Source: a virus (Duplodnaviria > Heunggongvirae > Uroviricota > Caudoviricetes). Taken from it: a stretch of 64,000 bases of DNA. Under the pieces are notes generated by a model that was not told the origin of the DNA, did not search any database, and saw nothing but the letters and a program-made list of their open reading frames with translations. This document shows, one piece after another, positions 1 through 64,000 of the stretch. Made by a program: the position numbers and the translations under genes. The stretch lies in IMG/VR virus record IMGVR_UViG_2675903313_000009, one strand, 5' to 3'. The number at the start of each line of letters is the position of its first letter. Position 1 is the stretch's first letter.

Positions 1-3
1 GTC

Positions 4-711
4 TTGTCTGAAATGCCGAGAGCGACGAGAATTATCGCTCTCGGTGAGTTCTATTTTATCTCCCGAGGTTTCGATCTAATTCGATTTACCGAATACGAGC
101 TTGTTGATTCGGCCTATGAACGCTGTATTGTTGGCGAGTGTCTTGAGTCATGTGATCCTGATTACCAAGAGCAGGAAGTTAAGCGACTCAAACGTGCTGG
201 TTACACACCTCTTGAGATAGGAGCAGAAATTGAATCCTACAAGTTGCATGTGGGGCAGCCAGTCCAAACAGTCTTCCGCGTGGCCTACTGCGAGTTTCCA
301 ATCAAGGATAAATCTGGAGTAAAAGTCAGCGCCAAGCAGATTAGAGGGGTTTTTACTCATGCTGATTATATGGGATTAGGCATCGCAAGTTTTGCTTACC
401 TTTATCTCGTAGATAAGTATCAGTACTTGGTTTGCGATACGTTACAGACGGTAAAAGGCGCAACTCTTTGGGCTGTGAGTATGCGCAAACATGGACTGGT
501 CGAAATTTACGATACGAAGAACGAAAATTTTATAGAGGAATTGGGTGAGGATGCCTGTGGCGTAAGTGGTTTTATTCCGTGGGATATCGGTAAGTCTGAC
601 GGAGGCCAGATGCGAAGACGTGAAGAGTGGGGGACTAATAAAATCAATCTCACCCCAGGTGCTTGTACTCATATAGTGAACATTCTGACTAAACGATCTA
701 TGAATCAATAA
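4..711 (+). CDS. hypothetical protein; ORF reaches the window edge so the 5' end may be truncated
   Basis: 235-codon ORF on the dominant coding strand, immediately followed by an intrinsic terminator; no recognisable motif. Confidence 0.45.
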   Translation: MSEMPRATRIIALGEFYFISRGFDLIRFTEYELVDSAYERCIVGECLESCDPDYQEQEVKRLKRAGYTPLEIGAEIESYKLHVGQPVQTVFRVAYCEFPIKDKSGVKVSAKQIRGVFTHADYMGLGIASFAYLYLVDKYQYLVCDTLQTVKGATLWAVSMRKHGLVEIYDTKNENFIEELGEDACGVSGFIPWDIGKSDGGQMRRREEWGTNKINLTPGACTHIVNILTKRSMNQ

Positions 712-732
712 ACCCGCTACGGCGGGTTTTTT
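712..732 (+). terminator. rho-independent terminator
   Basis: stem acccgc/gcgggt with 4-nt loop followed by T6. Confidence 0.7.
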
Positions 733-812
733 GTTATTAAGCCCCCCCTATGTACCTATCATTAAACCTTTACACCGCAGCCGTAGGCATTTAGGCTATA
801 TCACATATAAGA

Positions 813-825
813 AAACAAGTTGTTT
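813..825. promoter_or_regulatory. O1 dyad motif AAACAA-N-TTGTTT upstream of parA (candidate operator)
   Basis: aaacaagttgttt about 35 bp upstream of the parA start; same dyad recurs at least 6 more times in the window. Confidence 0.45.
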
Positions 826-860
826 CAGACGATAATTATATACGCAAAGGGAACTCTCCA

Positions 861-1529
861 ATGACCAAGATCTTTGTGGTTGGCGGCACAAAGGGCGGGC
901 CTGGCAAATCCACCGTTGCCCAGCAAATTGCCGTTTGCCTGAAAGTCAAAAAGAAGAAGAAGGTTTATATTACCGATATAGATATTCAGCGCACGACAAC
1001 GAGCTGGTGTGAAGACCGTCGACAGAACGAAGACCTTGAGCTGATTCCTTTTGCATACGTTCAGGATGACATCATTAAGCACCTAAAATCGCTTCAGGGT
1101 AGAGCTGAGTTTGTAGTGGTAGATGCTGGTGGCTTCGACTCCGAAATTCAGCGACAAGCGATGCTGATGGCTGACGTTATCATTATCCCGCTGCGTCCTA
1201 AGCGTCGTGATTTGAAATCTTTACGTGACATCGATCCTATTATCGACAATGTTCGCAATGTAAACGATAAAGTGAAGGTCCGCGCGGTCATGAACCAGTG
1301 CCCGGCTTTGCCATCACAAGTGTCTCGCATTCTGGCGGCTAAAGAGATTGTTGAGACGTTTGGCATCGAGTCTGCGCCAGTCAATCTATATAACCGCAAC
1401 GTCTATGATGATGCGGAAGAGTCTGGTCGTTCTATCTTTGAAATGACCGGTAGCGAGCGCGACAAAAAGGCGGAAGCCGAGTTTGAAGAATTTGTAGATT
1501 ATCTGTTGAGTCTGGAGGAAGAAGAATAA
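861..1529 (+). CDS. parA: ParA/MinD-like partition ATPase
   Basis: deviant Walker A GGTKGGPGKST near N-terminus; about 220 aa; followed by small RHH-type partner with overlapping stop/start. Confidence 0.8.
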   Translation: MTKIFVVGGTKGGPGKSTVAQQIAVCLKVKKKKKVYITDIDIQRTTTSWCEDRRQNEDLELIPFAYVQDDIIKHLKSLQGRAEFVVVDAGGFDSEIQRQAMLMADVIIIPLRPKRRDLKSLRDIDPIIDNVRNVNDKVKVRAVMNQCPALPSQVSRILAAKEIVETFGIESAPVNLYNRNVYDDAEESGRSIFEMTGSERDKKAEAEFEEFVDYLLSLEEEE

Positions 1530-1888
1530 TGTCCATGAAAATGGGTGACCTAGCAAAGCGCAAAGAGCCTGATGCACCGGCTAAGAACACAACTCCTTTG
1601 CGCCAACCAGTCAGACCACAGGGACGCCCGACTCGTGGCAAAGAGAAAATTAAAAGCCGCACAATGTCACTGGAGGACGAATACTTCGAACTGCTGGAGA
1701 TGATGAAGTTCATCCCTCGCTTCGAGAAGTTCACTCGTTCTGACGTGATTCGTGCTGCTATTTTCCATCTTGCGGAGAAGACACCGCAGGAAATCGAGGA
1801 CATCGTGAAACTTAACGAGGCGATCACAGCTGCCGATGTCACGATGCGTACCGATGAAATCAAACGCGAGTTGATGAAGAAAGGTTAA
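1529..1888 (+). CDS. ribbon-helix-helix (ParG/CopG-like) DNA-binding partner of ParA
   Basis: 119 aa, basic disordered N-terminus then predicted beta-alpha-alpha segment (KSRTMSL...EDEYFELLEMMK...RSDVIRAAIFHL); start overlaps parA stop. Confidence 0.5.
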   Translation: MSMKMGDLAKRKEPDAPAKNTTPLRQPVRPQGRPTRGKEKIKSRTMSLEDEYFELLEMMKFIPRFEKFTRSDVIRAAIFHLAEKTPQEIEDIVKLNEAITAADVTMRTDEIKRELMKKG

Positions 1889-1893
1889 TTTTA

Positions 1894-2652
1894 TTGAGGT
1901 GCTGCTTGGCACCTCTTTCTATAGGTTCCCTAATGCTCTACAAATATATTGGAAGTGAAGATTCGCAAAAAGTGTTACGTAACCTCAAACGGTTTGTAGA
2001 GGACGGCACTATCTCTGCTAGCGCACCTTCTTCATTCAACGACCCATCAGAGTTCAAAGTTTCGATAACGATGGGAGGTACAGAAGTGGAGCACCGGAAA
2101 CACTTTGAAGACAATGGATGTAAGGATTTTTCCTTTGAAGACTGGGATGCTGTAGCTCCTGAAGCTGCAAAATCGTTGGCTGTGGATTTGCGGAAAGAAT
2201 CATTAGGGGCTTTTGGTGTGGTGTGCTTGTCACCAAACGAAGATAACATCTTGATGTGGTCACATTACTCAGTGTCGCATAAAGGTTTCTGCATAGGCTT
2301 TGATGATGATTTTGTTACCTCTATTGAGGGGTATCACAGCTTTGATAATGTGAAATATATACCTTCTGTTCCCGTGTTCGATGAAGTTACAGATGAGTTT
2401 AAGGTACTTTTTGATAAGCTCTTTTTCTACAAGCACGAATGCTGGAAATATGAGGAAGAACAAAGGGTTATTACTAAAAAAATAGGCGCTCAGGCATTTG
2501 ATAAGAAATATATTAGAGAGATCATTCTTGGACATAACGTTTCTCCTGAAGTAGAAGAATATGCCCGGACACAGCTAGACACGAGCATCGAGGTTTACAA
2601 AATGAGTACACCTGATGATGGTTATCTTCTTGTCAAAGAAAAGCTGAAGTAG
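1894..2652 (+). CDS. hypothetical accessory protein (motifs reminiscent of DUF2971-type proteins; unverified); alternative ATG start at 1933
   Basis: ORF with lower GC than replication genes; motifs NDPSEF and LMWSHYSVSHKGFCIGF; TTG start at 1894 or ATG at 1933. Confidence 0.5.
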   Translation: MRCCLAPLSIGSLMLYKYIGSEDSQKVLRNLKRFVEDGTISASAPSSFNDPSEFKVSITMGGTEVEHRKHFEDNGCKDFSFEDWDAVAPEAAKSLAVDLRKESLGAFGVVCLSPNEDNILMWSHYSVSHKGFCIGFDDDFVTSIEGYHSFDNVKYIPSVPVFDEVTDEFKVLFDKLFFYKHECWKYEEEQRVITKKIGAQAFDKKYIREIILGHNVSPEVEEYARTQLDTSIEVYKMSTPDDGYLLVKEKLK

Positions 2653-2718
2653 CTCCAGACTTTCCTCAAATGATTATGTTGGGCGCTTTTCTTATTGAAC
2701 TGGTTAGTGAGGCTAATA

Positions 2719-3891
2719 ATGGATTTGTTCTCAACCAAAATAGCAAAAAACAAGCTGCACGAATCTTTTAAACAGATTTATCAAGATAATACATATGCTC
2801 CAGTAAGAGAAGTGATACAGTCGTGGGGGCGTGGGTTACTGGAGCGTAGCGGTGAGCAGACTAAATTCGTTAAAGAGTTTCAGACAACCTTCAATTCCGC
2901 CTTATGGGAATTGTATCTGAACGAAATGTTTATTCGTCTCGATTATTCTGTCGACTACACAAAAGACAGTCCCGATTTCTGTGTTACTACACCGTCAGGC
3001 TACCAGTTTAACGTCGAAGCTGTGATATCAGATCGGCCACATAATCCACCTGCAGGTGTTCTTTTTAGCGAATCAAAATTCAAACATCAATCAACGCTAA
3101 AATTAATCGGAAAAATCAAAGACAAACATGATCTTTTTACAGGAGTTAATGGCAAAAAATTCCCGTACTCTACGATGTCTCATGTAGTTAATAAGCCGTT
3201 TGTTCTGGCGCTTGCACCCTTTGACTCCGATTTATCATTGTCTCAAAATAACACAATCATCAATCGAGTGTTGTTTGGCATTGAGGAACCTACCACCAGA
3301 AATTTGGTGACTGGCAGCCAAACTAAAGTTACCTCAATCAAAAAGAATGAAGACGTTGAAATTCCATTAGGTATATTTACTAACGACTCATATAAAGAAA
3401 TAAGTGCGGTTATTTTCTCCACCACCGGCACTTTTGGAAAAGCCGTGGTTCAAAGCGGTATCGGTAGATATGTAAGGTCAACACGATATCGAGCCATTGA
3501 TGTGAATGATTTCATCGCCAATGAAGGGATGAAAAACGAGGGAAAGCACACACAAAGGATAGGACCTGATCATTTCATCACTACATATCGGCATTTTTTA
3601 AATAACGAAGTCACTGGTGCGGATATTGTAGTTTGTCATTCCACTGCTCATGAAGAGACGCACTTTGACGGCCTTCATATTTACTACAATCCTTTTGCGA
3701 CAGTGCCACTGGACAGAAATATTTTCTTCCCCCCAGAGATAACTCATAATTTTTACGATATGGAAAAAGAACAGTCTGTTCAGAATCATCCTGATGGAGC
3801 GCTGGTATCTAGACAGGTTTTTGAACCAACTAGAGCACATTTTAGGTATATCATGAAACATTGGTTTCCAGGCTTTCTAAAAGATGTTTAA
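2719..3891 (+). CDS. hypothetical accessory protein (ORF open from 2695)
   Basis: ATG at 2719 preceded by GAGG 7 nt upstream; AT-rich coding sequence; no recognisable catalytic motif. Confidence 0.5.
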   Translation: MDLFSTKIAKNKLHESFKQIYQDNTYAPVREVIQSWGRGLLERSGEQTKFVKEFQTTFNSALWELYLNEMFIRLDYSVDYTKDSPDFCVTTPSGYQFNVEAVISDRPHNPPAGVLFSESKFKHQSTLKLIGKIKDKHDLFTGVNGKKFPYSTMSHVVNKPFVLALAPFDSDLSLSQNNTIINRVLFGIEEPTTRNLVTGSQTKVTSIKKNEDVEIPLGIFTNDSYKEISAVIFSTTGTFGKAVVQSGIGRYVRSTRYRAIDVNDFIANEGMKNEGKHTQRIGPDHFITTYRHFLNNEVTGADIVVCHSTAHEETHFDGLHIYYNPFATVPLDRNIFFPPEITHNFYDMEKEQSVQNHPDGALVSRQVFEPTRAHFRYIMKHWFPGFLKDV

Positions 3892-3914
3892 GCATCCTGC
3901 TGGTTGAATTTGGA

Positions 3915-3978
3915 ACCTGCTTCTGTATATAAATACTAAGTTACTTATTATTATTTATACGGAAGCAGGTCTTTTTCT
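3915..3978 (+). terminator. long imperfect hairpin plus T-run; copy 1 of a conserved hairpin element
   Basis: arms acctgcttctgtatataaata / tatttatacggaagcaggt followed by ctttttct; a near-identical element occurs at 50318-50383. Confidence 0.5.
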
Positions 3979-4079
3979 ATGCCAACTTCCCAGACACATT
4001 CCCTTCCGTTTCCACTTCCAAAAACTGCCACCAGTCGCTATCATCCGCTCATTGCAATAAGTAAGTAACTACCTATCTG

Positions 4080-4829
4080 GTGAGCCACATGAGCCAAATC
4101 TTTTTTGATACCATTGACAACGACCAGTACGACTTCATGACAGAGTGGAATACCGCTGTTATGGACAAGTGGGTCGCTGAAAACATTGGTTTGTCGCGCT
4201 GCAAAGACGAGGCTGAACTCTTCGAGACGAAGTGGTTTGATTACCGCGATATGCATCCTCTCATGGCCACCTGTCTGTTTACGGAGGCGTACAAACGTCA
4301 GTACTCAAATATCATGCTGACGCACGGTCGCGAACACTTTGAAACAGCTCCGTTCACCACCGGGTTAAAACGCCTGCCTTATCAGGAGTTGTCGACTGCC
4401 AATAAAACGTCGCTATGGAAAGCACGCCAGTTTGCTGATCGCTATTGCTGTTCATACGACTACTTTATCTCCACGGTTCTTTCCGCAGCTGCACGGCGTC
4501 TGTGGGACAAGTTGCCGCGCCCACAGCATTTATGGCAGCCAGAACTGGTTGAGATATTCGAAGAGAAATTATCCAGACGCGCAACAACCCGTCTGGATGA
4601 CTCTCTGGTTAGCTTTAAGCATATGGGAGACATGCAGTTCAACCCGATTCAGGAAAGCTATTTTGAGTGGATTCTGGAGCGTTTGCGCATCATCCCCCGC
4701 AGCAAGCGCATACGCGCAATTTTCTCTGCTATCTGGCTAATGGAAATCGTTCCAGAGCGCCTTATTTCCGCCCACTTTCCAGAAGAACTGGAAGAAGCAC
4801 GGCGGTTTATTGATCCCCTATCTAATTAA
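4080..4829 (+). CDS. hypothetical protein
   Basis: 249-codon ORF on coding strand; alternative ATG at 4089; no recognisable motif. Confidence 0.5.
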   Translation: MSHMSQIFFDTIDNDQYDFMTEWNTAVMDKWVAENIGLSRCKDEAELFETKWFDYRDMHPLMATCLFTEAYKRQYSNIMLTHGREHFETAPFTTGLKRLPYQELSTANKTSLWKARQFADRYCCSYDYFISTVLSAAARRLWDKLPRPQHLWQPELVEIFEEKLSRRATTRLDDSLVSFKHMGDMQFNPIQESYFEWILERLRIIPRSKRIRAIFSAIWLMEIVPERLISAHFPEELEEARRFIDPLSN

Positions 4830-4841
4830 CTAATACTAGAA

Positions 4842-4854
4842 AACAATTTGTTTA
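4842..4854. promoter_or_regulatory. O1 dyad motif (candidate operator) upstream of helicase gene
   Basis: agaaaacaatttgtttaaaa about 20 bp upstream of the ATG at 4873. Confidence 0.45.
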
Positions 4855-4872
4855 AAAAACAAAGGAAAGCAC

Positions 4873-6213
4873 ATGACCGAACTTTGCCATACAGGACGCG
4901 GGCTGTCCGAAGAGTTTGATGAAGATTTCCAGAACAGACTGACGGCATATTTTTGTCGTGATCACGAGTTTCTTACTCGTGCGGGAGATCTGGTTGTGCC
5001 TAGCCAATTTGCCAATGCGGCCAATGCCATATTGGTTAATATGGTTTCGGGCTATTACCGTATGTACAAGAGCGCGCCTTCTTCATCTGCGATTCTGGAT
5101 ATGCTTAAGCGCGCGAAACGCGATAAGACCATCCGTGAGGAACTCTTCCCGGATGTTGTTGCTGCGTTTAAGCGCATCCTTGCAGAAAAATTGTCTGATA
5201 CCACGTACATGGTTGACCAGGTATCCACATTCGCAAAAAGTGTAGCGTTTGATGATGCTCTGATTAAAGCTGCTGAACTGAAAGAGAAGGGCGACTTTCA
5301 GGGGGCGATGGCAATCATGGCCAAGGTTCAGCAGATAGGCTCGAACGAAGCGACCGGAATCTATGACTACTACACCTCCGCAAGTGAGCGATTGAAAGCG
5401 CGTGAATATGAGGCTTCAGAGGAGTATGTGCCAAACAGCATTACAACTGGACTCCCTCTGCTCGATAGGTTGCTGTACCAAAAAGGCTGGGCGAAGCGTG
5501 AAATGGTGCTCTTCATGGGGTTCGCTAAATCCGGCAAATCGACCGCAATGGGTGAGTTTTCCATAAACGCAACGCTTGCTGGCTACAATGTTCTGTATCT
5601 CTCGCTGGAGGTTCACACCACCATTTTATCCGACCGTTTTGATGCAAGATTGTCGGAGACAGAAATGTCCAAGCTGGTGGAACGGCGCGATGAGGTTCAT
5701 CGTAAGTTGGCAGAGTTGGGAGCCACGAAGGGGATTGGTAGTTTGTGGGTGGTTGAGCGTCCGTCAGGAAGTATGTCACCGGCAGATCTGGACCGTATGC
5801 TTAACAGCATGAAAGCCAACGGCATGGTGCCTGACATGGTTGTTGTCGACTACGCAGATTTGATGCGTGCCAGTTATGACCTTCGTGATGATCGCGCCAA
5901 CATTCGTAGTATCTACACCGATTTACGTGCTCTTTATGACAAGCATAACGTTGCTGGGATTACGGCATCGCAGACAAACCGTGAAGGTGGCGCGTCAGAA
6001 GTTGCCACAATGATGCACGCTGCCGACAACATCGAAAAAGTACGTATTGCTGACCTGGTAATAACGATCAACAAAACCGAAGAAGAAGAAGCGAAAGGAG
6101 AGGCTCGTCTCTACTTTGCTGGTTCACGTAACCAGCAGGGAGGGATCAGCATTCGCGTTAAACAAAACCTCGAACAAATGCGCTTCATTGAGCGAATCTT
6201 AGACGTTACCTAA
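4873..6213 (+). CDS. replicative DNA helicase (DnaB/T7 gp4-like RecA-fold)
   Basis: Walker A GFAKSGKST, Walker B MVVVDYADLM, arginine-finger-like TASQTNREG; conserved start context aaggaaagcacATG. Confidence 0.8.
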   Translation: MTELCHTGRGLSEEFDEDFQNRLTAYFCRDHEFLTRAGDLVVPSQFANAANAILVNMVSGYYRMYKSAPSSSAILDMLKRAKRDKTIREELFPDVVAAFKRILAEKLSDTTYMVDQVSTFAKSVAFDDALIKAAELKEKGDFQGAMAIMAKVQQIGSNEATGIYDYYTSASERLKAREYEASEEYVPNSITTGLPLLDRLLYQKGWAKREMVLFMGFAKSGKSTAMGEFSINATLAGYNVLYLSLEVHTTILSDRFDARLSETEMSKLVERRDEVHRKLAELGATKGIGSLWVVERPSGSMSPADLDRMLNSMKANGMVPDMVVVDYADLMRASYDLRDDRANIRSIYTDLRALYDKHNVAGITASQTNREGGASEVATMMHAADNIEKVRIADLVITINKTEEEEAKGEARLYFAGSRNQQGGISIRVKQNLEQMRFIERILDVT

Positions 6214-6294
6214 AAAATAAGCGTGGAGAACACCTCCACGCTTGATTCATTGGTGAAACAACTTTTCTTTTGCCAAACCACAAAAGAAAAACAC

Positions 6295-7476
6295 ATGAAC
6301 CTTTATATTATATCAACATTTAGGTTGGTCACAATATTGCCTATTAAAAGTGGAATTATCGTGAGCGAGCTGAAAGAGCTAATTACCGAATTAGATTTTG
6401 AACAATGGTTGGACACTGAAGGTATCGTTTATCGACGTGGAGGCGTGAGTGCTCGCGGTCGTGAAGTGAATATCAAGGAGTGTCCGGTATGTGGCAGCTC
6501 CAACTGGAAGGTATATTTCAATCTGACCAGTGGCGTCGGCAAATGCTTTGCTGGTGATCATCCCGAAGAGATTCAGTTCAATAAGCTGATCTTCCTCAAG
6601 CACTACAGCGGTAAATCACGACGACAGTTCGAGGAATATGTGCAGAACGCGCTGATCTCACAAGGATGGGCGCCGAAGAAGGAAGAGGTCGTGCTGGCCA
6701 GCAAGGTTGAACTCGAAGGGCCAGTAGCTCTCCCTCGACATTACGAACTCCCCATTGACGGTCGTCTTCCTGATTATCTGGTGGAGCGCCATATCTCCCC
6801 GGATCTGGCCAAATACTTTGATCTGCGTTACTGCGTCGAAGGCAAGCACGCATACGTCGATCCGTACACAGACCAGGTCAAAGGGCAGGTGTTTGATATG
6901 CGCATCCTGATACCGGTTTACGATCTGGATGGCGTGATGAAGACCTTCCAGGGGCGTGACATTACCGGTGCAGCAGAACGTCGCTACCTCTTTCCTATGC
7001 AGCTTCCAGCTTCAGGTAGGTTTCTCTACAACGGCCATAATGCAGTCGGCAAACAGACTGTAGTTGTCTGTGAGGGGGCGTTCGATGTTATGGGGGTCAA
7101 ACGAGCTATTTTTGACGAAGAAACATTACGTGATTACGTGGAACCAATAGGAACGTTCGGGATGCATCTATCTGGTAACACCACTCAGGATGCAGAAGAT
7201 CAGCTGGGCGCGTTCCTGACGCTCAAGGCGCGTGGGCTACGTAATGTGATTATGATGTGGGATAGTGAAAAGCAGGCTATACGCAACACTATGGCCGCAG
7301 CCAGGCGACTGAGCAGTATTGGTCTTAATGTGAAAATTGCATGTTTGGGCGAGGAAGGACTCGACCCCGGCGATGCGACCCCGGGGCAGATTATCAAAGC
7401 CTACTATTGCGCAAAACCTTACTCACGACAGCTTGAACTTTTAAGCAAGGTAAAAGGCATAGCTGCATTAGTTTGA
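6295..7476 (+). CDS. DNA primase (zinc ribbon plus TOPRIM-like); ORF open from 6223, alternative GTG start at 6361
   Basis: CPVCGSSNW...KCFAGDH zinc-binding motif, acidic VVVCEGAFDVMGV and MMWDSE segments; start context aaagaaaaacacATG. Confidence 0.6.
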   Translation: MNLYIISTFRLVTILPIKSGIIVSELKELITELDFEQWLDTEGIVYRRGGVSARGREVNIKECPVCGSSNWKVYFNLTSGVGKCFAGDHPEEIQFNKLIFLKHYSGKSRRQFEEYVQNALISQGWAPKKEEVVLASKVELEGPVALPRHYELPIDGRLPDYLVERHISPDLAKYFDLRYCVEGKHAYVDPYTDQVKGQVFDMRILIPVYDLDGVMKTFQGRDITGAAERRYLFPMQLPASGRFLYNGHNAVGKQTVVVCEGAFDVMGVKRAIFDEETLRDYVEPIGTFGMHLSGNTTQDAEDQLGAFLTLKARGLRNVIMMWDSEKQAIRNTMAAARRLSSIGLNVKIACLGEEGLDPGDATPGQIIKAYYCAKPYSRQLELLSKVKGIAALV

Positions 7477-8613
7477 ACCAGTATTAGTCACATACACATT
7501 GACCGAAAATGATTTAACTTCAGTATTGAAGTTGTCAGTCATTACCGCGAGGTAGGCATTTTTGGTATCTCTGAATTGCTTCAGGATGATTTGAACGTTA
7601 TCTGTGCAAACAAACGAGGTAGCCAGATTGCCTCCTTTCTCTGAAAAATCCTTCAGGAATGTGCAGTCAACTTTGCCATCATTAGCGGTGAAGGTAGCAT
7701 CATCACCCTGCCAGGTAAATGTAGCGTTAACGCCCTTATCAATGGATTTAGCAATAAGTCGCTGGGTGGCGGATTTTGTTTTGGCTTTGGAAGCCGGCGC
7801 TCGATATTTGCCGCTTTCTTTCAGTTCTGCAATGTAATCGCAGCCTCTTTTTTCTCCTTTATCGCAAGCAGTCTGATAAAGGTCGGCTGCTTTTTTATAG
7901 TCCTTTTTTACACCTTCCCCATTCTCATACATAATGCCAAGATTGGTTATGGCGTCGGCGTTTCCAAGTTCCGCTGCCTTTTTATACCACTTAACTGCTT
8001 CTGCATCATTGCGTTTAACGCCTAACCCATCATCGTATAGTATTCCTAATCCTATCATAGCTTCTGAACTGCCTTGGTCTGCCGCCTTTTTGTAATAAGT
8101 AAAAGCCTTTTTATAATTCTTTTTAACGCCTTTACCATATTGGTAATACGCCCCAAGAACTGAAGTTGCTTTAACATACCCGGCATCAGAGGCTAGTTTG
8201 AAGTATTTAATGGCGAGTGCATGATCTACTTTACCAAGCAACCCCTTTTGATAAATAGCACCAAGATTGTTGTAGGCTCTACCTTCACGAGCATCCCCCG
8301 CAAGTTTGTAGTACTCAACAGCTTTATTTAGGTCTTTATCTACACCCTCGCCAAATGTGTACATAACCCCAAGTGCATAATATGCTACTTTGTCTCCCTT
8401 TTCTGCAGCGAGATCAATCCACTTCTTGGCCTCAACTACATCCTTATCAAAACCATTGATACCATCAAAATAATTTGTCCCTAACTCACTTTGTGCTGCG
8501 GTATCCCCTGCGGTAGCGGCTTCTATCAGCGTTTGTTTATTGTCTGCGTTAACGAATCCAGAGCTAAAAAGCAAAGTTAATGCCAGCAACGATGAAGATT
8601 TTATGTATTTCAT
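7468..8613 (-). CDS. Sel1-repeat (TPR-like) secreted protein
   Basis: N-terminal signal peptide MKYIKSSSLLALTLLFSSGFVNA; about 7 repeats of G-x-G-V-x-K-D/N-x-x-K-A-x-x-W/Y-Y-K-x-A; opposite strand to neighbours. Confidence 0.8.
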   Translation of the reverse strand: MKYIKSSSLLALTLLFSSGFVNADNKQTLIEAATAGDTAAQSELGTNYFDGINGFDKDVVEAKKWIDLAAEKGDKVAYYALGVMYTFGEGVDKDLNKAVEYYKLAGDAREGRAYNNLGAIYQKGLLGKVDHALAIKYFKLASDAGYVKATSVLGAYYQYGKGVKKNYKKAFTYYKKAADQGSSEAMIGLGILYDDGLGVKRNDAEAVKWYKKAAELGNADAITNLGIMYENGEGVKKDYKKAADLYQTACDKGEKRGCDYIAELKESGKYRAPASKAKTKSATQRLIAKSIDKGVNATFTWQGDDATFTANDGKVDCTFLKDFSEKGGNLATSFVCTDNVQIILKQFRDTKNAYLAVMTDNFNTEVKSFSVNVYVTNTGSN

Positions 8614-8846
8614 ATTTTTTGTTCTGTTGATATAGGATGAACAGTTTAGACGCGGCAAGCGTCAAGTGTGCGAAAAAGGGTACTTAAATTTAGTTAATAT
8701 GTCAGCTTTGTTGATTTAGTTTATGGTCGGTAAAGTTACTAGGAAACTAATAACCATAAGAAATAGTACGCCATTTAATTATTGTGGCACTGCTCGTGTT
8801 TTGATTAACTAATACCTGCGATAAATATAAATAAAGGGAAGCCAAC

Positions 8847-9260
8847 ATGAGCAAAAATAAGCTGATTTTAACAGGAGCTTTATTGTCTTTGTTTGCTTTA
8901 GTGGGGTGTAAGCCTACAGACGAGAAGGCTATTGCTCTGGGCCAACAAGCAATTGCGGATGATATGAAAGATCCCACGTCGGTGATGTTTAGGAAAGATA
9001 AGTTTGTCAGGACTGATCATGACGATGGGAGTGTGACAGGCTTTGTGTGCGGAGAATTGAACGCCAAAAATGGCTTTGGTGCATACGTGGGCTATCACTC
9101 ATATGTTGTTGAACTCGAAATGAAGCCAAAGGGCATGTTTTCGAAAGGGGTGGTATACAAAATCCTATCGAAGTCGTTGGCACCTAATGATCCTCATGAC
9201 TTACAGCGTTATAAGCAGGTCTACAGAAAGATGTGCAACAGTGAGGCTGTAGCTCATTAA
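8847..9260 (+). CDS. lipoprotein (candidate superinfection-exclusion type)
   Basis: signal peptide with lipobox LVGC; 137 aa; divergent from the Sel1 gene. Confidence 0.65.
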   Translation: MSKNKLILTGALLSLFALVGCKPTDEKAIALGQQAIADDMKDPTSVMFRKDKFVRTDHDDGSVTGFVCGELNAKNGFGAYVGYHSYVVELEMKPKGMFSKGVVYKILSKSLAPNDPHDLQRYKQVYRKMCNSEAVAH

Positions 9261-9385
9261 TGGTGAATGCCGGGCAGACTATAAGCCCGGCATCTTCGTA
9301 TAGGGAACTATTGCGCCTAAAATGATAAGTAGATACATACTTAGTTTTTTGTAAGAATACTTTCATCTGTTAGCTAGGAGTTGGT

Positions 9386-10162
9386 ATGAAAGACGAAATT
9401 CAGAAATTGGCCTGTGACATCATTGATAAAACAGGTTTAGAAATCAGCGAGGGCAGTCGACTAGACATCATTGGAAAGGCCGTCAATACAGCAATGAATC
9501 ATATCGCTGCTCGTATGGACGAGATCCCGCTACCAGGGTTGCCTTATCTGAAAGTTGAGTTACACGTATGGGGCGAACCTTCTTGTGCACGGCGTTCTGC
9601 ATTAGTTGTTTTTATTAGCAAAGAAAACCCGCTCAGTCTTAAAGTGCAGGTTGGAGCATGGCTTGATGGCAGAGTGATCTACACAAATACCGTTTTTTGT
9701 CTTTCAAACGACGAAACTATTGAAGCGGCCATTCAAGAAGCAGTTCTAGCAATGCGCAGCAGCGGTTTGATGAAGAATAACTACGAAGAGTACTTGCGTT
9801 CGATAAGTGGTGAAAAGACATTATCTCTGAAAGCAGATTTCGTTACCCCGAAAAATCTGTTGGAAGTTTTGATTAATAAAGGGGCTAATAGTGCCGTAAA
9901 TGTAATCAGAGAGAGTGAATACGCGTCTCTTTGGGATATGTGCAAAAGCCAGTTGGATCTTGTGCATATCGTTGTAGATGCGGGGAAGGCTTGTGATGGC
10001 GTAATGGCGGAATTTACTGGGAAGATGGTCAGGATTGCTAACGAATTACCGATGATTAAACAAGAGGCTAAATCATACGCCACCAATCATGTCACAGAGC
10101 TTCTTGCCCCTTATCGCTTAGAAAGCGATCAGCGCAAGATGATTAGCTGGGGAAGTTGGTAA
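9386..10162 (+). CDS. hypothetical protein
   Basis: 258-codon ORF on coding strand, RBS-like aggag upstream. Confidence 0.5.
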   Translation: MKDEIQKLACDIIDKTGLEISEGSRLDIIGKAVNTAMNHIAARMDEIPLPGLPYLKVELHVWGEPSCARRSALVVFISKENPLSLKVQVGAWLDGRVIYTNTVFCLSNDETIEAAIQEAVLAMRSSGLMKNNYEEYLRSISGEKTLSLKADFVTPKNLLEVLINKGANSAVNVIRESEYASLWDMCKSQLDLVHIVVDAGKACDGVMAEFTGKMVRIANELPMIKQEAKSYATNHVTELLAPYRLESDQRKMISWGSW

Positions 10163-10229
10163 GCTCTCTGTGTGTCGTTTTTTACGCAAACAATGATAGG
10201 TAAGCACAAGATTATTTCTGGCGGTAATT

Positions 10230-10700
10230 GTGAAAGCTGATTTGTCAAAAATCCCTTCTATTTCAGGAAATAACGGTTATTCACTTCGTTGTGAGGAAGT
10301 AAAGATAAACGGTGAGTCGGCATATTGCAGCTACTCCGTTTGCCAGCACACCATTCTTGCCTTCAAAGAAAACCGTCTTCCTCGAACTTCATTCCAGTCG
10401 TGCGCAACCGCTATCAAAGCAGGCAAATGCAAGGCGTTAAAAATGATGGTTGAAGAGATTCGTAAAGGAGAATCTCTGTATTTCGAAGATATGACCGCGC
10501 TCATTAAGGAGGTTGAAGAACGGAATAAACAAGCCAGAACTTTAAAACGAAAACGTGACAGTGTAACGATTAATAGCATGGTTAAGAAGAGCACCACATC
10601 ACAAACAGCGATCACTGACGTGTATGCGGCGTTGCTTGAAGAAACAACAAAAGAAACACATGAGCAAATCGATCAACATATGGAGGTAAAACAACAATGA
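10230..10700 (+). CDS. hypothetical Cys-containing protein
   Basis: 156-codon ORF (GTG start), stop overlaps ligase start. Confidence 0.45.
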   Translation: MKADLSKIPSISGNNGYSLRCEEVKINGESAYCSYSVCQHTILAFKENRLPRTSFQSCATAIKAGKCKALKMMVEEIRKGESLYFEDMTALIKEVEERNKQARTLKRKRDSVTINSMVKKSTTSQTAITDVYAALLEETTKETHEQIDQHMEVKQQ

Positions 10701-12019
10701 AAAAGTTGATCGCACTTAAGCATAAGCTGGACGAAATGAAAGCTATGGGAACCAATGCAAAAAAAGAGGCATTGGCCAACATGGATGACTTCGAGCAAAG
10801 CATGGTTTCATTGATGCTCAACCCTTTCATCCGTTTTGGGGTAAAGAAATACAAAGTGGCAGAGCCGCTTAGTGAGTCCATCCCAAGTGACGAAAAAGCC
10901 ATTGATGTACTGAATAAGCTGGCCTCTCGCGAGCTAACGGGGAACGCAGCAATAGCTGCTGTTGAGTCTATCGTGGCGTCAATGTGCGCCGATGGGCAGG
11001 ACGTGTTCCGTCGTTTCCTCTTAAAAGACCCGAAAGCGGGTGTTGGGATTAGCCTATGCAACAAGGTTTTTGAAAATCCCATTCCGAAATTCGAGGTGCA
11101 GCTGGCGTCACCGTATAAAGAAAAAGGCGACAAATACCCCTTCAAGCCAAATCCTAAAGCAAAATGGCCGATGATTGGCAGCCTTAAGCTCGATGGTTTG
11201 CGAGTAATTTGCGAGGTTATTGTTGACGAAGAAGAGGTTAACTTCCTTTCTCGTACTGGTAATCCAATCACGTCTCTCGATCACCTAAAGCCAGCCATGC
11301 TCGAATTAGGCAAACTTTCAGGCCACAAACACATCTTCTTCGATGGTGAAGGCACAGCCGGTTCATTTAACCAGTCCGTATCTGCATTGCGCAAAAAGAA
11401 CGTGCAGGCAATTGGCGCTATTTATCATATTTTCGACTTCTTCCTACCGGAATGGCGAGCACAGGCTAAATCCAAAGAGTATGCAAAGACAGGTATGAAG
11501 CTGAAAGAGCGCCTGGCTATGCTGGTGGCGTTGTTCAAAAACGATCGCAGTGAAGGCTACACACAAGACATTCACCTGCATCCGTTCTATATCATCCATA
11601 GCCACGAAGACTTCATCGAACGCTTCATGAAACGCCTGGACGATAACGAAGAAGGGGAGATGGGCAAAGATCCGAACTCTGTTTACGAGTTTAAACGTAC
11701 CCGCAGCTGGTGGAAGTTAAAAGACGAAGATTCAGAAGATGGTGAAATTATCGACTTTGAGCCGGGCGATCCGGACTCTGGTTTTGCCAACACGCTTGGA
11801 AAAATTGTTATTCGCCTTGAAAACGGTGTGATTGTTCGTGCGAGCGGCATTAAGCATAAATATCTGGACGAGATCTGGAACAACAAAGAGAAGTACCGTG
11901 GTCGTATTGTCGAGGTTCATTGTCACGAGAAAACGCCGGATGGCAGCTTACGCCACCCACGACTGAAATGGCCGCGTTGCTTACGCGATACAGAAGATCG
12001 AATCGGAGATAAAGAATGA
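10697..12019 (+). CDS. ATP-dependent DNA ligase
   Basis: nucleotidyltransferase motif I KLDGLR, motif III-like FFDGEG, C-terminal OB-like region. Confidence 0.7.
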   Translation: MKKLIALKHKLDEMKAMGTNAKKEALANMDDFEQSMVSLMLNPFIRFGVKKYKVAEPLSESIPSDEKAIDVLNKLASRELTGNAAIAAVESIVASMCADGQDVFRRFLLKDPKAGVGISLCNKVFENPIPKFEVQLASPYKEKGDKYPFKPNPKAKWPMIGSLKLDGLRVICEVIVDEEEVNFLSRTGNPITSLDHLKPAMLELGKLSGHKHIFFDGEGTAGSFNQSVSALRKKNVQAIGAIYHIFDFFLPEWRAQAKSKEYAKTGMKLKERLAMLVALFKNDRSEGYTQDIHLHPFYIIHSHEDFIERFMKRLDDNEEGEMGKDPNSVYEFKRTRSWWKLKDEDSEDGEIIDFEPGDPDSGFANTLGKIVIRLENGVIVRASGIKHKYLDEIWNNKEKYRGRIVEVHCHEKTPDGSLRHPRLKWPRCLRDTEDRIGDKE

Positions 12020-12195
12020 TGCTCGGTTGGATGATTGCATTTTTAGCAGTTGGTTTTTTCATAGGTATTGTGGTGATGTCCAGTTGCATCAATGACTACA
12101 TTAAAAGCGGTGTTATAGAAAGACGCGGTCGTATTTATCGCATTGTAGAAATAACCAACACCGTGAAGGAGATTAAGGATGATCGTATTAAGTAA
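12016..12195 (+). CDS. small single-TM membrane protein (paralog family member)
   Basis: 59 aa, ATG overlaps ligase stop (ATGA); hydrophobic N-terminus then RRGRIYRIVEITNTVKE tail resembling the 12391 ORF tail. Confidence 0.4.
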   Translation: MMLGWMIAFLAVGFFIGIVVMSSCINDYIKSGVIERRGRIYRIVEITNTVKEIKDDRIK

Positions 12196-12394
12196 ACGGG
12201 AGAAGGAAACGCTTCATGAAATCAGTAAGTGGCCGGAGTTCCCTGAGTACTGGAAGCCTAAAACGCGAGCTAAGTTAGAGCGTTTAGGGTTGGTTGCAAA
12301 CGTTTCTGAAACGTGGTGTTCGGCCAACTACCAGTTAACTGATAAAGGGAAAGTATTGCTACAGCAATTAGTAGAATCAGGAGTGTTAAAATGA
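12179..12394 (+). CDS. hypothetical small protein
   Basis: 71 aa ORF with AAGGAG 7 nt upstream of the ATG. Confidence 0.45.
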   Translation: MIVLSKREKETLHEISKWPEFPEYWKPKTRAKLERLGLVANVSETWCSANYQLTDKGKVLLQQLVESGVLK

Positions 12395-12543
12395 TTCCAT
12401 ACATCTCATTAGCTTTTATGGGTGGCTTCCTTATCGGCTTCGGCATCTGTCGTGATTTAATTAAGCAGGAACTTAAAACCAAAACACTGTGCATCGGAAA
12501 GCGTGTGTATCGGGTAGTTCATGAAACAAAGGTGAAAAAATGA
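12391..12543 (+). CDS. small single-TM membrane protein (paralog; MIPY N-terminus)
   Basis: 50 aa; hydrophobic helix then GKRVYRVVHETKVKK; start lies inside the recurring 13-mer AATGATTCCATAC. Confidence 0.4.
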   Translation: MIPYISLAFMGGFLIGFGICRDLIKQELKTKTLCIGKRVYRVVHETKVKK

Positions 12544-12830
12544 TCAATTTGACTTCTTGGAACTGGTGGTTGGCCACCTATTTCTTAGCGGCCGGAGTCG
12601 CATTCGCCTTTTACGTAGGTCAGTTAGTCGTAAAACTGTTGCTGATTAAATTTGCTAGTCATAAACGTATCGATGATGGTCTGTGGCGTCTTGGCACCCT
12701 GGTGGAAATTCGCTACGGGCAACTTAAGGAGAACGAAACCATTACTATCCAAGCGAAACGATTCACTGCCACCATTACAAGAACACCTAGTCGTAGAGTG
12801 GCCTTGATCAAAAAAGTCACAACCGAATAA
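12540..12830 (+). CDS. small membrane protein
   Basis: 96 aa with N-terminal TM helix; ATGA start/stop overlap with preceding ORF. Confidence 0.45.
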   Translation: MINLTSWNWWLATYFLAAGVAFAFYVGQLVVKLLLIKFASHKRIDDGLWRLGTLVEIRYGQLKENETITIQAKRFTATITRTPSRRVALIKKVTTE

Positions 12831-13220
12831 AAACATATTGATAAGTATTTACTTACTTATCTTTTGTGTATAAGATGACTTTGTTTTCGTTGAGACGCGA
12901 CTGTTTGAACTTAAATACAAGTGCAAACGAAGAAGTCTATCTGGCAGTAGCCTAATAAGCCAAACACCAGCGAGGTCAGTTTCCAGCCTCGTTACCGAAA
13001 TGGGACACACTGAGCGAGTGTGATTGCAGAACGCAGGAGGGAACATTCATGTTCCCTCCGATGAAGTAACAGAATGGGCGGTTGGTATATTTTCAACTCC
13101 ATATGACTCCCGGATTCTTAGCCACTGACCGCCCATCCTGTTACGTCATTTTGTTCAATTATGTCGTTTATACTGGGTTAAAAAGCGGCGACGTAGCCCG
13201 GCTGGTATGGTTAGCCAGCA

Positions 13221-13342
13221 CACAACGTTGAGGCCATTACATTTTTATCAATTCTAAGGTTCTATTCACAGAGATACCGGCGAACGTTGATATGTAACAT
13301 GTTGGGCAAACATTCAATCGGAGTAGTGGCCTCAACGTTGTG
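13221..13342 (+). other. long inverted repeat (16-bp perfect stem, about 90-nt loop) upstream of tRNA cluster
   Basis: cacaacgttgaggcca pairs with tggcctcaacgttgtg; stem sequence resembles the hairpin after tRNA-Ser. Confidence 0.5.
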
Positions 13343-13608
13343 AAGACGGGATTGTTGTGTAGGTTTAACCACTGTTGCCATTGGTGCCTGTTTTCACAAC
13401 AAATGATTCCATACATCACATAGTATAAATTACAAAGTAGGTGCTGTCCTCAGAAACATCATCTACTTAAAGATTTTGCCTTCTACTATTGAGCGAAGTC
13501 GAAAGCGTCTGGCACTAACGAAAAGTGCAAGTAGCGGTGCGTTTCCTGGCAGAAACTAAACCGTCGCGATTGGCACTGTTGAGTAATAAATACTGGCAGT
13601 GCTGAATT

Positions 13609-13683
13609 GATGGTGTAGCTCAGCGGTAGAGCAGTTGGCTGTTAACCAACTGGTCGGTGGTTCGAATCCACCCACCATCGCCA
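13609..13683 (+). tRNA. tRNA-Asn (anticodon GUU)
   Basis: cloverleaf read by eye: acceptor GATGGTG/CACCATC, anticodon loop CTGTTAA, T-loop TTCGAAT, encoded CCA. Confidence 0.85.
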
Positions 13684-13688
13684 ATTTA

Positions 13689-13775
13689 GGGGAGTTAGTC
13701 CGTAGAGGTAGCGGTGTAGACTGTAAATCTACTGTCATGGCGACTCGGGTGGTTCGACTCCATCACTCCCCACCA
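13689..13775 (+). tRNA. tRNA-Tyr (anticodon GUA), class II with long variable arm
   Basis: acceptor GGGGAGT/ACTCCCC, anticodon stem GTAGA/TCTAC with loop CTGTAAA, T-loop TTCGACT, encoded CCA; D-arm not fully resolved. Confidence 0.7.
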
Positions 13776-13779
13776 AATT

Positions 13780-13855
13780 GCCGGTTTAGCTCAGTTGGTA
13801 GAGCAGTCGCTTTGTAAGCGAATGGCCAGCGGTTCAAGTCCGTTAACCGGCACCA
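13780..13855 (+). tRNA. tRNA-Thr (anticodon UGU)
   Basis: acceptor GCCGGTT/AACCGGC, D-arm GCTC-AGTTGGTA-GAGC, anticodon loop TTTGTAA, T-loop TTCAAGT, encoded CCA. Confidence 0.8.
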
Positions 13856-13863
13856 ACACAACA

Positions 13864-13939
13864 GGTAAGAGCATTGGGCGAATCGGCGATACTGACCCAC
13901 AAGGCCGTAAATCGATAGAGTCAGACCAGTGCTCTTACC
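13864..13939 (+). other. inverted-repeat hairpin between tRNA-Thr and tRNA-Ser (14-bp stem)
   Basis: ggtaagagcattgg pairs with ccagtgctcttacc (one G-U), loop about 48 nt. Confidence 0.5.
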
Positions 13940-14045
13940 GTTGTGATGAATGCACAGGCTGATGTGCCGCAACTACAGTAGTGCGCGCTTTGCGGGGCTT
14001 GCTACAACCCTGTGTCGGAGTTCAGTACCGACCATCACAATAGCT

Positions 14046-14132
14046 GGAGAGTAGGGAGCATGGTGCTCAAGCGGTCTTGAAAACCGTTCCATTGTGCAAA
14101 CGATGATGGTTCGATTCCATTACTCTCCGCCA
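14046..14132 (+). tRNA. tRNA-Ser (anticodon UGA), class II
   Basis: acceptor GGAGAGT/ACTCTCC, anticodon stem GCGGT/ACCGT with loop CTTGAAA, long variable arm, T-loop TTCGATT, encoded CCA. Confidence 0.7.
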
Positions 14133-14134
14133 GA

Positions 14135-14212
14135 CACAGCGTTGAGCGGTTTGGCCTTTTAATCAACTCGATTAAGACTCCGCTAACATAAACCAGACCG
14201 CTCAACGCTGTG
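14135..14212 (+). other. inverted-repeat hairpin after tRNA-Ser (16-bp perfect stem)
   Basis: cacagcgttgagcggt pairs with accgctcaacgctgtg, loop 46 nt; stem sequence related to the 13221 hairpin. Confidence 0.5.
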
Positions 14213-14289
14213 ATAGATAATTACGGCAGACGTTCTTAACCATAGCTTGCTAACATCTTAGCAACACTTTTTTCAGCGCAAAATTCAAA

Positions 14290-14309
14290 GGGGCTTCGGC
14301 CCCTTTTTT
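14290..14309. terminator. bidirectional rho-independent terminator
   Basis: ggggc-ttcg-gcccc stem flanked by A-run and T6; sits between the tRNA operon and the convergent minus-strand gene. Confidence 0.8.
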
Positions 14310-14324
14310 GTTGAACAGTGCAAT

Positions 14325-15587
14325 TTACTTTACATAGTCGCCCAGTTTTAATATTTCGCGCTTATATTCTTTAACCATGCTACTGGATTCAGTATAAATT
14401 CGATTTAAAAGATTATCGCTATCTTTATTCTCATTTATCTTAATGAGTGATAATTTAAATTCATAGTCATCAAATGCCACAATCAAATGGTGGCCTGGGA
14501 TTATATCTTCGTCACTCTTGAAGTATATATCTTCAAGTATGTAATCTAGTTGATTAGATTTTCTTTTCTCGATGTAATCTTCAGCCATAGCTATTACATC
14601 ATTCCTGTCATTTAACCTGTTTTTTTCGGAAGGCACATCTTCGTAATGTTGCACGATTGAACAACCAATAAGGCGTGGGATGTAAACGTCAAAATGAGTA
14701 ACTCTATCATTCGCGGTTTTAAGTTGTTCCTCAAAGTAGTTTCTTACATGTAAAGGCAACTTCTCAAAGTAATCATTAATTATAGGAGAACAAGGAGTTT
14801 TATAATTCATAAGAACCGACGGTACGAGCTGTGGGCGTCGAAACATCCAGTCCCTTTTAACGTCCGATGGAACATAATAACTTTTAATGATATTATCAAA
14901 ATAATTTATCATTCGAGATTTGAATATTTTATTGAATCTAAGGTTTATGAATGTATCCAGATAAGGCATATTTGAATAAGCATCATCAAAAAATATTTCA
15001 TCATTGAAAAAATCATATTTATTCAATAAACAACACAGTTTTTCCGAATTAATATGTTCACAATAATCGATTTTTAATCCAAAGATAGCAATGATCAACT
15101 TCATCTGAGGTGGGATTTTAAAAATTAATTGTGATACATACGCTCTTTTTTCCTTGAGACATTCCCCATCAATATAAAATGAACTATCCACATACTCAAA
15201 TATATTAATAATATGCTTCACATACTGTATTACCTCATGCTGTTTTACCAATGGGTAATAGAGTCTATGTAACTCATCGCTGTTTAAATTAATTTTGTGT
15301 TTATCGATAATTTGTTTTGCAAGAAGACATAACGCATCATGTTGATTTAATAAGGAATCAAACCATTGTTTAAATGCACTCTTTCGCATTTCGAACAATG
15401 ATTCAGTTGTTAATTGAAGGGCTGAAAAAGCTGCTTTTGCACTTTTTCTCGCTTCGTAGGCATTCCATGCTGTTGCTATAAAAGCAAATGCTGTAGCCAA
15501 TGTTCCAACAGTTTGACCATTTAAAACAACCCAATCCCAAAAAATAACGGTGAGCAGTAGTATAATAATGAAAATTAAAAAAGGCAT
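14325..15587 (-). CDS. hypothetical membrane-anchored protein, strongly AT-rich accessory gene
   Basis: 420 aa, N-terminal TM helices then large soluble domain; much lower GC than flanking genes; opposite strand. Confidence 0.6.
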   Translation of the reverse strand: MPFLIFIIILLLTVIFWDWVVLNGQTVGTLATAFAFIATAWNAYEARKSAKAAFSALQLTTESLFEMRKSAFKQWFDSLLNQHDALCLLAKQIIDKHKINLNSDELHRLYYPLVKQHEVIQYVKHIINIFEYVDSSFYIDGECLKEKRAYVSQLIFKIPPQMKLIIAIFGLKIDYCEHINSEKLCCLLNKYDFFNDEIFFDDAYSNMPYLDTFINLRFNKIFKSRMINYFDNIIKSYYVPSDVKRDWMFRRPQLVPSVLMNYKTPCSPIINDYFEKLPLHVRNYFEEQLKTANDRVTHFDVYIPRLIGCSIVQHYEDVPSEKNRLNDRNDVIAMAEDYIEKRKSNQLDYILEDIYFKSDEDIIPGHHLIVAFDDYEFKLSLIKINENKDSDNLLNRIYTESSSMVKEYKREILKLGDYVK

Positions 15588-15761
15588 GTATGTATTTCAC
15601 TCTACTAACTATAAATTATTAGGCTAATGTTAACCAAACAATGCCTTAATTAATAGATTGATCGAGGCTTTAATAGCTTTATAATGCAGACTGCAAAGAT
15701 AAGTATGCACATACCTATCTTCTTTGTAAGTAAAGTTGCATATCAATTCTATGAGGTAACA

Positions 15762-16007
15762 ATGACGATCACTATCTACGGACGAGATAACTGCTCATAC
15801 TGCAAACGTGCGGTCGAGCTGGCGAAGCAACTAAAGGGACATGGCTACGGTGATTATGAGTACATCGACATCACCACTGCCGGTATCAACAAGGAAAAAC
15901 TAAGTGAAATTGTTGGTAAACCGGTAGAGACTATCCCCCAGGTGCTGATCGATGGCCAGCCGATTGGCGGATACACAGAACTGGCTGCATACGTCAGCAC
16001 CCTCTGA
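15762..16007 (+). CDS. glutaredoxin/NrdH-like redoxin
   Basis: 81 aa with CSYC active-site motif and C-terminal TIPQVLIDGQPIGG; ORF open from 15684. Confidence 0.75.
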   Translation: MTITIYGRDNCSYCKRAVELAKQLKGHGYGDYEYIDITTAGINKEKLSEIVGKPVETIPQVLIDGQPIGGYTELAAYVSTL

Positions 16008-16012
16008 TTTTA

Positions 16013-16034
16013 ACGGCTCACAGGAGCCGTTTTT
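16013..16034 (+). terminator. rho-independent terminator
   Basis: stem acggctc/gagccgt followed by T5. Confidence 0.65.
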
Positions 16035-16086
16035 ATTCCCACCAAACTCACTCCCATTTCCCTTAAAATTCAAAAAACAACGTCAA

Positions 16087-16119
16087 AATGATTCCATACC
16101 TACTATGTATGGAATCATT
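16087..16119. other. candidate site-specific recombination core site (13-bp inverted arms, 7-bp spacer)
   Basis: AATGATTCCATAC-ctactat-GTATGGAATCATT, perfect arms, 100 bp upstream of the tyrosine recombinase gene. Confidence 0.5.
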
Positions 16120-16217
16120 ACTGAAAATGAGTTACTTTTACTCTTGATCCTATAAGAATCTATGCCTAATATACTGTTTACTTATACAGTGAATCGGCGT
16201 AACTCGGTGATTGTCAT

Positions 16218-17321
16218 ATGAAAAATAGCTTTGACAGAGCACGCGCTGCGGAGAACACCTCAAAAGAGGCGATTGAGTATCTCGAAAGAGCATCTCAAAT
16301 GCAGGCCGTTATGATCTCGCAGGTCAGCAATGACATGAGATTCTCGGACGCATTCATGTTATTCACTCGCTTATCTCTGCTGATAACAAGACGTCGGCCA
16401 GAGATCGCTGTTCATTGTATTTTGATACATGTTTTGCCGCACATTGCCGATGTAAAAGTAAGTGACATTAATAGGTTCATGGTGAACCAACTGGTCAACC
16501 CACTAATACTGGATGGCAAAATTGTTATGGGCCGCCGCGTTTTCTCTCTGATGAAGCAGTTCCTTAGCTGGTGCGCCTTCCAGGGGATGATAGACGTGTC
16601 ACCGTTAAACGATATGTCACTAAACAAAGTTGCCGGTGGCGCAAAGCCCACACCTCGCGAGCGGAAGCTGACCGACGCAGAGGTATGGGTGTTCTGGAAT
16701 ATATGGGACTACTTCAATGTGTGCGCTGGTACAAAATGGGCGGCCAGGCTGTGTCTTGTATCCGCAAGACGACCTGACGAAGTACTGCGGGCTAAAAAAA
16801 GTGAGTTCAATCTTAAGCGTGGGGTTTGGAATCAAGGCAAGAGGAACAAATCTGCCCGTGAGCATTCGCTGCCTTTAAGCACATTAATGCGCACATGTAT
16901 TGAAGAGTTGTTCGAATACGGTAAAGGCAGCCAGTGGCTCGTGCCTTCGAATAAAAAAATCGGGAAAGACCTTCCTATGTCTAAAGTGGCAATAGCCCAG
17001 GCATTACGTCGTATCCTGGAACGACCAGAACTGATGGAGCTTGAGCCATTTACACCCCGAGACTTGCGCCGTACTGCGCGTAGTTACTTCCCAGCATTAG
17101 GCATAAGCCAGGAGGTATCACGCAAAATCATGAACCACAGTCTTGAGGGGATAGATCGAGTCTACGACCGGCACGATTATATGGACGAGATGCGAGACGC
17201 CTTAGAAAGTTTCTCGACGTACATCGCATCAATCGTAGAGCAACCGGATTTAGACGAAATTGACCACAAATTCAAGGGAGATCGTCTATCAACAGAGCTT
17301 ATTCGTGTAAATTTTTCATAG
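16218..17321 (+). CDS. tyrosine recombinase (integrase/resolvase family)
   Basis: catalytic-domain motifs LVSARRPDE, TPRDLRRTARSYF and HSLEGIDRVYDRHDY (R...H-x-x-R...Y). Confidence 0.8.
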   Translation: MKNSFDRARAAENTSKEAIEYLERASQMQAVMISQVSNDMRFSDAFMLFTRLSLLITRRRPEIAVHCILIHVLPHIADVKVSDINRFMVNQLVNPLILDGKIVMGRRVFSLMKQFLSWCAFQGMIDVSPLNDMSLNKVAGGAKPTPRERKLTDAEVWVFWNIWDYFNVCAGTKWAARLCLVSARRPDEVLRAKKSEFNLKRGVWNQGKRNKSAREHSLPLSTLMRTCIEELFEYGKGSQWLVPSNKKIGKDLPMSKVAIAQALRRILERPELMELEPFTPRDLRRTARSYFPALGISQEVSRKIMNHSLEGIDRVYDRHDYMDEMRDALESFSTYIASIVEQPDLDEIDHKFKGDRLSTELIRVNFS

Positions 17322-17702
17322 AGACTTTATGGCCTCAACAACCTTTTGTGATGCGCCTTTCTCTTTACCGAATCGCTCGTTATATGCAGCAAGAACCTGT
17401 TTTTCGTCCTCGTTAAGAGGAGCGGTGCCTTCTTTGTATAAAAATGCTGCGAGTTCAGGTTGGCGTTCTTCCAGCACCATCATCATAAGACGACTTGGCT
17501 CAATACCCAGCGCCAGCGCCAACGGACGAACCTTATCGATAGGCAAAGGAATTTTGCCACTTTTAATTAAAGAAAGGTTGTTGGCATTTTTATAACCAAT
17601 AAGTCTGGCTATTTGGGCCTGACTCATAGGTGAGGATTCAATCAGCCCTGCGATAAAAGCAGCATAGCGACTTTCTATAAATTCAATCTTGTTGTCAGAC
17701 AT
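17316..17702 (-). CDS. XRE-family helix-turn-helix regulator (repressor-like)
   Basis: HTH SQAQIARLIGYKNANNLSLIKSGK; divergent from downstream genes; palindromic operator in its promoter. Confidence 0.6.
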   Translation of the reverse strand: MSDNKIEFIESRYAAFIAGLIESSPMSQAQIARLIGYKNANNLSLIKSGKIPLPIDKVRPLALALGIEPSRLMMMVLEERQPELAAFLYKEGTAPLNEDEKQVLAAYNERFGKEKGASQKVVEAIKSL

Positions 17703-17733
17703 TGTTACAACCTTTGCGCGTTCAATTCTCTCT

Positions 17734-17747
17734 GGTAAGTGCTTACC
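17734..17747. promoter_or_regulatory. O2 palindromic operator GGTAAGTGCTTACC in the repressor promoter
   Basis: 6-bp inverted arms with 2-bp centre, about 32 bp upstream of the repressor start; near-identical copy upstream of nrdA. Confidence 0.5.
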
Positions 17748-17952
17748 GATATTACATCAAAGGTTAGGGTTGTAAAGCTATTATCATTTTTTCGATAGGC
17801 ACTTAAAAGACCGGTTAAAGGCCATTGCACGGAGAAAAATTAGCCCAAAACAGGTAAGAAAATTAACTTGCATATGATATGAATGTATTCAGTATTGATA
17901 TAAATTTTAGTAGTATTCCTTACCATAGTATAAGTTAGAATGGATTGATTGA

Positions 17953-18165
17953 ATGAACACCACTATTTCCAGCCTAATCGCTCTTGAGATCGGACACGTA
18001 CAGAAATTAGCTGATGAGTGTGTAGCTGACATCCTCACCGATCTACCGAATGAGCAGATTCAGGTTGGTGTGAATGACACAACTGGCTTTATATTCGAAC
18101 TTAACAACAAACGCTTCACGCTTCTCAATATCGGCTCCGGGTCTTTAGCCGTCAGAATCTGTTAA
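17953..18165 (+). CDS. hypothetical small protein
   Basis: 70 aa ORF divergent from the repressor gene. Confidence 0.4.
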   Translation: MNTTISSLIALEIGHVQKLADECVADILTDLPNEQIQVGVNDTTGFIFELNNKRFTLLNIGSGSLAVRIC

Positions 18166-18263
18166 CCCCTCTTCTCCCTGCGCGAATGGCTTAGTTCCCT
18201 GTTCGCGCAGTGCTACATTAAACACACTAGTAAATAATTTGTTTTCATAACAAAGGATTAGCC

Positions 18264-20372
18264 ATGTCTAAAAAACGTTCCATCAAAGAGGTTCAGGACT
18301 TCCGTGACAGTGTAAAACGAGTAGTCGCTCTCCTTTCAGGTAAAAACATCCCTGTTGCAGAACGAGGGGACGACGCTTATGTACGCTATAACGATGATGG
18401 AGAGCCAATTCTCGTAAACATCCCATCAATCCCGGATAACGCAACACCGGCATTGATGAATGCTGTGCGCGGATTTCTCGATCATGAGGTTGCTCACATT
18501 TTGTTTACCGATATTCGTGTGTCCAACAAAATGAGAGAAAAAGGACGCGTTCCTTCCTGGTCGCTATGGAATGCCTTAGAAGACGTGTTCATCGAGCGAA
18601 AAATGGGTCAGGTCTTTAACGGAACAAGACGTAATCTGATGGCAACTCAGCGCCTTATAATCGAAAAAGTCTTTAAACCAAAGGCTTCAGAGGCTATTGC
18701 TTATTGTGGCAAAGATCAGCGCGCGCTTTTTCTAAACTTCTTTCTCTGTCCGGTTGTAAGAGCCTGGGATGGCCAAGCACCGTTCGTAGATTTCATGGAT
18801 GAACATTGGCCTGTCATTGAGAAACCAATTTCATTATTAAAAGAACATGGTATCGATGTGGCCGTGCGTAACATGTCTTGCACCGAGGATTGTGTAAAGG
18901 TGGCTGCGACCATAGCTAAGATCCTCAAAGACACTGAAAGTGAAAGCAAAGGTAAGGAGTCAGCTCCGGGAAAAACTTCCGATCCTTCAGACGCTGACCA
19001 GACGGATGCCTCTGGAGAAAACAATGAAGACAACGAAGATCATGAGACTCCCTCAGTGTTAGATAATTACAAATCTATCAAATCAGAATCACATAGTAAG
19101 TACAAACATGATAATAACGACAGTGATGATTCAGATAATTCTGAATCATCAGAAACAATATTCGATGATACAGAAAATGATAAAGAGGTATCAGATTCTG
19201 ATGCTTCTGATAACGCGGCGTCAGAATCATTAACCGCTGACCACGAAAAAAGAAAAACGACAGAAGACGGCTCTTCAGATATCCCAACTCCGTCAAAAAT
19301 GAGTCTGGAAGAGGCTTTAGAGGAGTTGGATAGCATGGAAGATGAAGTCGGAGGCATGACAGAAGATGCGCTATCCGAAACGATTAAAAGCGAGTTAACA
19401 GAAAGCTCGAAAAGCGAATACAGGCCATACAATCGCTCATACGACTTCATCGGCTCGATTGATCAGGCAGAAGCCCATATCAAACGGCTTATTAAAACAT
19501 TCTCCGATATTGATTTGGGAGGATATCCAATCAGCCGCTATCGCATCGTTCCTGAAGGCAACCAGCTCTTCGACAAATATATTGAAAAGCATCTTTCGTC
19601 AGGTGTTTCGTCGACGCTGGCAAAAGACCTGGAGCGAGCAATAGCAAGCAGAAACAGAGTTCAGTTTATACCGGGCCAGCGTCGGGGGCGCATTCATGGT
19701 TCTAGTATCTACAGATTAGCAATGAATGATGCTCGCGTGTTTCGTAAAAAAGAAGAATCTAAAGCCGTTAACGCCTGTGTTCAACAAGTGATTGATTTAT
19801 CAGGTTCAATGAGTGGTATAACGATTAAACTGGCTCTTGCAAGTGCATATACCATCGCCGATGCCCTTGATCGAATAAATGTTCCCAACATTATCACCGG
19901 CTTCACTACATTTGGTAGTCATATGGCGGCAGGAGAACTTAAGGCTGTCAAGTATGAGTTCTCTCGCTTTGAATCTTTAATGCTACCTATCATCAAAAAT
20001 TGGAATGAAAAGGTAAATTCTCGCGAAGTTCGCTCACGTATGGGGTGCGTAGGCTACACATTCCCACTTCTTAATAACGTGGATGGTGAAAGCATAGCCA
20101 GCCTTGCATCGTTATTTTCCGGTCGCATGGAGGACAGGAAGATCATGCTTGTTCTGAGTGATGGCGCGCCGTGGGCTGTTGGGAGAGGTTTTGACGCTCA
20201 TTTGCGTTCAGTTGCGAAGCAAATTGAAACGCAGACTGATATTGATTTGATGGCAATTGGCATCATGACTGACGCACCGGAGAGATTTTACTCAAATCAT
20301 GCCCTGGTAACGAGCGTTGATAGTCTTGGTTCATCTGTAGTTACTGAACTATCTCGTATCATTTTAAAGTGA
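18264..20372 (+). CDS. von Willebrand factor A domain protein with acidic linker (CobT-like)
   Basis: MIDAS motif IDLSGSMSG in the C-terminal domain; 140-aa D/E/S-rich central stretch. Confidence 0.65.
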   Translation: MSKKRSIKEVQDFRDSVKRVVALLSGKNIPVAERGDDAYVRYNDDGEPILVNIPSIPDNATPALMNAVRGFLDHEVAHILFTDIRVSNKMREKGRVPSWSLWNALEDVFIERKMGQVFNGTRRNLMATQRLIIEKVFKPKASEAIAYCGKDQRALFLNFFLCPVVRAWDGQAPFVDFMDEHWPVIEKPISLLKEHGIDVAVRNMSCTEDCVKVAATIAKILKDTESESKGKESAPGKTSDPSDADQTDASGENNEDNEDHETPSVLDNYKSIKSESHSKYKHDNNDSDDSDNSESSETIFDDTENDKEVSDSDASDNAASESLTADHEKRKTTEDGSSDIPTPSKMSLEEALEELDSMEDEVGGMTEDALSETIKSELTESSKSEYRPYNRSYDFIGSIDQAEAHIKRLIKTFSDIDLGGYPISRYRIVPEGNQLFDKYIEKHLSSGVSSTLAKDLERAIASRNRVQFIPGQRRGRIHGSSIYRLAMNDARVFRKKEESKAVNACVQQVIDLSGSMSGITIKLALASAYTIADALDRINVPNIITGFTTFGSHMAAGELKAVKYEFSRFESLMLPIIKNWNEKVNSREVRSRMGCVGYTFPLLNNVDGESIASLASLFSGRMEDRKIMLVLSDGAPWAVGRGFDAHLRSVAKQIETQTDIDLMAIGIMTDAPERFYSNHALVTSVDSLGSSVVTELSRIILK

Positions 20373-20467
20373 ACAAAACAGCCTTAACGATAAGTAACCA
20401 CTTACGATATATAATGATATATTTATATAAGAAGTTGAACGCTCATTAGAGAACAAAGGAAAAACGC

Positions 20468-21703
20468 ATGACGACTACTGCACTGCAAAATGAAAAAAAT
20501 CCTTCTGATTACCTTGTTTGCAAGTGGTGCGGCAAATCATTTCACTATTTTAAGTCCCATGTAGCCAATGGTAATTGCGAGGGCATTCCTGAGTCAGTAA
20601 AAGATGCCGATCCTGACACCGTACTGAAAATGTACACAACGCAGTTTCCAGATGAACCAACGCTATCGAAAAAGGCACTTGATGCAATTCAAGCTAAACG
20701 TGCCGAGCAAAAAAGCGAAATGGCCAAATCTTCTGGCTTGACCAGTAGCCCTGGCTACACAGGCACAGTTGAGTACAAGACAGATCTGGTCGCAGCTCAC
20801 GAACTGCTAAACGTAACGGTGGAAGAACTCGGAACAAAACGTGGGACGCCGCTCATGGTTAGCGTCAACGTCAATACGCCGTATCCAGAGTTCGTTCCCG
20901 AAGTGAAGAAAGGCTACGTATATGGCGACTTCGAACTGATCAAAGATATTTTCATGATGCTTGAACTTGGCATACCTGGCTATTTGTGGGGTCATGCAGG
21001 AACAGGCAAATCGTCATTGCCTACACAGCTATGTGCTTTGCTCAATCGTCCGTTGATCCGTGCCCAACATACAGCATCAATGGAAGAGGCACATGTTACG
21101 GGGCAAATTCTGGCGCGTGATGGCTCTACGTATTTCGAACCTGGCTTGCTTGCGCTCGCAATGAAGCATGGCTGGGTTTACCTCGCGGATGAATACGACT
21201 TTGCGTTTCCACAAATTCTTGGCGTGTATCAGCCAGTGCTGGAAGGTGAAGCGTTGGTCATCAAAGAGGCAACTCCAGAATGGCGTCGCATTACTCCGCA
21301 TGAACGGTTTGCTTTCATTGGCACTGGCAACACGAACGGATCTGGTGATGAAACCGGCTTGTACCAGGGTACAAACATCCAGAACGCCGCGAACTTTTCG
21401 CGTTTTGGCATCGTTTCGAATGTGAAATACATGAGCAAAGACGCAGAGATCAACATGTTGACAAATGCAGGCATCGTGGATGAATACGCTGAAAAGATGG
21501 TTAAGTTTGCCGGTATCGTTCGCGATGGATACGAAGAACACCTCATTAGTCAGCCAATTGGCCCTCGTGAACTTTTGTTGTCGGCCAAGATTGGAATGAT
21601 GCGAGGCGACTTTGTGACAGGTATTGAGCGTTCTTTCATTAACAAACTCCCTTCAGCTTCTGCACAAGCGGCTCGTGAAGTTGTTCAAAAAATATTTGGT
21701 TAA
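20468..21703 (+). CDS. AAA+ ATPase (CobS/MoxR-like)
   Basis: Walker A GHAGTGKSS, Walker B VYLADEYDFA; N-terminal CxxC...C cysteine cluster. Confidence 0.65.
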   Translation: MTTTALQNEKNPSDYLVCKWCGKSFHYFKSHVANGNCEGIPESVKDADPDTVLKMYTTQFPDEPTLSKKALDAIQAKRAEQKSEMAKSSGLTSSPGYTGTVEYKTDLVAAHELLNVTVEELGTKRGTPLMVSVNVNTPYPEFVPEVKKGYVYGDFELIKDIFMMLELGIPGYLWGHAGTGKSSLPTQLCALLNRPLIRAQHTASMEEAHVTGQILARDGSTYFEPGLLALAMKHGWVYLADEYDFAFPQILGVYQPVLEGEALVIKEATPEWRRITPHERFAFIGTGNTNGSGDETGLYQGTNIQNAANFSRFGIVSNVKYMSKDAEINMLTNAGIVDEYAEKMVKFAGIVRDGYEEHLISQPIGPRELLLSAKIGMMRGDFVTGIERSFINKLPSASAQAAREVVQKIFG

Positions 21704-21705
21704 TC

Positions 21706-21909
21706 GTGCGTAAAGGATGTTTCGGCTCTCTTATCGCTGCTTCTGAAACTGGTAAGGCTTGTCTGGTGTGTCCAGACAAGCCCGATTGTCACCAATCAGC
21801 AAAAGAAGTTGCGATTTCGATGCATGGGAAGTTCGTAGGCTTCCCCAATGACAAAATCAAAAAAACCAGAAAGGTAAAAACACATGAAGGCACTGATGGT
21901 TCGAACTGA
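21706..21909 (+). CDS. small Cys-rich hypothetical protein (uncertain)
   Basis: 67 aa, GTG start, overlaps the polymerase start region. Confidence 0.3.
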   Translation: MRKGCFGSLIAASETGKACLVCPDKPDCHQSAKEVAISMHGKFVGFPNDKIKKTRKVKTHEGTDGSN

Positions 21910-24900
21910 CTTCTCACTTGGGGAGTCGGCTCTAAAAGCAGAAAACGCGGTGAAGATTGCCAGAGAAGCTGGCTACACCGCTGTAATTTCAGCAGATAGC
22001 ATGAATATTGCGAGCGTTATTCCACTACAACGTGCCGCTGGTGACGACATGGCGGTTATTTGTGGTGTGAAACTAAACATTGTTGATGATCCCACATACG
22101 AGCACCGGGCTAAACTTGCTAAAGAATCTATGAGATGTATGGAATCATTAGAGCGGGGACGTAACTACTCGTTTACCGCTCTAATTAAAAATGAGCAAGG
22201 ATATCGCGACATCTGCGAACTAATGACGGTGGCCAACACACGAGAACAGTTCTACTTTGTACCGCGTCTCTCGCTCGAAAAGTTGGTTTCTACATATGCC
22301 AAAGGCAACATCATCCTGCTCACTTCCGACATCGGTAGCGTGTTCCAACGCAACGATTTTGCAAAAATCATAAGCTCACTGATTACAGCGGGCGGGAAAG
22401 ACAACTTCTATAGTGTGGTTTATCCGCACCCTACCCCATTCTACGACCAGATTAACGTCCGAGCGATGAAAGTCGCCAGCGCACTGAAAATAGAGCCAGT
22501 AGCGTTCTATCCCGCTTATTACGAATCGATCGACGATGCAGACATTAAAGACATTGCGCACATGGTTACGAACAACATAAAAATCGACCAGCCGCATCGT
22601 CTGCGTATCCCCCACCAGCGAGATAACGCCATCAATGGTCGTCGCCATCTCCTTGAGGCGCTTAAAGCCTTCTCCGTTCGCATGGATGTGCCGGTAACAG
22701 CTGCAATGGCCTCAACAACGCAGGACTCCATTATCGATGCCTGCACATGGCGCTGGCATGAATTGCCACCAGCACTGCCCAAGATGGCAGACGACGAACC
22801 TGCAACGCTGATGAAACTGGCTGTTGCAGGGCTGCGTAAACGTCTTACCACAAAAGAGTTTGGATACACACCACCTGCTTCTGAGAACAGGGTTTATGTT
22901 GAGCGGCTAAAGTACGAAATGGACACGCTGACTCGCCTGGGATTCTGTGGTTACTTCCTGATGGTACGCGATCTGATGAATCACAGCCGTGAAACTGGCA
23001 TTCCTGTCGGGCCTGGTCGTGGTTCCTCTGCCGGTTCTCTGGTGGCGTGGTGCATAGGCATAACCAACGTCGACCCAATCCGTCACGGTCTTCTGTTTGA
23101 GCGTTTCATCAACCCTGAGCGTCTCGACTTGCCGGATGCGGACTTGGACTTCAGCCAGGCACGTCGCCATGAGGTGATCGAGTATCTGAATGAACGCTAC
23201 GGCGAAGATTACGTTGCAGGCATTCCGAACTTCACCTACCTGGGCGCAGCCTCTGCACTACGTGACACCGCTCGTATTTATGGTGTGGAGTCCGCAGATA
23301 TGGCGGTATCAAAAGAACTGAAGAACGTCGAGGATGATAGCCTTCCATTGGAAGAGCTGCGCGAACAACTGGCAAGTCTCGACAAATACGCAACAAAATA
23401 TCCTGATGCATTCAATGCAGCCTGCAAGTTACAAAGCCTTATGCGTGGCTTTGGTAGACATGCGGCAGGGATGATCGTAGCAGGTGTTCCTCTAACAGAA
23501 CGTACACCGGTTGAGCGCCGTGGTGACGCGCGTTGTATCGCATTTGACAAGCGTTACTGCGAGGCTATGGGCCTAATTAAGCTGGACGTACTTGGTCTGG
23601 CAACTCTCGATTTGCTCGATAGTGCAAAACGCTACATAAAAGAGAACACAGGTGAAGATATCAATCTTGATGCCATTTCTCTTGAAGATCGCAAGGTGCT
23701 GGATGGTTTTGCTGCTGGGTACACTCAAGGTGTTTTCCAGCTTGAATCAGGCCCAATGCGCAAGCTGCTTAAAGATTTAGGTGGTGGAATTGAGCCAATG
23801 AGCTTTAAAACGGTTGTTGCTACGACTGCGCTCTTCCGGCCGGGGCCAATTCAGTCAGGCATGTTGGATGACTATGTTTCTGTAGCCAAAGGCTTTATGA
23901 CGCCGGAATCATTACACCCCGTTCTTGATGAACTTACCGCAGAAACAAATGGCGTGATTCTCTATCAGGAACAGACGATGAACGCGACTCGATTGCTTGC
24001 TGGCTTCACAATGGCTGAAGCTGACGGCGTTCGTAAAGCGATCGGTAAAAAAGACATGGAAAAAATGAAGAGCATGGGCGAGAAGTTCATCGTTCAGGCT
24101 CAAGCTGGCTGGATAGACGTTGAGCTGGAAGATGGCACTACACAGCGCATTCACCGTGCGGAACATTTTAAATGCGAAGACGGAACTCTGAAAACTGTCG
24201 AAGAGGCACTTGAGTACGGCGCAAAACTACCTATAAACGCAGTACGCGTTACAGCGTCACATCCAGGGCTATCAGAGATGAAAGCGAAGGAGATCTGGAC
24301 CGCATTCGAAAAGAATGGTGCCTACCAGTTCAACAAATCACACTCTGTTGCTTACTCCTTAATCAGTTATCAATCTATGTGGTTGAAAACTCATTATCCC
24401 GCGGAGTTCTTCGCTGCTGCTCTCACTATTCTTGGCGAAGATAAACACCAGGGGCTGGTTAAAGATGCGCTGACCTATGGTATTCGCGTATTGCCACCAG
24501 ACGTTAACGTGTCATCTAACCGAATCGAGATCCGCACGCTTGAAGATGGCAGCCAGGTGCTGTATGCGCCCTTCTCTGCTGTGAAAGGGTGTTCTGAGAA
24601 TGGCTGCCAAGCCATCATGAGAGCGCGAGAAAAAGTTGGCGGCAAATTCGAGTCACTGGCGCAATTCGAAGAAGCTGTCGAGAAACGTGCCTGTAATAGT
24701 CGAGTGCGCGAATCGCTGCAAAAAGTAGGGGCGTTTGCATCCATCGAGCCAGGCAGTCTGCCAGCAACTGATCCAGAGCGCCTACGCGACCAGGCTGAAT
24801 TGATGGGAAACCTTGTCATAGACGCAGTTAAAGCCTCACGTCCGTTTGAGATGAACCCCAAACGTTCGGCTGAAATTAACGTACTCATGACGCGGATGGC

Positions 24901-25402
24901 GGCTGAAATGGGCTTAGGTGATGAACTAATCCGCCCCAGCATTGGTATTAAGCCGAAAATCATGATCATTCTGGACAATGCGAACGGCAATGATGCTCGA
25001 ACCGGTTACTTTATGGAGAACGGATACGACGACTTTAAGGCCAAGCTATTGACGGCTGGAGATTTACGCATGGGCGATCTCTATGTCACAGGTGTTTGCA
25101 AGAAGGTTAAAGACAAAGAAAAAGACTACACCAAAGACGAGATCGGCCAGTTCACCGACTTTATGCGTGAAGAGATCAATCTGGTGCGTCCGACCTATGT
25201 GCTGACGTGTGGCAGCCGGGCAACTTCATTGTTTAACAACAAAAACAAGCCATCCGATTTGGTCGGCAGGAAGGAGTATCTTCCAGACCTTGACGTTACT
25301 GTCTTTTACGGGTTTAACCCCAACATTCTTTACTTCAGACCTGAAGAGGGAGAACGACTAGAAGCGATATTAGCCGACGTAGCAGAAACCATTAAGACGT
25401 GA
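21884..25402 (+). CDS. dnaE: DnaE-type (DNA polymerase III alpha-like) replicative polymerase
   Basis: 1172 aa; segments GIPVGPGRGSSAGSLVAW, LLFERFINPERLDLPD and FNKSHSVAYSLISYQSMWLKTHYPAEF closely parallel E. coli DnaE. Confidence 0.9.
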   Translation: MKALMVRTDFSLGESALKAENAVKIAREAGYTAVISADSMNIASVIPLQRAAGDDMAVICGVKLNIVDDPTYEHRAKLAKESMRCMESLERGRNYSFTALIKNEQGYRDICELMTVANTREQFYFVPRLSLEKLVSTYAKGNIILLTSDIGSVFQRNDFAKIISSLITAGGKDNFYSVVYPHPTPFYDQINVRAMKVASALKIEPVAFYPAYYESIDDADIKDIAHMVTNNIKIDQPHRLRIPHQRDNAINGRRHLLEALKAFSVRMDVPVTAAMASTTQDSIIDACTWRWHELPPALPKMADDEPATLMKLAVAGLRKRLTTKEFGYTPPASENRVYVERLKYEMDTLTRLGFCGYFLMVRDLMNHSRETGIPVGPGRGSSAGSLVAWCIGITNVDPIRHGLLFERFINPERLDLPDADLDFSQARRHEVIEYLNERYGEDYVAGIPNFTYLGAASALRDTARIYGVESADMAVSKELKNVEDDSLPLEELREQLASLDKYATKYPDAFNAACKLQSLMRGFGRHAAGMIVAGVPLTERTPVERRGDARCIAFDKRYCEAMGLIKLDVLGLATLDLLDSAKRYIKENTGEDINLDAISLEDRKVLDGFAAGYTQGVFQLESGPMRKLLKDLGGGIEPMSFKTVVATTALFRPGPIQSGMLDDYVSVAKGFMTPESLHPVLDELTAETNGVILYQEQTMNATRLLAGFTMAEADGVRKAIGKKDMEKMKSMGEKFIVQAQAGWIDVELEDGTTQRIHRAEHFKCEDGTLKTVEEALEYGAKLPINAVRVTASHPGLSEMKAKEIWTAFEKNGAYQFNKSHSVAYSLISYQSMWLKTHYPAEFFAAALTILGEDKHQGLVKDALTYGIRVLPPDVNVSSNRIEIRTLEDGSQVLYAPFSAVKGCSENGCQAIMRAREKVGGKFESLAQFEEAVEKRACNSRVRESLQKVGAFASIEPGSLPATDPERLRDQAELMGNLVIDAVKASRPFEMNPKRSAEINVLMTRMAAEMGLGDELIRPSIGIKPKIMIILDNANGNDARTGYFMENGYDDFKAKLLTAGDLRMGDLYVTGVCKKVKDKEKDYTKDEIGQFTDFMREEINLVRPTYVLTCGSRATSLFNNKNKPSDLVGRKEYLPDLDVTVFYGFNPNILYFRPEEGERLEAILADVAETIKT

Positions 25403-25409
25403 TCCCATA

Positions 25410-25439
25410 AACATGGCCTCTATGGCCATGTTTTCTCTT
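25410..25439 (+). terminator. rho-independent terminator
   Basis: stem aacatggcc/ggccatgtt followed by ttttctctt. Confidence 0.7.
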
Positions 25440-25527
25440 ATCCCCTCATATCCCCTATCCTCGAACTCCTTGCCTTATCATCACAATGATATAATCAATA
25501 TAAGATGATAAGTAAAAAGGAAAGCAC

Positions 25528-25959
25528 ATGATCACCGATATTTACGAGAAAATAATGTCTGATCTCGAGTTTGACCGAGACAATCTGGAGGAAGTCTGGC
25601 GTAGACAACCCCGCCTTTTAATGGAGTATGGCTCAAAACTCGCTCATGCAGAAAGAAGTGTCGCAGAGGCAAAACTTAACCTTGAAGCTGTTGAAGCAAA
25701 GCTATACGACACAGAGCGTAAGAACTTGAGTATGAACGGCATTAAGTTCAACGAATCTGTACTGGACGCTAAGGTTAAAACAAACCCACAGTATCTGTCT
25801 AAACGGCAGAAGTTGGATGAAGCACGGCACATCGCAGACATATACAAACATGCTGTCGCCGCCTTTTCGCATCGCCGAGACATGATCGTTCAGGCGTCAA
25901 AGATGGCCATCGTTGAATTAGAGCGATTAGGCTCTGAACGCTTTATTACTCCCCGTTGA
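25528..25959 (+). CDS. hypothetical coiled-coil protein
   Basis: 143 aa; conserved start context aaaaaggaaagcacATG. Confidence 0.5.
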   Translation: MITDIYEKIMSDLEFDRDNLEEVWRRQPRLLMEYGSKLAHAERSVAEAKLNLEAVEAKLYDTERKNLSMNGIKFNESVLDAKVKTNPQYLSKRQKLDEARHIADIYKHAVAAFSHRRDMIVQASKMAIVELERLGSERFITPR

Positions 25960-26076
25960 TTTTTGATAGATAATAAGTATGTACTGATCTATTATTTAAC
26001 AGCTCGAAAGAGCCACGAATGAACGAAAGCCCAACGCGCATAGCGCCATCGGCCAAATCACAACAAGGAGAAACAC

Positions 26077-27105
26077 ATGTCTAAGACATTACTTGATTTG
26101 CTTAACAAAACTCGTGAAGACATTGCCGCCAAACGTGGTAACAACGTTGATCTGACTCGCTTAAAAGACGGCGTCAACTATATCCGCATCTTCCCGAATA
26201 AAGACGACCCAAACGGTAAGTTCTTCCAGACTTTCGGTATGCACTACGTTAAGTATCAGAACGAGGAAGGTAAAGAAGCAACCAACGCTTATATTTGTGA
26301 GCAACATACTCACGGTCGCGCTTGTCAGCTATGCGAAATGGTGATGGAAGGTCGCGCTCGTCACAAGGGTAACAAAGCAATGGAAGAACGCATCGGTCAA
26401 ATGCGTGCCACTCCTCGCTACCTGGTCAACGGCATTCTTTCTGCTCGTGAGGATTTCGCAGATGCTGAGAAATGCCAGTTAATCGAGCTGCCGTCTACTG
26501 TATTCGATGATATCTGCAAAGCAATCACCGAAGACATCGCTGATGATATCGGCAATCCACTGAGCAAAGAGGAAGGCTACGCATTCCTGATTAAACGTAC
26601 TGGCTCTGGTCGCGATACCAAATATGACGTCTCGCCTAAGCGTAAAGTCTACAAAGGCGATATCGAAGATAAATTCTGGAACACCCAGCATGATCTGATC
26701 GCATACGCAAATCAGGCTGATGAAACTCGTCTTCTGTCGACAGTTCGCACTATGGGTCGTCTGATTGGCATCGCTGCACCAACTGCCGCAGCATCTGCAC
26801 CAGCAATTTCCTCAACCGCGAAAACATCGGCTGCGGCACTACCTGGATTTGGCTCTGTCACTGGTCATACAGAAGGAGCGACTGCTGTAGCAACCGCTCA
26901 CACCCCAGCTTCTGAACCAACCAGTCTGGTTGATGAAGAAATCCTCCGTGCCGTTGAAACTGAATTTAAACCAGAGGCAAGTTCCGCTGCCGTTGCCGTA
27001 TCAGTCAAAGAGTCTGAAGCAGTCGCAGCGACATCTGTAGCAACCGCATCTGCGACGGAAGATGAAGGTCTGGATGACCTACTGAGAGAGCTGGACTCTC
27101 TGTAA
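26077..27105 (+). CDS. putative single-stranded DNA-binding protein
   Basis: Cys/His cluster CEQHTHGRACQLC, Ala/Thr-rich linker and acidic C-terminal tail EDEGLDDLLRELDSL; sits between polymerase and nuclease genes. Confidence 0.4.
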   Translation: MSKTLLDLLNKTREDIAAKRGNNVDLTRLKDGVNYIRIFPNKDDPNGKFFQTFGMHYVKYQNEEGKEATNAYICEQHTHGRACQLCEMVMEGRARHKGNKAMEERIGQMRATPRYLVNGILSAREDFADAEKCQLIELPSTVFDDICKAITEDIADDIGNPLSKEEGYAFLIKRTGSGRDTKYDVSPKRKVYKGDIEDKFWNTQHDLIAYANQADETRLLSTVRTMGRLIGIAAPTAAASAPAISSTAKTSAAALPGFGSVTGHTEGATAVATAHTPASEPTSLVDEEILRAVETEFKPEASSAAVAVSVKESEAVAATSVATASATEDEGLDDLLRELDSL

Positions 27106-27121
27106 TCCCATTACGTGACCA

Positions 27122-27150
27122 GTAAGGCGTCTACGGACGCCTTACTTTTT
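27122..27150 (+). terminator. rho-independent terminator
   Basis: stem gtaaggcgtc/gacgccttac followed by T5. Confidence 0.7.
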
Positions 27151-27165
27151 GGAAGGAATGTACCG

Positions 27166-28110
27166 GTGAATTATCTCTTCGTAGATGGCAATAGCCTGGG
27201 TTATTACCACCAACAATCTGACAAATTGCACAACGGCGAAATGGAAGTACAGGCTGCTTTCGGCTTTGTTAAGAACGTCCGTCGTTATGCCTCCATCCTC
27301 CATGCCCGACCTATGATTCTTTGGGATGGATTTAGTGACAAGCGTCGCGACTTTTACCCGGACTACAAAGCAAATCGCGACGACGATCCTGATATGAAAA
27401 AGATGAAGGAAGGCTTTGCTATCCAGAAGCCATACATCCTCAAAATGATGACCGCGCTTGGAGTTACCCAACTCATTGCAAAAGATGCAGAAGCGGATGA
27501 TCTGGCCGGGCTGCTGGTAGCCAGCATTGCACCGCAGCCAATCGTTGAACACATCTATCTGTTAACAGGCGATAGCGACTGGCTTCAGTTAGTTCGCGAA
27601 AACGTAAGCTGGGTAAGCCTGCGCGAAGACGCCAAAAACAAGCAGGTTAATTTTGAGCAATTTGCGGAGCTGACAGGATTCGCTACTCCTCGCGCATTTT
27701 TGGAAGCAAAAGCATTACAAGGCGATAAATCGGACAACATTAGCGGTGTTGGTGGCATTGGTGCTGGCGGTGCGAAAGAGCTGCTGCATGAATGGGGAAG
27801 TGTCGCAACGATGGTACGCGGCATCAACGACGGCTCAATCGTGGTTGACAAAGGACGCCATAAGACCGCCTTCAACAAACTAGCGAAGAATGCCTTCAAC
27901 GAGAAAACAGGCTGTCGAATGCTCGAAGCGTTCAAGAGAAACATCACGCTAATGAACCTGATTGAGACGAAGTTTCCGCCTACCGAAATCGAAACAATCA
28001 AAGGCAATCGTGACGTGAAAGCATTCGAGCAACTGTGCTACGAGCTGAATTTCCGTTCGTTCCTTGAAGACCTTGAAGTGTTTGTTCTTCCATTCGAAAG
28101 GTATTGCTAA
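27166..28110 (+). CDS. 5'-3' exonuclease / flap endonuclease
   Basis: N-terminal YLFVDGNSL motif and helix-hairpin-helix GDKSDNISGVGGIGAGGAKELL; GTG start after the terminator. Confidence 0.8.
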   Translation: MNYLFVDGNSLGYYHQQSDKLHNGEMEVQAAFGFVKNVRRYASILHARPMILWDGFSDKRRDFYPDYKANRDDDPDMKKMKEGFAIQKPYILKMMTALGVTQLIAKDAEADDLAGLLVASIAPQPIVEHIYLLTGDSDWLQLVRENVSWVSLREDAKNKQVNFEQFAELTGFATPRAFLEAKALQGDKSDNISGVGGIGAGGAKELLHEWGSVATMVRGINDGSIVVDKGRHKTAFNKLAKNAFNEKTGCRMLEAFKRNITLMNLIETKFPPTEIETIKGNRDVKAFEQLCYELNFRSFLEDLEVFVLPFERYC

Positions 28111-28376
28111 TGCTTAAATCGATTATCAATGGCGCTACAACCACCCCTGCCCAACTGGCAAAAGAGATTGTCTTTTATCACGGTGAGTACGCTGTCATCG
28201 CACTGCCGTCAATTCTAGGCGCTGCCGGAATGAAAGCGACAGATCGCGAGTTTGGATTAGTCAGCGAGCAGGTCGTAAAAATCCTCGCTCGTGTATCCAG
28301 ACTCCTTAACCACGATGCGATTGTATTCGATGAATCCGCCGCTTTAAAACGAATCAACGAAACAAAAGGAGCCTGA
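28104..28376 (+). CDS. hypothetical small protein
   Basis: 90 aa ORF with overlapping start/stop in the operon. Confidence 0.4.
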   Translation: MLMLKSIINGATTTPAQLAKEIVFYHGEYAVIALPSILGAAGMKATDREFGLVSEQVVKILARVSRLLNHDAIVFDESAALKRINETKGA

Positions 28377-28378
28377 TC

Positions 28379-29452
28379 ATGGCAAAAGGAAAATCCGCAC
28401 TGGCACTTGCTCTGAAAAAGAAAATCGGTAGCAACGACGAAATTCAGAAAGTAACTCATTGGATTGATACAGGCTTTCCACCGTTAAACAAAGCTATTTC
28501 TGGTCGTTACGATGGCGGCTTCCCATGTGGTCGTATCGTCGAAGTATTCGGTCCTCCAAGTGCAGGGAAAACGTTCCTTGCAACAGCAGCGATGATCTCC
28601 GCTCAAAAACAAGATGGTCTGGCGGTATTCCTCGATCATGAAAACAGTTTTGACGTTGGCCTGGCTGTAGCCAATGGCCTGAACGCAGATGAGGATGACG
28701 GTCAGTGGGTATACAAGCAGCCTGACACCTTCGAAGACTCTGTAGAGTTGATCGGCACAATACTTAAATTGGTACGTGATGAAGAGCTTATCCCTGAATC
28801 AGCACCTATCTGTATCGTGGCTGACTCACTTGCGTCTATGGTTCCGAACTCCAAAGCCGAGAAGTTCGAAAAGATGGCTGAAGGCACTGCCAAAGACAAA
28901 GATCAGCTAAACATGAACGACAATACGGCACTGGCTCGTGCGACAAGTGCGAACTTCCCTACTCTGGCTTTGTGGGCACGCAAATACAACGCCTGCATCA
29001 TCTTCTTGAATCAGGTTCGCACAAAAATCGGTGTAATGTTTGGCGACCCTACTACGTCGCCAGGTGGAGATTCACCGAAGTTCTACGCTTCTGTACGTAT
29101 CCGTCTTGGTGCATCGGTGATGAAGGATGGTAAAGAGAAGATCGGCCAGGACGTAGGCGCAGAATGCATCAAAAACAAAGTTGCACCACCGTATGGCAAA
29201 TGCACCTGGAAATTCTACTTCGATCCTACTCGTGGCCTCGACGTTATCGAATCGCTCGTCGAGTACATGCTGGAAGAAGGATACCTGCCAAAGAACGCCA
29301 GCGGGCGAGTTGAAATTGGTGACAAGAAATACACCAAATCGCAGATCGTCGAGATGTATCGGGAGAAGCCACTGGCTGAAATCATTGCGGCTTTGCAGGC
29401 AATCGACGACCGAAGAGCAAAAGACAACCCCACCGAGTCAGTAGAAGAGTAA
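28379..29452 (+). CDS. RecA-like recombinase
   Basis: GRIVEVFGPPSAGKT Walker A, FLNQVRTKIGVMFGDPTTSPGGDSPKFYASVRIRLG and KNKVAPPY parallel E. coli RecA. Confidence 0.9.
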   Translation: MAKGKSALALALKKKIGSNDEIQKVTHWIDTGFPPLNKAISGRYDGGFPCGRIVEVFGPPSAGKTFLATAAMISAQKQDGLAVFLDHENSFDVGLAVANGLNADEDDGQWVYKQPDTFEDSVELIGTILKLVRDEELIPESAPICIVADSLASMVPNSKAEKFEKMAEGTAKDKDQLNMNDNTALARATSANFPTLALWARKYNACIIFLNQVRTKIGVMFGDPTTSPGGDSPKFYASVRIRLGASVMKDGKEKIGQDVGAECIKNKVAPPYGKCTWKFYFDPTRGLDVIESLVEYMLEEGYLPKNASGRVEIGDKKYTKSQIVEMYREKPLAEIIAALQAIDDRRAKDNPTESVEE

Positions 29453-29456
29453 ACAC

Positions 29457-29482
29457 AAGGCGTCCACAGGACGCCTTTTTTA
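29457..29482 (+). terminator. rho-independent terminator
   Basis: stem aaggcgtcc/ggacgcctt followed by T6. Confidence 0.75.
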
Positions 29483-29544
29483 TCTCTTGAAAATATATAA
29501 GTACTTACTTATTATTTTCGCATAACAACCACATAGGAAAACAC

Positions 29545-29745
29545 ATGATCAAAATCTATCTATTGGCAGTAGCCACAGGCGTTTCAGTGGCTCTCATCTA
29601 CGGTTTACTGGTTCCGTCGCTGATTTCTACCAAGAGTGATTTAGCCGTCATGTTTGGAGTTATCGTTGGTTTTGGTGCTCCTGTAATCGGTCTTATTGCT
29701 GGTCGTAAGTTTATCAACTCATTAATCAAAGCAAAGGGGAAATAA
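29545..29745 (+). CDS. small two-TM membrane protein (partner of SPFH lipoprotein)
   Basis: 66 aa, two hydrophobic helices; sigma70-like promoter TTGAAA-N17-TATTAT upstream. Confidence 0.55.
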   Translation: MIKIYLLAVATGVSVALIYGLLVPSLISTKSDLAVMFGVIVGFGAPVIGLIAGRKFINSLIKAKGK

Positions 29746-29748
29746 GTA

Positions 29749-30579
29749 ATGAAGAAAGGTTTACTTGCAGTTGCTCTGGCGGCTATTTGCACAATGGGTC
29801 TTACTGGCTGTGATCGCGTGGAGCCTGGATACGTTGGCATCAAAGTAAACAAATTAGGTGAAGACAAAGGGATCGGTGAAGTGGTTGGCGTTGGTCGCCA
29901 ATGGACAGGTCTTAACACCGAACTTTACGTATTCCCGACCTTCAAACAAATGAAGACCTACGACGAGCCGTTCACATTCCAGATGAGTGACGGTACTGCT
30001 ATTGGTCACAAAATTGGCGTTGCGTATCTGGTTAATCGTGACAAGGTAACGACGGTGTTCCAGACCTATCGCAAAGGCGTAGACGATATCACCGAATCAG
30101 ATCTGCGTCAGAAAATTGCCGACTCTCTAAACCGTTTGGCCAGCCGTATGACCACTGACTCATTTATCGACGGTGGTAAGGCGCAATTGCTGGACAACGC
30201 ACTGAAAGACATTCAGAAAGAGATGTCTCCGGTTGGTATTGAGGTACTGAGCCTGTCATGGGTTGGAAAGCCTGATTACCCAAAAACCGTCATTGAATCT
30301 ATCAACGCCAAAGTAACGGCTAACCAGCGTACTCTGCAACGCCAGCAGGAAGTTGAACAGCGTAAAGCTGAGGCGAATATGCTACGTGAACAGGCTAATG
30401 GTGAAGCTGATGCTATCCGTGCTCGTGCGCAAGCAGAAGCAGACGCCATTCGTCTGCGCGGTGAAGCTCTGCGTCAAAACCCGAACGTTATGGAGCTGGA
30501 AGCCATCAATAAATGGAATGGCCAGTTACCGCAGTACATGACTCAAGGGGCTAACACTCCTTTCATTACAGTGAAATAA
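29749..30579 (+). CDS. SPFH/band-7-like lipoprotein
   Basis: lipobox LTGC; central domain then Ala/Glu/Arg-rich coiled-coil tail (QRKAEANMLREQANGEADAIRARAQAEADAIRLRGEA) typical of the band-7 family. Confidence 0.6.
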   Translation: MKKGLLAVALAAICTMGLTGCDRVEPGYVGIKVNKLGEDKGIGEVVGVGRQWTGLNTELYVFPTFKQMKTYDEPFTFQMSDGTAIGHKIGVAYLVNRDKVTTVFQTYRKGVDDITESDLRQKIADSLNRLASRMTTDSFIDGGKAQLLDNALKDIQKEMSPVGIEVLSLSWVGKPDYPKTVIESINAKVTANQRTLQRQQEVEQRKAEANMLREQANGEADAIRARAQAEADAIRLRGEALRQNPNVMELEAINKWNGQLPQYMTQGANTPFITVK

Positions 30580-30594
30580 CTCCCCTTAAAAGTT

Positions 30595-30622
30595 CAGGCG
30601 TCCAGTTGGACGCCTTTTTTAT
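30595..30622 (+). terminator. rho-independent terminator
   Basis: stem caggcgtcc/ggacgcctt followed by T6. Confidence 0.75.
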
Positions 30623-30641
30623 CGCAATTATCTTATTAAGA

Positions 30642-30654
30642 AAACAATTTGTTT
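30642..30654. promoter_or_regulatory. O1 dyad motif (candidate operator)
   Basis: aagaaaacaatttgtttaaaa about 17 bp upstream of the ATG at 30671. Confidence 0.45.
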
Positions 30655-30670
30655 AAAAGGATAAGAAAAC

Positions 30671-31096
30671 ATGACAGTTATTAAGAAACTCTACGATGCC
30701 GCAAACGTGGCTCTGGATGTTATTGATGATGAAGTAGCAAAAGGCTTTCCTGAACCTGATTGGGCGCATCAGCTACGAAACGCTATCGCAGAAATGACCC
30801 CACCAGATCCAACCCCCGACGAGACAGACTGGCAGCGATTCATCCGTATGTACGCTCAGGAAATAGGTCCAACGCCAACGGCAGAGCAGGCAATGCTGCT
30901 GAAATACTTCAAAGAGGCGGGAGAGGATTTACCAATTGATGACTCAGCATATTGGTTCCACTGCGCATGGCGTAAGTATGACGTGATATTCACACAAGGC
31001 ATGGGAAGCAAAGATATGGTTGTGTGGCATCTACTCCATATAGACACAGCCGTTGACAGAGTTATTGAACAGTTTTTCCCTAACCAAGAAGATTGA
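30671..31096 (+). CDS. hypothetical protein
   Basis: 141-codon ORF downstream of an O1 motif. Confidence 0.5.
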   Translation: MTVIKKLYDAANVALDVIDDEVAKGFPEPDWAHQLRNAIAEMTPPDPTPDETDWQRFIRMYAQEIGPTPTAEQAMLLKYFKEAGEDLPIDDSAYWFHCAWRKYDVIFTQGMGSKDMVVWHLLHIDTAVDRVIEQFFPNQED

Positions 31097-31151
31097 TCGC
31101 CTATTCATAACTAACAAAATAAGTAAACACTAACCACAAAAGGAAAAACAC

Positions 31152-31427
31152 ATGAGAGTTTTAGTTCGAATCGTTACCAGCACTGTCTATGACGTGTTTC
31201 CGCTTTTTATGGTCAAAGTCGATGGCCTTAACGATGAAGAAACTGACGCGCTGATCCAGCGTACTCTTGTTGAATATACAGGTCATGACGCTGATTCAGT
31301 GATGGTTGATGATGATGGTGTTTGTTGGCATAACGGCAACTGTTGGTACGTAGAAGAGACTCAACAAATCAGTAATGAAGATGCTGAACATCTTGAGCGT
31401 ATTTTAAGCATCAGCACTTTTGAGTGA
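31152..31427 (+). CDS. hypothetical protein
   Basis: 91 aa; conserved start context aaaggaaaaacacATG. Confidence 0.5.
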   Translation: MRVLVRIVTSTVYDVFPLFMVKVDGLNDEETDALIQRTLVEYTGHDADSVMVDDDGVCWHNGNCWYVEETQQISNEDAEHLERILSISTFE

Positions 31428-31466
31428 GTTTACAGTAAAGTTTATATAAGTTAGTATCTACCTATC

Positions 31467-31646
31467 ATGAAGATTTTTATTGAATACTTGTTACTCATCG
31501 TTTCAATAGCTTTTGTCATCGACTGCATTTTCACTGGTGTCATTCGTAAAGTCTTTTCCCCGGTGCACGACGTAGTCATAAACGCTTTGGCTATCGTGCT
31601 CGTATTTAATTCAGCATTTGATGTAATCAAAGAGGTGGCAGCATGA
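31467..31646 (+). CDS. small membrane protein
   Basis: 59 aa hydrophobic ORF; stop overlaps the next ATG (ATGA). Confidence 0.4.
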   Translation: MKIFIEYLLLIVSIAFVIDCIFTGVIRKVFSPVHDVVINALAIVLVFNSAFDVIKEVAA

Positions 31647-31978
31647 AGACCATCCCATTCGCGCTGTTGTTTCTTTCTTCGATCGTTGTGGCCGACACCA
31701 CTGTTTATCAGTGTGAAATGTCTGTAGCCGACGTTAAGAATGGCGCTCTTACCGACGTCATAAAAGCACCATATGGAGCGATGGTCGTAGACAGCGGCGA
31801 CCAGTTCTATATTGTGCGTGACGATCGAGTGTTGTCATCCCCATATCTCACAAATCGTAATGGCAAATTAACCGGCGTCGGAGAAGACCACTTCGTATAC
31901 AACAAATACAAGGGCTTTTATGGCGTTCACGCTTCTCAGCAAAGCTACCTTTTCGATGACTGCAAGGAGGTTGGGTAA
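31643..31978 (+). CDS. secreted hypothetical protein
   Basis: N-terminal signal peptide MKTIPFALLFLSSIVVA. Confidence 0.5.
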   Translation: MKTIPFALLFLSSIVVADTTVYQCEMSVADVKNGALTDVIKAPYGAMVVDSGDQFYIVRDDRVLSSPYLTNRNGKLTGVGEDHFVYNKYKGFYGVHASQQSYLFDDCKEVG

Positions 31979-32190
31979 TGGCATTAACACTGGCAGGTCT
32001 GGAAATCGAGAAAACAAGCGGCTACTGGCGTGCTAAGGGTTTCAAGCAGCCTGGCATTCTTGAGCGTCTGGAACGTGAAGATGGGTATATCGTCCACCAG
32101 CGGCGTGAATGGCGTATGTACGATCCAGAAACAGGAAAACTGACTACAAAAGCCGGAACACTTTGGGGTCTGTTAAAGAAAATACACTAA
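31978..32190 (+). CDS. hypothetical small protein
   Basis: 70 aa ORF, start overlaps the previous stop. Confidence 0.4.
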   Translation: MALTLAGLEIEKTSGYWRAKGFKQPGILERLEREDGYIVHQRREWRMYDPETGKLTTKAGTLWGLLKKIH

Positions 32191-32237
32191 ATGCAAACTG
32201 ACTGCGGCTCGTTCCGCAGTCATATTTCATAGTCGTC

Positions 32238-32770
32238 ACCGCTGACAGCATACACAATCAACTACCGCTGATAGCATATCGAGAGTCTATATCACCGCTC
32301 ACAGCATACTTTACTCGATTTTTTACCGCTGGCAGCATACTTAAGACATTGCATGAATAATGTGTACCGGTATGGGTATAACCAGAACAAAATTACCGCT
32401 GGCAGCATACGAAGGTCTGACATATACCATTAATTACCGCTGATAGCATATCCAAACAAAAATTCCTCAATAAAACACCGCTGACAGCATACGTTCTATC
32501 AGGGAGCAGCAGGCAATAAATGCCTTTCACTACAAGCAATCAGCGCAATAGCAATAGAATGTTAGTGAGCGCAAACCTATATGGAATGCACTCTTCGAGG
32601 TTAGTAACCACTGGGGAGGTATGACAGAGCATTGAGTGGTGATAGATGATTTACCGCTCACAGCATACGTTTATCTCACTATACCGCTGGTAGCATATCT
32701 TTAACCGTTCACAGCATACTTTTCAGAAAAATAGCCGCTGATAGCATACATTTCACCGCTGACAGCATAT
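32238..32770 (+). repeat. iteron array downstream of repA (incA-like copy-control locus), 12 copies
   Basis: 16-bp direct repeats ACCGCT(G/C)NYAGCATAY at 32238, 32264, 32294, 32325, 32395, 32436, 32477, 32653, 32683, 32704, 32734, 32755. Confidence 0.8.
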
Positions 32771-33864
32771 CAAAGCAGTTTGAGACTATTGGAAAGGATC
32801 TCAATCATCTTGATATTTTCAGGCGTCAAATTCTGCGAAAGTTCGGTTATCTTGTTGATAATGTTCTGTTTGGCATCAATTTCCCCAGCTTTCTCATCTG
32901 GTTTTTTGGGTTCGATGTCTTCAGGTTTTGGCGGTGCGACTTTGAGTTTTGGATTGCGGCTGTGAATCTGGATATAGATCGACCGCCCTCGCTTAATCTC
33001 GCTGTATTCGAGATAGCCCAAATCTTGGAGAGCTTTTAAGCCGTTACGTATAGTCTGATTCTGCGAGCTGACATTCCTGCTACTCAAATTGAGTCGCGCA
33101 CGTAATCGAGCAAGCGATACCGGCGCAGGCTTGGTTGGAAGACTTTCGATGAAGGTGTACAGAGCCTGTGCTGTTTCTTTGCGTGGTAGCTTATTGATAA
33201 CCTTTAACTGCAAAAGAACCTTATGGTCAAAGCGATATAGTTCGGCCAGCTTCGGTTCTGCATAGAACACCACCGTATCTTTCTGCTCGTTGTAGTCCAC
33301 GCTATTGATGAGGTGCACCATCAGAAGCGAGATCTTGTTAGAGCCGTCGACATTCTTTTCTTCATACGTTCTCTGAAAAGACAGAGTTGTACGCATGATC
33401 TTCAAAAGACTGTTTGTAAGCCGGTCGCGGAGTGTTTTGCGGATCTGTGACGATGGATAGCCACAAAACTTCGCAAATTTCGTGATGCTTAACTCGACAC
33501 GACCGTTAGGTTCGCCGTATTCTGCCAGCGAACGCACAACGCCCACCCACGTTTTGAAATCATGATCCATGTCGAGACGAGGACCGGTTATCTTGATATC
33601 GGAATAACCTTCAGAACGGGCTACTTCGAGCTGAACAAGCTCCTTTGAAGCATCGATCTCATTTGGCTTATTACGCTTGCTGTATTTTGTCCCCTTGAGC
33701 GTGGGCACGAACAACCCCAGCCGCATCAACGCAATTGGTTGGACTGTATTGTTGCTATTAGGGACAAGTTCCCCTGTGTACAATTCAAGGGAACCTTCTT
33801 CAAAGTTGTCGAGATTATCTTCTACTTCTTTGTTATTTTTACCTTTTTTATTTTTTGTGGACAT
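32770..33864 (-). CDS. repA: iteron-binding replication initiator (RepA/Rep3-like)
   Basis: 364 aa basic protein flanked on both sides by iterons; ATG at 33864 preceded by aaagg; ORF open to 33984. Confidence 0.7.
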   Translation of the reverse strand: MSTKNKKGKNNKEVEDNLDNFEEGSLELYTGELVPNSNNTVQPIALMRLGLFVPTLKGTKYSKRNKPNEIDASKELVQLEVARSEGYSDIKITGPRLDMDHDFKTWVGVVRSLAEYGEPNGRVELSITKFAKFCGYPSSQIRKTLRDRLTNSLLKIMRTTLSFQRTYEEKNVDGSNKISLLMVHLINSVDYNEQKDTVVFYAEPKLAELYRFDHKVLLQLKVINKLPRKETAQALYTFIESLPTKPAPVSLARLRARLNLSSRNVSSQNQTIRNGLKALQDLGYLEYSEIKRGRSIYIQIHSRNPKLKVAPPKPEDIEPKKPDEKAGEIDAKQNIINKITELSQNLTPENIKMIEILSNSLKLL

Positions 33865-33884
33865 GTGGACACCTTTGTCATTCA

Positions 33885-33986
33885 ACCGCTGACAGCATAC
33901 TTGATTTGCCGCTGGCAGCATACCAAAAACAGTTGGCAGCATACGGCGAACCGTTGACAGACTATCAATTACCGCTGGTAGCATAC
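33885..33986. repeat. origin-proximal iterons (incC-like), 3 intact plus 2 degenerate
   Basis: accgctgacagcatac, gccgctggcagcatac, accgctggtagcatac plus partial copies, immediately upstream of repA. Confidence 0.75.
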
Positions 33987-34025
33987 ATGAACATGGCTTC
34001 AGACCAGTCGTGGCGCGGCTTACAG

Positions 34026-34099
34026 CGATCGGGGATCTTATTTGATCTATACAAGGATCTATCTATGGATCTCTTTATTAGGATCTATCCTGTGGATAT
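34026..34099. promoter_or_regulatory. GATC cluster plus DnaA-box-like site (plasmid origin core)
   Basis: six GATC sites within 60 bp (repeated GGATCT units) followed by TGTGGATAT. Confidence 0.6.
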
Positions 34100-34185
34100 G
34101 TGAATAATTAAAACAGGCATTTACTACCTTCGGCGCACCTGGTGGGTTATCGTTGCCTCGGCTAACAATCACAGAAAAATGACAT

Positions 34186-34839
34186 ATGGATCTAAAACGC
34201 ACGCGCTGGGTTCGTCGTCTTGAAGACGGCTCCTACACTATCGAATCAAATTCCAACCTGAATAAGCAGAAGTTGCTTTGTGACATCTGCGGTATAGCGG
34301 CGAAGTGCCCGATCTACGAAACCAGAATTAAACTTGATAAGGCTGGTGTGAATTTTCATTTAAACAGTTGCATCAGGTACGTTCCATTGCTCGCATTTCG
34401 TAAACCGATCATCGGATTGGATGCCCCCTACTTCAACACACTCCGTTCAGGTGTGACGTGGCGAGATCGTTTATCACCAGACAAGCTGATTTGCCTTGTA
34501 TCCGCAGACACAGGGAAAATCATCCGTTTTGGGAAAGTAGACAAGGTTTACTCAGGTCCAGTAGACGAAATGTTGCGAAAACACAGCCGGTTTAATCATC
34601 TCTGTATGGGGGGTGAGAAAATCGAGAAGGTAGAAGAAGTGATCCGCAAATCCTACGGACACTTCCTAACCAAAGATAGCCTGCTCACCGCAATCTACAT
34701 CAGACATGTAAAACGTGAGTTCGACCTCGAATACCACAGTGAAGAAGAGCTTAACCTTGTTGACCCACGTCCAAAAGCTGGCGTCATAAGCATAAACGCA
34801 GCGCGTAACGCGCGTAAAAAGCCCTCCGACACGATTTAA
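34186..34839 (+). CDS. hypothetical protein
   Basis: 217-codon ORF next to the origin; no recognisable motif. Confidence 0.5.
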   Translation: MDLKRTRWVRRLEDGSYTIESNSNLNKQKLLCDICGIAAKCPIYETRIKLDKAGVNFHLNSCIRYVPLLAFRKPIIGLDAPYFNTLRSGVTWRDRLSPDKLICLVSADTGKIIRFGKVDKVYSGPVDEMLRKHSRFNHLCMGGEKIEKVEEVIRKSYGHFLTKDSLLTAIYIRHVKREFDLEYHSEEELNLVDPRPKAGVISINAARNARKKPSDTI

Positions 34840-34986
34840 ATGGTTTAGTAGGCCCATCCACAAACAAAAAAAGAGCGCTCGTTACATAGGCGCTCATTGG
34901 CTTTTAGAACTTTTCCTGTTTAAAATTTACTCATCCAAGTAATGGTAATCCTTTAAGAGACAAACCCTCAAAACTAATACAACTAT

Positions 34987-35244
34987 TTAAATAAGTTTTC
35001 TATCCACAAATAGTTGTCGAATTTTATTAAATTCATCGGAGGGTAAATCTTTAATTTTTTCTGAACATGCTCCTGCAAATGTGATCAATTTGGCTTTTTG
35101 CATATGGTCAAATTTATTTTCTACATTTCCACCTCGAGGAGCGTATTTCACTTCATCATCTTTTATTTCTAGAACGACCCGTTCTTGATTCGTATGGGTC
35201 TTGTACAATCCACCAACAACAATATTTCTTTCATCAATAGCCAT
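34987..35244 (-). CDS. hypothetical small protein (AT-rich, opposite strand)
   Basis: 85 aa ORF on the minus strand in an AT-rich stretch. Confidence 0.4.
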   Translation of the reverse strand: MAIDERNIVVGGLYKTHTNQERVVLEIKDDEVKYAPRGGNVENKFDHMQKAKLITFAGACSEKIKDLPSDEFNKIRQLFVDRKLI

Positions 35245-35565
35245 TGATAATCAATCCTTTTTCAATTTGGAAAATTCCTCTTATACGGTAATTGTTGATA
35301 ATAAAAATATCAAATGATACATGACCCATGAGATAGTTCATTCATATGTAACGATGAGACTTTTGCCTACCATATACATCTAAGCACTTCAATGAAACTC
35401 TAGCCGCCTTGTAAGCAATCCATTCAACAATTTTGGTAGGTATTCACTTACCTATTTATTTTGTAATACTATGCCTGTTGATGTTCTTCTGTGCCGTGCT
35501 GTGTTGGTTGCTCACCTCTCGAGCAAGCTTAAGATTTGTATCAAATAACCACAAAGGAAAAACAC

Positions 35566-36651
35566 ATGACTTTGCCATACGGCGTCATTTCTGACTGCCA
35601 CTACCACAAATGGGATGCGTTCTCCACGACGAACGCTGAGGGGCTTAACTCCAGACTTGAAATACAGTTGGAAGCAACGAAAGAAGCAGCCATCGCCATG
35701 AAGAAGGCCGGTTGTAAGTACATGTTGGTTGCCGGTGATACATTTCACGTCCGAGGAACTGTGTCCCCTTCTGTTTTGCATTACGTAACTGAAACGTACA
35801 AGTGGATTATCAACGAGCTTGATCTGACAGTAGTAATGCTGGCCGGTAATCACGATCTTGAAACCAACGATTCATTATATAGCGCCAACGCAGCAGCATC
35901 GCTGAGTTCTATCGGCGTGGTAATCGTATGTGGCAAGCGCCCACACTCAATAAAAATTGGTGATGTGACTGTCCACCTGATTAGCTGGCGTAACAATCAT
36001 GCAGAGCTTATCAGCGATCTGAAAGCATTACGTAAGAGCGTAGAAGGTGATAATCATGATGTTGTTATCCATACATCCATTAACAAAGCCATTCCAACAA
36101 TGCCTGACGTCGGTATCGATGCGCAGGAGTTAAAGGATATCGGCTTTCGTCTCGTGCTTAGTGGGCATTACCACAACCATAAAGAGGTCATTCCTGGAGT
36201 TATCAGTGTCGGTGCGCTGACCCATCAAAATTGGGGAGATGTTGGATCTCTGGCTGGTTACATGATCGTAAACCCGGACGGCAGTTTCAGTCACTACGAA
36301 ACCAGTGCGCCTAAATTCATTAACCTGGAAGATTATGTTGCCGATGACCAAATTCGCGGCAACTACGTGCGTTTCCGCGCCGTAATTGAGAACGATGAAG
36401 AAGGCATTAAGTACCAGAACATCCTCAAAACAATGGGTGCAAAAGGTGTCGTGTGCAACTTCATCCGTAAGTCATCAATGATGGAAGGGACAGCAAGCAC
36501 AACGGAAACCAGCAAAATCGATAGCCTGGGAGAGTCGGTATCTGCTTATTGCAAGATTGTCCACGATACTGACGGCGGATTTGATCTAAGCAAGTTGGAT
36601 ATTTTGTGTCAGGAAATCCTCACCGAAGCGGAGAGTTCGGAGGCTGTGTGA
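35566..36651 (+). CDS. Mre11/SbcD-like nuclease
   Basis: metallophosphatase motifs DCHYHKW, GDTFH, AGNHD, SGHYH; start context aaaggaaaaacacATG. Confidence 0.85.
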   Translation: MTLPYGVISDCHYHKWDAFSTTNAEGLNSRLEIQLEATKEAAIAMKKAGCKYMLVAGDTFHVRGTVSPSVLHYVTETYKWIINELDLTVVMLAGNHDLETNDSLYSANAAASLSSIGVVIVCGKRPHSIKIGDVTVHLISWRNNHAELISDLKALRKSVEGDNHDVVIHTSINKAIPTMPDVGIDAQELKDIGFRLVLSGHYHNHKEVIPGVISVGALTHQNWGDVGSLAGYMIVNPDGSFSHYETSAPKFINLEDYVADDQIRGNYVRFRAVIENDEEGIKYQNILKTMGAKGVVCNFIRKSSMMEGTASTTETSKIDSLGESVSAYCKIVHDTDGGFDLSKLDILCQEILTEAESSEAV

Positions 36652-36692
36652 GGCAAAGTCGTTATGGGAGCTTTCGAGACTTTGCCATCACG

Positions 36693-36884
36693 ATGAAAAG
36701 ACTTGAACGAGGCCAGACGGTGATGTTTCACAAGCCCTACCCGCCACAAGGAAATCCCGTAGCGTTTTATCTTGGAAGGTTAACCAGAAAAGGCGTATTG
36801 AGGCGCAGATCCTTCCCGGCGCATACGGAGTTCAGATTGAAAGAAGGTCAAAAGCTAACACACGGTATCAAAGGTGTTATATGA
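36693..36884 (+). CDS. hypothetical small basic protein (uncertain)
   Basis: ORF between sbcD-like and sbcC-like genes; start assignment uncertain. Confidence 0.3.
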   Translation: MKRLERGQTVMFHKPYPPQGNPVAFYLGRLTRKGVLRRRSFPAHTEFRLKEGQKLTHGIKGVI

Positions 36885-38797
36885 AGTTTTTAAAGCTCCA
36901 GGTTGAGAATTTTATGGCTATCGCCAGCGCGGAGGTCGAGTTAGATCAGCGTGGTTTAGTGCTCATTCAGGGTGTTAATAGTGATGATAGTTCCGCATCA
37001 AGTAATGGCTCTGGAAAGTCAACGCTAATGAATAGCCTGATGTGGTGTCTTTATGGCGAAACAGCTCATGGTGTGAAGGGTGACGATGTGTTGTCTACCG
37101 ACCATGAAAAGAACTGTCGTGTTGCAGTAACCATCGAGGATGAAGGCAAGAGATATGCGATCATTCGTCACCGTAAACACAAAGAGTTCAAAAATCGGCT
37201 TATCGTTCGTGGTGAAGACGGCGATATGACGAAAGGCAAAGATGCGCTGACGCAAGAGTTCGTCGAGCGTCTGATCGGTGCATCTAAAGAGGTTTTCATG
37301 GCTTCCATCTATGCGAGCCAAGAAGCTATGCCAGATTTACCTGGAATGTCCGACAAAAACCTCAAAACCATCGTAGAAGAAGCCGCTGGCGTTGACAGAC
37401 TGACACGCGCCTACGCTATTGCTCGTGAGCGAGCTAATGCAGCTGCCGCACGTATGGATGTGGTTAAAACCAAATTGGAGTCGACAATCTCGACCATTGA
37501 GGCAACACAGTCAGAAATTGAGTCAGCGAAAGCCTCCTCTGAATCATGGGAGCAAGAGCGTTCTAAACGTTATGACGATGCCCTGGCTGGGCTGGCCAGT
37601 GCCGAAGTTGAGTTAACGGAAGTTGAACTTGAGATCCGCACTCTTCCCGAACAGATCCGTGATACCGAGAAGGCAATCGAAAGTGAGCGCAAAAAGTTAG
37701 CCTCAAAAGAAGAACATGACGCCAAGTTGCTCAAAGTTCGTGGTGCGATAACTGATATTCGGGCAAGCATCAAAGCTACAGAAAATAGTCAGGCTGATGC
37801 AATGAACCGCGCGCGTAATTTTAAGACCAAAGCAGAAGAGGTTGGTACTAAAGTGGGATCACCATGCCCTACTTGTGGCAAAGCCTACTGCGAAGAAGAT
37901 CTATCAACGGTGAAGGAGAATTTCATTGAACAAGCACGTCAGGAAATTGGTCAGGCGAAGACACTTGCAGAGGCAATGGCTAAACACAAAACGAATCTTG
38001 AGAAAGCGTTAAGCATTGAGTCTGCCCTTGTTAAAACGACACCTGATGTAACGGCTATCATTGCCCGGATTGAAGAGCTTACGAAACAACTCTCATCTTT
38101 GCGTCATCGTGAGAAGGAGGTTGTTGCTATTGAGTCTCTTGTGACTCGTGCTCGTACTGAGGTCGATCGTATATCAAAAGAGATTAATCCGTTTATTGCT
38201 CTTATCGCCAGACACGAAGATAACCTGGTATCCAGTAAGTCTACCTTCAAGTCCTTAAAAGATGAGTTGAAGGCTATTCAGGAACAAACGTTGCTATTGG
38301 AAAAAGCTCGTCAGGTCTACTCTCCTGCCGGGGTGCGTTCTCATATTTTGACGTCTGTTACGCCTTTCCTGAATACACGCACTGCCGAGTATCTCAATAC
38401 GTTGTCTGACGGGAATATTACTGCTGAGTGGTCGACGATGGATGTCACTAAAAAAGGTGAGTATCGCGACAAATTCAACATTAGTGTGCAGAAGAAAGGT
38501 TCAAGTAAGTCGTTCCAGACCCTCTCTGGTGGTGAGAAGCGGAAGGTTCGCATTGCGTGTTCTTTGGCATTGCAGGATCTGGTTAGCAACCGGGCGAGTA
38601 AAAACATCGATTTGTTTATCGGCGACGAAATTGACGATGCACTCGATACAGCCGGTCTTGAACGCCTCATGGGTATTCTGGAGTCCAAAGCTCGCGAGCG
38701 AGGTACTGTGCTGATTATCTCCCATAAAGAGATGAAGTCATGGTTCCGGGAAACTATTACGCTGGAAGTTAAAGAGGGGCGCAGCTATGTCGTTTAA
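36881..38797 (+). CDS. Rad50/SbcC-like ATPase
   Basis: Walker A GSGKST, long coiled-coil with CxxC zinc hook (CPTCGKAYC), ABC signature LSGGEKRK, Walker B LFIGDEIDD. Confidence 0.9.
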   Translation: MKFLKLQVENFMAIASAEVELDQRGLVLIQGVNSDDSSASSNGSGKSTLMNSLMWCLYGETAHGVKGDDVLSTDHEKNCRVAVTIEDEGKRYAIIRHRKHKEFKNRLIVRGEDGDMTKGKDALTQEFVERLIGASKEVFMASIYASQEAMPDLPGMSDKNLKTIVEEAAGVDRLTRAYAIARERANAAAARMDVVKTKLESTISTIEATQSEIESAKASSESWEQERSKRYDDALAGLASAEVELTEVELEIRTLPEQIRDTEKAIESERKKLASKEEHDAKLLKVRGAITDIRASIKATENSQADAMNRARNFKTKAEEVGTKVGSPCPTCGKAYCEEDLSTVKENFIEQARQEIGQAKTLAEAMAKHKTNLEKALSIESALVKTTPDVTAIIARIEELTKQLSSLRHREKEVVAIESLVTRARTEVDRISKEINPFIALIARHEDNLVSSKSTFKSLKDELKAIQEQTLLLEKARQVYSPAGVRSHILTSVTPFLNTRTAEYLNTLSDGNITAEWSTMDVTKKGEYRDKFNISVQKKGSSKSFQTLSGGEKRKVRIACSLALQDLVSNRASKNIDLFIGDEIDDALDTAGLERLMGILESKARERGTVLIISHKEMKSWFRETITLEVKEGRSYVV

Positions 38798-39530
38798 ATT
38801 AAGTCGCTCGCAGTTTTTGCAGGTATTTGCAGTGATGCAGTCGATAAAACTGATCAATGGGCATACTTCCAATGGTGCGGCTCCACGTATTCTGTGGGGC
38901 AGCAACAATATTGACGGAGTACAATTCGCCGCGTTGCTTGGTCTAATATCCGAGACGCCATTGATGCAAAGTTTGAAATCACTACCACCTGGATGTATTG
39001 CGCCGATCCTGATTAATCCTTTTGTTGAGGGGGGATATCTTCCCAACGTCGGGCCTGGGTTTATTGCATCCCATGAAACTGAAGATCTTAACATTAATAG
39101 CGAAGGGTTCTTTGGGGGAATGGGTGCGCATCACTGTATGGCTTTCACGAACCTTATTCGACTTGCCAATAAGCGGGTGGATAGTTTGGCATCGCCAGGT
39201 GATGCTTTTACTGGTTTCCTTATCCAAAGGAGGGATAAAAAGTACAGTGCGGACAAACTACAGTTTGTTGGTAAGTATGGAGAAATGGTAGAAATCGAAC
39301 TTCAGCTCCCTCATGTTTTAGCAAACGATAGTGCAGACAGTCGGAGGCTGTTGGGCATCATGCGTCATTTCATAGCAAGTGGTGTTAAACATGCCGCAGA
39401 TAAACGTGTCACGCAGGAAAATGAGTATTCAGACTTTGCAAACTATCCCCAACCAACGTTGCAAACGGCAATAGTAGCCAATTCGTTGGAGGCGAGATTA
39501 TTGGAAAACCCTATATGGGGAACATGGTAA
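38787..39530 (+). CDS. hypothetical protein
   Basis: 247-codon ORF overlapping the sbcC-like stop. Confidence 0.5.
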   Translation: MSFKLSRSQFLQVFAVMQSIKLINGHTSNGAAPRILWGSNNIDGVQFAALLGLISETPLMQSLKSLPPGCIAPILINPFVEGGYLPNVGPGFIASHETEDLNINSEGFFGGMGAHHCMAFTNLIRLANKRVDSLASPGDAFTGFLIQRRDKKYSADKLQFVGKYGEMVEIELQLPHVLANDSADSRRLLGIMRHFIASGVKHAADKRVTQENEYSDFANYPQPTLQTAIVANSLEARLLENPIWGTW

Positions 39531-39539
39531 GGAGACTAT

Positions 39540-40109
39540 ATGAGTAAAAAAATCAGCGTAGTTGGTGTTGATCCCTCAATGAGCAACTTTGGGCTTGCTG
39601 TGGGCACTTTAGACCTTGAGACGGACGAACTTGAGATTCACGGCCTTACTCTTGTTGAGACTAAAGCGGGGAGTAACAAAAAGACCGTTCGTGTGAACAG
39701 TGACGATCTGCGCCGAGCCAGTGAAATATGGCGTGTTGCGAAGCCAATCATTGATAAGGCAAATATGGTTTTTTGTGAGCTACCGGTTGGGAGCCAAAAC
39801 TCTCGTTCGCAGACGTCTTACGGTATTTGTATCGGTGTACTTGCGTGTGTGGATAAGCCATTGATCCAGGTTACTCCAAACGAAATCAAGCATTTTGTCG
39901 GCAATAAACTTACTACATCGAAAGAAGAGATTATCCAGTGGGCTACGAAAAAACACCCTAAAGCACCGTGGCTGCGTCGTAAGCAATCTGGACAGGATGT
40001 TCTCGTGAACAAAAACGAACATTTGGCTGATGCGGTGGCTGCCATCCATACCGGTATGCAAACAGATCAGTTCCGCCAGGTGCGCGATGTTCTTAAGTCT
40101 CTCATTTGA
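39540..40109 (+). CDS. RuvC-like Holliday junction resolvase
   Basis: N-terminal VVGVDPSMSNFGLAV and C-terminal EHLADAVAAIH resembling RuvC catalytic motifs. Confidence 0.55.
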   Translation: MSKKISVVGVDPSMSNFGLAVGTLDLETDELEIHGLTLVETKAGSNKKTVRVNSDDLRRASEIWRVAKPIIDKANMVFCELPVGSQNSRSQTSYGICIGVLACVDKPLIQVTPNEIKHFVGNKLTTSKEEIIQWATKKHPKAPWLRRKQSGQDVLVNKNEHLADAVAAIHTGMQTDQFRQVRDVLKSLI

Positions 40110-40121
40110 TTTCATTGATAG

Positions 40122-40135
40122 GTAAGTGCTTATCT
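40122..40135. promoter_or_regulatory. O2 operator-like motif GGTAAGTGCTTATC within a sigma70-like promoter upstream of nrdA
   Basis: TTGATA-aggtaagtgcttatctat-TAACAT; 13 of 14 identical to the motif in the repressor promoter; followed by a hairpin (40142-40165). Confidence 0.45.
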
Positions 40136-40182
40136 ATTAACATGGGCCACTATATTTAGTGGCCCTCTTTATTTGGTGATAC

Positions 40183-42498
40183 ATGATAAGCATCGTAAAA
40201 CGTAACGGCCAAACAGAGCCGTTATCCGAAGAAAAATACAACCGCGTCGTAATGTATGGCGTAGAAGGCATTCGTGGTGTAAGCGCATCCGCTGTAGCAA
40301 TGGGAGCTGCGGCCAGCATTTTTGATGGGATTACCACCAGCCAGTTGCATGAGGCTTTGGTTAAATCTGCCGCTGATTTGATCTCACCAGAAGCACCAAA
40401 TTACTCACAGGTGGCTGCCCGCCTGAACATTTTTAAAATCCGCAAAGATGCCTTCGGTCGTTACGACTATCCGAACTTCTACCAACACATTGTCAAGAAC
40501 GTTAACAAGGGCGTTTATGACAAGGATTTGCTGACACATTATTCGTTTGAAGAGATCGAAGAACTCGGCAATTACATTAAGCCGAAACGTGACGATCTTT
40601 TTGGCTATGCAGCTACGGTGCAGTTGCAAAGCAAATACCTCGTTCAAAACCGTGTTACTGGTGAGATTCATGAGGGGCCGCAACATATCTATATGCTGGT
40701 AGGCATGTGTCTGTTCCAGAATTGGGAAGACGACTGCGCTGGCAAAACACGTATGGAGATGGTCAAAGGTTTCTATGACGTTACAAGTACGTTCAAACTG
40801 TCTCTGCCCACACCAATCATGGCCGGCGTCCGTACTCCAACCCGTCAGTTCTCCAGTTGTGTGCTGATTGAGTCTGGCGATAGTCTGAAAGGGATTAGTG
40901 CAGCTTCAGCCGCAATTATCGACTACGTTTCACGTCGTGCTGGAATTGGTATTGGTTTTGGCCGTATCCGTGCGCTGGGCAGCGAGATCCGCAATGGTGA
41001 AGCCACCCATACCGGAGTTATTCCATTCCTGAAGCATTTCCAGACGGCTGTTAAATCTTGTTCGCAAGGTGGTGTTCGTGGTGGCGCAGCAACAGCGTTT
41101 TACCCGATCTGGCATCTTGAAGTTGAAAGTCTGCTGGTGGTGAAAAATAACCGTGGTATTGATGAAAACCGCGTTCGCCATCTTGATTACGGCGTCATGA
41201 GTAACCGTCTAATGTACCGTCGACTCGTCAGAAGCGAGAACATCACTCTGTTCAGCCCGCATGATGTGCCTGATATGTACGAAGCCTTCTTCACAGACCA
41301 GGAGCTGTTTGAAAAGCTGTACCATAAATACGAAGCCGATGATTCAATTCGCAAGAAGTCAGTACCTGCCATTGAGCTGTTCTCATCTCTGATGCAGGAA
41401 CGAGCGTCCACGGGCCGAATTTATATTGCGAACGTCGATCATATTAATGAGCATGGCGCTTTCATTCCTGCTCTTGCACCTGTCCGCCAGTCAAACCTGT
41501 GTATGGAGATCACCCTACCCACCCGTCCACTGGCATTTACCGACGACCCGAACGGTGAGATCGCGCTATGCACTTTATCCGCTTTTAACCTCGGAGCCAT
41601 CCGTTCACTGGAGTCTCTTAAAGAGGTGGCGTTCTATGCCGTTGCTGCACTGGATTCGTTACTGGATTATCAAGACTATCCGATGGAGGCAGCCGAAGTG
41701 CCTGCCAAAGCTCGTCGTAGCTTGGGAATTGGTGTAACCAACTTTGCTTATTACCTGGCAAAGAATGGCGTTCGTTATTCTGATACCGCTGGCAATAAAC
41801 TGGTGCATGAAACGTTCGAAGCTATCCAGTATTACCTTCTTGATGCCAGCTGCCGACTTGCCGAAGCAAAAGGTGAGTGTGACTGGTTTGAGCAGACCAA
41901 ATACGCAATTGGTCAGTTGCCGATCGACCATTACCGTTCTTCATTAGACGAAAGTGGCGAAACAAACTTTGAGTTAAAGATGCCGTGGGAAGAACTGCGT
42001 GAACGTATTGCAAAATACGGCCTTCGCAACTCCACACTGACGGCACAAATGCCATGCGAGACTTCCAGCCAGATCACTAATTCCACCAACGGCATCGAAC
42101 CGCCTCGTGGCCCGGTGTCAGTGAAATCTTCTAAGGACGGCATCGTCAAGATGGTCGTGCCTGAGTTTGAAAAACTGAAGGAACAGTATGAATACCTGTG
42201 GGATATGCCGGACAACCGCGGCTATCTGACAAAGGTGGCGATCATCCAGAAGTTCTTTGACCAGGCTATTTCGGCCAATACCAACTATGACCCTTCTCGC
42301 TTTGAAGGCGATAAAGTCCCAATGATGACGCTACTGTCAGATTTGCTTCTCGCCTACAAGATGGGAGTTAAAACGCTTTACTACCACAACACCAGAGATG
42401 GTGCAGGAAAGCGTGATGACGACGAACCGCAGAATCCACTGGCGCAAGCTGTAGCCGTCGAGCCAGAAGATGAGTGCGACGGAGCCTGCAAAATCTGA
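40183..42498 (+). CDS. nrdA: ribonucleotide reductase class Ia alpha subunit
   Basis: 771 aa; N-terminal ATP-cone, catalytic core, C-terminal redox tail ending ECDGACKI. Confidence 0.95.
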   Translation: MISIVKRNGQTEPLSEEKYNRVVMYGVEGIRGVSASAVAMGAAASIFDGITTSQLHEALVKSAADLISPEAPNYSQVAARLNIFKIRKDAFGRYDYPNFYQHIVKNVNKGVYDKDLLTHYSFEEIEELGNYIKPKRDDLFGYAATVQLQSKYLVQNRVTGEIHEGPQHIYMLVGMCLFQNWEDDCAGKTRMEMVKGFYDVTSTFKLSLPTPIMAGVRTPTRQFSSCVLIESGDSLKGISAASAAIIDYVSRRAGIGIGFGRIRALGSEIRNGEATHTGVIPFLKHFQTAVKSCSQGGVRGGAATAFYPIWHLEVESLLVVKNNRGIDENRVRHLDYGVMSNRLMYRRLVRSENITLFSPHDVPDMYEAFFTDQELFEKLYHKYEADDSIRKKSVPAIELFSSLMQERASTGRIYIANVDHINEHGAFIPALAPVRQSNLCMEITLPTRPLAFTDDPNGEIALCTLSAFNLGAIRSLESLKEVAFYAVAALDSLLDYQDYPMEAAEVPAKARRSLGIGVTNFAYYLAKNGVRYSDTAGNKLVHETFEAIQYYLLDASCRLAEAKGECDWFEQTKYAIGQLPIDHYRSSLDESGETNFELKMPWEELRERIAKYGLRNSTLTAQMPCETSSQITNSTNGIEPPRGPVSVKSSKDGIVKMVVPEFEKLKEQYEYLWDMPDNRGYLTKVAIIQKFFDQAISANTNYDPSRFEGDKVPMMTLLSDLLLAYKMGVKTLYYHNTRDGAGKRDDDEPQNPLAQAVAVEPEDECDGACKI

Positions 42499-42561
42499 CA
42501 TATGGTGGGGGATATCCCCACCTTCTCTTTGATTTGTAAGCCTTGTTTAAACACATAAGAT

Positions 42562-42573
42562 AACAACTTGTTT
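42562..42573. promoter_or_regulatory. O1 dyad motif (candidate operator) upstream of nrdB
   Basis: gataacaacttgtttaaacg about 30 bp upstream of the ATG at 42605. Confidence 0.45.
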
Positions 42574-42604
42574 AAACGCACCAAAAAAGAAAAAGGAAAA
42601 ACAC

Positions 42605-43747
42605 ATGTCATATTCAACGTTCCGTTTGGGTGCTAATGATGCAACCAAAGAGCCTATGTTCCTCGGACAATCTGTCAACGTGGCACGTTACGATCAGCAA
42701 AAATACCGTGATTTTGAAAAGTTGATTGAACGTCAATTGTCTTTCTTCTGGCGGCCGGAAGAAGTTGATATTTCGAGCGATCGTATCGACTTCAACACGA
42801 AGCTGCGGGACCACGAACGTCACATTTTTCTGAGCAATCTCCGTTATCAAACGTTACTCGATTCAGTTCAGGGACGTAGCCCAAATGCAACGCTGCTGCC
42901 GCTTATCTCTATTCCTGAACTGGAAACGTGGGTTGAAACGTGGTCTTTCTCTGAGACTATCCATAGCCGCAGCTACACCCACATTATTCGTGGCATGGTG
43001 GACGATCCGAGCATTGTTTTTGACGGTATTGTTACGGATGAAGAAATCATCAACCGAGCGATCAGTATCTCTGCTGAATATGACAGGCTTTATGGGATGA
43101 CCTGCGAGCGCCAGTCGTTAGGTGAGAAGGAATTTGAGCGTCTGTACGTAAATGAATATGGCTGGGAGCCATACCCTTTGCACCGTCAGCTTTTCCGCAC
43201 ATTGGTGTCCATTAATGCGCTTGAGGCGATCCGTTTCTATGTAAGTTTTGCATGTACTTTTGCCTTTGGCGAACGGAAGTTGCTTGAGGGTAACACCAAA
43301 ATTATGCGCTTTATTGCCCGTGATGAAGCTCTGCATTGCGAAGGAACTGAACGCATGATCCGCTTCATGCGTACCGGTCGCGAAGGTTTATTGTGGAAAG
43401 AGATTGCTGCTGATGAAGAAAACGTCATTTACGACACCATGAAATCAGTCGCCGAACAAGAAATGAACTGGGCAGACTATCTCTTCAAAGATGGTTCGAT
43501 GATTGGTTTAAACGCGGATATTCTCAAAACGTATGTAAAATACCGCACCAATCTGGCTATGAATCGTCTTGGCCTGAAGGCTTTATTTCCAGAAGTTACC
43601 ACTGATCCGCTGGTCTGGATGAACAAGTGGTTGTTAACCGACACACTGCAAATTGCACCACAAGAGGCAGAGCAAAGCACATATCTGGTAGGTCAGATCG
43701 ATTCTACCGTGGATAAGGCTTCTCTAAGCCAGTTTGCAGACCTGTAA
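42605..43747 (+). CDS. nrdB: ribonucleotide reductase class Ia beta subunit
   Basis: 380 aa; near-colinear with E. coli NrdB ([45 protein letters not shown]). Confidence 0.95.
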
Positions 43748-43824
43748 ACCGATACAAAGCATTATGTGGCCTGGCAACGCTGGGCCACAATGGATCACAA
43801 GAATTAAGAAGGAACAAAACTAGC

Positions 43825-44694
43825 ATGAACTTTACCAAACTGACTGACCACCTGAAACTTGCCACCGATCGACTCATTGGATTTAAGCCAGAACCATATG
43901 AGTTGCATGAAGGCCATGGTGTAGCCACTGAAAGTATTTACAAGATGGTCGATCAGTTTCATGAACTCTTCCAGCATCCGAGACGCGTTATGCCGACACC
44001 AGAGCTGCTTCGTCTCCGTGCAAGCCTGATTCATGAAGAAGCTGTAGTGGAAGGTATTCCAGCCGCAATGAATGGGGATATTGAGCAACTGCTGGATGCA
44101 ATGGCCGACTTTTTATACGTTGGTGTTGGTACGATGGTCGCCATCAAAGGTGGTATTTCTACCGGCATGACTTATTACACGCAGGAACAGAGCATTGATC
44201 GCTTTATGCAGACAATTTTTGTGCCTGGTAACACTGTTTTCGATGATATGGCAATGCCATTTCAGGAAGCTCGTGAGGCGTCATGTATGCTCGAAGAGCT
44301 GGCAGATAAACTTGAGAACAAGACTGTTAAGGATTCTGAGCTGATTCAGGAACTGCGCCGTGTAATGAACAAAATCTATGTGGCGTGCATGATGACCTAT
44401 CGACTGGCTGATTTCCTCGGTATCAATGTCGTCGAGCTGGTTGGCGAAATTCATCGGTCCAACATGACAAAATTATGGCCTGCAGATGCCAAAGAGCGTC
44501 GCCATGCTGTGGCCAACTGCAAATACGACTCTTCTGACCTGGGATTTCGCCATGCTGATGGCACCGATAAGATGATCGGTTTTCGAATTTCCGATGGAAA
44601 GATTCTGAAGTCTCCAACCTATAGTGATGTCGATTTATCCTCCTTTGTTGAGCAAGCTAAAGCCTCAGCAATGTACGGAATGATCAAAAAATAA
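43825..44694 (+). CDS. MazG-like all-alpha nucleotide pyrophosphohydrolase (putative)
   Basis: E-x-x-E ... E-x-x-D pattern (HEEAVVE ... EQLLDAMAD) in the N-terminal half; located inside the nucleotide-metabolism operon. Confidence 0.4.
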   Translation: MNFTKLTDHLKLATDRLIGFKPEPYELHEGHGVATESIYKMVDQFHELFQHPRRVMPTPELLRLRASLIHEEAVVEGIPAAMNGDIEQLLDAMADFLYVGVGTMVAIKGGISTGMTYYTQEQSIDRFMQTIFVPGNTVFDDMAMPFQEAREASCMLEELADKLENKTVKDSELIQELRRVMNKIYVACMMTYRLADFLGINVVELVGEIHRSNMTKLWPADAKERRHAVANCKYDSSDLGFRHADGTDKMIGFRISDGKILKSPTYSDVDLSSFVEQAKASAMYGMIKK

Positions 44695-44865
44695 TTGTAG
44701 GTAGTTATCTATCTGTGTATATTGCGTTGGCGCGTTAAATTTCTGAAACAACTATTCGTTTTTGGTGGCCTGTGGCCACCATTTTTTTATCTATCTGGTC
44801 TTGTTCTCTCAATAAATGTAAACTCACACAATGAATAAGTGATTACTTATCTTTGTGAGGTTTTT

Positions 44866-45969
44866 GTGTCACTCCTTTTGAATCGTGAGCATACGAACGG
44901 TCAGGTAACAAACGCATCGTATGCAAAAGTTATTGAGACGGTGCTTAAAAGCGGCGTGCAGGCTGATGATCGCACAGGCACTGGTACTTTAAGCACCTGC
45001 TACGTTCCCTCTTACTACATGCTTACTGGTGGGACTGTGCCGCTTATTTCTGGAAAGGCGGTAAATCTTAAGCCACTACTTGTCGAACTTGAGTGGTATC
45101 TGAAAGGCACGGGCAACATCCAATTTCTCAAGGATAACGGCGTTAAGATTTGGGATGCATGGGCCGATGAGAATGGCGATTTGGGGCCGGTTTACGGTAA
45201 GCAGTGGCGTCGATGGGAAGATACCCGCATCGTGAGCCATAGTGAATATCTGAGCAAGATCGATACTTTCCGTGAACGCGGGTACAAAGTCGAGGGATAC
45301 CTGGGTATCAGTGAAGATCGCGTAGTGCTGTCCCGTGAAATCGATCAGCTACAGCGTATTGTCGATACACTGCGCACGAACCCTACCGATCGTCGCATCA
45401 TGCTTAACGCATGGAACGTAGGCGAGCTTGAGGATATGAAACTGCCACCTTGCCACTTTGTCTTCTCTTTGTGGAGTCGTGAGCTTGATTTTGAAACCCG
45501 TTTAACGATGGCAACTGACATTGGTCTTCAACACAGTCGCCTCGGTTATGAGTCTATCTACACCAAGATGCTATACGATCTGGAGATGGACGGCAGTGTT
45601 ACTGAAACTGAACTGGATGAACTTGGAATCCCCAAACGCATCCTCAACTCCTGCCTCGTACAGCGTAGCGTAGACACTTTTGTTGGTATGCCATTCAATA
45701 TTGCTGGCTATGGCATTCTCACTCATTTTCTCGCGAAGATTACGGGTCACATGGCCGGTGCATTTGTGCATTTTGGCTTTGACGTGCATTTGTACAACAA
45801 CCACATGGAAGGTGTGTGTGAGCTAATGCAACGACAGGCTCCAGAGCATTCAGATCCGGTCGTTATATTCCCTAATGAATGGTCTGAGCTGGATGATTTC
45901 AAATGGGACGAGATTCTTATTCTTGGCTATGCCCCTCTACCGTGGATCAAGGTTCCAGTGGCGGTGTGA
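44866..45969 (+). CDS. thyA: thymidylate synthase (ThyA family) with two lineage-specific insertions
   Basis: DRTGTGT, WADENGDLGPVYGKQWR, catalytic LPPCH, FNIAGYGIL, YNNH; GTG start with GAGG upstream; ORF open from 44839. Confidence 0.85.
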   Translation: MSLLLNREHTNGQVTNASYAKVIETVLKSGVQADDRTGTGTLSTCYVPSYYMLTGGTVPLISGKAVNLKPLLVELEWYLKGTGNIQFLKDNGVKIWDAWADENGDLGPVYGKQWRRWEDTRIVSHSEYLSKIDTFRERGYKVEGYLGISEDRVVLSREIDQLQRIVDTLRTNPTDRRIMLNAWNVGELEDMKLPPCHFVFSLWSRELDFETRLTMATDIGLQHSRLGYESIYTKMLYDLEMDGSVTETELDELGIPKRILNSCLVQRSVDTFVGMPFNIAGYGILTHFLAKITGHMAGAFVHFGFDVHLYNNHMEGVCELMQRQAPEHSDPVVIFPNEWSELDDFKWDEILILGYAPLPWIKVPVAV

Positions 45970-45970
45970 T

Positions 45971-46384
45971 ATGGCAAGAGGTATGTATGTCTTATGCGAA
46001 ATTGAAGGTGTGCTGGCAAATACCAGCCATCGTAAATCTGTATCTGACTCGGATGCAGGCCAATTCATTGCCGGTGATGAACTCATTTTCCCCACCAGCC
46101 GTATGTTGCGTGGTTTTGCTCGCTCAGGGGCTGAAGTGGTGCTTATCAGTAGCCGCTCTGAAACTCTTGAAGCGCCCACTAAACGATGGCTGAAAGATTT
46201 TGGTGTTGATTACGACTGGCTTCATCTCGTACCGAATAGCACTAGTTATGAGAAGCATATTAAGCGCACATTAGCGGAGCATAAAGGCGATCTGCTTATC
46301 GCTGCGCTGGTGCACGATCCTCGACTCCGTGCCGCTTTAGCTGACTCTCATCATAGACCGGTCATCTATGAGGTGAGCATATGA
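45971..46384 (+). CDS. hypothetical protein
   Basis: 137 aa; ATG one base after the thyA stop; ORF open from 45875. Confidence 0.45.
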   Translation: MARGMYVLCEIEGVLANTSHRKSVSDSDAGQFIAGDELIFPTSRMLRGFARSGAEVVLISSRSETLEAPTKRWLKDFGVDYDWLHLVPNSTSYEKHIKRTLAEHKGDLLIAALVHDPRLRAALADSHHRPVIYEVSI

Positions 46385-46857
46385 AGATGATAGCTGCTGT
46401 TGGCCGTAACTATGAGATCGGCATAGCGAACGAACTGCCCTGGCGTTGTTCTACCGATCTGAAGCTATTTAAGAGACTCACCAAAAACGCCACTGTCGTT
46501 ATGGGGCGTAAAACGATGGAAAGTCTCAAACGCCCTCTTCCAGAGCGTCATAACCTCGTTTTGACGCGCTCGCATGGCTTTGTACCAAATGGATTCTACC
46601 CTGCTGGTGTGGATGATGTGCTACGATTACCAGAGCCTGTGTGGGTGATTGGCGGGGAACAAATTTACTCGCTATTCATGCCGCATGTTGAAGAGATTTG
46701 GCTCTCTCACATCGGCGTTGATGTACCAAACGCCGATGCATTCTTCCCGACAAGCATGATGCGTAACTTAGGCTTTGTGCCTGTTGAAACAGTTTTTACC
46801 CAACGAGCCAGCGAGGAAGAGCCTGGCTTTTCGCAGATCGTATACAGAAGGTCGTAA
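46381..46857 (+). CDS. dihydrofolate reductase
   Basis: 158 aa; MIAAVGRNYEIG, LPW, VVMGRKTMESL, VIGGEQIY parallel FolA. Confidence 0.9.
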   Translation: MKMIAAVGRNYEIGIANELPWRCSTDLKLFKRLTKNATVVMGRKTMESLKRPLPERHNLVLTRSHGFVPNGFYPAGVDDVLRLPEPVWVIGGEQIYSLFMPHVEEIWLSHIGVDVPNADAFFPTSMMRNLGFVPVETVFTQRASEEEPGFSQIVYRRS

Positions 46858-47501
46858 TGGATTACCGGATTGGGATCACTGGTGCTCAGGGCAGTGGGAA
46901 AACAACCCTGGCAAAATATATCGACAAACATTACGGAATCCCTTACGTGGATGCTGGGGTCGGAAGTTTGATGAGCCGACTCGGTGTTCGAGTAGGTGAG
47001 TCTATGCCTCTATATGAGCGGCTTCAGATTCAAATGGAAATAGCAAAGCATATAGAGCTACTTACGCGTGGTGTTGAAGGCTTTGTTATCGATCGCACAC
47101 CTGCTGATGTTATGGCCTACACGTTGGATTTGGTCGGCCATACCAATGAAGATCGATGTATTGAGTTAGCCCTCGATATCGAAAAGTTTTGCCACAAAAC
47201 TGCTATTTCAAATTTTAACGCCATTGCTGGCCTACGCCCGGGGGTCGCTCTCTCAGAGCGAGATTACTTGCGGTCACAACGAGCATCATTAGACCGTCTG
47301 TATGTCGCTCGTATTGATGCGTTGATGTGCGGGGAACTGACAAAAATTCACCTGCATCCGCAAAGGGGAGATCTGCAAACCTTCGTCGTTTCCAACCGGT
47401 ATCGCACAGTTGAAGCAAGAGCCAGATCAGTAATGAGAATGCTCGATAACGCGGTAGAAAAGATAGAAAACCGCTTCTGTGGCCGAGTAACCGTTCATTA
47501 G
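46857..47501 (+). CDS. P-loop nucleotide kinase (dNMP-kinase-like)
   Basis: Walker A GITGAQGSGKTT at N-terminus, about 210 aa, within the nucleotide-metabolism operon. Confidence 0.55.
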   Translation: MDYRIGITGAQGSGKTTLAKYIDKHYGIPYVDAGVGSLMSRLGVRVGESMPLYERLQIQMEIAKHIELLTRGVEGFVIDRTPADVMAYTLDLVGHTNEDRCIELALDIEKFCHKTAISNFNAIAGLRPGVALSERDYLRSQRASLDRLYVARIDALMCGELTKIHLHPQRGDLQTFVVSNRYRTVEARARSVMRMLDNAVEKIENRFCGRVTVH

Positions 47502-47562
47502 AAATTGTTCGCCTCTTCGACATTGCGACAATAAAACTCTCAAAATGGGTTAAGGATAAAAA

Positions 47563-47982
47563 ATGTTTAGTGAACTGTTGCTTGAAGATGAACTGGATCG
47601 GAAAACAACAGAGGCTTTGATTCGTGTAGCGGACGAACATTCCCGGTCGCTTATGAGCGATCGAGAGGCTCGTCTGGCTATTCGTGCCATATTCGAAACT
47701 GCGCAGGGGCTTGTTGGTACACAAGTGGGTGAAGCCATTAACATCGCCATGTCTCAGTTCAGTGAAGGCAGTAAAAAGCCTCTGTTTCCTATGCATTTGA
47801 TGCTGGCTGGTGGCACGGTGCTTTATATCTCTGTTTGTCTGGATAGCAACCAAATCAATATTCTCAACACTGTGTCAGGTAAGTGGAAAGATCCGATTGT
47901 CTGTGAAACCAGTGAAGAAACTTTGAAAAAAGCGGCTCAATTTGTACGTAGCGCACTACTTAAGGGCGCTAAGAAGTTGTAA
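47563..47982 (+). CDS. hypothetical protein
   Basis: 139-codon ORF with RBS-like aggataaaaaATG. Confidence 0.5.
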   Translation: MFSELLLEDELDRKTTEALIRVADEHSRSLMSDREARLAIRAIFETAQGLVGTQVGEAINIAMSQFSEGSKKPLFPMHLMLAGGTVLYISVCLDSNQINILNTVSGKWKDPIVCETSEETLKKAAQFVRSALLKGAKKL

Positions 47983-47991
47983 GGAGTTCTG

Positions 47992-48549
47992 ATGACAACG
48001 ATTGTTGCAGGCATCGATATCGAGTCTACGGGACTGGATTTCCTTGCTGGTCATAAAATTATTGAAATCGCAATTACCCGCTATGAACTGGAGACACAGA
48101 GACATATTGATAGTCTGGAGATGCGTTTTAACCCTCGCAGAAACATAGATCCGAAAGCTCAAGCCGTTCATGGCATTTCATTGGAACAGCTCGCAGCTGA
48201 ACCTTTGTTGTCAAATCATGCCAGCGAAATTGGCGCTTATATGGGGGCATGTAGTGTGTGGGTTGCTCATAACGGCGAAGCATTTGATATACCATTTATT
48301 CGACACGAGTTTTCAGGGTATGGAGTAAGACTGCCAGAAGTTCCTGTTATAGATACTATGTTATCGGGATTGTGGGCCACAGAAGACGGTAAACGTCCCC
48401 GCCTTGAAGAGTTGGCCTTCTCTCTTGGCTTTATATACGATCATGCCAAAGCACATAGTGCCTTATATGACACAAACTTAATGATGCAATGCTTCTTTAA
48501 GGCACGTAATAAGTACGGATTTTTTAAATTACCCTCTGAAATTGTGTAA
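47992..48549 (+). CDS. DnaQ-like 3'-5' exonuclease (DEDDh)
   Basis: Exo I GIDIESTGLD, Exo II HNGEAFDIPFI, Exo III AHSALYDT. Confidence 0.85.
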   Translation: MTTIVAGIDIESTGLDFLAGHKIIEIAITRYELETQRHIDSLEMRFNPRRNIDPKAQAVHGISLEQLAAEPLLSNHASEIGAYMGACSVWVAHNGEAFDIPFIRHEFSGYGVRLPEVPVIDTMLSGLWATEDGKRPRLEELAFSLGFIYDHAKAHSALYDTNLMMQCFFKARNKYGFFKLPSEIV

Positions 48550-48555
48550 AACAAA

Positions 48556-48592
48556 AGCCTGCTTTAAAGAGAGTTTGAAGCAGGCTTTCTTT
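48556..48592 (+). terminator. rho-independent terminator
   Basis: stem gcctgctt/aagcaggc followed by tttcttttaaa. Confidence 0.65.
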
Positions 48593-48709
48593 TAAAGAAC
48601 AGTCGCCTTTCAATCATTTCCTGCCTGTATTTAATACTTTTCCGCCTGATAGGTTTAGTCAAAATGCAGCCATCGAAACGCAAATGTAACCAAACAGAAG
48701 GAGACTTAC

Positions 48710-49519
48710 ATGAGTTCGGTTGAAAATGTAATGACAAATGATGATCTGGACGAGCTGACAGCCATGTTGCAATCACTTGATGAACCAGTAAAAAAAGCTG
48801 CACAGGTTGAAAATACTGATGATATTGACGATCTGCTGCTCGGCCTAGATGCTGGCGTAGCCATGAGTTCTGATGATGTTGCCGAAGAACTGTTCAATGA
48901 AGAAAAAGCAGGTGATTTCAGCTCTACTTTAAATGAGTTGGAGTTAGCGCATGAGCCTATAAACGTAATTAACGCTGAAAGTGTTGAAGCTGCCGAAAAC
49001 GAGCCAGAACAATTGGGATTTATTGAGGTTGAAGAGTGTGTTGAGGTTAATGATGAATTAAAAGTTCAACAGTCAAATGATAGCAATACAAATAAAAAAG
49101 CTCGTACTGCAAGAGGTCCTCGTTTTACTTTAAGTGATAAAGATGATTCGTTTTTCAATAAAGCGGGCTTAGAAAAAGATATTTTCTTAGACGCTTACGA
49201 TAACGCGCCTGTCAAAGCAAAGGATAAGATATTAAACCTTCTTAATTGGTTTAGCGGAGGTCCAGATATTAGTGTTTACACGGTAATTTCCATGAGACAC
49301 CTTCTCACAGAAAAGAAGGCTACAAGTAATAGTATTAAGATTGCTTTAATGAGCAATCCAGAAAAACCGTATCCGCTTAACACTGCGTCAACTCAGGCTG
49401 GGCAAATGATGGCTGTATTTCCAGCGACAGGAATTGCCGTTAGAGACGGTGGAAATCTAACATTGAACGAAGAATCACCGATCGTTAAGAAGTTTGTCGC
49501 GGAGTACACTATTGGATGA
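48710..49519 (+). CDS. hypothetical protein with highly acidic N-terminal half
   Basis: 269 aa; first 110 residues dominated by D/E; immediately upstream of the Dam-like methyltransferase. Confidence 0.5.
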   Translation: MSSVENVMTNDDLDELTAMLQSLDEPVKKAAQVENTDDIDDLLLGLDAGVAMSSDDVAEELFNEEKAGDFSSTLNELELAHEPINVINAESVEAAENEPEQLGFIEVEECVEVNDELKVQQSNDSNTNKKARTARGPRFTLSDKDDSFFNKAGLEKDIFLDAYDNAPVKAKDKILNLLNWFSGGPDISVYTVISMRHLLTEKKATSNSIKIALMSNPEKPYPLNTASTQAGQMMAVFPATGIAVRDGGNLTLNEESPIVKKFVAEYTIG

Positions 49520-49702
49520 CGTTCCCCTACTTAAAATAAAGCCCATAGAGAGCTTTATAGTACTGGGTAAGCCAATCACATACCCAGCACCACAAAAACG
49601 CGCCAGAGAGCTTCTCGTTTGCATTTCTGGCGCGTTTTATTTGATTGCCAGACATAAAATCAAATGCAAAAATAGGTATATACTTACCTATCGAGAAAGA
49701 AG

Positions 49703-50296
49703 ATGATTGCAGCCGAAAAAATCAAACAGCGAAAGCGCGACAACTCTCTTCGTGACCTCTGGAGAACACCTGACTGGCTGTTTTCTGCCATTCAACGTTA
49801 TCTTGGAGTGACATTTGATGTTGACGTTGCCTGCAACAAGGACAATGCAAAGCTGCCTAATTTCATAGGCGTTGAGCGTGATGCTTTGAAATCTGAATGG
49901 GGACAGCCAGGTACAATTGCCTTCCTCAATCCACCCTACTCCAAAATCTACCCCTGGATTGATGCGGCTATACGTGAGCAGGCTCGCGGAGTTACAACAG
50001 TGATGCTAATTCCTCAATCCCTAGATACAAAGTGGTATGAGCGTGCAACAGAGTGTGCGAATGAGACGATTATTCTGTCTGGTGGCCGCGTAGCGTTTGT
50101 CGAACCTGACGTAAATCTGGGTCAGGTAGAAGTAAACATCAACCCAGGTGGCAGTATGCTCGTTGTTTTTCGAGGATTCTGTCAGGACGCTGGGCACTCT
50201 ATAAGCAAGATCCCTTTGGACGTCATGAAAAGTCTGGGAGGGTATGATCATGCGAATGTGATCAGGAAAAAAAGACCATCAAAGAAGGCTGCTTAG
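49703..50296 (+). CDS. phage-type DNA N6-adenine methyltransferase (Dam-like)
   Basis: catalytic motif FLNPPYS; about 197 aa. Confidence 0.75.
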   Translation: MIAAEKIKQRKRDNSLRDLWRTPDWLFSAIQRYLGVTFDVDVACNKDNAKLPNFIGVERDALKSEWGQPGTIAFLNPPYSKIYPWIDAAIREQARGVTTVMLIPQSLDTKWYERATECANETIILSGGRVAFVEPDVNLGQVEVNINPGGSMLVVFRGFCQDAGHSISKIPLDVMKSLGGYDHANVIRKKRPSKKAA

Positions 50297-50317
50297 TTTG
50301 TTCTGGCGTCTGTAATT

Positions 50318-50383
50318 AGCCTGCTTCTGTATATATAAATAACCACATATTAATTATTAATATACGGAAGCAGGCTGTTTTGT
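50318..50383 (+). terminator. long imperfect hairpin plus T-run; copy 2 of the conserved hairpin element
   Basis: arms agcctgcttctgtatat / atatacggaagcaggct followed by gttttgt; arms nearly identical to the 3915 element. Confidence 0.5.
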
Positions 50384-50481
50384 ATCAGAGACTCCAGACC
50401 TGAACATCACTACAGAATCCACTAGAACCCCTTCCCAGACGCTTTAAAATCGATTTTATGAACCACTTTAAGGAAACCAAC

Positions 50482-50712
50482 ATGTCATACCCGACTAATG
50501 TCGTTGCGCTCGTAGAGAGCGATTTTCTGGCCCAGGCTCGTGAAATGATGAAAGATCGTGAGCAGGCTTTCAACTTGTACGAATGGGCAATTAAGTGCTT
50601 GCATCTTGGCGAGCATCGCGAACTTGTTGAACAGCTTTTAGGTGAGTTGATCAATGAGGTGTTTGCCTTGAATGTTCAACTACATGGTAGAGAAAATAAT
50701 CAATCACAATGA
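50482..50712 (+). CDS. hypothetical small protein
   Basis: 76 aa; start context aaggaaaccaacATG; ORF open from 50458. Confidence 0.45.
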   Translation: MSYPTNVVALVESDFLAQAREMMKDREQAFNLYEWAIKCLHLGEHRELVEQLLGELINEVFALNVQLHGRENNQSQ

Positions 50713-50719
50713 TAGATAA

Positions 50720-51290
50720 GTACAAACTATTCATAAAGTGAATTGTAAGTGCTAAGATCTGATAGTTTCCAGTCGTAGACTGGAGACTCGACCTGATGGG
50801 TGGGGGTAAGCGTCACTGGCGTCAGGTTTAAAAAAGCTCACTACCAGCGTAGAACTGGTGCCGTTTAGGTGTCGGGGAAGGGGGAACCAAAGTGAGCAGA
50901 GACAAGGGTCACTTTATGATTGTCGAGTCTGGGGTGTTTCGAGAGGTTGAATCCAGTACTCCCCTTCATAAAGTGTGGGAAGATCTCGGTTCTGGGGTGC
51001 TGTCATCCATAACTTCCCAAGTCTAAGCTGGCAGTAGACTTAGACCATAACTTTTCAGGTTATGAAACGACCAGGTTGGTGAGAGATTTTTATACTCACC
51101 TCCCTGGGAGAGTATTACCTGAAAAGACAACCTCTCACTTCGTTCGAGGTGAACTTCACTCACTTCGTTCGTTCAGTTCAGGTTTATAAAAACCTGTTCT
51201 GGGAAGTAATTTGTTTATTTTAATAATTATTAACACGCACGCGTGTGCGCACGCGCGAGGAAAAATCGGCGCGGCGCTTGATTCAGGAGT
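50720..51290 (+). other. 570-bp structured noncoding region (candidate ncRNA or origin/packaging element)
   Basis: no credible ORF; G-runs, repeated tctggggtg, several local hairpins, tandem tcacttcgttcg repeat, 25-nt perfect alternating purine-pyrimidine tract at 51233-51257. Confidence 0.4.
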
Positions 51291-51294
51291 TTAT

Positions 51295-51885
51295 ATGACG
51301 ACGAAGACACCAGCCCGATCGCAAGCAAAAACTCGCAAAAAAGACAAAAACAAAAATTCTCCCCGCACCAATCCCACAACGCCTGTCGTAGAGTTCAATC
51401 CCCAGCTTAAAACCGTGAAAATCTTTAGTGATGGCTCTTGCCTTAAAAATCCGGGTGGCCCGGGCGGTTACGGTATCGTTCTCCAGTATCGTGGTGAGGA
51501 ACGCGAGTTCTCAGATGGTTTTCATAGCACCACCAATAACCGCATGGAGATGATGGGGGCACTTATCGGGCTGGAGCGTTTGAAATATCCATGCAACGTT
51601 ATTTTGCACTCTGATAGCCAGTATCTGAAAAACGGCATGACACAGTGGATGAAATGGTGGAAACGCAATGGATGGATGACTTCTGACAAAAAACCGGTAA
51701 AGAATGTTGATCTGTGGAAGCGTCTGGATGAGGCCGCAAGTCGACATAATGTTCGCTGGAAGTGGGTTAAAGGTCACGCCGGGCATCGTGAAAATGAAAT
51801 ATGTGATCGACTCGCGAAGATCGCAGCTTTTTCAGCAGCAGATATGCCTCACAAGAAAGATATTGGTTTTGTTTATAACAAATAG
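51295..51885 (+). CDS. rnhA: ribonuclease HI with basic N-terminal extension
   Basis: [38 protein letters not shown] parallel E. coli RNase HI; ORF open from 51211. Confidence 0.9.
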
Positions 51886-52033
51886 TAAGTAAGTGTTTAC
51901 CTATCATTTTAAATCATGTATCTTATCGGCGTCAGGATGACAATGTGTCGGTAAGACACAGTTCCAGGATGGAACGAGAAAGGCGGCTGGCAATCGCCAG
52001 CCGCAACTCTTTCTGACACTGGATGGAGTCCAC

Positions 52034-52528
52034 ATGGCACGTCAAACCTATTTCACTTCTGTAACTAAACGTCCTCGTTCTTTACGTCAAATTTTGGCCG
52101 AATTATTTAGCGGTCGTGTTATGTCACGTCTTGATGAACTAGAGACTACCGTTCGGTTGCTGAATGAACGTTTAGATAATCAAGCGTCAGTTGTTGCGAA
52201 CGTGGGGGCGATTGTTGCCTCTGGTTCTTCACGCGAAGCGAAAAGTACACGGCCTTTAGTGAAGGAGAAAAACAACAAGGACAGTTCGAATGGAAAATTT
52301 TCAAAGAAAGAGGCTGAAACCAATGGCCTACGTTCTCATTATAGTTTCACTGGCGACGGTAGCCGTTCCAGCCGGCCAGAGCCTTTTGATGCCGGGTTCA
52401 TCCATCACCACACCTCCGTCGACGACAATTACCACCACTCCAGTAGAGCGTCCTGTCACTCTGGATGGGATGACGGTGGATGCGATACCTCAAGTTCATC
52501 CGGTTACTCAGGATCATGCTGTGACTAA
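52034..52528 (+). CDS. hypothetical protein (3' part overlaps 52323-52541 in another frame; extent uncertain)
   Basis: N-terminal 95 residues look protein-like; C-terminal part low-complexity S/G/H/C-rich. Confidence 0.3.
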   Translation: MARQTYFTSVTKRPRSLRQILAELFSGRVMSRLDELETTVRLLNERLDNQASVVANVGAIVASGSSREAKSTRPLVKEKNNKDSSNGKFSKKEAETNGLRSHYSFTGDGSRSSRPEPFDAGFIHHHTSVDDNYHHSSRASCHSGWDDGGCDTSSSSGYSGSCCD

Positions 52529-52541
52529 GGCGGTTGTATGA
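52323..52541 (+). CDS. small membrane/secreted protein with Thr/Pro-rich linker
   Basis: ATG with agagg 9 nt upstream; hydrophobic N-terminus MAYVLIIVSLATVAVPA; ORF open from 52290. Confidence 0.35.
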   Translation: MAYVLIIVSLATVAVPAGQSLLMPGSSITTPPSTTITTTPVERPVTLDGMTVDAIPQVHPVTQDHAVTKAVV

Positions 52542-52726
52542 ACTGGTTTTCAAATCACTTTGGAAAAATTTGGCTGGCAATTCTTGCCCTCATGGCCGCC
52601 GGTTGGGTATCGAACATTATAAAACTTGTTTGCTCTGGCGATCTCCAGTTTCAGGCTGGCATGACCTTGGCTCGTGTAGTTGGGATTTTTGTTTTTCCAG
52701 TCGGTTCGGTACTTGGTTATTTCTGA
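52538..52726 (+). CDS. small two-TM membrane protein
   Basis: 62 aa, two hydrophobic helices; start overlaps the previous stop (ATGA). Confidence 0.4.
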   Translation: MNWFSNHFGKIWLAILALMAAGWVSNIIKLVCSGDLQFQAGMTLARVVGIFVFPVGSVLGYF

Positions 52727-52782
52727 CGGCTGTTAGTGCATATGCATTGACCATCTTTGCGTAAGCAATTTATGTAATTAGA

Positions 52783-52795
52783 AAACAACTTGTTT
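52783..52795. promoter_or_regulatory. O1 dyad motif (candidate operator) upstream of TerB-like gene
   Basis: agaaaacaacttgttttgac about 25 bp upstream of the ATG at 52820. Confidence 0.45.
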
Positions 52796-52819
52796 TGACA
52801 AATAATAAAAGGAAAACAC

Positions 52820-53245
52820 ATGTTAGGTTTCTTCAAAAAGAAAACTCGTAAAGCTGTTATCGAAGTCAAAAAAATGGAGAACCGTGATGCGGTTGAGGCC
52901 ACCGTGTGGGGCGCGTACATGATCTCCTATGCCGACGGCACATGTGACGCAAAAGAAATTGCCATTCTTGAGAAGACAATTGCAGCTCTGCCTGCGTTTT
53001 CTCCGTTTGCTGGTGAAATTGCCCAAATGAGCGCCAATATCCGTGCTCGTTACGAAGCGTCCCCTCGTTCTGCTAATGCACAGGCTATTCGTGAGCTGTC
53101 TGATATTGCGGGTACTCCAGAGGCGGTCGATGTTCTGTGTCTGTGCCTTGATATTGCCGATCAGGACGGCATTGGTGAACAAGAAGAGCAGGCACTGAAA
53201 AAGATCGCCCAGGCGCTTCAGTTGTCACTGGATGCTTATCTCTAA
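52820..53245 (+). CDS. TerB-like domain protein
   Basis: two ADG...E repeats (ISYADGTCDAKEIAILEK and DIADQDGIGEQEEQALKKIAQAL) typical of TerB-type domains; 141 aa. Confidence 0.5.
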   Translation: MLGFFKKKTRKAVIEVKKMENRDAVEATVWGAYMISYADGTCDAKEIAILEKTIAALPAFSPFAGEIAQMSANIRARYEASPRSANAQAIRELSDIAGTPEAVDVLCLCLDIADQDGIGEQEEQALKKIAQALQLSLDAYL

Positions 53246-53403
53246 TGCTTGAGAGATTCCGGCTTGTGATCGTCATTGCTCTTCTGGTGATGGCGGTGTT
53301 GGTGGATTTTACGGGAAAGATGATGTCTGTCATTTCTGATGGCGTCCTCATTGGTTTGGCGATCTACTTCGCTTATCCGTTAGTTCGTAAAGCAAAGTGT
53401 TAA
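53245..53403 (+). CDS. small membrane protein
   Basis: 52 aa hydrophobic ORF; ATG overlaps the TerB-like stop (TAATG); followed by a terminator. Confidence 0.4.
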   Translation: MLERFRLVIVIALLVMAVLVDFTGKMMSVISDGVLIGLAIYFAYPLVRKAKC

Positions 53404-53405
53404 TG

Positions 53406-53435
53406 ACAAGGGCCATTTGGCCCTTGTGTTTCGTT
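53406..53435 (+). terminator. rho-independent terminator
   Basis: stem acaagggcc/ggcccttgt followed by gtttcgtt. Confidence 0.65.
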
Positions 53436-53511
53436 GACCGAAATAGAGAGTTTGCACCTTTACGTTTAGCTTGCTCCCCTTTTATGCCACATCACAATAA
53501 AGCCAATAAGA

Positions 53512-53524
53512 AAACAACTTGTTT
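53512..53524. promoter_or_regulatory. O1 dyad motif (candidate operator)
   Basis: aagaaaacaacttgtttaag about 18 bp upstream of the ATG at 53543. Confidence 0.45.
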
Positions 53525-53542
53525 AAGCATTAAGGAAAACAC

Positions 53543-54109
53543 ATGTGCGAGAAATGCAAAGCAATAGCTGATGAACAAAACGCCCTATTCGAAGAAATGG
53601 ATGCTAATGAACTTGTCAAAATGTTAGGCATTGTTCGGGGAACAGAAGACGTTTCTATATTTGAGAGACTGTTTACAGTACTTAATTTTAATTCCACCTT
53701 TGAAGAGCCAACTCAGGTTGTAGCTTTGGCACACCATTTCGGTGTTCATTATCTTGCCGAAAAAGAGCGCGCTAATAAGTTGCAGGCGACTTTGGATATG
53801 GTGAGCGAGACTCAAGGAACCCATGACGGTAACAATAGTGAGACGATTATTGCCAGCAAAGATCGTGAAATTGCCGGACTTAAGTCTTCTCTAACGATGT
53901 TGATGTCTGCAATCAATCTTATGTCTTCTAAAGCGGGATATAAAATGCCATCACTAAACAGTGACGATCCAATGGCCGTTCGCCAGCTTTTGGGAGCAAT
54001 GGCCGACCAGCTTGATGATACGAAAAGTCGGCTTGAAGACATGATGCGGGAGCTTACGCATCGCCACGACTTGAATAAGCAACCGCACAAAACGCAATAC
54101 GCACTCTAA
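53543..54109 (+). CDS. hypothetical protein
   Basis: 188 aa; start context aaggaaaacacATG. Confidence 0.5.
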   Translation: MCEKCKAIADEQNALFEEMDANELVKMLGIVRGTEDVSIFERLFTVLNFNSTFEEPTQVVALAHHFGVHYLAEKERANKLQATLDMVSETQGTHDGNNSETIIASKDREIAGLKSSLTMLMSAINLMSSKAGYKMPSLNSDDPMAVRQLLGAMADQLDDTKSRLEDMMRELTHRHDLNKQPHKTQYAL

Positions 54110-54250
54110 TACTGCACCAGTCGACAGGGGGCGAAAGCCCCCATTTTTACGCCTTAAATCTGCTGTAACGCCTATGAATGCAGCTTTTATGCCTTTTCAA
54201 GTTTGCGATAATTACACCAATCAGAAAACAAATTATTTAATGGTGTAATT

Positions 54251-55936
54251 ATGAATACAGCCCTTTCCATCATCGACGATGCCAGCTCAAACACGGCTAT
54301 CGACTATCGTCAGGAAATGAATGTCATCCACGAAATCGTGGCCGAGTGCGAGAAAGAGATCGCCTTCATGTATCAGGTACACGACTTCGTTTATGGCGAC
54401 GAACGCCACAACATGATTAATCGCCTGCTGAGACTAAACCATCGACCAGATGAAGATCGCTCGCGTTTAAATCGAGGTTGGTTGGATAAAGTCGATCTGG
54501 AATGGGTGAAACAGAATATTTGGGCCGAGTACTGGAGGAAGGTCACGGACATGACTAACGTTTTGCTGATCATGCCAGCTTCCCGTCGAGATGAGTGGCG
54601 CGAGCAGTTTATAGAGGGCAAACAGGAAGTCATCAAAACTGACAGAACCGGCTACCAGATGAAGGTTAAAGAGTTCGTTGGTGTACCGGAGTTCAAAGCA
54701 GAAACGGTCATACCCACGATGCTTAATTTGCTGAATGACAGGCACAAATATCTCTCTGAGCGCGTGTATGGCTTGTTTAAGGCGCTGAGTCCTGCGCACA
54801 AGACAAATAAGACAAACGGTTTCAGCGAGCGTCTGATAATCGCTGACTGCATTTCTGATTTCTGGCGGGACAGCGTTAGCGTGAACTATCGCAAAGAGGA
54901 CTACATCGACGATCTGCGTGTCTTGCTTCATTTCTTCGCGCACAAAGAATTTATTACCATCAACCGCACTGCTGAGGTGCTATCAGCTGCGTATCGGGCA
55001 AACGACTGCCAGACCGGTGACTGGATGAACGTCGATGGAAATCTGATGCGCGTGAAGATGTTCAAGAACGGCAACGTTCACTTTGAAATACATCCTGACG
55101 TGGCCTGGAAGTTGAATGAGGTGCTGGCTTACAGTATGCCTGCTGCAATCCCCGCGCCATGCCGAACTGCGCCAAAAACACGGGCACCAAAGCAGTTCGG
55201 GTTAATCCAGAAGACGATCTCCGTGCCGGTTCGCACTGCGCTTCGTGACGGGCGATTGAGCAAAGACAAAGGCGTATGGTACTTCTCTGATTCAGCTCTC
55301 CAGAAGTCGCAGGTGGAAGAGCTTGAGCGCACACTGAGCTTCATTGGCGGCGTGCAGGAGAAAAAGCACTGGCAGTTCCCGTATGACATCGGCCATACGC
55401 TAAATACGATTGTGGCTACCGGTTTAATACCGGATACAAAATCACACCAGTTCTACCCTACCCCACGCTTGATTGCTGAGTACGTTGCAAGAGCCACTGA
55501 ATTGAAGCCTGGTGAGAAGCTGTTGGAGCCTCAAGCCGGACGTGGGGATCTTCTGGCCTATATAAACGCCGATCTGGAAGATGTTACCTGCATAGAAATC
55601 GCACCTCTCTTCGCTGATATCCTGCGTGGAAAAGGGTATACGAACACGATTTGCTGCGACTTCATAAAGTGGTCTGAGGACAACGCAGGTTATCAGTTCG
55701 ACAAAATCGTTATGAACCCGCCGTACTCGCTTGGTCGTCATAGAGAGCACACGCTGGCTGCGCTGGGGCATCTGAAAGTCGGCGGGCGTCTTGTAGCAGT
55801 ATTGCCGGGCACTGCGCCAATACTGGACTGGATGACGATGGATAATTACGTTTATGCCAGAGGGAAGTCGTTTACCAACGAGTTTGAAGACACAGGGATC
55901 ACAGTCAGCGTATACGTTTTCAAACGCGTTAAATGA
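54251..55936 (+). CDS. DNA N6-adenine methyltransferase fused to a large N-terminal domain of unknown function
   Basis: C-terminal region with FYPTPRLIAEYV, FxGxG-like LEPQAGRGDLL and catalytic NPPYS; about 400 aa of unassigned N-terminal sequence. Confidence 0.6.
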   Translation: MNTALSIIDDASSNTAIDYRQEMNVIHEIVAECEKEIAFMYQVHDFVYGDERHNMINRLLRLNHRPDEDRSRLNRGWLDKVDLEWVKQNIWAEYWRKVTDMTNVLLIMPASRRDEWREQFIEGKQEVIKTDRTGYQMKVKEFVGVPEFKAETVIPTMLNLLNDRHKYLSERVYGLFKALSPAHKTNKTNGFSERLIIADCISDFWRDSVSVNYRKEDYIDDLRVLLHFFAHKEFITINRTAEVLSAAYRANDCQTGDWMNVDGNLMRVKMFKNGNVHFEIHPDVAWKLNEVLAYSMPAAIPAPCRTAPKTRAPKQFGLIQKTISVPVRTALRDGRLSKDKGVWYFSDSALQKSQVEELERTLSFIGGVQEKKHWQFPYDIGHTLNTIVATGLIPDTKSHQFYPTPRLIAEYVARATELKPGEKLLEPQAGRGDLLAYINADLEDVTCIEIAPLFADILRGKGYTNTICCDFIKWSEDNAGYQFDKIVMNPPYSLGRHREHTLAALGHLKVGGRLVAVLPGTAPILDWMTMDNYVYARGKSFTNEFEDTGITVSVYVFKRVK

Positions 55937-55997
55937 TAGGTAAATACTTACTTAATTTATGTAAGAATGTAGTTACTAAACGATAAGAGAAAAACAC

Positions 55998-56702
55998 ATG
56001 AGCAACCTCCAGTTAGAGCATTTTAACGTCACAGGCCATTCCGATTTTCCTTTCAAGTTTACATTGAAAGGTTATGCAGAGGATGCGGTAGGCCAGATCA
56101 TTATTGATAAAGGCATCGTTAAGTTTGAGGGGAATTTTGATGAATCCGCGAAAACATTCATAGACTTCGTTGCCAAACGTTGGAGCGAGCAATGGAAAGA
56201 CCTGGAAAAGCGCGCTAGTGAGTTTGATCGGTTCATGGATGCAATGGATACAGCAAAAGAGGCTCTTGCTGCCGGGACTCCGTTAGATCTGGAGTCACTT
56301 TTCAACGGCGAAGTGGCCTCTGCGATGTTCGCCACCATGTTCGCGGGTGAGTTCGTCCGCAGCGGTGCCAAAAACTACCTTGAGCTGGATTACAACGTCC
56401 CTGCAATTGGCGATTTCGTCGTTACCATCCAACGCAAAGAAGGTAAGACGCCAGGTGAACGCGTCGCAGAGCTTGAGGCCGTTGTGGATCAGCGTAACGG
56501 AGAGTGTGACCGTTTGATCAACGAGCTTCATGCACTTCGGGAAGAAAGAATATGCGCGGGTAGTAATACACGTAATGCAGCGGATATCTACTTCCAGTTA
56601 GTTGAGGAATGCCAGATTCCACCAGGTGGCTCTCTTGTCGATTACGTCAGACATTTAATGGCGGAAGTTAACTCCAGCCATAAAGATGGTGAGGTGCGCT
56701 GA
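55998..56702 (+). CDS. hypothetical protein
   Basis: 234 aa; start context aagagaaaaacacATG. Confidence 0.5.
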   Translation: MSNLQLEHFNVTGHSDFPFKFTLKGYAEDAVGQIIIDKGIVKFEGNFDESAKTFIDFVAKRWSEQWKDLEKRASEFDRFMDAMDTAKEALAAGTPLDLESLFNGEVASAMFATMFAGEFVRSGAKNYLELDYNVPAIGDFVVTIQRKEGKTPGERVAELEAVVDQRNGECDRLINELHALREERICAGSNTRNAADIYFQLVEECQIPPGGSLVDYVRHLMAEVNSSHKDGEVR

Positions 56703-57082
56703 TGTTTGGCATTGATGCACAGCGTATAGCAGCTTTTGCAAAAAGTCCTCTTGATAATCCCTTGTCTCGTAGTGAGCAAATGGCGCTGGCAAGGCTTTTT
56801 CTTCACATTCAAAAACAGGCAGACGTTTTCAATAACATGCCTGATCAACCTATTCTGGATGGTCACATCCAGATGGTCATTAACAGTCATGAGAAAGGCT
56901 GGGCTGCAATCGTCCCCTGCACAATTACATACAAGTTGGCGAAAGAGGTTCAAGAGTTTCGAAAAGTCAGCGTCGAATCAGAGTCTACCAAAGCCGCAAT
57001 AAACACTCTTATTCGCATGGGGTTCACATGGGACGGTGGAGCTTACTGGCAAGCACCTCAACCCATTTTATCCGACAATTAG
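56702..57082 (+). CDS. hypothetical protein
   Basis: 126 aa; start overlaps the previous stop. Confidence 0.45.
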   Translation: MFGIDAQRIAAFAKSPLDNPLSRSEQMALARLFLHIQKQADVFNNMPDQPILDGHIQMVINSHEKGWAAIVPCTITYKLAKEVQEFRKVSVESESTKAAINTLIRMGFTWDGGAYWQAPQPILSDN

Positions 57083-57220
57083 GCGCTACAAATCCTTCTG
57101 CATGAATAAATAAAGGCCATAAGTTATGGCCTTAAATAAATTGTTTTCTACCTTTTCTTATTTGTGAAAATAAACCAGCACTTGGTAGTGCTTATGTAAC
57201 AGCAAAGAAGAGAAAAACAC

Positions 57221-57721
57221 ATGAGTAACAAAATCGAAAATCCCGTAGTTCTCATTCACAAGCGCGAGAACCACGACTCCTATGCGGTGGCGATCACCAA
57301 TGGGAGTCACGATTTTTACGATGGCCTGCTAATGGCCTCAGTGTCGCCTGATGAGGCAGACAACTCTTTTGCCGTCTTCGCTATGGTTGGTTACTACATG
57401 GCTGCCGAAATTGAGAAGTTGCGGGCGCAAAGAGACGCATTAGCGGCGGAGAATGCAGCCCTGAAAGAATCTGAGCGAGCATTCGATGCGATGTGTGCCG
57501 AGGAACACGGAGATAATTGGGTTAGCGAATTAACGGAGACTCCAGCCACCGATACTTTTCTGGCTGAAGTACGTGCGCAGGGCGTGGATATGGCTCGTAA
57601 CGCGATGATTGATTTTGTTGATGGTGAAGTTGGGCCAAACAAGAACGTTCCGGGGCTGATTAGAGGCGCAGAGATATGCGTAAGTATTGCTGAACAGCTT
57701 CGTAAAGGAGTCATCCAGTGA
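57221..57721 (+). CDS. hypothetical protein
   Basis: 166 aa; start context gaagagaaaaacacATG. Confidence 0.5.
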   Translation: MSNKIENPVVLIHKRENHDSYAVAITNGSHDFYDGLLMASVSPDEADNSFAVFAMVGYYMAAEIEKLRAQRDALAAENAALKESERAFDAMCAEEHGDNWVSELTETPATDTFLAEVRAQGVDMARNAMIDFVDGEVGPNKNVPGLIRGAEICVSIAEQLRKGVIQ

Positions 57722-58185
57722 GCAAGATTGACTATCAGGCACTGCGTGAAAAGGCAGAGAAAGCAACGTGTGGTGAGTGGTCGCTCGAATATGGAGAGAG
57801 CCGATTAGATGGTGATGATGCGCTAATTCATCGTGAAGTTGCTGGATATATTCCTATTTGCAGAATTGAAGGAGCGCATCCTGAAAGCGGTTTCGATGAA
57901 GATTTCCAGATGGAACAGCAGGCCAATGCTGAATTCATCGCCGCAGCCAGTCCAGCTACCGTGCTGGCACTACTGGATGAGATCAACGCATTAGAGGAAA
58001 CGCGTATCAACGATGTTTGCCGTATTGCGGAACTAACAAAACAACTGGAGTTGGCAAAATCAAAACTCAACGAGCAGCGTGAGTATTACGAGGGCGTTAT
58101 CTCGGATGGAAGTAAGCGCATAGCCGCTCTTCTTCGCAAGGACAATCTTGCCAGCGCCACGAACATTGAAGGTGAAAGAAAATGA
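57718..58185 (+). CDS. hypothetical coiled-coil protein (possibly Ea22-like; unverified)
   Basis: N-terminus [21 protein letters not shown] recalls prophage ead/Ea22-like proteins from memory; needs a search. Confidence 0.4.
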
Positions 58186-58505
58186 CCACATCGCACTCTG
58201 CTATTACCCAAGAAAAAGCCTTCAACATACTCGAACGACTAGAGACGCTCGCTACGGAGGAGGATATATCCCCGGAGAAACTGGTTGAGTTCAGCCGTGT
58301 GATATTGCGTCGCAAGAACGATATGGAGCGGCTGACATCTGGCGCTCCATCCTTATCAGTCAGGCGAACACTTTGTTGCAGCTTCTGCAACAAATCCCAG
58401 TACGCCGTCAAAAAGTTAATTGCTGGGGACGCCGTTTTCATCTGCGACGAGTGTGTGGATGTGTGCAACAGAATTATCCGGGGAGAGAAAGAGGGATCAG
58501 CATGA
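58182..58505 (+). CDS. small protein with ClpX-type C4 zinc-finger domain
   Basis: [34 protein letters not shown] closely parallels the ClpX N-terminal zinc-binding domain ([34 protein letters not shown]). Confidence 0.75.
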
Positions 58506-59032
58506 AATTTTCCAAATTTTCTGAGTTGGTGAATCGTATTTTGTCCAACAACCACAGCCATCGTCGCGATATGGATGTAACGATCGTTGTTCATTCGCCT
58601 GGTCGCATCGGTTCAACACCATCAGTTGAGGTTCAGTCAATTCAGGCGGGTTTTGATTGGGATGCCGGGCAAGTGATGATTTTTCCAGCACAGCCACTGA
58701 CCACGCTAACACCAGAGCAGGTTGCTGATATCACTGATAGTGTGCGCAAAGGTCAGTCTTGGCACGCGTATCAGGAATACAAGAAGCATAAAGAGCAGTT
58801 GGAAAAATTGTCGATGGAGTTGGAAGCCGCTAAACAGCGGGAAAAAGATCTGTTTATGGAAAATGTTCGACTTAAGTCAGGTATAGCCGGTCTGATACAC
58901 CTCGGTATTCGATATGCGGATGTTGAGGTCATGAAAATTGCTGGAGATGCCCAGCTTTCTACTCCATGCACTGACAGCATCATAAACAGCATTGCAGCAG
59001 GCATTTTCACCAAAGAGGGGGCAGCACGATGA
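58502..59032 (+). CDS. hypothetical protein
   Basis: 176 aa; ATGA overlap with the preceding ORF; ORF open from 58373. Confidence 0.45.
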
Positions 59033-59214
59033 GAACACTAGAGGTTCGCGCTGAAGACGTAATCCCTGGTGATGTGCTCATAACATCTAAAGGTCAACAA
59101 TGTGCGGTTAAATCTTTTTGGATGGAAAATGACAAAGTGACTCTGTTCGGTACGGATGGTTCCGAAACTGATTATGACTACGACGAATTGCTTGTTGTTG
59201 AGAGAGCTGCCTAA
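59029..59214 (+). CDS. hypothetical small protein
   Basis: 61 aa; overlapping start/stop. Confidence 0.4.
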   Translation: MRTLEVRAEDVIPGDVLITSKGQQCAVKSFWMENDKVTLFGTDGSETDYDYDELLVVERAA

Positions 59215-59867
59215 TGACCACCGTTAACAATAAGAAATGCTACCCAAGCGAGAAATATCTTAATGAGCTGATCACCAACATTGAGTTTGCTGCAAGGGCA
59301 CCAGTTGAAGTCGTGAGAGCGATTGCAGCAGAGCTACAGAAGCACCGTAAGGCCTATGCCAATACAGCCGCATCTAAGGATGGTTGGATAAGCTGTAGTG
59401 AGCGAATGCCTGTAATTGGCGAGCTAAATTGGAGAACTAGTTTTCCTTTACTGGTTATGTGTGAGATCGGCGTTATACCTGCTTATTACGGCTTTGTGAG
59501 CGTTAATGGTGATAGGCATTATGGCTTTATGGAGAGTCTTAAATACGGAGACGATAACGGCAACCATCCTCAAACTAATGAATATGGTCTGATTAGCAAT
59601 GTCACACACTGGATGCCACTACCAGAACGCCGCAGGAGTCGAACAGTGAATAATGCAGAGTTATTTCAGAAAATATCGGCTCTCGCGACTGAATGCCACG
59701 CTATAGCATCTGAGCTTGATGTTGGCGATGAACGAACCGAGATGTTCGAAATATACAGTGTGCTGCGCAATCTCTGTCGGCGTGGCTACGCCACTCAAGT
59801 AGGGCGAATGACTAACCCACTACTCTCATCCTGTGATGAGGATGACTCGGATGAGGATGACGAATGA
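59214..59867 (+). CDS. hypothetical protein with acidic C-terminus
   Basis: 217-codon ORF in a tightly packed operon. Confidence 0.45.
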   Translation: MTTVNNKKCYPSEKYLNELITNIEFAARAPVEVVRAIAAELQKHRKAYANTAASKDGWISCSERMPVIGELNWRTSFPLLVMCEIGVIPAYYGFVSVNGDRHYGFMESLKYGDDNGNHPQTNEYGLISNVTHWMPLPERRRSRTVNNAELFQKISALATECHAIASELDVGDERTEMFEIYSVLRNLCRRGYATQVGRMTNPLLSSCDEDDSDEDDE

Positions 59868-60247
59868 TGCATAAATCAGTAGCCGGTGAGTTTCAGAAGG
59901 AAGTCGATAATACCACTGATCTATTGGACGATATTTTAAGCATTCTCGCGCTGCTTGAGGCTGGCGATTGGTCAGAACATTGCACTAAAACAGAGCTAGG
60001 CGGTCGGCTTGAAAGAGAGATTACACGACTGATTAGCGATGCCCAAAATGATTTGTCACCTGAGCATCTCCCCTGCGATGTAGTTCTTGTGCCAGGGATG
60101 AGGATACACGAAGGCGTCAGAACGAAAACATTATTAACCGCATTACAGAGAAGAGCCGAACTAAGCTCGCGGATAAAGTTGATGCCATCCAAAATATTTG
60201 ATGTCGTCAAATTTACGCCATCGCAACATACTGAGAGAGATAAATGA
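59864..60247 (+). CDS. hypothetical protein
   Basis: 127 aa; overlapping start/stop. Confidence 0.45.
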   Translation: MMHKSVAGEFQKEVDNTTDLLDDILSILALLEAGDWSEHCTKTELGGRLEREITRLISDAQNDLSPEHLPCDVVLVPGMRIHEGVRTKTLLTALQRRAELSSRIKLMPSKIFDVVKFTPSQHTERDK

Positions 60248-60870
60248 GCACGGTAGCGAAAGATCTCACAGAAGATATTCTCAATGAAATTATTGCTGGT
60301 GCAAATACCTCGCTTGAGCAACTTCTTGCGTTAGCACTGAGAGCCGAACGTCGAGACAGAAATCGTTTTTATGAGCGATTACCAGGGAAGCGACCAGATA
60401 GATCGGATGAAGAAGGTTGCGATATAGACTACATGGAGCCTTCAGAGATTTATCAACTTGGTAAAGATGACGGCTGGAACGCTTATCACGATGCTGTGAT
60501 GAAGTTGGATGAAAAAGTTAAACCTCTTTCTCGACCGGTAGATCACGGTTTCCGCGATAACTGCGAATGCTCTAGTTGCCAGACCACGGCCCGTATTTGT
60601 TCCGAATTGACAGATAAGTCCAGCCTAATCTACGAAGTTAATGTAGGCGGTAATACATGGGTCGAATGCACAAGAGCTGCATACGTAAGAGCAAAAGACA
60701 AGGGTGAATTAACCAGAGTTGTTACCCATCACCCAAATAATGAGCTTAAAGATCACCAGATTAGAGAACTGGTGAACGAGTTGCGGGATATTGCGGTTCA
60801 GTACCACGGAGCGCAGCAATTGCGGGAGAAAATTGCCAGAGCAGTGAACAACTCAGTCCGTAAAAAATAA
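60244..60870 (+). CDS. hypothetical protein (last phage-type ORF before the junction region)
   Basis: 208 aa; overlapping start with the previous ORF; followed by a hairpin lacking a T-run. Confidence 0.45.
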   Translation: MSTVAKDLTEDILNEIIAGANTSLEQLLALALRAERRDRNRFYERLPGKRPDRSDEEGCDIDYMEPSEIYQLGKDDGWNAYHDAVMKLDEKVKPLSRPVDHGFRDNCECSSCQTTARICSELTDKSSLIYEVNVGGNTWVECTRAAYVRAKDKGELTRVVTHHPNNELKDHQIRELVNELRDIAVQYHGAQQLREKIARAVNNSVRKK

Positions 60871-60925
60871 GCAATAGTACGATAAAGAGGCCCCATGCTC
60901 TTGATGGGGCCTGTAGCAACTAGCG

Positions 60926-61009
60926 TTATGGACGCTGGTTTACGTACTCAATGATCGCTTTGATAATCGCGAACATCGGCGGCACGATTTTGAACAGTAA
61001 GTTAACCAT
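60926..61009 (-). CDS. candidate 27-aa hydrophobic peptide (type I toxin-like; speculative)
   Basis: minus-strand ATG with GAGG 6 nt upstream; MVNLLFKIVPPMFAIIKAIIEYVNQRP; a degenerate copy of its 5' segment recurs near 61100. Confidence 0.2.
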   Translation of the reverse strand: MVNLLFKIVPPMFAIIKAIIEYVNQRP

Positions 61010-61314
61010 AACAGGCCTCACTTAGTTTTATCGCGCCTAGCTGCAAATACCTTTGGGCTTGCCTTTGCAGTTGCAATATCTGTAGTCGCCAGATACTTAC
61101 GGCACGATTTCGAGTTAAGGTAAGGTTTTAGAGTCACCAAAAACCTGGACTTAAATCTTCTTTGAGAACAACGATGTTTAGTAAATGGTCATTATTACCT
61201 AGTATGACCACTCAACGTTTCTTGATGAATCCAGTACATTCGGTTAATCTTAATTCAGTCGCCAGATACTTATGGCTCAGGAACAGAGCCGCAAACTCTG
61301 TTTCCTTTTAAAAA

Positions 61315-61340
61315 GCCCAGCCTAGTCAACTGGGCTTTTT
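61315..61340. terminator. bidirectional rho-independent terminator
   Basis: stem gcccag/ctgggc flanked by A5 and T5. Confidence 0.7.
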
Positions 61341-61637
61341 AATGTCTATTTTTAACCCAACATACCCTCAATACTGCAACATCAGTGTCTTGCGAATTAA
61401 GATAGTGTGAATAGATTTTTCATGCAAGTGCATAAGCCTGTGGATAACTCAGGAAGGAAAAAGTGACTTCTGCGCACTTTAGACCGGACAAGGCGTTCGA
61501 AAAAGTCAATGGGAAGAAAAAATTTGTTAAAAATAACGTTTGTTTGAATTGTATATATTTATGCCTTTCAATAGTTAGCATCTTATTAACATCTTTTTTA
61601 AGAGATAGAGTTCAAAAATATATAGCTTCAATATACA

Positions 61638-61653
61638 CTGTATGTGTATACAG
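61638..61653 (+). promoter_or_regulatory. LexA (SOS) box
   Basis: CTGTATGTGTATACAG, matching the CTGT-N8-ACAG consensus, about 20 bp upstream of the umuD'-like start. Confidence 0.8.
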
Positions 61654-61671
61654 TATTAAGAGGCGAGTATT

Positions 61672-62061
61672 ATGGGCTTCCCTTCTCCTGCGGCGGATTA
61701 TGCTGAGAGCCGTATTTCTCTTGATCAGCAGATAATTAGACATCCTTCAGCGACCTACTTCATGAGGGCAGCTGATAGTCATCATCGTGAGGGAATATTA
61801 CAGGGTGCATTGCTGGTGGTCGATTCCTCACTTACCCCGGTTGATGGTTCTCTGCTTGTATGCGCTCTGGATGGGGAATATCGCGTAAAAAGATACCGGA
61901 AGTATCCACGTCAGCATCTGGAGGATTTAAGAACCGGTAAGAAGGAAGCATTGCCAAAGGATGACGATGGATGCACGGGCAGCAATGCCGTGTTTGGTGT
62001 GATCACTCACATTATCAACGACGCAAGAAGTGGCGAGTTTGATGATTGTCCCGTGATGTAG
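61672..62061 (+). CDS. UmuD'-like (pre-truncated UmuD/S24 peptidase family) protein
   Basis: starts GFPSPAADY (the UmuD' N-terminus), then HPSATYF, DS(H), DGEYRVK and VFGVITHI parallel UmuD; no N-terminal cleavage region. Confidence 0.75.
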   Translation: MGFPSPAADYAESRISLDQQIIRHPSATYFMRAADSHHREGILQGALLVVDSSLTPVDGSLLVCALDGEYRVKRYRKYPRQHLEDLRTGKKEALPKDDDGCTGSNAVFGVITHIINDARSGEFDDCPVM

Positions 62062-62073
62062 GAGAACTGATTA

Positions 62074-62097
62074 GGCGGTGCAATGCACCGCCTTTTT
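62074..62097 (+). terminator. rho-independent terminator
   Basis: stem ggcggtgc/gcaccgcc followed by T5; sits between the convergent umuD'-like and apbC genes. Confidence 0.75.
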
Positions 62098-62098
62098 A

Positions 62099-63199
62099 TC
62101 ACACTGCGCGGAATGCGATTTCGCCAGGTATTACTTCACCTTGCCAATACATTTGGGCAGCAACGCGATCTGCGAGGTCACGATAAATAGCCGTAAATTC
62201 GCTATCTGGACGACTAATAACGGTTGGTGTTCCGTTATCCAGATCTTCACGAAGTGAGATATGAAGTGGCATTTGGCCTAACAACTGCGTGTTGTATTTC
62301 TCGGCCAGTTTCTCTGCGCCACCGGTGCCGAAAATTGGCTCGTGATGACCGCAGTTACTGCAAATATGCACACTCATGTTTTCGACGATACCCAGTACCG
62401 GCACTTCGACTTTTTCGAACATCACAATGCCTTTCTTCGCATCGATCAGCGCGATGTCTTGCGGCGTAGTTACCACAACAGCACCAGTTACAGGAATGTT
62501 CTGCGCCAGCGTCAACTGAATATCACCAGTGCCCGGCGGCATATCGAGAACAAGATAGTCCAGATCAGGCCATAGAGTTTCCTGCAACATCTGCATCAGC
62601 GCCTTGCTGGCCATCGGTCCACGCCACACCATTGCATTGTCGTCGGTGACCAGATAACCAATAGAGTTGGTTGCCAGGCCATGAGACATGATAGGTGCCA
62701 TGTGAGTACCGTCAGGTGAGGTTGGACGTTGGTTTTCCGCGCCCAGCATGGTTGGAATTGATGGACCATAGATATCGGCATCCAAAATACCAACTTTCGC
62801 ACCTTCAGCAGCCAACGCCAGTGCCAGGTTTACCGCCGTGGAGGATTTACCCACGCCGCCCTTGCCTGAGCTGACGGCGATAATGTTCTTAACGCCATTA
62901 ATGCCTGGTTGGTTTTTGACACGCTTAAGCGTGGCAATGTTGTACGACAGCTTCCAGTCAATAGCCTTTGCGCCAGTGATACGGAGCAGATCACCACTAC
63001 ATTGCTCTTTCAGGTCTTCAAAAGGCTTATTCCACACGAAAGGCATGATTAGTTCGACATGCAGTGTGTCATCCATCAACGCAACATGGTGTAACGCTTT
63101 AAGCGTAGTCAGGTTGTGTTTCAGGGTTGGGTGCTGAAAATTAGCCAGCGTACCGGCTACCATTGCTCTCAGGGCATCCGGCGATTTGGACTCGCTCAT
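62099..63199 (-). CDS. apbC: Fe-S cluster carrier ATPase ApbC/Mrp
   Basis: 366 aa; deviant Walker A SSGKGGVGKSS and CSNCGHHEP motif; near-identical to enterobacterial Mrp as recalled. Confidence 0.95.
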   Translation of the reverse strand: MSESKSPDALRAMVAGTLANFQHPTLKHNLTTLKALHHVALMDDTLHVELIMPFVWNKPFEDLKEQCSGDLLRITGAKAIDWKLSYNIATLKRVKNQPGINGVKNIIAVSSGKGGVGKSSTAVNLALALAAEGAKVGILDADIYGPSIPTMLGAENQRPTSPDGTHMAPIMSHGLATNSIGYLVTDDNAMVWRGPMASKALMQMLQETLWPDLDYLVLDMPPGTGDIQLTLAQNIPVTGAVVVTTPQDIALIDAKKGIVMFEKVEVPVLGIVENMSVHICSNCGHHEPIFGTGGAEKLAEKYNTQLLGQMPLHISLREDLDNGTPTVISRPDSEFTAIYRDLADRVAAQMYWQGEVIPGEIAFRAV

Positions 63200-63356
63200 C
63201 CCGTCTCCTTTATTTTAATTTGCGCAATTGTCGCCTTGTAGTGTACTCCAGCTACGACATTTAATCATTTATGAGAAATGCTGTTATCACATGGCAGACA
63301 TAAGGCCATTTTGTTACTATCAAGCCCCTTTTCACTACAAAGAAGTAATGCCTACT

Positions 63357-64000
63357 ATGACCCAAGTCGCGAAGAAAATTCTGGTGACGTGCGCGCTGCC
63401 GTACGCTAACGGCTCAATCCACCTCGGCCATATGCTGGAGCACATCCAGGCTGATGTCTGGGTTCGTTACCAGCGAATGCGCGGCCACGAGGTTAATTTC
63501 ATCTGTGCCGACGATGCCCACGGTACGCCGATCATGCTGAAAGCACAGCAGCTTGGTATCACACCGGAGCAGATGATTGGCGAAATGAGTCAGGAACACC
63601 AGACTGATTTCGCAGGCTTTAACATCAGCTATGACAACTATCACTCGACGCACAGCGAAGAGAACCGCCAGCTGTCTGAGCTTATCTATACTCGCCTGAA
63701 AGAGAACGGTTTTATTAAAAACCGCACTATCTCTCAGTTGTACGACCCGGAAAAAGGCATGTTCCTGCCGGATCGTTTTGTGAAAGGCACCTGCCCGAAA
63801 TGTAAAGCGCCAGATCAATACGGCGATAACTGTGAAGTTTGCGGCGCGACCTACAGCCCGACTGAACTGATTGAGCCGAAATCGGTAGTTTCTGGCGCTA
63901 CGCCGGTAATGCGTGATTCTGAACACTTCTTCTTTGATCTGCCCTCTTTCAGCGAAATGTTGCAGGCATGGACCCGCAGCGGTGCGTTGCAGGAGCAGGT
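63357..64000 (+). CDS. metG: methionyl-tRNA synthetase, 5' portion (continues beyond window end)
   Basis: [35 protein letters not shown] (HIGH motif) and zinc knuckle CPKC...CEVCG; no stop within the window. Confidence 0.95.

Follow-up and report, generated by a model that had tools for sequence, protein, structure and literature searches.

The DNA analysed here (hereafter, the window) is a stretch of 64,000 nucleotides from an SSU5/Cyrano-type phage-plasmid of E. coli, the full element being about 108 kb long. The original prediction had placed three open reading frames between positions 18264 and 21909, and all three are present: they encode a CobT-like adaptor, a CobS-like AAA+ ATPase, and a small four-Cys protein. 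The features of the locus and its surroundings are as follows.

17316..17702, minus strand: HTH repressor-like gene (context), divergent from the apparent operon of the pair; weak Pfam HTH_19/HTH_37 matches
17953..18165, plus strand: 70-aa ORF (phrog_2627), first plus-strand gene past the divergent repressor, directly upstream of the CobT-like gene
18264..20372, plus strand: 702-aa CobT-like adaptor, made up of a peptidase-like N-domain, an acidic linker, a basic shaft-like segment, and a vWA/MIDAS domain
18264..18938, plus strand: adaptor N-domain, aa 1-225; helix, three-stranded sheet, and helical bundle, an M48-like gluzincin fold
18483..18497, plus strand: HEVAH (H74-E75-x-x-H78), zinc-peptidase active-site motif, called on conservation
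18570..18596, plus strand: N103-x-x-E106-D107-x-x-x-E111, candidate third zinc ligand ('glutamate helix'), in the next long helix after HEVAH
18939..19463, plus strand: disordered linker, acidic and Ser-rich, aa ~226-400, called on composition
19623..19751, plus strand: aa 454-496, a conserved basic segment that corresponds to the Brucella CobT 'shaft' in the 9uka_G alignment
19773..20366, plus strand: vWA domain with MIDAS (D511, S513, S515, T548/T549, D633), from the CobT_C match, the 21vt_A alignment, and conservation
20468..21703, plus strand: CobS-like AAA+ ATPase, 411 aa, MoxR/chelatase branch; Pfam AAA_5 and PDB CobS matches
20498..20647, plus strand: N-terminal zinc-finger module of the Ros/MucR type, aa ~11-60 (C18, C21, H26, H31), from conservation and a profile match
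20990..21013, plus strand: Walker A, GHAGTGKS, aa 175-182 (G175-S182), from motif and conservation
21176..21193, plus strand: Walker B, VYLADE, aa 237-242, from motif and conservation
21706..21909, plus strand: four-Cys protein, 67 aa (phrog_6337, E 3e-45)
21884..25402, plus strand: DnaE-type replicative polymerase (context; PHP, pol III alpha, finger, HHH), the gene that ends the unit
25409..25433, plus strand: terminator-like hairpin, 10-bp stem, directly after DnaE (consensus scan only)

The predicted position of the pair, between a repressor/recombinase module and the polymerase, is borne out, with the repressor and integrase on one side; the repressor-like gene is annotated as 'putative repressor' (CYRAN_45) in phage Cyrano. 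The four-Cys ORF opens with a GTG 2 nt past the ATPase stop and overlaps the DnaE start at 21884. The CobT-like, CobS-like, and four-Cys genes, running into DnaE, look like one operon; the consensus scan found no other plus-strand terminator-like site between 18264 and 25433, its hit counts being no higher than chance. Plasmid replication is served by a separate Rep3 initiator. As the element is widely sequenced (relatives 99.5% identical) and the profile matches are strong, chance is no concern for the domain calls described below.

The CobT-like adaptor

The adaptor belongs to phrog_1576 (E 6e-301) and matches Pfam CobT over residues 9-294 (E 1.5e-26) and CobT_C/vWA over residues 492-701 (E 3e-82), while its matches to solved CobT structures (21vt_A, E 1.3e-15; 9uka_G, E 2.4e-13) cover the C-terminal part only. 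The MIDAS motif DxSxS corresponds to D511-S513-S515, and FTT 547-549, N605/D607, and S632-D633 are conserved among 147 relatives, in agreement with the predicted 702-aa vWA protein carrying a MIDAS. Across the same relatives, the shaft-like segment (consensus K..lER...G.R.GR...RL...D.RVFR.K) is also conserved, and the linker is not. The acidic linker had been correctly recognized but put at 140 aa; it extends over about 175 aa (net charge -35, D/E/S = 48%), has no conserved columns, and close homologues of the protein measure anywhere between 649 and 790 aa. In Brucella CobT, the shaft corresponds to Q373-R413 (bioRxiv 10.64898/2026.07.21.739949).

While these domain assignments were right, the original prediction overlooked that the N-terminal third of the protein consists of an M48-like zinc-peptidase domain in which HExxH is intact. 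This motif is kept in 143 of the 146 full-length representatives of 50% clusters (98%), down to about 30% identity, and an alignment of 26 sequences (28-44% identity) shows no substitution of H74, E75, H78, N103, E106, D107, or E111. In the structure model, the candidate glutamate ligands lie on helix 98-117. Compared with M48 enzymes (Ste24/ZMPSTE24, HtpX, BepA), the N-domain is only 7-12% identical; it is a soluble domain attached to a vWA domain, and its peptidase activity is putative. About 28-33 residues separate HExxH from the candidate Glu ligand, whereas the spacing in M48 enzymes is longer. The canonical CobT N-domain has independently been described as M48C-like (bioRxiv 10.64898/2026.07.21.739949); HExxH is absent from the N-domain solved for Brucella CobT, whereas the phage domain retains HExxH plus Glu.

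HExxH is nevertheless absent from some relatives of identical synteny: Nickievirus reads SEIAK at this position, and the motif is also missing from P0311, P0337, and P0353. Not every member of the family thus depends on catalysis.

The ATPase, its zinc finger, and the four-Cys protein

The predicted 411-aa AAA+ ATPase with Walker A and B motifs is confirmed by a Pfam AAA_5 match (residues 173-293, E 2e-15) and by the alignment of residues 142-411 with Brucella CobS (9ujv_A, E 1.1e-25), followed by midasin, CbbQ, and NorQ. Across 44 homologues, no variation is seen in Walker A/B, sensor-1 N288, the Arg finger (R312), or sensor-2 R367. In Brucella CobS, the last three have as aligned counterparts N186, R210, and R271, whose roles are taken from bioRxiv 10.64898/2026.07.21.739949. 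The AF2 model (pLDDT 86.7) displays a helix-2-insert hairpin at 212-225.

The N-terminal cysteine cluster noticed in the original prediction proved to be part of a C2H2-type finger: C18 and C21, together with H26 and H31, are conserved in 103-110 of 112 homologues, and C37 is not conserved. The N-terminal profile matches Ros87 (PDB 2jsp, E 6.8e-4), with whose finger the family consensus 'ItCxxCGxxxHxIxxHLxxxHP' aligns, and Pfam PF05443 (ROS_MUCR) is matched by 12 of 18 family N-termini (best E 2e-5), although not significantly by the N-terminus of the window ATPase itself, in which the fourth ligand deviates (C37 in place of His). The finger region is modelled with a pLDDT of 80-94. Ros/MucR proteins are standalone regulators, whereas the finger is here joined to an AAA+ ATPase.

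The small Cys-rich ORF is real, but it co-varies with DnaE and not with the pair. Its pattern (C5-x13-C19-x2-C22-x5-C28) is kept in all full-length homologues (14 homologue clusters), and it is a short form of phrog_3616 proteins, matching by blastp (4e-8 to 3e-4) the N-termini of 170-200-aa proteins encoded ahead of DnaE in distant phages. The motif lies upstream of DnaE in five of five DnaE-type relatives and was not found in the ICP2 or CRP-810 locus. As a functional partner, the four-Cys protein tracks with DnaE, not with the CobS/CobT-like pair.

Both proteins resemble the cellular motor-adaptor pair of the aerobic cobaltochelatase, for which Brucella melitensis structures (PDB 9ujv, 9uka, 21vt, 21vu) offer a comparison. 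The phage ATPase aligns with CobS over the whole AAA+ module (E 1e-25), and its residues at the Walker, sensor, and Arg-finger positions are the same; in the adaptor, the parts follow one another as in CobT (PF06213 M48-like N-domain, acidic disordered linker, shaft or shaft-like segment, vWA/MIDAS domain); and the two genes are adjacent, as in aerobic CobS/CobT. Differences are the additional N-terminal region of about 140 aa in the ATPase, which holds the finger, and the location in a replication context instead of a cob operon. The NCBIfam equivalog cut-offs for CobT (66 vs 759 bits) and CobS (87 vs 559 bits) are missed about 6- to 11-fold. Cellular CobST works with CobN, whereas the phage pair has no such partner in the window, where no CobN-sized ORF was detected (DnaE is the sole ORF >771 aa in these 64 kb of the ~108-kb element), or in the host. 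To our knowledge, E. coli lacks the de novo aerobic B12 pathway and CobN, as Vibrio cholerae and Klebsiella, further hosts of the family, lack CobN. The B12 genes of E. coli are restricted to the salvage genes CobU/S/T/C, which are namesakes unrelated to the CobS and CobT of the pair. The element encodes a class Ia NrdA/NrdB, and its ribonucleotide reductase (RNR) is thus not B12-dependent. It is very unlikely that the pair is a cobaltochelatase, and its B12 labels are probably wrong.

Genomic context and possible functions

In all seven phage lineages examined, the pair is located inside the early/replication module, near ligase, primase, helicase, or polymerase, a neighbourhood that is a sign of co-expression, not of common function. 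These lineages include SSU5, ~100 kb marine phages, Ectothiorhodospira and other prophages, the lytic Pseudomonas Nickievirus, and the podovirus ICP2. In the Cyrano lysogen, CYRAN_47, 48, and 49 are expressed at 7.8, 6.7, and 10.1, respectively, vs 95.8 for the repressor; the latter is about 10-fold over background, and the pair is at background. The best reading of these data is expression in the early lytic cycle, alongside the phage's own replicative polymerase.

The pair is best interpreted, with a probability of roughly 0.55, as an early-lytic MoxR/vWA protein remodeller accompanying the phage polymerase, and not as a cobalamin enzyme; the remodeller probably acts as a protease as well and may be tethered to DNA. 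On the model of the homologous CobS-CobT complex solved from Brucella, the ATPase would form a hexameric ring, on which the adaptor would dock via its N-domain, with the basic segment (aa ~454-496) threaded into the pore. ATP hydrolysis would then shift the vWA domain, the MIDAS of which would grip an acidic residue of a client protein, following the general MoxR-vWA mechanism summarized in PMC7159879. As, unlike in cellular CobT, the zinc-peptidase site of the N-domain is complete (H74, E75, H78, plus E106/E111), the captured client is probably cut, although the site may alternatively bind a metal. The Ros/MucR-type finger probably brings the machine to DNA, with a host protein bound to DNA or a component of the phage replisome as the likeliest candidate client. 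The replisome-assembly role suggested in the original prediction fits the conserved operon context.

A different function, unlikely in our estimation, is that of a chaperone inserting a metal cofactor into a phage enzyme in the manner of NorQ/NorD, CoxD/CoxE, or MoxR, the HExxH-Glu site holding the metal, and the client being the di-iron NrdB, the DnaE PHP domain, or the four-Cys protein. All three metalloprotein genes are present in the element. The nearest characterized relatives (CobST, and CbbQ and NorQ among the PDB matches) all insert metal or activate enzymes, such as NorQ/NorD, which inserts iron into NO reductase, and this general role has been reviewed (PMC7159879). Sporadic HExxH loss with retained synteny also shows that peptidase chemistry is not required for the core function. 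Nevertheless, the pair occurs in phages devoid of DnaE or the four-Cys protein (ICP2, CRP-810), none of the candidate clients was seen to co-vary with the pair, and an HExxH in which the catalytic Glu (E75) never varies is a signature of hydrolysis, not of metal storage. As far as we know, class Ia RNR and DnaE mature in E. coli without a CobST-like system.

An improbable alternative is a virion-assembly chaperone-protease, folding and trimming structural proteins. The same two genes, a MoxR-type ATPase beside a vWA protein with an N-terminal metallopeptidase, were described in group 2.2 jumbo phages, with a proposed role in virion assembly, by Iyer, Anantharaman, Krishnan, Burroughs, and Aravind in 2021 (PMC7824862); they are compared here by description. 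A second model is the MoxR-vWA pair required for tail development in Acidianus two-tailed virus, and the N-domain fold is present in the vWA proteins of many tailed viruses. The jumbo-phage proposal is, however, itself deduced and not experimental, and the pair of this ~108 kb phage-plasmid lies in a replication operon. The seven replication-module locations argue against assembly, as the pair was not found among head or tail genes in the loci examined, and a DNA-binding-type finger is unexpected in a morphogenesis chaperone. Neither this finger nor the link to the inactive N-domain of cellular CobT was described in the jumbo-phage account.

Equally doubtful is a conflict system, either a vWA-MoxR defence protecting the host or an early counter-defence protease destroying host immune proteins, as has been proposed for the ArdC metalloprotease. 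Such modules are common in bacterial conflict systems (PMC7159879), and counter-defence would suit early lytic expression. A role in defence during lysogeny is disfavoured by the background expression in the Cyrano lysogen, and the pair belongs to the core genes of the strictly lytic Nickievirus and ICP2. Anti-defence genes are typically variable and accessory in distribution, whereas the pair keeps a fixed position in the replication module across hosts of very different defence repertoires. The weak profile match to AcrIIA26 (E 0.005) spans 47 residues, and AcrIIA26 is described as a novel-fold DNA mimic. The counter-defence role that had been put forward found no direct support: PADLOC returned nothing meaningful for the window, its only match being a low-complexity one in the adaptor acidic linker.

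Finally, the hypothesis published for the cobST clusters of archaeal and cyanobacterial viruses (PMC8651126), in which viral CobS/CobT take over a CobN or ChlH-like subunit of the host, assemble with it into a cobaltochelatase, and raise cobalamin for B12-dependent nucleotide synthesis, draws on the clear homology (MIDAS, shaft-like segment, PF06213 family) and on HExxH losses like that of cellular CobT, but is highly improbable here, given the missed equivalog cut-offs, the lack of CobN in window and hosts, the B12-independent RNR, the additional finger, and an HExxH kept in 98% of representatives that would be superfluous for a pure chelatase adaptor.

Related viral and cellular pairs

Pairs of this kind have thus already been noted, in jumbo phages and as 'viral cobST'. 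The searchable literature yielded no experimental study of a phage CobS/CobT-like pair, and the statement that their role in phages is not established holds, PMC11288001 saying likewise.

NorQ/NorD, CbbQ/CbbO, RavA/ViaA, CoxD/CoxE, and midasin share with the phage pair an AAA_5-type ATPase with a helix-2 insert and a MIDAS vWA partner. NorQ, CbbQ, and midasin are much more distant from the phage ATPase than CobS (E 1e-3 to 1e-12 vs 1e-25), and the vWA partners of other MoxR-vWA pairs are not reported with a peptidase domain.

The viral 'cobST' clusters (cyanophage cobS, ICP2 ORF41/42, haloarchaeal tailed viruses, CRP-810-type roseophages) are homologous pairs, which are classed as auxiliary metabolic genes whose function is uncertain (PMC11288001 among the sources). 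In CRP-810, the gene order is reversed, and the ATPase has 617 aa. The vWA proteins of haloarchaeal and other viruses also have the N-domain fold. The CobT-like protein of Vibrio phage ICP2 keeps HECYH and the vWA domain, whereas its ATPase wholly lacks the zinc finger, and its polymerase is of family A. In cyanophages, cobS is a core gene, the neighbour of which is annotated as 'peptidase'; this annotation, held to be an error in the literature, may be correct, given the conserved HExxH.

The adaptor-ATPase pair and its cobaltochelatase relatives

All three open reading frames originally predicted at 18264-21909 are present as described, and the phage polymerase gene follows them:

18264-20372, + strand: T, CobT-like adaptor, 702 aa
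20468-21703, + strand: S, CobS-like AAA+ ATPase, 411 aa
21706-21909, + strand: X, small ORF of 67 aa with four cysteines
21884-25402, + strand: DnaE

Pfam searches bore out the assignment of a vWA protein and an AAA+ ATPase: T matches CobT over residues 9-294 (E = 1.5e-26) and CobT_C/vWA over residues 492-701 (E = 3e-82), while S matches AAA_5, with invariant Walker A and Walker B motifs. The MIDAS motif expected in T is complete (D511, S513, S515), and FTT 547-549, N605/D607 and S632-D633 are conserved as well. The acidic linker of T is real, but it is longer than the predicted 140 aa, spanning about 175 aa (residues 226-400). It has a net charge of -35 and is unconserved, close homologues measuring 649-790 aa in total; a search for tandem repeats in the linker DNA gave nothing meaningful. 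In S, sensor-1 N288, Arg-finger R312 and sensor-2 R367 are also invariant, and in the AF2 model (pLDDT 86.7) a finger module (residues 11-60) is joined to a complete AAA+ module by a long helix, disordered residues and a small beta unit, in that order. The AAA_5 type, a helix-2-insert beta-hairpin predicted at residues 212-225 and the adjacent vWA/MIDAS gene (D511/S513/S515/D633) are those of the MoxR/chelatase clade, and the adjacency of the T and S genes is retained in seven lineages. The pairing of T with S is unsurprising to a MoxR-vWA specialist.

S aligns with Brucella CobS (PDB 9ujv) over residues 142-411 (E = 1e-25), followed by midasin, CbbQ and NorQ. Brucella CobT (21vt, E = 1e-15; 9uka, E = 1e-13) aligns with T in the C-terminal half of the latter, over a part that includes the "shaft", which inserts into the CobS ring in the cryo-EM structure (bioRxiv 10.64898/2026.07.21.739949). 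The shaft-like segment of T (residues ~454-496) is basic and conserved over 147 relatives. The N-domains of phage T and Brucella CobT both match Pfam PF06213 across the same profile span. These alignments and the common span establish that the pair is homologous to CobS/CobT. The motor, with Walker A/B, sensor 1, Arg finger and sensor 2, and the adaptor, with N-domain, acidic linker, shaft and vWA-MIDAS, are composed as in CobNST, all motifs being intact; judging from sequence, T and S would very probably assemble in the same way as CobS and CobT.

Identity with cobaltochelatase itself was rejected. In NCBIfam, S scores 86.6 bits against the CobS equivalog TIGR01650 (cut-off 558.55), and T scores 66.2 bits against the CobT equivalog TIGR01651 (cut-off 759.05). 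No CobN-sized ORF occurs in the 64-kb window (of a roughly 108-kb element), where DnaE is the sole ORF longer than 771 aa. According to a search and established knowledge, E. coli possesses only the salvage enzymes CobU/S/T/C, of which the namesakes are unrelated to chelatase CobS/CobT. Finally, viral cobST has been proposed to support class II ribonucleotide reductase (RNR) (PMC8651126); the RNR of this element is class Ia and B12-independent, which removes that rationale.

The two Cob nomenclatures are being confused, as two examples show. In Cyrano (OV696614), CYRAN_47/48 are named "dimethylbenzimidazole phosphoribosyltransferase" and "cobalamin synthetase" in GenBank, and a 2024 roseophage paper (PMC11288001) discusses chelatase-type CobT/CobS homologues as the unrelated CobT (DMB phosphoribosyltransferase) and CobS (cobalamin synthase) of Salmonella nomenclature.

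The peptidase-like site of T and the putative zinc finger of S

Residues 74-78 of T read HEVAH, the HExxH signature of gluzincin/M48-like metallopeptidases. HExxH stands at the same place in 143 of 146 full-length relatives, counted among the 150 best representatives from a 1.8-billion-protein library (one per 50% cluster, ~29-74% identical to T). In an alignment of 26 sequences (28-44% identity), the invariant residues include H74, E75, H78, N103, E106, D107, E111, G120, N124 and R166; E106 and E111, on a predicted helix (98-117), are both candidate third zinc ligands. The AlphaFold model built from this alignment (pLDDT 92.5) combines a helix and a three-stranded sheet with a helical bundle, the same topology as reported for the N-domain of Brucella CobT (CobT_N), which its authors liken to the M48C peptidase domain (bioRxiv 10.64898/2026.07.21.739949), and the N-domain of T is itself structurally similar to M48 catalytic domains. 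From motif and model, it looks like a live peptidase. The Brucella CobT N-domain sequence holds no HExxH at all; set against its retention in the phage family, this indicates that the cellular adaptor carries a dead peptidase fold and that the phage family retains the catalytic signature.

The similarity between the two N-domains is detectable by profiles only. An N-domain profile did not retrieve Brucella CobT_N from PDB sequences at E up to 10, and the Brucella sequence was recovered using a rhizobial CobT N-terminus as query. As a pairwise local alignment fell short of significance (score 42; shuffles 30 ± 4.3, maximum 47) and hhalign gives only 44% probability, residue-by-residue equivalence is not claimed; the relation claimed consists of the shared Pfam family and span, the shared fold description and the absence of HExxH from the cellular protein.

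HExxH is lost in a minority of phage proteins with the same synteny, namely those of Pseudomonas phage hairong (a Nickievirus; L089 8007-10085) and the CobT-like relatives P0311, P0337 and P0353, the replacements being SEIAK (Nickievirus), KEVAN, HQVAL (P0337) and QQVAR. These losses parallel the inactivation of cellular CobT. The CobT-like protein of Vibrio phage ICP2 retains the motif as HECYH, and a fold search of viral models showed that vWA proteins from siphoviruses, podoviruses, haloarchaeal tailed viruses and actinophages share this N-domain. In architecture, T and S can be likened to the pair of Iyer et al. 2021 (PMC7824862): an N-terminal zincin-type metallopeptidase on a vWA protein, with an adjacent MoxR ATPase, in a tailed phage.

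The sole PDB sequence match of the N-domain profile was a weak one to the anti-CRISPR AcrIIA26 (9zq6_B; E = 0.005 over 47 residues; motif LNxxEDxFIE...G..N), covering T residues ~94-140 (window ~18543-18683). AcrIIA26 is described as a novel-fold acidic DNA mimic, and the similarity was set aside as probably due to chance.

S carries ~140 extra N-terminal residues compared with CobS. The cysteine cluster predicted there stands in part: C18 and C21 are conserved, C37 is not, and H26 and H31 belong to the site, these four residues being kept in 103-110 of 112 homologues. A profile of 18 family N-termini matches the Ros87 zinc finger (PDB 2jsp; E = 6.8e-4), and 12 of the 18 match Pfam ROS_MUCR (PF05443; best E = 2e-5), establishing homology at the level of the family. 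Measured against the Ros/MucR pattern C-x2-C-x9-H-x3-5-H, the S of the window itself reads C18-x2-C21-x9-H31, with no His at +3 to +5 and with C37 at +6, where the family has its last His, and its N-terminus is too divergent to match PF05443. The finger is absent from the ICP2 ATPase. The N-terminal 360 aa of the CRP-810 ATPase contain no Pfam domain, and that lineage therefore gives no independent support for DNA targeting. No mention of a Ros/MucR-type finger fused to a CobS-like ATPase was found in the literature.

Replication context, expression and possible function

The 4-kb region under study shares 99.5% identity with Escherichia phage CMS-2020a, 98.5% with Cyrano (pLF82) and 75% with Salmonella phage SSU5, which marks the window as a piece of an E. 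coli SSU5-type phage-plasmid. The surrounding genes encode a helicase, a primase, an ATP-dependent ligase, four tRNAs, a thioredoxin-fold protein, an integrase and a divergent HTH repressor; downstream lie those for DnaE, a UvsY-like protein, a gp32-type SSB, a 5'-3' exonuclease and RecA. DNA metabolism fills almost all of the first ~46 kb of the window, which also holds the following genes:

32770-33984, - strand: Rep3-type plasmid replication initiator, far from the DnaE-centred lytic replication operon
35536-38797: SbcCD, adjoining the nrd/thymidylate synthase region
39540-40109: RuvC
40183-43747 and 44839-45969: class Ia NrdA and NrdB, thymidylate synthase

The separation of the Rep3 initiator from the DnaE operon fits two modes of replication, plasmid and lytic.

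A scan of viral_contigs with the N-domain alignment returned close SSU5-type relatives only (67-100% identity), of no use for distant synteny, and distant gene contexts were taken from contigs encoding homologues and from the phage collection. Marine phage contigs of ~100 kb, an Ectothiorhodospira prophage, another prophage, a lytic Pseudomonas Nickievirus and SSU5 share the gene order ligase - T - S - (sigma-like gene) - four-Cys protein - DnaE - x - gp32 - exonuclease - RecA. The CobS-like proteins of these loci have no more than 42-47% identity to S. In ICP2, a podovirus, the genes for primase, helicase and a family A polymerase directly follow the pair, and DnaE was accordingly rejected as an obligate partner.

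A consensus scan of the + strand placed the first terminator-like hairpin past the start of T directly after DnaE, as a 10-bp stem. A scan for promoters gave 9 sites where 13.1 ± 3.7 were expected, and none of them is put forward as a promoter; between the repressor and the operon there are repeats, but they are too short to convince. Published RNA-seq data for the Cyrano lysogen place T (7.8), S (6.7) and DnaE (10.1) at or below prophage background, with the repressor and HicB reaching 95.8 and 141. Lysogenic silence, context and the separate Rep3 initiator together mark the pair as serving the lytic cycle, repressed in the lysogen and regulated along with the phage replisome; it is no cargo expressed in lysogeny and has no part in plasmid maintenance.

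The favoured explanation, to which a probability of about 55% is given, is that T and S form an early-lytic, ATP-driven protein-remodelling machine of the chelatase/MoxR branch, and no B12 enzyme. By analogy with the solved CobST complex (bioRxiv 10.64898/2026.07.21.739949) and MoxR-vWA systems (PMC7159879), S would form a hexamer, T would dock through its N-domain with its shaft inserted into the ring, and ATP hydrolysis would move the vWA domain, holding a client through the MIDAS. Motif and fold suggest that the N-domain would cut this client, or bind metal, and the finger of S suggests that the machine would be recruited to DNA.

A more specific proposal, given a low probability, is a DNA-tethered AAA+/vWA zinc protease that would free the template of bound proteins for use by the DnaE replisome of the phage, as a viral equivalent of Cdc48-Wss1/SPRTN or Lon. 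The ring would be set on DNA by the Ros/MucR-type finger. A DNA-bound protein, whether a nucleoid or silencing protein of the host, a stalled part of a replisome or a DNA-protein crosslink, would be seized through the MIDAS and then cut by the M48-like domain of T. If this is true, cellular CobT is an inactivated descendant of such a protease, and viral 'cobS/cobT' counted as B12 auxiliary metabolic genes in viromes are misassigned. A metal-insertion chaperone serving a phage metalloenzyme appears rather unlikely. Slightly less credit is given to a virion-assembly chaperone-protease, as proposed for jumbo phages (PMC7824862), and to a role in defence or counter-defence, for which PADLOC returned no significant model, its sole match (DrmE, E = 9e-4) falling within the low-complexity acidic linker of T. 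A true chelatase using a host CobN is highly improbable and, in this element, untenable, given the lack of CobN in the window, a host limited to salvage, equivalog scores far under their cut-offs (87 vs 559 and 66 vs 759 bits), the element's own B12-independent class Ia RNR, the intact peptidase site on T and the putative DNA-binding-type finger on S.

Annotated copies of the pair are known from SSU5, from Cyrano and from thousands of plasmids of enterobacteria; 3,307 member sequences fall in the cluster of identical CobT-like proteins alone, and the family numbers roughly 5,000 members. Viral cobST clusters have been catalogued (PMC8651126), and a MoxR plus metallopeptidase-vWA pair has been described in jumbo phages (PMC7824862); the locus thus belongs to a known but functionally uncharacterised kind. 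What is new is the opposition between an intact phage and a dead cellular peptidase site, visible thanks to the 2026 CobST structures, together with a finger of Ros/MucR type in the ATPase family, the preserved setting in a replication operon and the concrete reasons for which a B12 role fails in this element. The comparison suggests that cellular CobT may derive from a peptidase-vWA protein after active-site loss.

Few "auxiliary metabolic genes" are reported from phage genomes and viromes as often as those named cobS/cobT, which are routinely taken as evidence of virus-boosted vitamin B12 synthesis. They include a cyanophage core gene, and also occur in pelagiphages, roseophages, ICP2, archaeal viruses and the SSU5-type phage-plasmids of clinical Enterobacteriaceae. 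Should the result for this element be general, the "B12 genes" of viromes would have to be read anew as a class, and a conserved ATP-driven early-lytic machine awaits characterisation. Phages of the SSU5/Cyrano/PhiR41_1 group can be grown on E. coli, K-12 among the hosts, which brings a problem dating back to the first cyanophage genomes within reach of ordinary genetics and makes the locus a tractable way, in E. coli, into a viral gene pair that is very widespread.

The four-Cys module and variable neighbours

X begins 2 nt past the stop codon of S and overlaps the start of DnaE, and all four of its cysteines are retained in every full-length homologue. It belongs to phrog_6337 and is homologous to the first ~35 residues of the 170-216-aa phrog_3616 proteins encoded directly upstream of DnaE in 5/5 DnaE-type relatives, both families being of unknown function. 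The common motif, GCFG-x11-13-C-x2-C-x5-C, occurs as follows:

21706-21909: window
nt 9874: L083, marine/prophage relative
nt 9893: L085, marine/prophage relative
nt 9900: L087, Ectothiorhodospira prophage
nt 11518: L089, phage hairong
nt 12120: L090, marine/prophage relative

The ICP2 and CRP-810 loci, where CobST is present and DnaE is not, lack the motif; X is, therefore, a real gene belonging with DnaE. As a third component or client of the pair it was rejected, since it co-varies with DnaE and not with CobST. The module may assist the phage polymerase as an accessory factor that holds zinc or an iron-sulfur centre. One homologue bears the UniRef name 'Wbl-type', a label not adopted for X, as Pfam Whib gave no match even at E up to 5; the cysteines of X, spaced C-x13-C-x2-C-x5-C, are Wbl-like, the WhiB-like pattern being C-x(14-22)-C-x2-C-x5-C. 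In the distant relatives, the C-terminal part of phrog_3616 proteins has a conserved 'SHVSI' motif, and the SSU5 group keeps the 67-aa Cys module only.

Between the CobS-like and four-Cys genes, the marine/prophage relatives carry a sigma-70 region-2-like gene (~207-242 aa), absent from the window and from Nickievirus:

9182-9856: L083
9185-9832: L085
9254-9877: L087
11362-12090: L090

A HicA/HicB toxin-antitoxin pair separates DnaE from the UvsY-like gene in Cyrano (L001 20240-21088); in the window, 25403-25527 holds the DnaE terminator-like hairpin, directly followed by the UvsY-like gene, with no such insert. RecA of some relatives apparently contains inteins, with an Intein_splicing match in the Ectothiorhodospira prophage (L087 16375-17188). 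The Cyrano RecA gene measures 2,340 bp (L001 24193-26532), and that of the window is uninterrupted (28379-29452, 357 aa).

Two further features lie at a tRNA/integrase hotspot upstream of T:

13609-14132: four clustered tRNAs, Asn-GTT, Tyr-GTA, Thr-TGT and Ser-TGA, upstream of the variable slot
14325-15587, - strand: 420-aa ORF, phrog_18168 (unknown function), no Pfam match

The Cyrano annotation lists three tRNAs (Asn, Thr, Ser) against four in the window. The 420-aa ORF lies within a low-GC patch (0.36 vs ~0.45), and the hotspot is probably a variable cargo or defence slot. The same hotspot in Cyrano holds a different gene, CYRAN_43, the highest-expressed prophage gene in lysogeny.

Follow-up and report, generated by a model that had tools for sequence, protein, structure and literature searches.

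A discrete two-gene cassette of SSU5-type phage-plasmids encodes a predicted SPFH lipoprotein and its small membrane partner

The stretch of DNA analysed here (the window, 64,000 nucleotides numbered from its first letter) is a phage-plasmid of the SSU5/pHCM2/pMT1 type. Just 3′ of its recA terminator lies a discrete, dispensable, moron-type accessory operon of two genes, which is strongly retained. The second gene encodes a lipoprotein which, judged by profile searches and a structural model, is a true member of the SPFH/Band_7 family with the predicted architecture of cage-forming SPFH proteins. The first encodes a small protein with two predicted transmembrane (TM) helices, and is the conserved genomic partner of the lipoprotein gene across unrelated phages. 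As a whole, these observations are tentatively best explained by an accessory SPFH cage that would act with its two-TM partner at the inner membrane, in an exclusion role.

Results

A dispensable transcription unit placed behind recA

The features of the region, from left to right, are the following.

29457..29483, plus strand: intrinsic terminator of the upstream exonuclease-recA unit (hairpin 29457-29477; 9-bp stem, ACA loop, U6; −14.7 kcal/mol, z −7.1)
29469-29484: direct repeat, left copy, GGACGCCTTTTTTATC, being the 3′ half of the upstream terminator
29485..30623, no strand: insertion/deletion unit of 1139 bp (promoter, two ORFs and terminator), missing from a 99%-identical plasmid
29487..29515, plus strand: predicted cassette promoter, −35 TTGAAA (29487-29492), 17-nt spacer, −10 TATTAT (29510-29515), sigma-70 match 10/12
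29535..29539, plus strand: Shine-Dalgarno sequence AGGAA, 5 nt 5′ of the ATG of the small ORF, by direct reading (AGGAAA or AAGGAAA in relatives)
29545..29745, plus strand: small membrane protein, 66 aa, two predicted TM helices (PHROG 1130 at 9e-26)
29749..30579, plus strand: SPFH/Band_7 lipoprotein, 276 aa (Pfam PF01145; PHROG 200 at 3e-108)
29749-29811 (codons), plus strand: signal peptide and lipobox LTG-C21, with an MKK n-region and a hydrophobic h-region
29815-30375, plus strand: SPFH core, residues 23-209 (Pfam PF01145)
30283-30477, plus strand: single 65-residue helix, residues 179-243 (AF2 model)
30596..30623, plus strand: cassette terminator (hairpin 30596-30615; 8-bp stem, AGUU loop, U6; −15.1 kcal/mol, z −5.7)
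30608-30623: direct repeat, right copy, GGACGCCTTTTTTATC, being the 3′ half of the cassette terminator

The E. coli plasmid pEco_M21170_105 (99% identity) lacks exactly the 1139-bp unit, and the junction falls inside the 16-nt repeat of the terminator; it is for this reason that we regard the cassette as discrete, dispensable and of the moron type. In this plasmid the recA stop codon is followed by a single ACA-loop terminator, then by the window sequence from 30624 onward. The borders of the cassette can slide within the repeat, and its extent may also be given as 29484-30622. Klebsiella relatives also have one terminator and no cassette. Two properties of morons are thus found here, a promoter and terminator of its own between conserved backbone genes, and presence or absence among near-identical genomes. 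A third, deviant base composition, is not found (GC 0.461 for the cassette and 0.455 for the window), and a foreign-origin signature was rejected because the GC of the cassette equals that of the backbone.

Within a 20-kb neighbourhood the predicted promoter has the highest sigma-70 score, no other candidate exceeding 9/12, and sigma-70-like matches are fewer in total there than in shuffled sequences. Among 26 distinct upstream sequences of relatives, the −35 hexamer and the 17-nt spacing are invariant and the −10 reads TAT[T/C/A]AT, while the 5′-UTR drifts. The spacer holds a 10-bp palindrome, TAAGTACTTA, which was considered as an operator and rejected: it is unique in the window, where 5 one-mismatch matches were counted for 1.5 expected, and conservation among the relatives is lacking. 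Neither the counts in the window nor the comparison of relatives points to a repressor site in the promoter.

As for the terminators, none of 200 shuffles folded as well as either of them. The motif GGCGTCC-N3-5-GGACGCCTTTTT is found in the 64-kb window at these two places only, for 0 expected, and the terminator stem carries a compensatory change in pMT1. A search for known RNA elements in Rfam gave only sub-threshold matches, both on the terminator. The preliminary description had proposed a self-contained cassette at 29483-30622, bracketed by two strong terminators, driven by a near-consensus promoter TTGAAA-N17-TATTAT and forming an independent, phage-borne transcription unit. The indel of the cassette-less relative agrees with these borders, both terminators and the promoter were recovered where proposed, the promoter being conserved in relatives, and the unit is indeed carried by SSU5-type phages.

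Phages SSU5, Cyrano, PhiR41_1 and CMS-2020a all have the cassette, which is also present on pMT1 of Y. pestis and on SSU5-type plasmids of Salmonella of the size of pHCM2. It is kept in 195 of the 203 complete E. coli genomes that have this phage-plasmid lineage, and the gene pair is found in approximately 7% of complete E. coli genomes. Both ORFs are under purifying selection when compared with the Y. pestis pMT1 copy. For the SPFH gene, dN/dS is 0.034 and amino acid identity 94%, with dS saturated; for the small ORF the values are 0.11 and 61%.

The 276-aa product is an SPFH lipoprotein

The Pfam Band_7 profile (PF01145) matches residues 23-209 with E=2.6e-30 and 106.2 bits, for a cutoff of 23.6, over profile positions 2-176 of 176. 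A monomer AF2 model (pLDDT 78, the C-terminal 25 residues being of low pLDDT) was compared to known structures with Foldseek, and gave full-length matches, with a probability of 1.00 over 245-318 aligned columns, to the cages of HflC/HflK, erlin, prohibitin, stomatin, flotillin and QmcA. These results substantiate the band-7-like identity suggested earlier, and the coiled-coil tail that had been noticed is modelled as the one 65-residue helix. A motif EAINKWNGxLP is conserved at the C-terminus. Some homologs (in phiP27, P88 and Pseudomonas phages) are labelled “serine protease” or “transposase fusion”. Neither domain was detected, the only families found in the protein being Band_7 and a sub-threshold Flotillin match, and we regard these names as legacy mis-annotations.

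The reading of the 276-aa ORF as a lipoprotein also holds. Its N-terminus is of the form MKK-GLLAVALAAICTMG-LTG-C21, and in an alignment of 8 phage lineages the lipobox Cys21 is invariant, down to 31% identity. The residue at position +2 is Asp (C21-D22-R23), as in about 73% of 183 unique sequences of the family. In Enterobacteriaceae, Asp at +2 is an inner-membrane retention signal, the influence of an Arg at +3 being uncertain. The inner-membrane site that had been deemed likely thus gains support from sequence. Some phages have Glu, Ser or Asn at +2 instead, and in these the location of the protein may be different.

Among solved structures, the best structural and sequence matches were both to HflK/HflC of E. 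coli, the partners of FtsH (PDB 7vhq, 7wi3, 9cz2). The SPFH fold, the long coiled-coil helix and the C-terminal cap region are common to both, and the SPFH domain, which in HflK/HflC lies on the periplasmic side of the inner membrane, is predicted to do so in the phage protein. It is unlike HflK/HflC in being anchored by an N-terminal lipid rather than by a TM helix, in being the product of one gene instead of a K/C pair, and in being phage-encoded and dispensable; identity is 16-19%. HflK/HflC have historically been linked to phage biology through the frequency of lambda lysogenisation.

The main rival to superinfection exclusion is suggested by this likeness, namely that the phage protein would mimic HflK/C, its periplasmic ring capturing or competing for FtsH hexamers. 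The effect would be an altered turnover, early in infection, of regulators of the CII/CIII type, holins, LpxC or SecY. The best structural matches are indeed non-cytoplasmic cages associated with proteases or ERAD (HflC/HflK, erlin, prohibitin), and the periplasmic orientation predicted for the phage protein is that of HflK/C. By sequence, it matches best HflK among PDB entries (E=0.007) and TIGR01932, hflC (2e-7). The universality of FtsH would account for the strong conservation of the lipoprotein and for the very broad range of hosts of its carriers. Moreover, in lambdoid prophages the gene pair sits between the immunity region and xis-int, which is where lambda carries cIII, its FtsH inhibitor, and similar speculations are found in phage genome papers. 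However, besides the low identity, the absence of the N-terminal TM helix and the single paralog, scores are far below the NCBIfam equivalog cutoffs (18.7 bits versus 159.4 for TIGR01933, HflK; 30.2 versus 134.4 for TIGR01932). In addition, most carriers are virulent and have no lysis-lysogeny decision to take, and nothing ties the two-TM partner to FtsH. We consider modulation of FtsH unlikely.

A small partner with two TM helices

The 66-aa ORF had been described as a two-helix membrane protein, and two hydrophobic helices are indeed predicted, at residues 3-23 and 32-53 approximately. They are separated by a short loop, VPSLISTKSD, predicted to be periplasmic, and the Lys/Arg-rich C-terminus is probably cytoplasmic. 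P24, S28, G38 and P46 are invariant. A single-sequence tblastn with this protein reaches SSU5-type phages only; the other members were found by profile and context methods. No Pfam family matched it at E≤0.1.

Genes for an SPFH protein and a small membrane protein also go together in the SPFH-NfeD operons (QmcA-YbbJ of E. coli, PDB 8z5g; PH1511-PH1510 of Pyrococcus; YqiK-YqiJ; FloT-YuaF), and QmcA is among the structural matches of the phage protein. An NfeD-type partner was rejected, given the lack of a Pfam match and a length of 66 aa which is too short for an OB-fold. The phage partners, 62-70 aa long with two TM helices, differ from NfeD proteins in having no NfeD/OB-fold. SPFH domains of the QmcA type are on the cytoplasmic side, whereas the phage SPFH protein is a predicted secreted lipoprotein.

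The build of the small protein is similar to that of a class II holin or pinholin. This assignment was rejected, as no holin family matched and no endolysin or lysis gene is adjacent, the neighbours of the cassette in the window being recA and a DUF7238 gene. A related proposal is that the 66-aa protein would be a latent depolarising effector, held by the SPFH ring and freed upon superinfection, with an outcome of the abortive-infection or RexAB type. Its size, its two helices and its highly basic tail are those of a class-II-holin-like protein, and strict co-translation with the SPFH protein is predicted. Its evolution is also faster than that of the SPFH protein (61% versus 94% amino acid identity), as is often the case for antagonistic effectors. 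Rings of the stomatin type are known both to enclose channels and to regulate them (PDB 9zd2; PMC12407830). Against this proposal, no toxin family was matched any more than a holin family, and suicide modules make little sense during the own infection of a virulent phage. Furthermore, related SPFH lipoproteins of other strictly virulent phages, Bruynoghevirus TL and phiEa104, are preceded by a different gene, whose product is not of the two-TM type. An SPFH-gated pore-former seems improbable.

The gene pair is conserved across unrelated phages

Members of the SPFH family were found in 413 of 50,697 phage records, many of them strictly virulent, with hosts among Proteobacteria, Bacteroidota and Bacillus. 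The small partner lies directly 5′ of the SPFH gene in 78 of 80 close loci. In the window, the two ORFs are coupled by a TAA-GTA-ATG junction, that is a 3-nt gap, with a Shine-Dalgarno sequence AAGGGG at 29734-29739; for divergent homologs of the partner, a 4-nt (ATGA) overlap was seen in all 9 resolved contexts. An abutting small ORF with two TM helices precedes 19 of 24 SPFH genes, compared with 3 of approximately 167 other ORFs (about 2%). The earlier suggestion that the SPFH protein is paired with a small membrane partner is therefore well founded.

The direct homologs are PHROG 200 (“lipoprotein”) and PHROG 1130 (“membrane protein”), families with descriptive names only, in which gene order and coupling are the same. 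Homologous pairs include gp20 of N4-type phages with its upstream ORF, gp12/gp11 of P88, L05 of phiP27, and the pairs of SSU5 and pMT1 (YPO_RS00780/785). In N4 and 4MG, the upstream partner was assigned to PHROG 1130 (2.7e-20 and 6.3e-25). Carriers of the pair include lambdoid, P2-like and N4-like phages, among others, and it is common in strictly virulent ones (N4, PVP-SE1/4MG-like, phiCbK), where it occupies early or middle regions, next to DNA-metabolism or early genes. In integrated prophages it is part of early operons as well, whereas in the window it forms a stand-alone cassette from promoter to terminator.

Such positions bear on the possibility that the pair acts on membrane integrity or on the timing of lysis, by a scaffold that would stabilise the inner membrane and the proton-motive force, or sequester holins, with lysis being delayed and burst size increased. 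Expression early in infection, as the position in early operons implies, would fit a protective role, and N4, which has the gene, displays pronounced lysis inhibition (PMC12642591). Two articles implicate bacterial SPFH proteins in the tolerance of membrane stress and in membrane repair (PMC8581546, PMC10434171). Nevertheless, the pair was never beside lysis genes in the contexts examined, and none of about 60 spontaneous rapid-lysis mutants of N4 mapped to gp19/gp20, where null mutations should be easy to obtain. This proposal also leaves unexplained why a plasmid-prophage copy has a sigma-70 promoter of its own. We hold it to be quite unlikely.

The preliminary description had also mentioned lysogenic conversion. 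A purely lysogenic-conversion role, or one restricted to the lysogen, is unlikely, given the frequent occurrence of the pair in strictly virulent phages and in early operons. According to a host-directed form of this idea, export of the lipoprotein to the outer membrane or into vesicles would alter the host-pathogen interaction. A possible precedent is PM0222 (Pmorf0222), a prophage-encoded, HflK/C-like protein of the SPFH superfamily in Pasteurella multocida, which is reported to be a TLR1/2 agonist and whose deletion is reported to attenuate virulence (PMC9872710). It is the only prophage SPFH protein with a reported phenotype that our literature search retrieved, and this phenotype lies in mammalian innate immunity and in the secretion of vesicles. 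The presence of the cassette on the Y. pestis and Salmonella plasmids and its own predicted promoter go in the same direction. On the other hand, stimulation of TLR2 is a generic property of lipoproteins. Many carriers are virulent or environmental phages with the pair in early lytic operons, and the Asp at +2 predicts retention at the inner membrane. We judge such a host-directed effect very improbable.

Discussion

How the cassette might exclude other phages

By analogy, superinfection exclusion in the infected or lysogenic cell may be the function of the cassette, a possibility in which our confidence is low. Following signal-peptide cleavage and lipidation, the SPFH protein would stay on the periplasmic face of the inner membrane, as expected from the family; this retention is predicted because the +2 residue is Asp. 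It would then oligomerise into a ring or dome fencing off a patch of membrane, as do HflK/C, prohibitin, erlin and stomatin. The two-TM partner might provide a transmembrane palisade, which is missing from the lipoprotein, or might itself be the enclosed client. Such an enclosure would alter the interface between inner membrane and periplasm in a way that the DNA of later phages could not cross.

Known exclusion systems (Imm and Sp of T4, Llp of T5, SieA of P22, gp15 of HK97) are analogous in that they consist of small inner-membrane and/or periplasmic or lipoprotein parts: Imm of T4 is a small two-TM protein, Sp is periplasmic and Llp of T5 is a lipoprotein. They are expressed early in virulent phages, or come from prophage morons, and act where DNA crosses the envelope. 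They have no sequence or fold kinship with the pair, and typical exclusion factors are much less conserved than the phage SPFH protein. With the defence and exclusion profiles of PADLOC-DB v2, no family was matched by either protein at E≤0.1.

Several observations fit with exclusion. Virulent phages, in which it is in early or middle position, carry the pair as well as temperate ones, and exclusion remains compatible with the former since exclusion genes are typically early in virulent phages too. In the window it has a predicted sigma-70 promoter of its own, and the predicted site of action is the compartment through which arriving DNA has to pass. In N4, the copy adjoins a gene of PHROG 1510, annotated “superinfection exclusion”, which is guilt by association from annotation; the exclusion system of N4 is reported as still unidentified (PMC12642591). 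The conservation of the SPFH protein, unusual for an exclusion factor, and its wide host range argue against exclusion. An identity of 94%, a dN/dS of 0.034 and a spread over phages of Proteobacteria, Bacteroidota and Bacillus suggest that the target is a conserved host component rather than variable phage ejection proteins.

In a broader version of the exclusion reading, the pair would be a minimal self-assembling periplasmic cage, deployed early by many phage families as a general barrier to foreign DNA. We find this generalisation unlikely. The full-text literature searched contained neither functional work on any phage SPFH lipoprotein nor data about the copy of pMT1 or that of pHCM2; a classification paper on prokaryotic SPFH proteins and a 2026 survey of those of Pseudomonas mention neither phages nor lipoproteins.

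Significance of the cassette

SPFH scaffolds (stomatin, prohibitin, flotillin, HflK/C) are universal, and in phages the system has been reduced to a pair of small genes. This gene pair is strongly conserved, recurs in hundreds of phage genomes and sits on medically relevant phage-plasmids. Isogenic plasmids that carry or lack the 1139-bp cassette occur in nature, which makes its phenotype directly testable, and any positive phenotype would annotate together PHROG 200 and PHROG 1130, two large “hypothetical” families. Should the pair prove to be a general barrier to DNA entry, it would represent a novel class of superinfection exclusion, and a very widespread one, possibly the missing system that feeds N4 lysis inhibition, and would give a bacterial-type SPFH scaffold its first clear, easily assayed function.

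Layout and conservation of the cassette

A preliminary description had placed an independently transcribed SPFH/band-7 cassette at 29483-30622, and all of its elements were found there:

Elements of the cassette and the gene before it
28379-29452, recA-like gene upstream of the cassette (Pfam RecA, 2.2e-42)
29457-29483, upstream hairpin downstream of the recA-like gene, 9-bp G+C-rich stem and U6 tail
29487-29515, promoter TTGAAA-17-TATTAT, 10/12 consensus positions
between promoter and 66-aa ORF, ribosome-binding site AGGAA
29545-29745, 66-aa ORF
29749-30579, 276-aa ORF, 3 nt past the preceding stop codon
30596-30621, second hairpin after the 276-aa ORF, U6 tail

The bracketing hairpins are indeed strong terminators, with folding energies of -14.7 (upstream) and -15.1 kcal/mol (second), z-scores of -7.1 and -5.7, and 0 of 200 shuffles as stable. 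Their motif, GGCGTCC-N3-5-GGACGCCTTTTT, occurs in the 64-kb window just at these two hairpins (expected 0), and a compensatory change is seen in the stem of the Yersinia pestis pMT1 terminator (GGCGCCC...GGGCGCC). No known RNA family was found in the cassette region. The promoter is the top sigma-70-type match within a 20-kb neighbourhood where such matches are otherwise no commoner than in shuffled sequence. Among 26 distinct upstream sequences its -35 hexamer and 17-nt spacing never vary and the -10 reads TAT[T/C/A]AT, while the 5'-UTR drifts apart. A perfect 10-bp palindrome, TAAGTACTTA, lies inside the spacer (29498-29507; single occurrence in the window), but is probably not an operator, since relatives carry differing variants (TAAGCACTTA, TAAGTGCTTA, TAATCACTTA).

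When the window cassette was compared with that of pMT1 (DNA identity ~78%), dN/dS was 0.034 for the 276-aa ORF (94% amino-acid identity) and 0.11 for the 66-aa ORF (61%); by this measure both ORFs are genuine genes. They share a reading frame (29545-30579), separated solely by TAA-GTA. Readthrough is unlikely to matter, because in other lineages the two ORFs overlap out of frame (ATGA). Further downstream, a 9-bp-stem hairpin at 32199-32222 scores as a terminator on both strands and lies between the rightward genes that follow the cassette and a leftward RepA-like ORF (32770-33984); it is therefore likely a bidirectional terminator dividing two modules.

The cassette is a precise indel in a phage-plasmid

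The window shares 99.4% identity with 'Escherichia phage CMS-2020a' and 93-96% with phages Cyrano and PhiR41_1, each of ~108 kb; the Cyrano annotation lists RepA, HicAB, a P1 Cra-like protein, UvsY, a gp32-like SSB and RecA. The region is matched by 713 plasmids, with matches of ~78% to Y. pestis pMT1 and to Salmonella plasmids of pHCM2 size (~106.7 kb), and the cassette is present in phage SSU5 itself. The element belongs to the SSU5 group of phage-plasmids (Pfeifer et al., PMC7969092), so that the cassette was rightly called phage-borne.

E. coli plasmid pEco_M21170_105 has flanks 99% identical to those of the window and lacks the SPFH gene. Its recA stop is followed by one terminator, whose ACA loop is that of the upstream hairpin, next by GGACGCCTTTTTTATC and immediately by the sequence found after the second terminator of the window. 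The two elements differ by exactly 1139 bp, and the 16-nt direct repeat GGACGCCTTTTTTATC (29469-29484 and 30608-30623) borders this unit. Klebsiella family members likewise have a single terminator and no cassette. The modularity first proposed can thus be put more sharply, as a precise 1139-bp indel. This is the anatomy of a textbook moron, save for a base composition that does not deviate (GC 0.461 vs 0.455). Among complete E. coli genomes, 203 plasmids carry the downstream flank and 195 the full cassette; this autonomous unit is therefore dispensable yet strongly retained.

A second presence/absence polymorphism directly adjoins it. The window recA (28379-29452) encodes 357 aa without an intein. 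In Cyrano, in pEco_M21170_105 and in many relatives from E. coli, a 779-aa RecA (loci L001, 3712-6051, and L089, 1378-3717) carries an intein that contains a homing endonuclease of the LAGLIDADG type (PHROG 9666); annotations read 'LAGLIDADG family homing endonuclease' or 'intein-containing recombinase RecA'.

The 276-aa ORF encodes an SPFH lipoprotein

Profile search bore out the SPFH/band-7 assignment, with a Pfam Band_7/SPFH match over residues 23-209 (E=2.6e-30, 106 bits vs a cutoff of 23.6); the protein belongs to PHROG 200, 'lipoprotein' (3e-108). It begins with a classical lipoprotein signal (MKK, a hydrophobic stretch, L-T-G-C21), and the lipobox Cys is invariant in an alignment reaching down to 31% identity that includes phages N4, 4MG, TL, phiEa104 and phiCbK. 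The residue after it is Asp, as in ~73% of 183 unique family sequences. Under the E. coli '+2 rule', Asp at this position keeps a lipoprotein in the inner membrane; the protein is thus predicted to stay there, as first proposed, with its SPFH domain in the periplasm, the same side as that of HflK/C.

An AlphaFold2 model (mean pLDDT 78) comprises a signal helix, a beta-rich and alpha/beta SPFH core, an unbroken 65-residue helix (179-243) and a low-confidence C-terminus. Full-length Foldseek matches in the PDB were exclusively cage-forming SPFH proteins (probability 1.00): HflC/HflK, erlin 1/2 and prohibitin first, then stomatin, flotillin, major vault protein and QmcA, the last from the QmcA-YbbJ SPFH-NfeD complex. 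The modelled architecture is of the cage type. Orthology to HflK or HflC was rejected, NCBIfam equivalog scores being 19 and 30 bits vs cutoffs of 159 and 134.

A two-helix partner accompanies the SPFH gene

The 66-aa product is, as described, a membrane protein of two hydrophobic helices with a short loop; its C-terminus is basic. It matched no Pfam family but falls in PHROG 1130, 'membrane protein' (9e-26). The positive-inside rule predicts both termini to be cytoplasmic, placing conserved Pro24 and Ser28 at the periplasmic end of helix 1.

In 78 of 80 close viral loci, which represent at least two backbones, this 2-TM gene is the immediate upstream neighbour of the SPFH gene. It also occurs in P2-like phage P88 and, without annotation, in Stx phage phiP27. 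Partners in N4-species phage AlfredRasser and in 4MG match PHROG 1130 at 2.7e-20 and 6.3e-25, and for three divergent homologs the Band_7 gene overlaps the partner stop by 4 nt in 9/9 resolved genomic places. An abutting 2-TM small ORF occurs in most of 215 loci (41 sequence groups), even past detectable homology. In a control comparison, such an ORF precedes 19/24 SPFH genes vs 3 of ~167 other ORFs (150 aa or longer) from the same loci. Exceptions have a 1-TM protein (TL), a soluble protein (phiEa104) or a larger multi-TM protein (phiCbK) upstream. The pair is the conserved entity, the partner being co-translated and co-inherited.

Several loci show further features. The phiP27 partner ORF (NC_003356; locus L002, 2756-2944) encodes 62 aa and lacks annotation in the RefSeq record. 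The SPFH genes of phiP27, P88 and Erwinia phage Pastis bear a legacy 'serine protease' label for which there is no domain evidence. In 4MG and Seunavirus relatives (locus L085, 2329-2493), a 54-aa soluble ORF (PHROG 13358), which could be a third component in that lineage, separates 2-TM gene gp235 from the SPFH gene. Lambdoid prophages of Enterobacter and other Enterobacteriaceae (loci L092-L096, 3594-4001) have a conserved 135-aa ORF with no Pfam family directly before the 2-TM gene; its end and the 2-TM start share coordinate 4001, and in this backbone all three genes may be translated together.

By analogy with the family, the lipoprotein would be anchored to the periplasmic face of the inner membrane and build a ring or dome, as do HflK/C, prohibitin, erlin and stomatin. 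The partner would supply the transmembrane palisade, which HflK/C make from their own N-terminal helices, or be a client inside the cage. That the partner is an SPFH-gated pore-former seems quite improbable to us.

Distribution and possible functions

By tblastn, the SPFH lipoprotein was found in 413 of 50,697 phage records, and 373 of 5426 complete E. coli genomes (~7%) carry a relative. The pair has its own promoter and terminator in the SSU5 lineage only. Strictly virulent carriers include N4-like Schitoviridae, Seunavirus/PVP-SE1, Bruynoghevirus, Ounavirinae, phiCbK, Lak megaphages, crAss-like phages and Bacillus myoviruses, in which the gene has early or middle and DNA-metabolism genes for neighbours. 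Lambdoid prophages carry it between the immunity region and xis-int, and P2-like prophages between cox and replication gene A, positions which, from knowledge of lambda and P2, we take to be early lytic operons. A role confined to lysogeny is unlikely, and the lysogenic conversion of the host first suggested is the least probable reading of all.

No functional study of the family was found in full-text literature searches, and the cassette proteins had no PADLOC match. Papers of 2021, 2023 and 2026 call the SPFH role in phages unclear, and speculate on lysogeny control via FtsH, or on adsorption or DNA entry. Pasteurella multocida PM0222, a prophage protein described as HflK/C-like, has been reported as a TLR1/2-stimulating virulence factor (PMC9872710).

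The functional output of the pair is a guess, for which we rank superinfection exclusion first, followed by FtsH modulation, membrane integrity or lysis timing, pore formation and conversion. Exclusion at the inner membrane, the other role first suggested, is a tentative choice. It suits early expression in virulent phages, moron status in the SSU5-type window and the predicted compartment, and also the gene next to the N4 pair: in AlfredRasser (locus L084, 1901-2215) a PHROG 1510 'superinfection exclusion' gene (2.7e-51) lies directly upstream, and all three genes could belong to a single envelope-modifying module. The N4 exclusion system was reported as unidentified in a 2025 preprint on N4 lysis (PMC12642591). 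The very high conservation of the SPFH protein weakens the exclusion reading.

An SPFH protein acting on FtsH as an HflK/C mimic would fit its structural neighbours, a universal target and the lambdoid early-left position; given the low identity and the many carriers (most of them) that face no lysogeny decision, we consider it rather unlikely. A part in membrane integrity or lysis timing is less probable still, as none of ~60 N4 rapid-lysis mutants mapped to the SPFH/partner locus (PMC12642591) and the pair has no linkage to lysis genes.

The earlier interpretation is thus partly supported, being upheld for identity, location and modularity. The pair is not a new kind of system, as databases already list its genes under descriptive names. 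It is an uncharacterised, phage-borne variant of the SPFH-plus-small-partner theme, differing from SPFH-NfeD pairs in its non-NfeD partner, lipid anchor and predicted periplasmic side. Its interest would rise substantially if it turned out to exclude phages in general or to regulate FtsH.

Follow-up and report, generated by a model that had tools for sequence, protein, structure and literature searches.

The segment spanning positions 32199-34107 of the window (the whole 64,000-nucleotide stretch of DNA that was analysed) is very probably the plasmid-prophage maintenance replicon of an Escherichia coli SSU5-like phage-plasmid, an iteron-controlled theta replicon of the P1 oriR/RepFIB family. 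An earlier note on this DNA had pointed to a P1-like layout, and DnaA boxes, GATC repeats, five iterons at 21-bp phasing, repA and a control array do indeed match the P1 record K02380 feature by feature. Judged from the alignments the resemblance to P1 is one of homology; the nearest relatives, however, are the IncFIB (RepFIB) replicons, and the control array is unlike incA in both copy number and orientation. The replicon is thus already known, an ordinary member of the P1/RepFIB type.

The element and its replicon type

The window matches plasmid pEC881_2 at 99% and phage PhiR41_1 at 98%, and more than 120 near-identical records are found in PLSDB. The replicon itself exhibits 98.6% identity over 2151 nt to that of p09EL50 (NC_018651.1), 98.6-98.9% to NZ_MW590712 and NZ_MK125035, and 98.6-99.3% at the nucleotide level when p09EL50 and more than 100 other plasmids are taken together. 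Plasmids pECOH89 and p09EL50 encode identical RepA proteins (PMC3999498), MW590712.1 has been described as highly similar to plasmids typed as IncFIB(H89-PhagePlasmid) (PMC12838234), and the SSU5-group phage-plasmids have been typed as IncFIB (PMC7969092). By sequence identity we assign the replicon to IncFIB(H89-PhagePlasmid), the type also carried by pECOH89 and p09EL50, for which the published descriptions are at typing level only.

Phage replication genes adjoin the replicon, and the element codes for its own large replication machinery, including DnaE, a DnaB-like helicase and a primase; its relative pEC881_2 bears phage structural genes. The setting is that of a siphovirus-type phage-plasmid, whereas the classical RepFIB replicons reside on conjugative F-like plasmids. 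In P1 the parA-parB-parS region lies directly downstream of incA; here no parAB genes are found beside the array, which is followed by small converging ORFs with no assigned function. The array is bordered on its outer side by a GC-rich hairpin with a 9-bp stem (32199..32222), terminator-like on both strands, which marks the boundary between the replicon and the converging upstream ORFs.

The initiator protein

The repA-like gene recognized previously at 32770-33864 is a real ORF on the minus strand (33864 to 32770) of 364 codons. A profile search with its product gave a replication initiator: the match to Pfam Rep3_N (WH1; residues 118-239) has an E value of 3.9e-9 and 37.5 bits, above the cut-off of 22.4, and that to PHROG 775 an E value of 4.6e-133. 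It belongs to the Rep_3 superfamily (PF01051) and to the P1 RepA/RepFIB RepA family of initiators, and is predicted to bind the iterons. Against P1 RepA, tblastn reveals 43.5% identity over 278 amino acids (E value 2e-64), and against SSU5 RepA 48%; protein alignment gives 45-53% identity to the P1, SSU5 and FIB proteins and 86% to the Klebsiella protein. The closest characterised RepA proteins are those of RepFIB (F, P307, pO157 and Klebsiella IncFIB(K)), at 51-53% identity. Homologues occur in at least 5000 plasmid records, of which the FIB-type proteins are about 50% identical and annotated as RepFIB or RepB family. The core comprises residues ~30-310; relative to P1 RepA there are about 30 extra residues at the N-terminus and 55 at the C-terminus, and this tail (310-364), absent from P1, contains a motif in common with the RepFIB proteins.

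Other searches, among them those bearing on the two winged-helix domains (WH1 and WH2) of the solved RepE and pi structures, were less informative. RepA has no match in NCBIfam, PDB sequence searches with the protein and with an 8-sequence profile returned nothing relevant, and hhalign of the family alignment against RepE of F gave a probability of 3%. NC_002483 was used in place of AP001918. A single-sequence AlphaFold2 model has a mean pLDDT of 39, too low for a fold search. The identity of the protein is nonetheless settled, because of its 45% identity to P1 RepA. Comparison with the Klebsiella orthologue yields a pN of 0.086 and a pS of 0.79 (saturated); repA is under strong purifying selection. 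The start codon mapped here also corrects a recurrent over-long annotation of RepA.

Origin and control array

The iteron pattern CCGCTSNYAGCATAY, allowing up to two mismatches, has 19 matches in the 64-kb window where ~1.9 are expected; in 100 shuffles the mean was 1.88 ± 1.22 and the maximum 6, so that none reached 19. Upstream of repA the earlier note had counted about four copies. Iterons are present there, but there are five phased positions (33886, 33909, 33930, 33951 and 33972; phasing 23/21/21/21 bp), of which three are good copies and two, at 33930 and 33951, are degenerate, with three mismatches to the 14-nt core. On the repA strand these incC-like origin iterons (33886..33985) read TATGCTGNCAGCGGT and lie at -121, -100, -79, -58 and -35 from the ATG, the spacings being 21, 21, 21 and 23 bp and the second and third copies the degenerate ones. 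The five origin iterons of P1 are spaced by 21, 21, 21 and 22 bp, with the promoter inside them (K02380). Klebsiella IncpKPHS1 has the same iteron at the same five origin positions, and in the relative L004 all of these copies are intact.

Downstream of repA the 12-copy array is confirmed, at 32239-32770. It has the same repeat sequence as the origin iterons, and all 12 matches to CCGCTSNYAGCATAY are on the plus strand, 11 of them exact and one with a single mismatch. The incA-like proximal cluster of five (32654..32770, minus strand) begins on the last bases of the gene, its first iteron overlapping the stop codon, with spacings of 21/30/21/30 bp. Beyond an iteron-free spacer of 161 bp (32493..32653), which has no convincing ORF, follows a distal cluster of seven in the same orientation (32239..32492; spacings 41/41/70/31/30/26 bp). 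A search of Rfam over 32000-34300, spacer included, found no RNA even at a permissive threshold. As in P1, the control array thus starts from the stop codon; in every family member examined it begins +1 to +3 past this codon or, in the FIB(K) locus L007, 7 nt before it. In RepFIB, too, rep lies between upstream origin iterons and a two-part downstream control array (PMC11983097), and two-part arrays are also present in Klebsiella L004, SSU5 and the FIB loci.

All 17 iterons flanking repA, five in the origin and 12 in the array, have the same orientation, as do the 14 iterons of Klebsiella L004. P1 incA, in contrast, has nine control iterons, three direct and six inverted, and the downstream arrays of RepFIB are likewise of mixed orientation. 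Mixed or inverted control iterons are a trait of P1 and FIB, not a requirement of the mechanism; the all-direct arrangement does mean that the geometry of pairing may differ. The number of control iterons varies also, with 12 here and nine each in PhiR41_1, which is without the three outermost copies, and in the Klebsiella pKPHS1-type array. The pKPHS1 paper reported only four downstream iterons and a RepA without a known domain (PMC6735626).

The iteron is unrelated in detail to that of P1 (TATGCTGNCAGCGGT here, GATGTGTGCTGGAGGGAAA in P1) and differs from the ATAAGCTGTAG-type iteron of RepFIB. As far as the compared sequences indicate it is lineage-specific, being common to the Klebsiella pKPHS1-type phage-plasmids and unlike those of P1, SSU5/pLF82 and classical FIB replicons, and should therefore define incompatibility specificity. 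An inverted iteron-like 19-mer within repA (33509-33527) was considered as a functional RepA site or RNA-pairing partner and rejected as probably due to chance: nine of 300 shuffles yielded such a pair, its synonymous sites are not conserved in Klebsiella, and it would lie outside the mRNA as judged by the position of the P1 promoter.

Beyond the origin iterons, the six GATC sites within 60 bp described earlier are indeed there (34027-34085, 59 bp; spacings 7, 10, 12, 12 and 14), and form the densest 60-bp cluster of the window. When its 267 GATC sites were placed at random, six in 60 bp were reached in only two of 2000 trials. The sites occur in short (A/G)GATCC-type repeats 7-14 bp apart in an AT-rich region (34024..34090, minus strand), which is likely to be the region of opening and SeqA sequestration; it aligns at the nucleotide level with the Dam sites of P1 at 751-801 and with other family origins. 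Outside it are two adjoining DnaA boxes (34091..34107, minus strand), where a single DnaA-box-like sequence had been noted. That sequence, TGTGGATAT at 34091-34099, is present and agrees with the DnaA box consensus at 8/9 positions; the overlooked neighbour, TTATTCACA at 34099-34107 on the minus strand, is a full match to TTATNCACA. Read on that strand, TTATTCACA (34107-34099) is followed by ATATCCACA (34099-34091), with one base in common and zero and one mismatch to TTATNCACA, respectively. Single matches to the DnaA box are not enriched in the window as a whole (68 found, 64 expected), and the significance of these two comes from their position and their conservation in relatives, not from the match count: their counterparts in the alignments are the tandem DnaA site annotated in P1 (K02380 729-746) and boxes of the FIB, Klebsiella and JK004 origins.

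A GC-rich spacer (..GCCGCGCCACGACTGG..; 33988..34023, minus strand) separates the GATC repeats from the iterons; in the alignment nearly every base of it recurs in P1, Klebsiella L004 and JK004, and its conservation in the FIB origins is partial. Over the whole origin core, aligned for eight replicons, 93 of 121 nt (77%) are identical to P1 oriR, and the similarity takes in the tandem DnaA boxes as well as the GATC repeats and the GCCGCGCCACG spacer; shuffled sequences matched at 68 positions on average and at no more than 77. RepFIB has the same origin core. At the inner end, two DnaA-box-like octamers (GTGTCCACA and ATGTCCACA, 7/9 each; 33856..33872, minus strand) straddle the start codon of repA, which unlike that of P1 lies within this pair. 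In the alignment they fall opposite the inner DnaA-box region of P1 and JK004, and the Klebsiella copy, GTATCCACA, scores 8/9; they might tentatively be taken as inner DnaA boxes.

Proposed mode of replication and copy control

The steps that follow are modelled on the characterised relatives P1 and RepFIB. RepA monomers would occupy the five origin iterons and, acting with host DnaA bound to the flanking boxes, open the AT-rich region of GATC repeats for loading of the host helicase. Firing would depend on these repeats being methylated, and passage of the fork would leave them hemimethylated and subject to sequestration by SeqA, blocking immediate re-initiation. RepA bound at the origin iterons would also repress its own promoter, presumed to lie within them. 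Each iteron holds the -10-like hexamer TATGCT, and a scan for consensus sigma-70 promoters found none among the iterons on the repA strand; autorepression is therefore proposed by analogy with the position of the promoter in P1. The twelve downstream iterons would keep the element at roughly one copy per chromosome through RepA-mediated handcuffing with the origin iterons, both in cis and from one sister copy to the other, and would absorb RepA as well. The handcuffing and the dependence on DnaA and Dam that the earlier note predicted are a reasonable transfer from P1 and RepFIB. Mini-F (ori2/repE/incC, RepFIA) follows the same logic, with a Rep_3 initiator, origin and downstream control iterons, and handcuffing (PMC11983097). 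It differs in that RepE has no significant direct sequence similarity to RepA (hhalign, 3%) and in its origin core; the present replicon also has no inverted-repeat operator.

The array might instead lower copy number only by titrating free RepA, without pairing with the origin. With twelve additional sites of high quality, as against three good ones in the origin, it would make an effective sink, and sequence alone does not discriminate between the two modes. We nevertheless think pure titration unlikely. In P1 the pairing of origin and incA has been demonstrated directly, which counts against a sink only. In the homologous FIB replicons, where the upstream iterons are part of the origin, the downstream block alone displaces and cures the plasmid and increased translation of Rep brings no rise in copy number, findings that the authors read as handcuffing (PMC11983097).

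Two further readings would deny the replicon a role in maintenance, or its array one in control. The element could be maintained from another origin, for instance one that relies on the DnaE, DnaB-like helicase and primase which the element encodes, with the present locus a relic whose repeats are decaying; the two degenerate origin iterons and that large machinery would fit. This is very improbable, given the purifying selection on repA and the conservation of the iterons, whose cores are identical at 62 of 70 positions as against 35 of 55 for spacers and leader. Moreover, the control array is full length and colinear in 120 of 124 PLSDB records (E. coli, Shigella, E. albertii and E. fergusonii), the replicon is the only one typed by MOB-suite on pEC881_2, and the same module is kept across the SSU5, Klebsiella and Cronobacter phage-plasmids. 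That the 12-copy array is a centromere or a phage regulatory operator array, rather than a Rep control locus, we consider hardly credible. Direct-repeat arrays beside plasmid core genes can be centromeres, and parS of P1 lies a few kb downstream, but these repeats have the sequence of the origin iterons and begin at the repA stop codon exactly like incA and the E-K repeats of FIB; no par genes adjoin them, the ParB-domain genes of the relative pEC881_2 being ~45 kb away. RepA-mediated control of the origin by the array is the reading we retain.

The element also encodes a Dam-family methyltransferase (PF05869; 49703-50296), so that a need for host Dam is less certain for the complete element than for a cloned mini-replicon. 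A combination of a P1-type, GATC-gated origin with this enzyme could let the element supply its own origin methylation, a proposal that we regard as doubtful; by analogy with P1, a function confined to the lytic cycle is more likely for the methyltransferase. The phage methylase of P1 is not known to support plasmid replication in lysogens. Should the enzyme methylate GATC and be produced while the element exists as a plasmid, the element itself would partly determine origin firing and SeqA sequestration, it could be maintained even where the host has little Dam activity or none, and the variable size of the all-direct array (12 or nine copies) would tune copy number.

The replicon opens no new biological question. 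Its map, comprising iterons, control array, repA start and origin core, is of modest practical value: it would help in the design of cassettes that act on SSU5-like phage-plasmids by curing or by incompatibility, and CTX-M-15 is carried by some of these elements (PMC3999498, PMC12838234). We predict that the E. coli H89-type and Klebsiella pKPHS1-type elements would be mutually exclusive, and that both would be compatible with P1, with pLF82/SSU5-type and with classical FIB plasmids.

RepA and its start codon

The initiator gene of the replicon is a 364-aa open reading frame on the minus strand, running from an ATG at 33864 to a stop codon at 32770. The HMM search that the earlier note had proposed for this protein returned an initiator profile, RepA lying above the gathering threshold of Pfam Rep3_N (E 3.9e-9); it also matches PHROG 775 (E 4.6e-133). 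By tblastn it is 43.5% identical over 278 residues to RepA of P1 and P7 (E 2e-64), 48% to that of SSU5, and 85-87% to those of Klebsiella phage-plasmids. Homologues occur in at least 5000 records of the plasmid collection, the FIB-type ones being about 50% identical and annotated as RepFIB or RepB family. In an eight-sequence RepA alignment, the identities to the window protein are 86% (Klebsiella pKPHS1-type), 51-53% (FIB proteins of E. coli, Salmonella and Klebsiella), 47% (SSU5) and 45% (P1). Comparison of repA with its Klebsiella orthologue (pN 0.086; pS 0.79, synonymous sites being saturated) indicates strong purifying selection. No direct link to solved Rep structures was obtained by PDB sequence searches, hhalign to RepE or a single-sequence model. 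Compared with P1 RepA, the window protein is extended at the N- and C-termini; its C-terminal tail (residues 310-364; window 32770-32934) ends in an amphipathic helix, LTPENIKMIEILSNSLKLL, and has an L-x-E-x-L..LE.L pattern common to FIB, FIB(K) and SSU5 and absent from P1 and Cronobacter phage JK004.

RefSeq/PGAP gives RepA as 404-405 aa (WP_024180339; Klebsiella WP_014342073), in a longer frame that crosses the five origin iterons (33865-33984) and is open there because of their 21-bp period. The true start is likely the ATG at 33864, since an AAAGG Shine-Dalgarno sequence lies 7 nt upstream, the N-terminus MSTKNKK is conserved in Klebsiella, and RepA of phage PhiR41_1 is annotated at 364 aa. 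The longer annotation seems to be a systematic over-extension that affects more than 100 records.

Iterons and the origin core

The repeat described in the earlier note is real: the window contains 19 matches to CCGCTSNYAGCATAY (up to two mismatches) where 1.9 are expected, a number reached in none of 100 shuffles. Seventeen belong to the replicon, all in the same orientation, and their consensus on the repA strand, (G/A)TATGCT-(G/A)(T/C)(C/G)-AGCGGT, consists of a variable triplet between two invariant halves. The twelve copies claimed downstream of repA are all present, in a proximal cluster of five (32654-32770), the first of which overlaps the repA stop codon, and a distal cluster of seven (32239-32492), separated by a 161-bp spacer without iterons. 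Upstream, where about four copies had been claimed, the location stands and the number becomes five, at positions -121, -100, -79, -58 and -35 from the repA ATG (spacings of 21, 21, 21 and 23 bp); iterons 2 and 3 are degenerate, with three mismatches each to the 14-nt core. A 19-mer within repA (33509-33527) matches the reverse complement of origin iteron 3 and its spacer (33934-33952) at 18 of 19 positions, probably by chance, as 9 of 300 shuffles did equally well and the synonymous sites are not conserved in the Klebsiella orthologue.

Outside the origin iterons lie six GATC sites in 59 bp (34027-34085), as the earlier note had counted to within a base pair. No other stretch of the window holds them as densely, and only 2 of 2000 random placements reach this density. 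Beside it are two adjoining DnaA boxes, not the single box-like site first noticed, both on the minus strand: TTATTCACA (34107-34099), a full match to TTATNCACA, and ATATCCACA (34099-34091), matching at 8 of 9 positions.

In the annotated P1 record K02380 the DnaA site (729-746), Dam sites (751-801), five incC repeats (846-949, with the repA -35 and -10 inside), repA (1006-1866) and incA (from 1866) follow the same order as in the window, read in repA orientation, and much of the sequence is common to both: TTATTCACATATCCACAGGATAGATCC...AGATCC...AGATCCCCGATCGCTGTAAGCCGCGCCACGACTGG. Global alignment of the two 121-nt origin cores gives 93 identities; shuffled P1 averages 68 and never exceeds 77. 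Together with the RepA homology, these results support the P1-like reading, and at the nucleotide level the window origin is homologous to P1 oriR, beyond a mere likeness of layout. The core can also be aligned in Klebsiella, JK004, SSU5, two FIB plasmids and an IncFIB(K) plasmid. Two TGTCCACA octamers, one on each side of the window repA ATG, align with P1's inner DnaA-box region. P1 differs in having nine control iterons, three direct and six inverted, whereas the twelve of the window are all direct and in two parts; FIB control arrays are mixed in orientation. No parAB operon was found after the control array among the ORFs of the window and the annotated relative.

Replication control and neighbouring genes

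The P1 replicon requires Dam and DnaA and is bound by SeqA; deletion of incA raises its copy number, which is held down by handcuffing. With the parts and their homology established, we infer their working from P1 and RepFIB. RepA monomers would bind the five origin iterons, and RepA together with DnaA at the flanking boxes would open the AT-rich GATC-repeat region. Firing would need fully methylated GATC sites, which after replication, when hemimethylated, would be sequestered. RepA on the origin iterons would repress repA, and the downstream array would hold copy number down through RepA-mediated pairing with the origin and titration of RepA. The roles of both iteron blocks have been tested in FIB replicons: the upstream one belongs to the origin, the downstream one is enough by itself to displace the plasmid, and copy number does not go up when more Rep is translated (PMC11983097). 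A consensus promoter scan did not find a repA promoter.

The element with this GATC-rich origin also encodes a phage-type N6-adenine methyltransferase (49703-50296, plus strand; Pfam PF05869 Dam, E 2.9e-38; TIGR01712). Provided that GATC is the target of this methyltransferase and that its gene is expressed in the plasmid state, the whole element might escape dependence on host Dam; a cloned mini-replicon would still report it.

A 217-aa ORF (34186-34839, plus strand; phrog_2105) with several Cys residues begins 79 bp past the DnaA boxes, is transcribed away from the origin, and has no Pfam or NCBIfam match. The corresponding position in SSU5 (SSU5_070) and in the Klebsiella relative is taken by a 645-bp hypothetical ORF, and the 217-aa product could be a replicon accessory. 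Beyond it (35536-38797, plus strand) two genes encode a 371-aa SbcD-like metallophosphoesterase and a 638-aa ATPase of the SbcC/AAA type, annotated in relatives as exonuclease and double-strand-break repair ATPase. Cargo unusual for a phage, and common to Cyrano and PhiR41_1, comprises a HumD/UmuD-like protein (61672-62061) and, on the minus strand at 62099-63199, a full-length equivalog of the ApbC iron-sulfur carrier; in relatives it extends to a methionyl-tRNA synthetase encoded just beyond the window end (64000).

Relatives and divergence of the replicon

The architecture of this replicon family has been textbook matter since the 1980s, and the replicon type is already in routine plasmid typing. 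The 2.15-kb replicon region shares 99.3% identity with E. coli plasmid pEC881_2 and with over 100 further non-mobilizable plasmids, each about 110 kb, found in E. coli, Shigella and E. albertii; its identity to PhiR41_1 is 98.4%. Annotated relatives bear the tail, capsid, portal and terminase genes of SSU5-group phage-plasmids, their own replication genes (DnaE, helicase, primase, RecA-like protein, RNase H), ribonucleotide reductase and thymidylate synthase. IncFIB is the replicon type of the SSU5 group (PMC7969092). pECOH89 and p09EL50 have an identical RepA, which shares 48% identity with its pLF82 counterpart (PMC3999498); p09EL50 is 98.6% identical to the window. The type recorded for such plasmids is IncFIB(H89-PhagePlasmid), with MW590712 named as highly similar (PMC12838234); MW590712 is 98.6% identical to the downstream array. 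The only published iteron description found for the lineage reports four downstream copies, without a recognisable RepA domain (PMC6735626); the present map is fuller, but what it describes is of a familiar kind.

In 120 of 124 PLSDB records the 651-bp array region is kept at full length and colinear, at 95-99.7% identity. PhiR41_1 (L009 20140-20583) has nine control iterons instead of twelve, a deletion of 87 bp, bounded by the repeats at window 32239 and 32326, having removed the three outermost, and so provides a natural variant usable for control-iteron dosage. Nine copies lie downstream in the Klebsiella relative. The array starts +1 to +3 after the repA stop codon in all members examined except the FIB(K) locus, where it starts 7 nt before it. 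The 21-bp phasing of five origin iterons is kept in the window, the Klebsiella relative, P1 and JK004; at the SSU5, FIB and FIB(K) loci the mapping picked out only three to six recognisable origin iterons, some at other spacings.

Iteron sequences differ by lineage around a common CTG..AG.G skeleton: TATGCTGTCAGCGG in the window and Klebsiella, TATCCACTGTAGTG in SSU5, ATAAGCTGTAG in FIB and ATGTGTGCTGGAGGG in P1. The core that contacts host factors is thus conserved and the initiator-iteron pair has diverged, as expected in a family whose members need mutual compatibility. E. coli and Klebsiella agree at 62 of 70 positions in the iteron cores, against 35 of 55 in the spacers and leader. The H89-type (33886-33985) and pKPHS1-type (L004 1380-1480) replicons have the same iteron sequence and positions despite the pS of 0.79, and from these shared iterons we predict that the two would be cross-incompatible.
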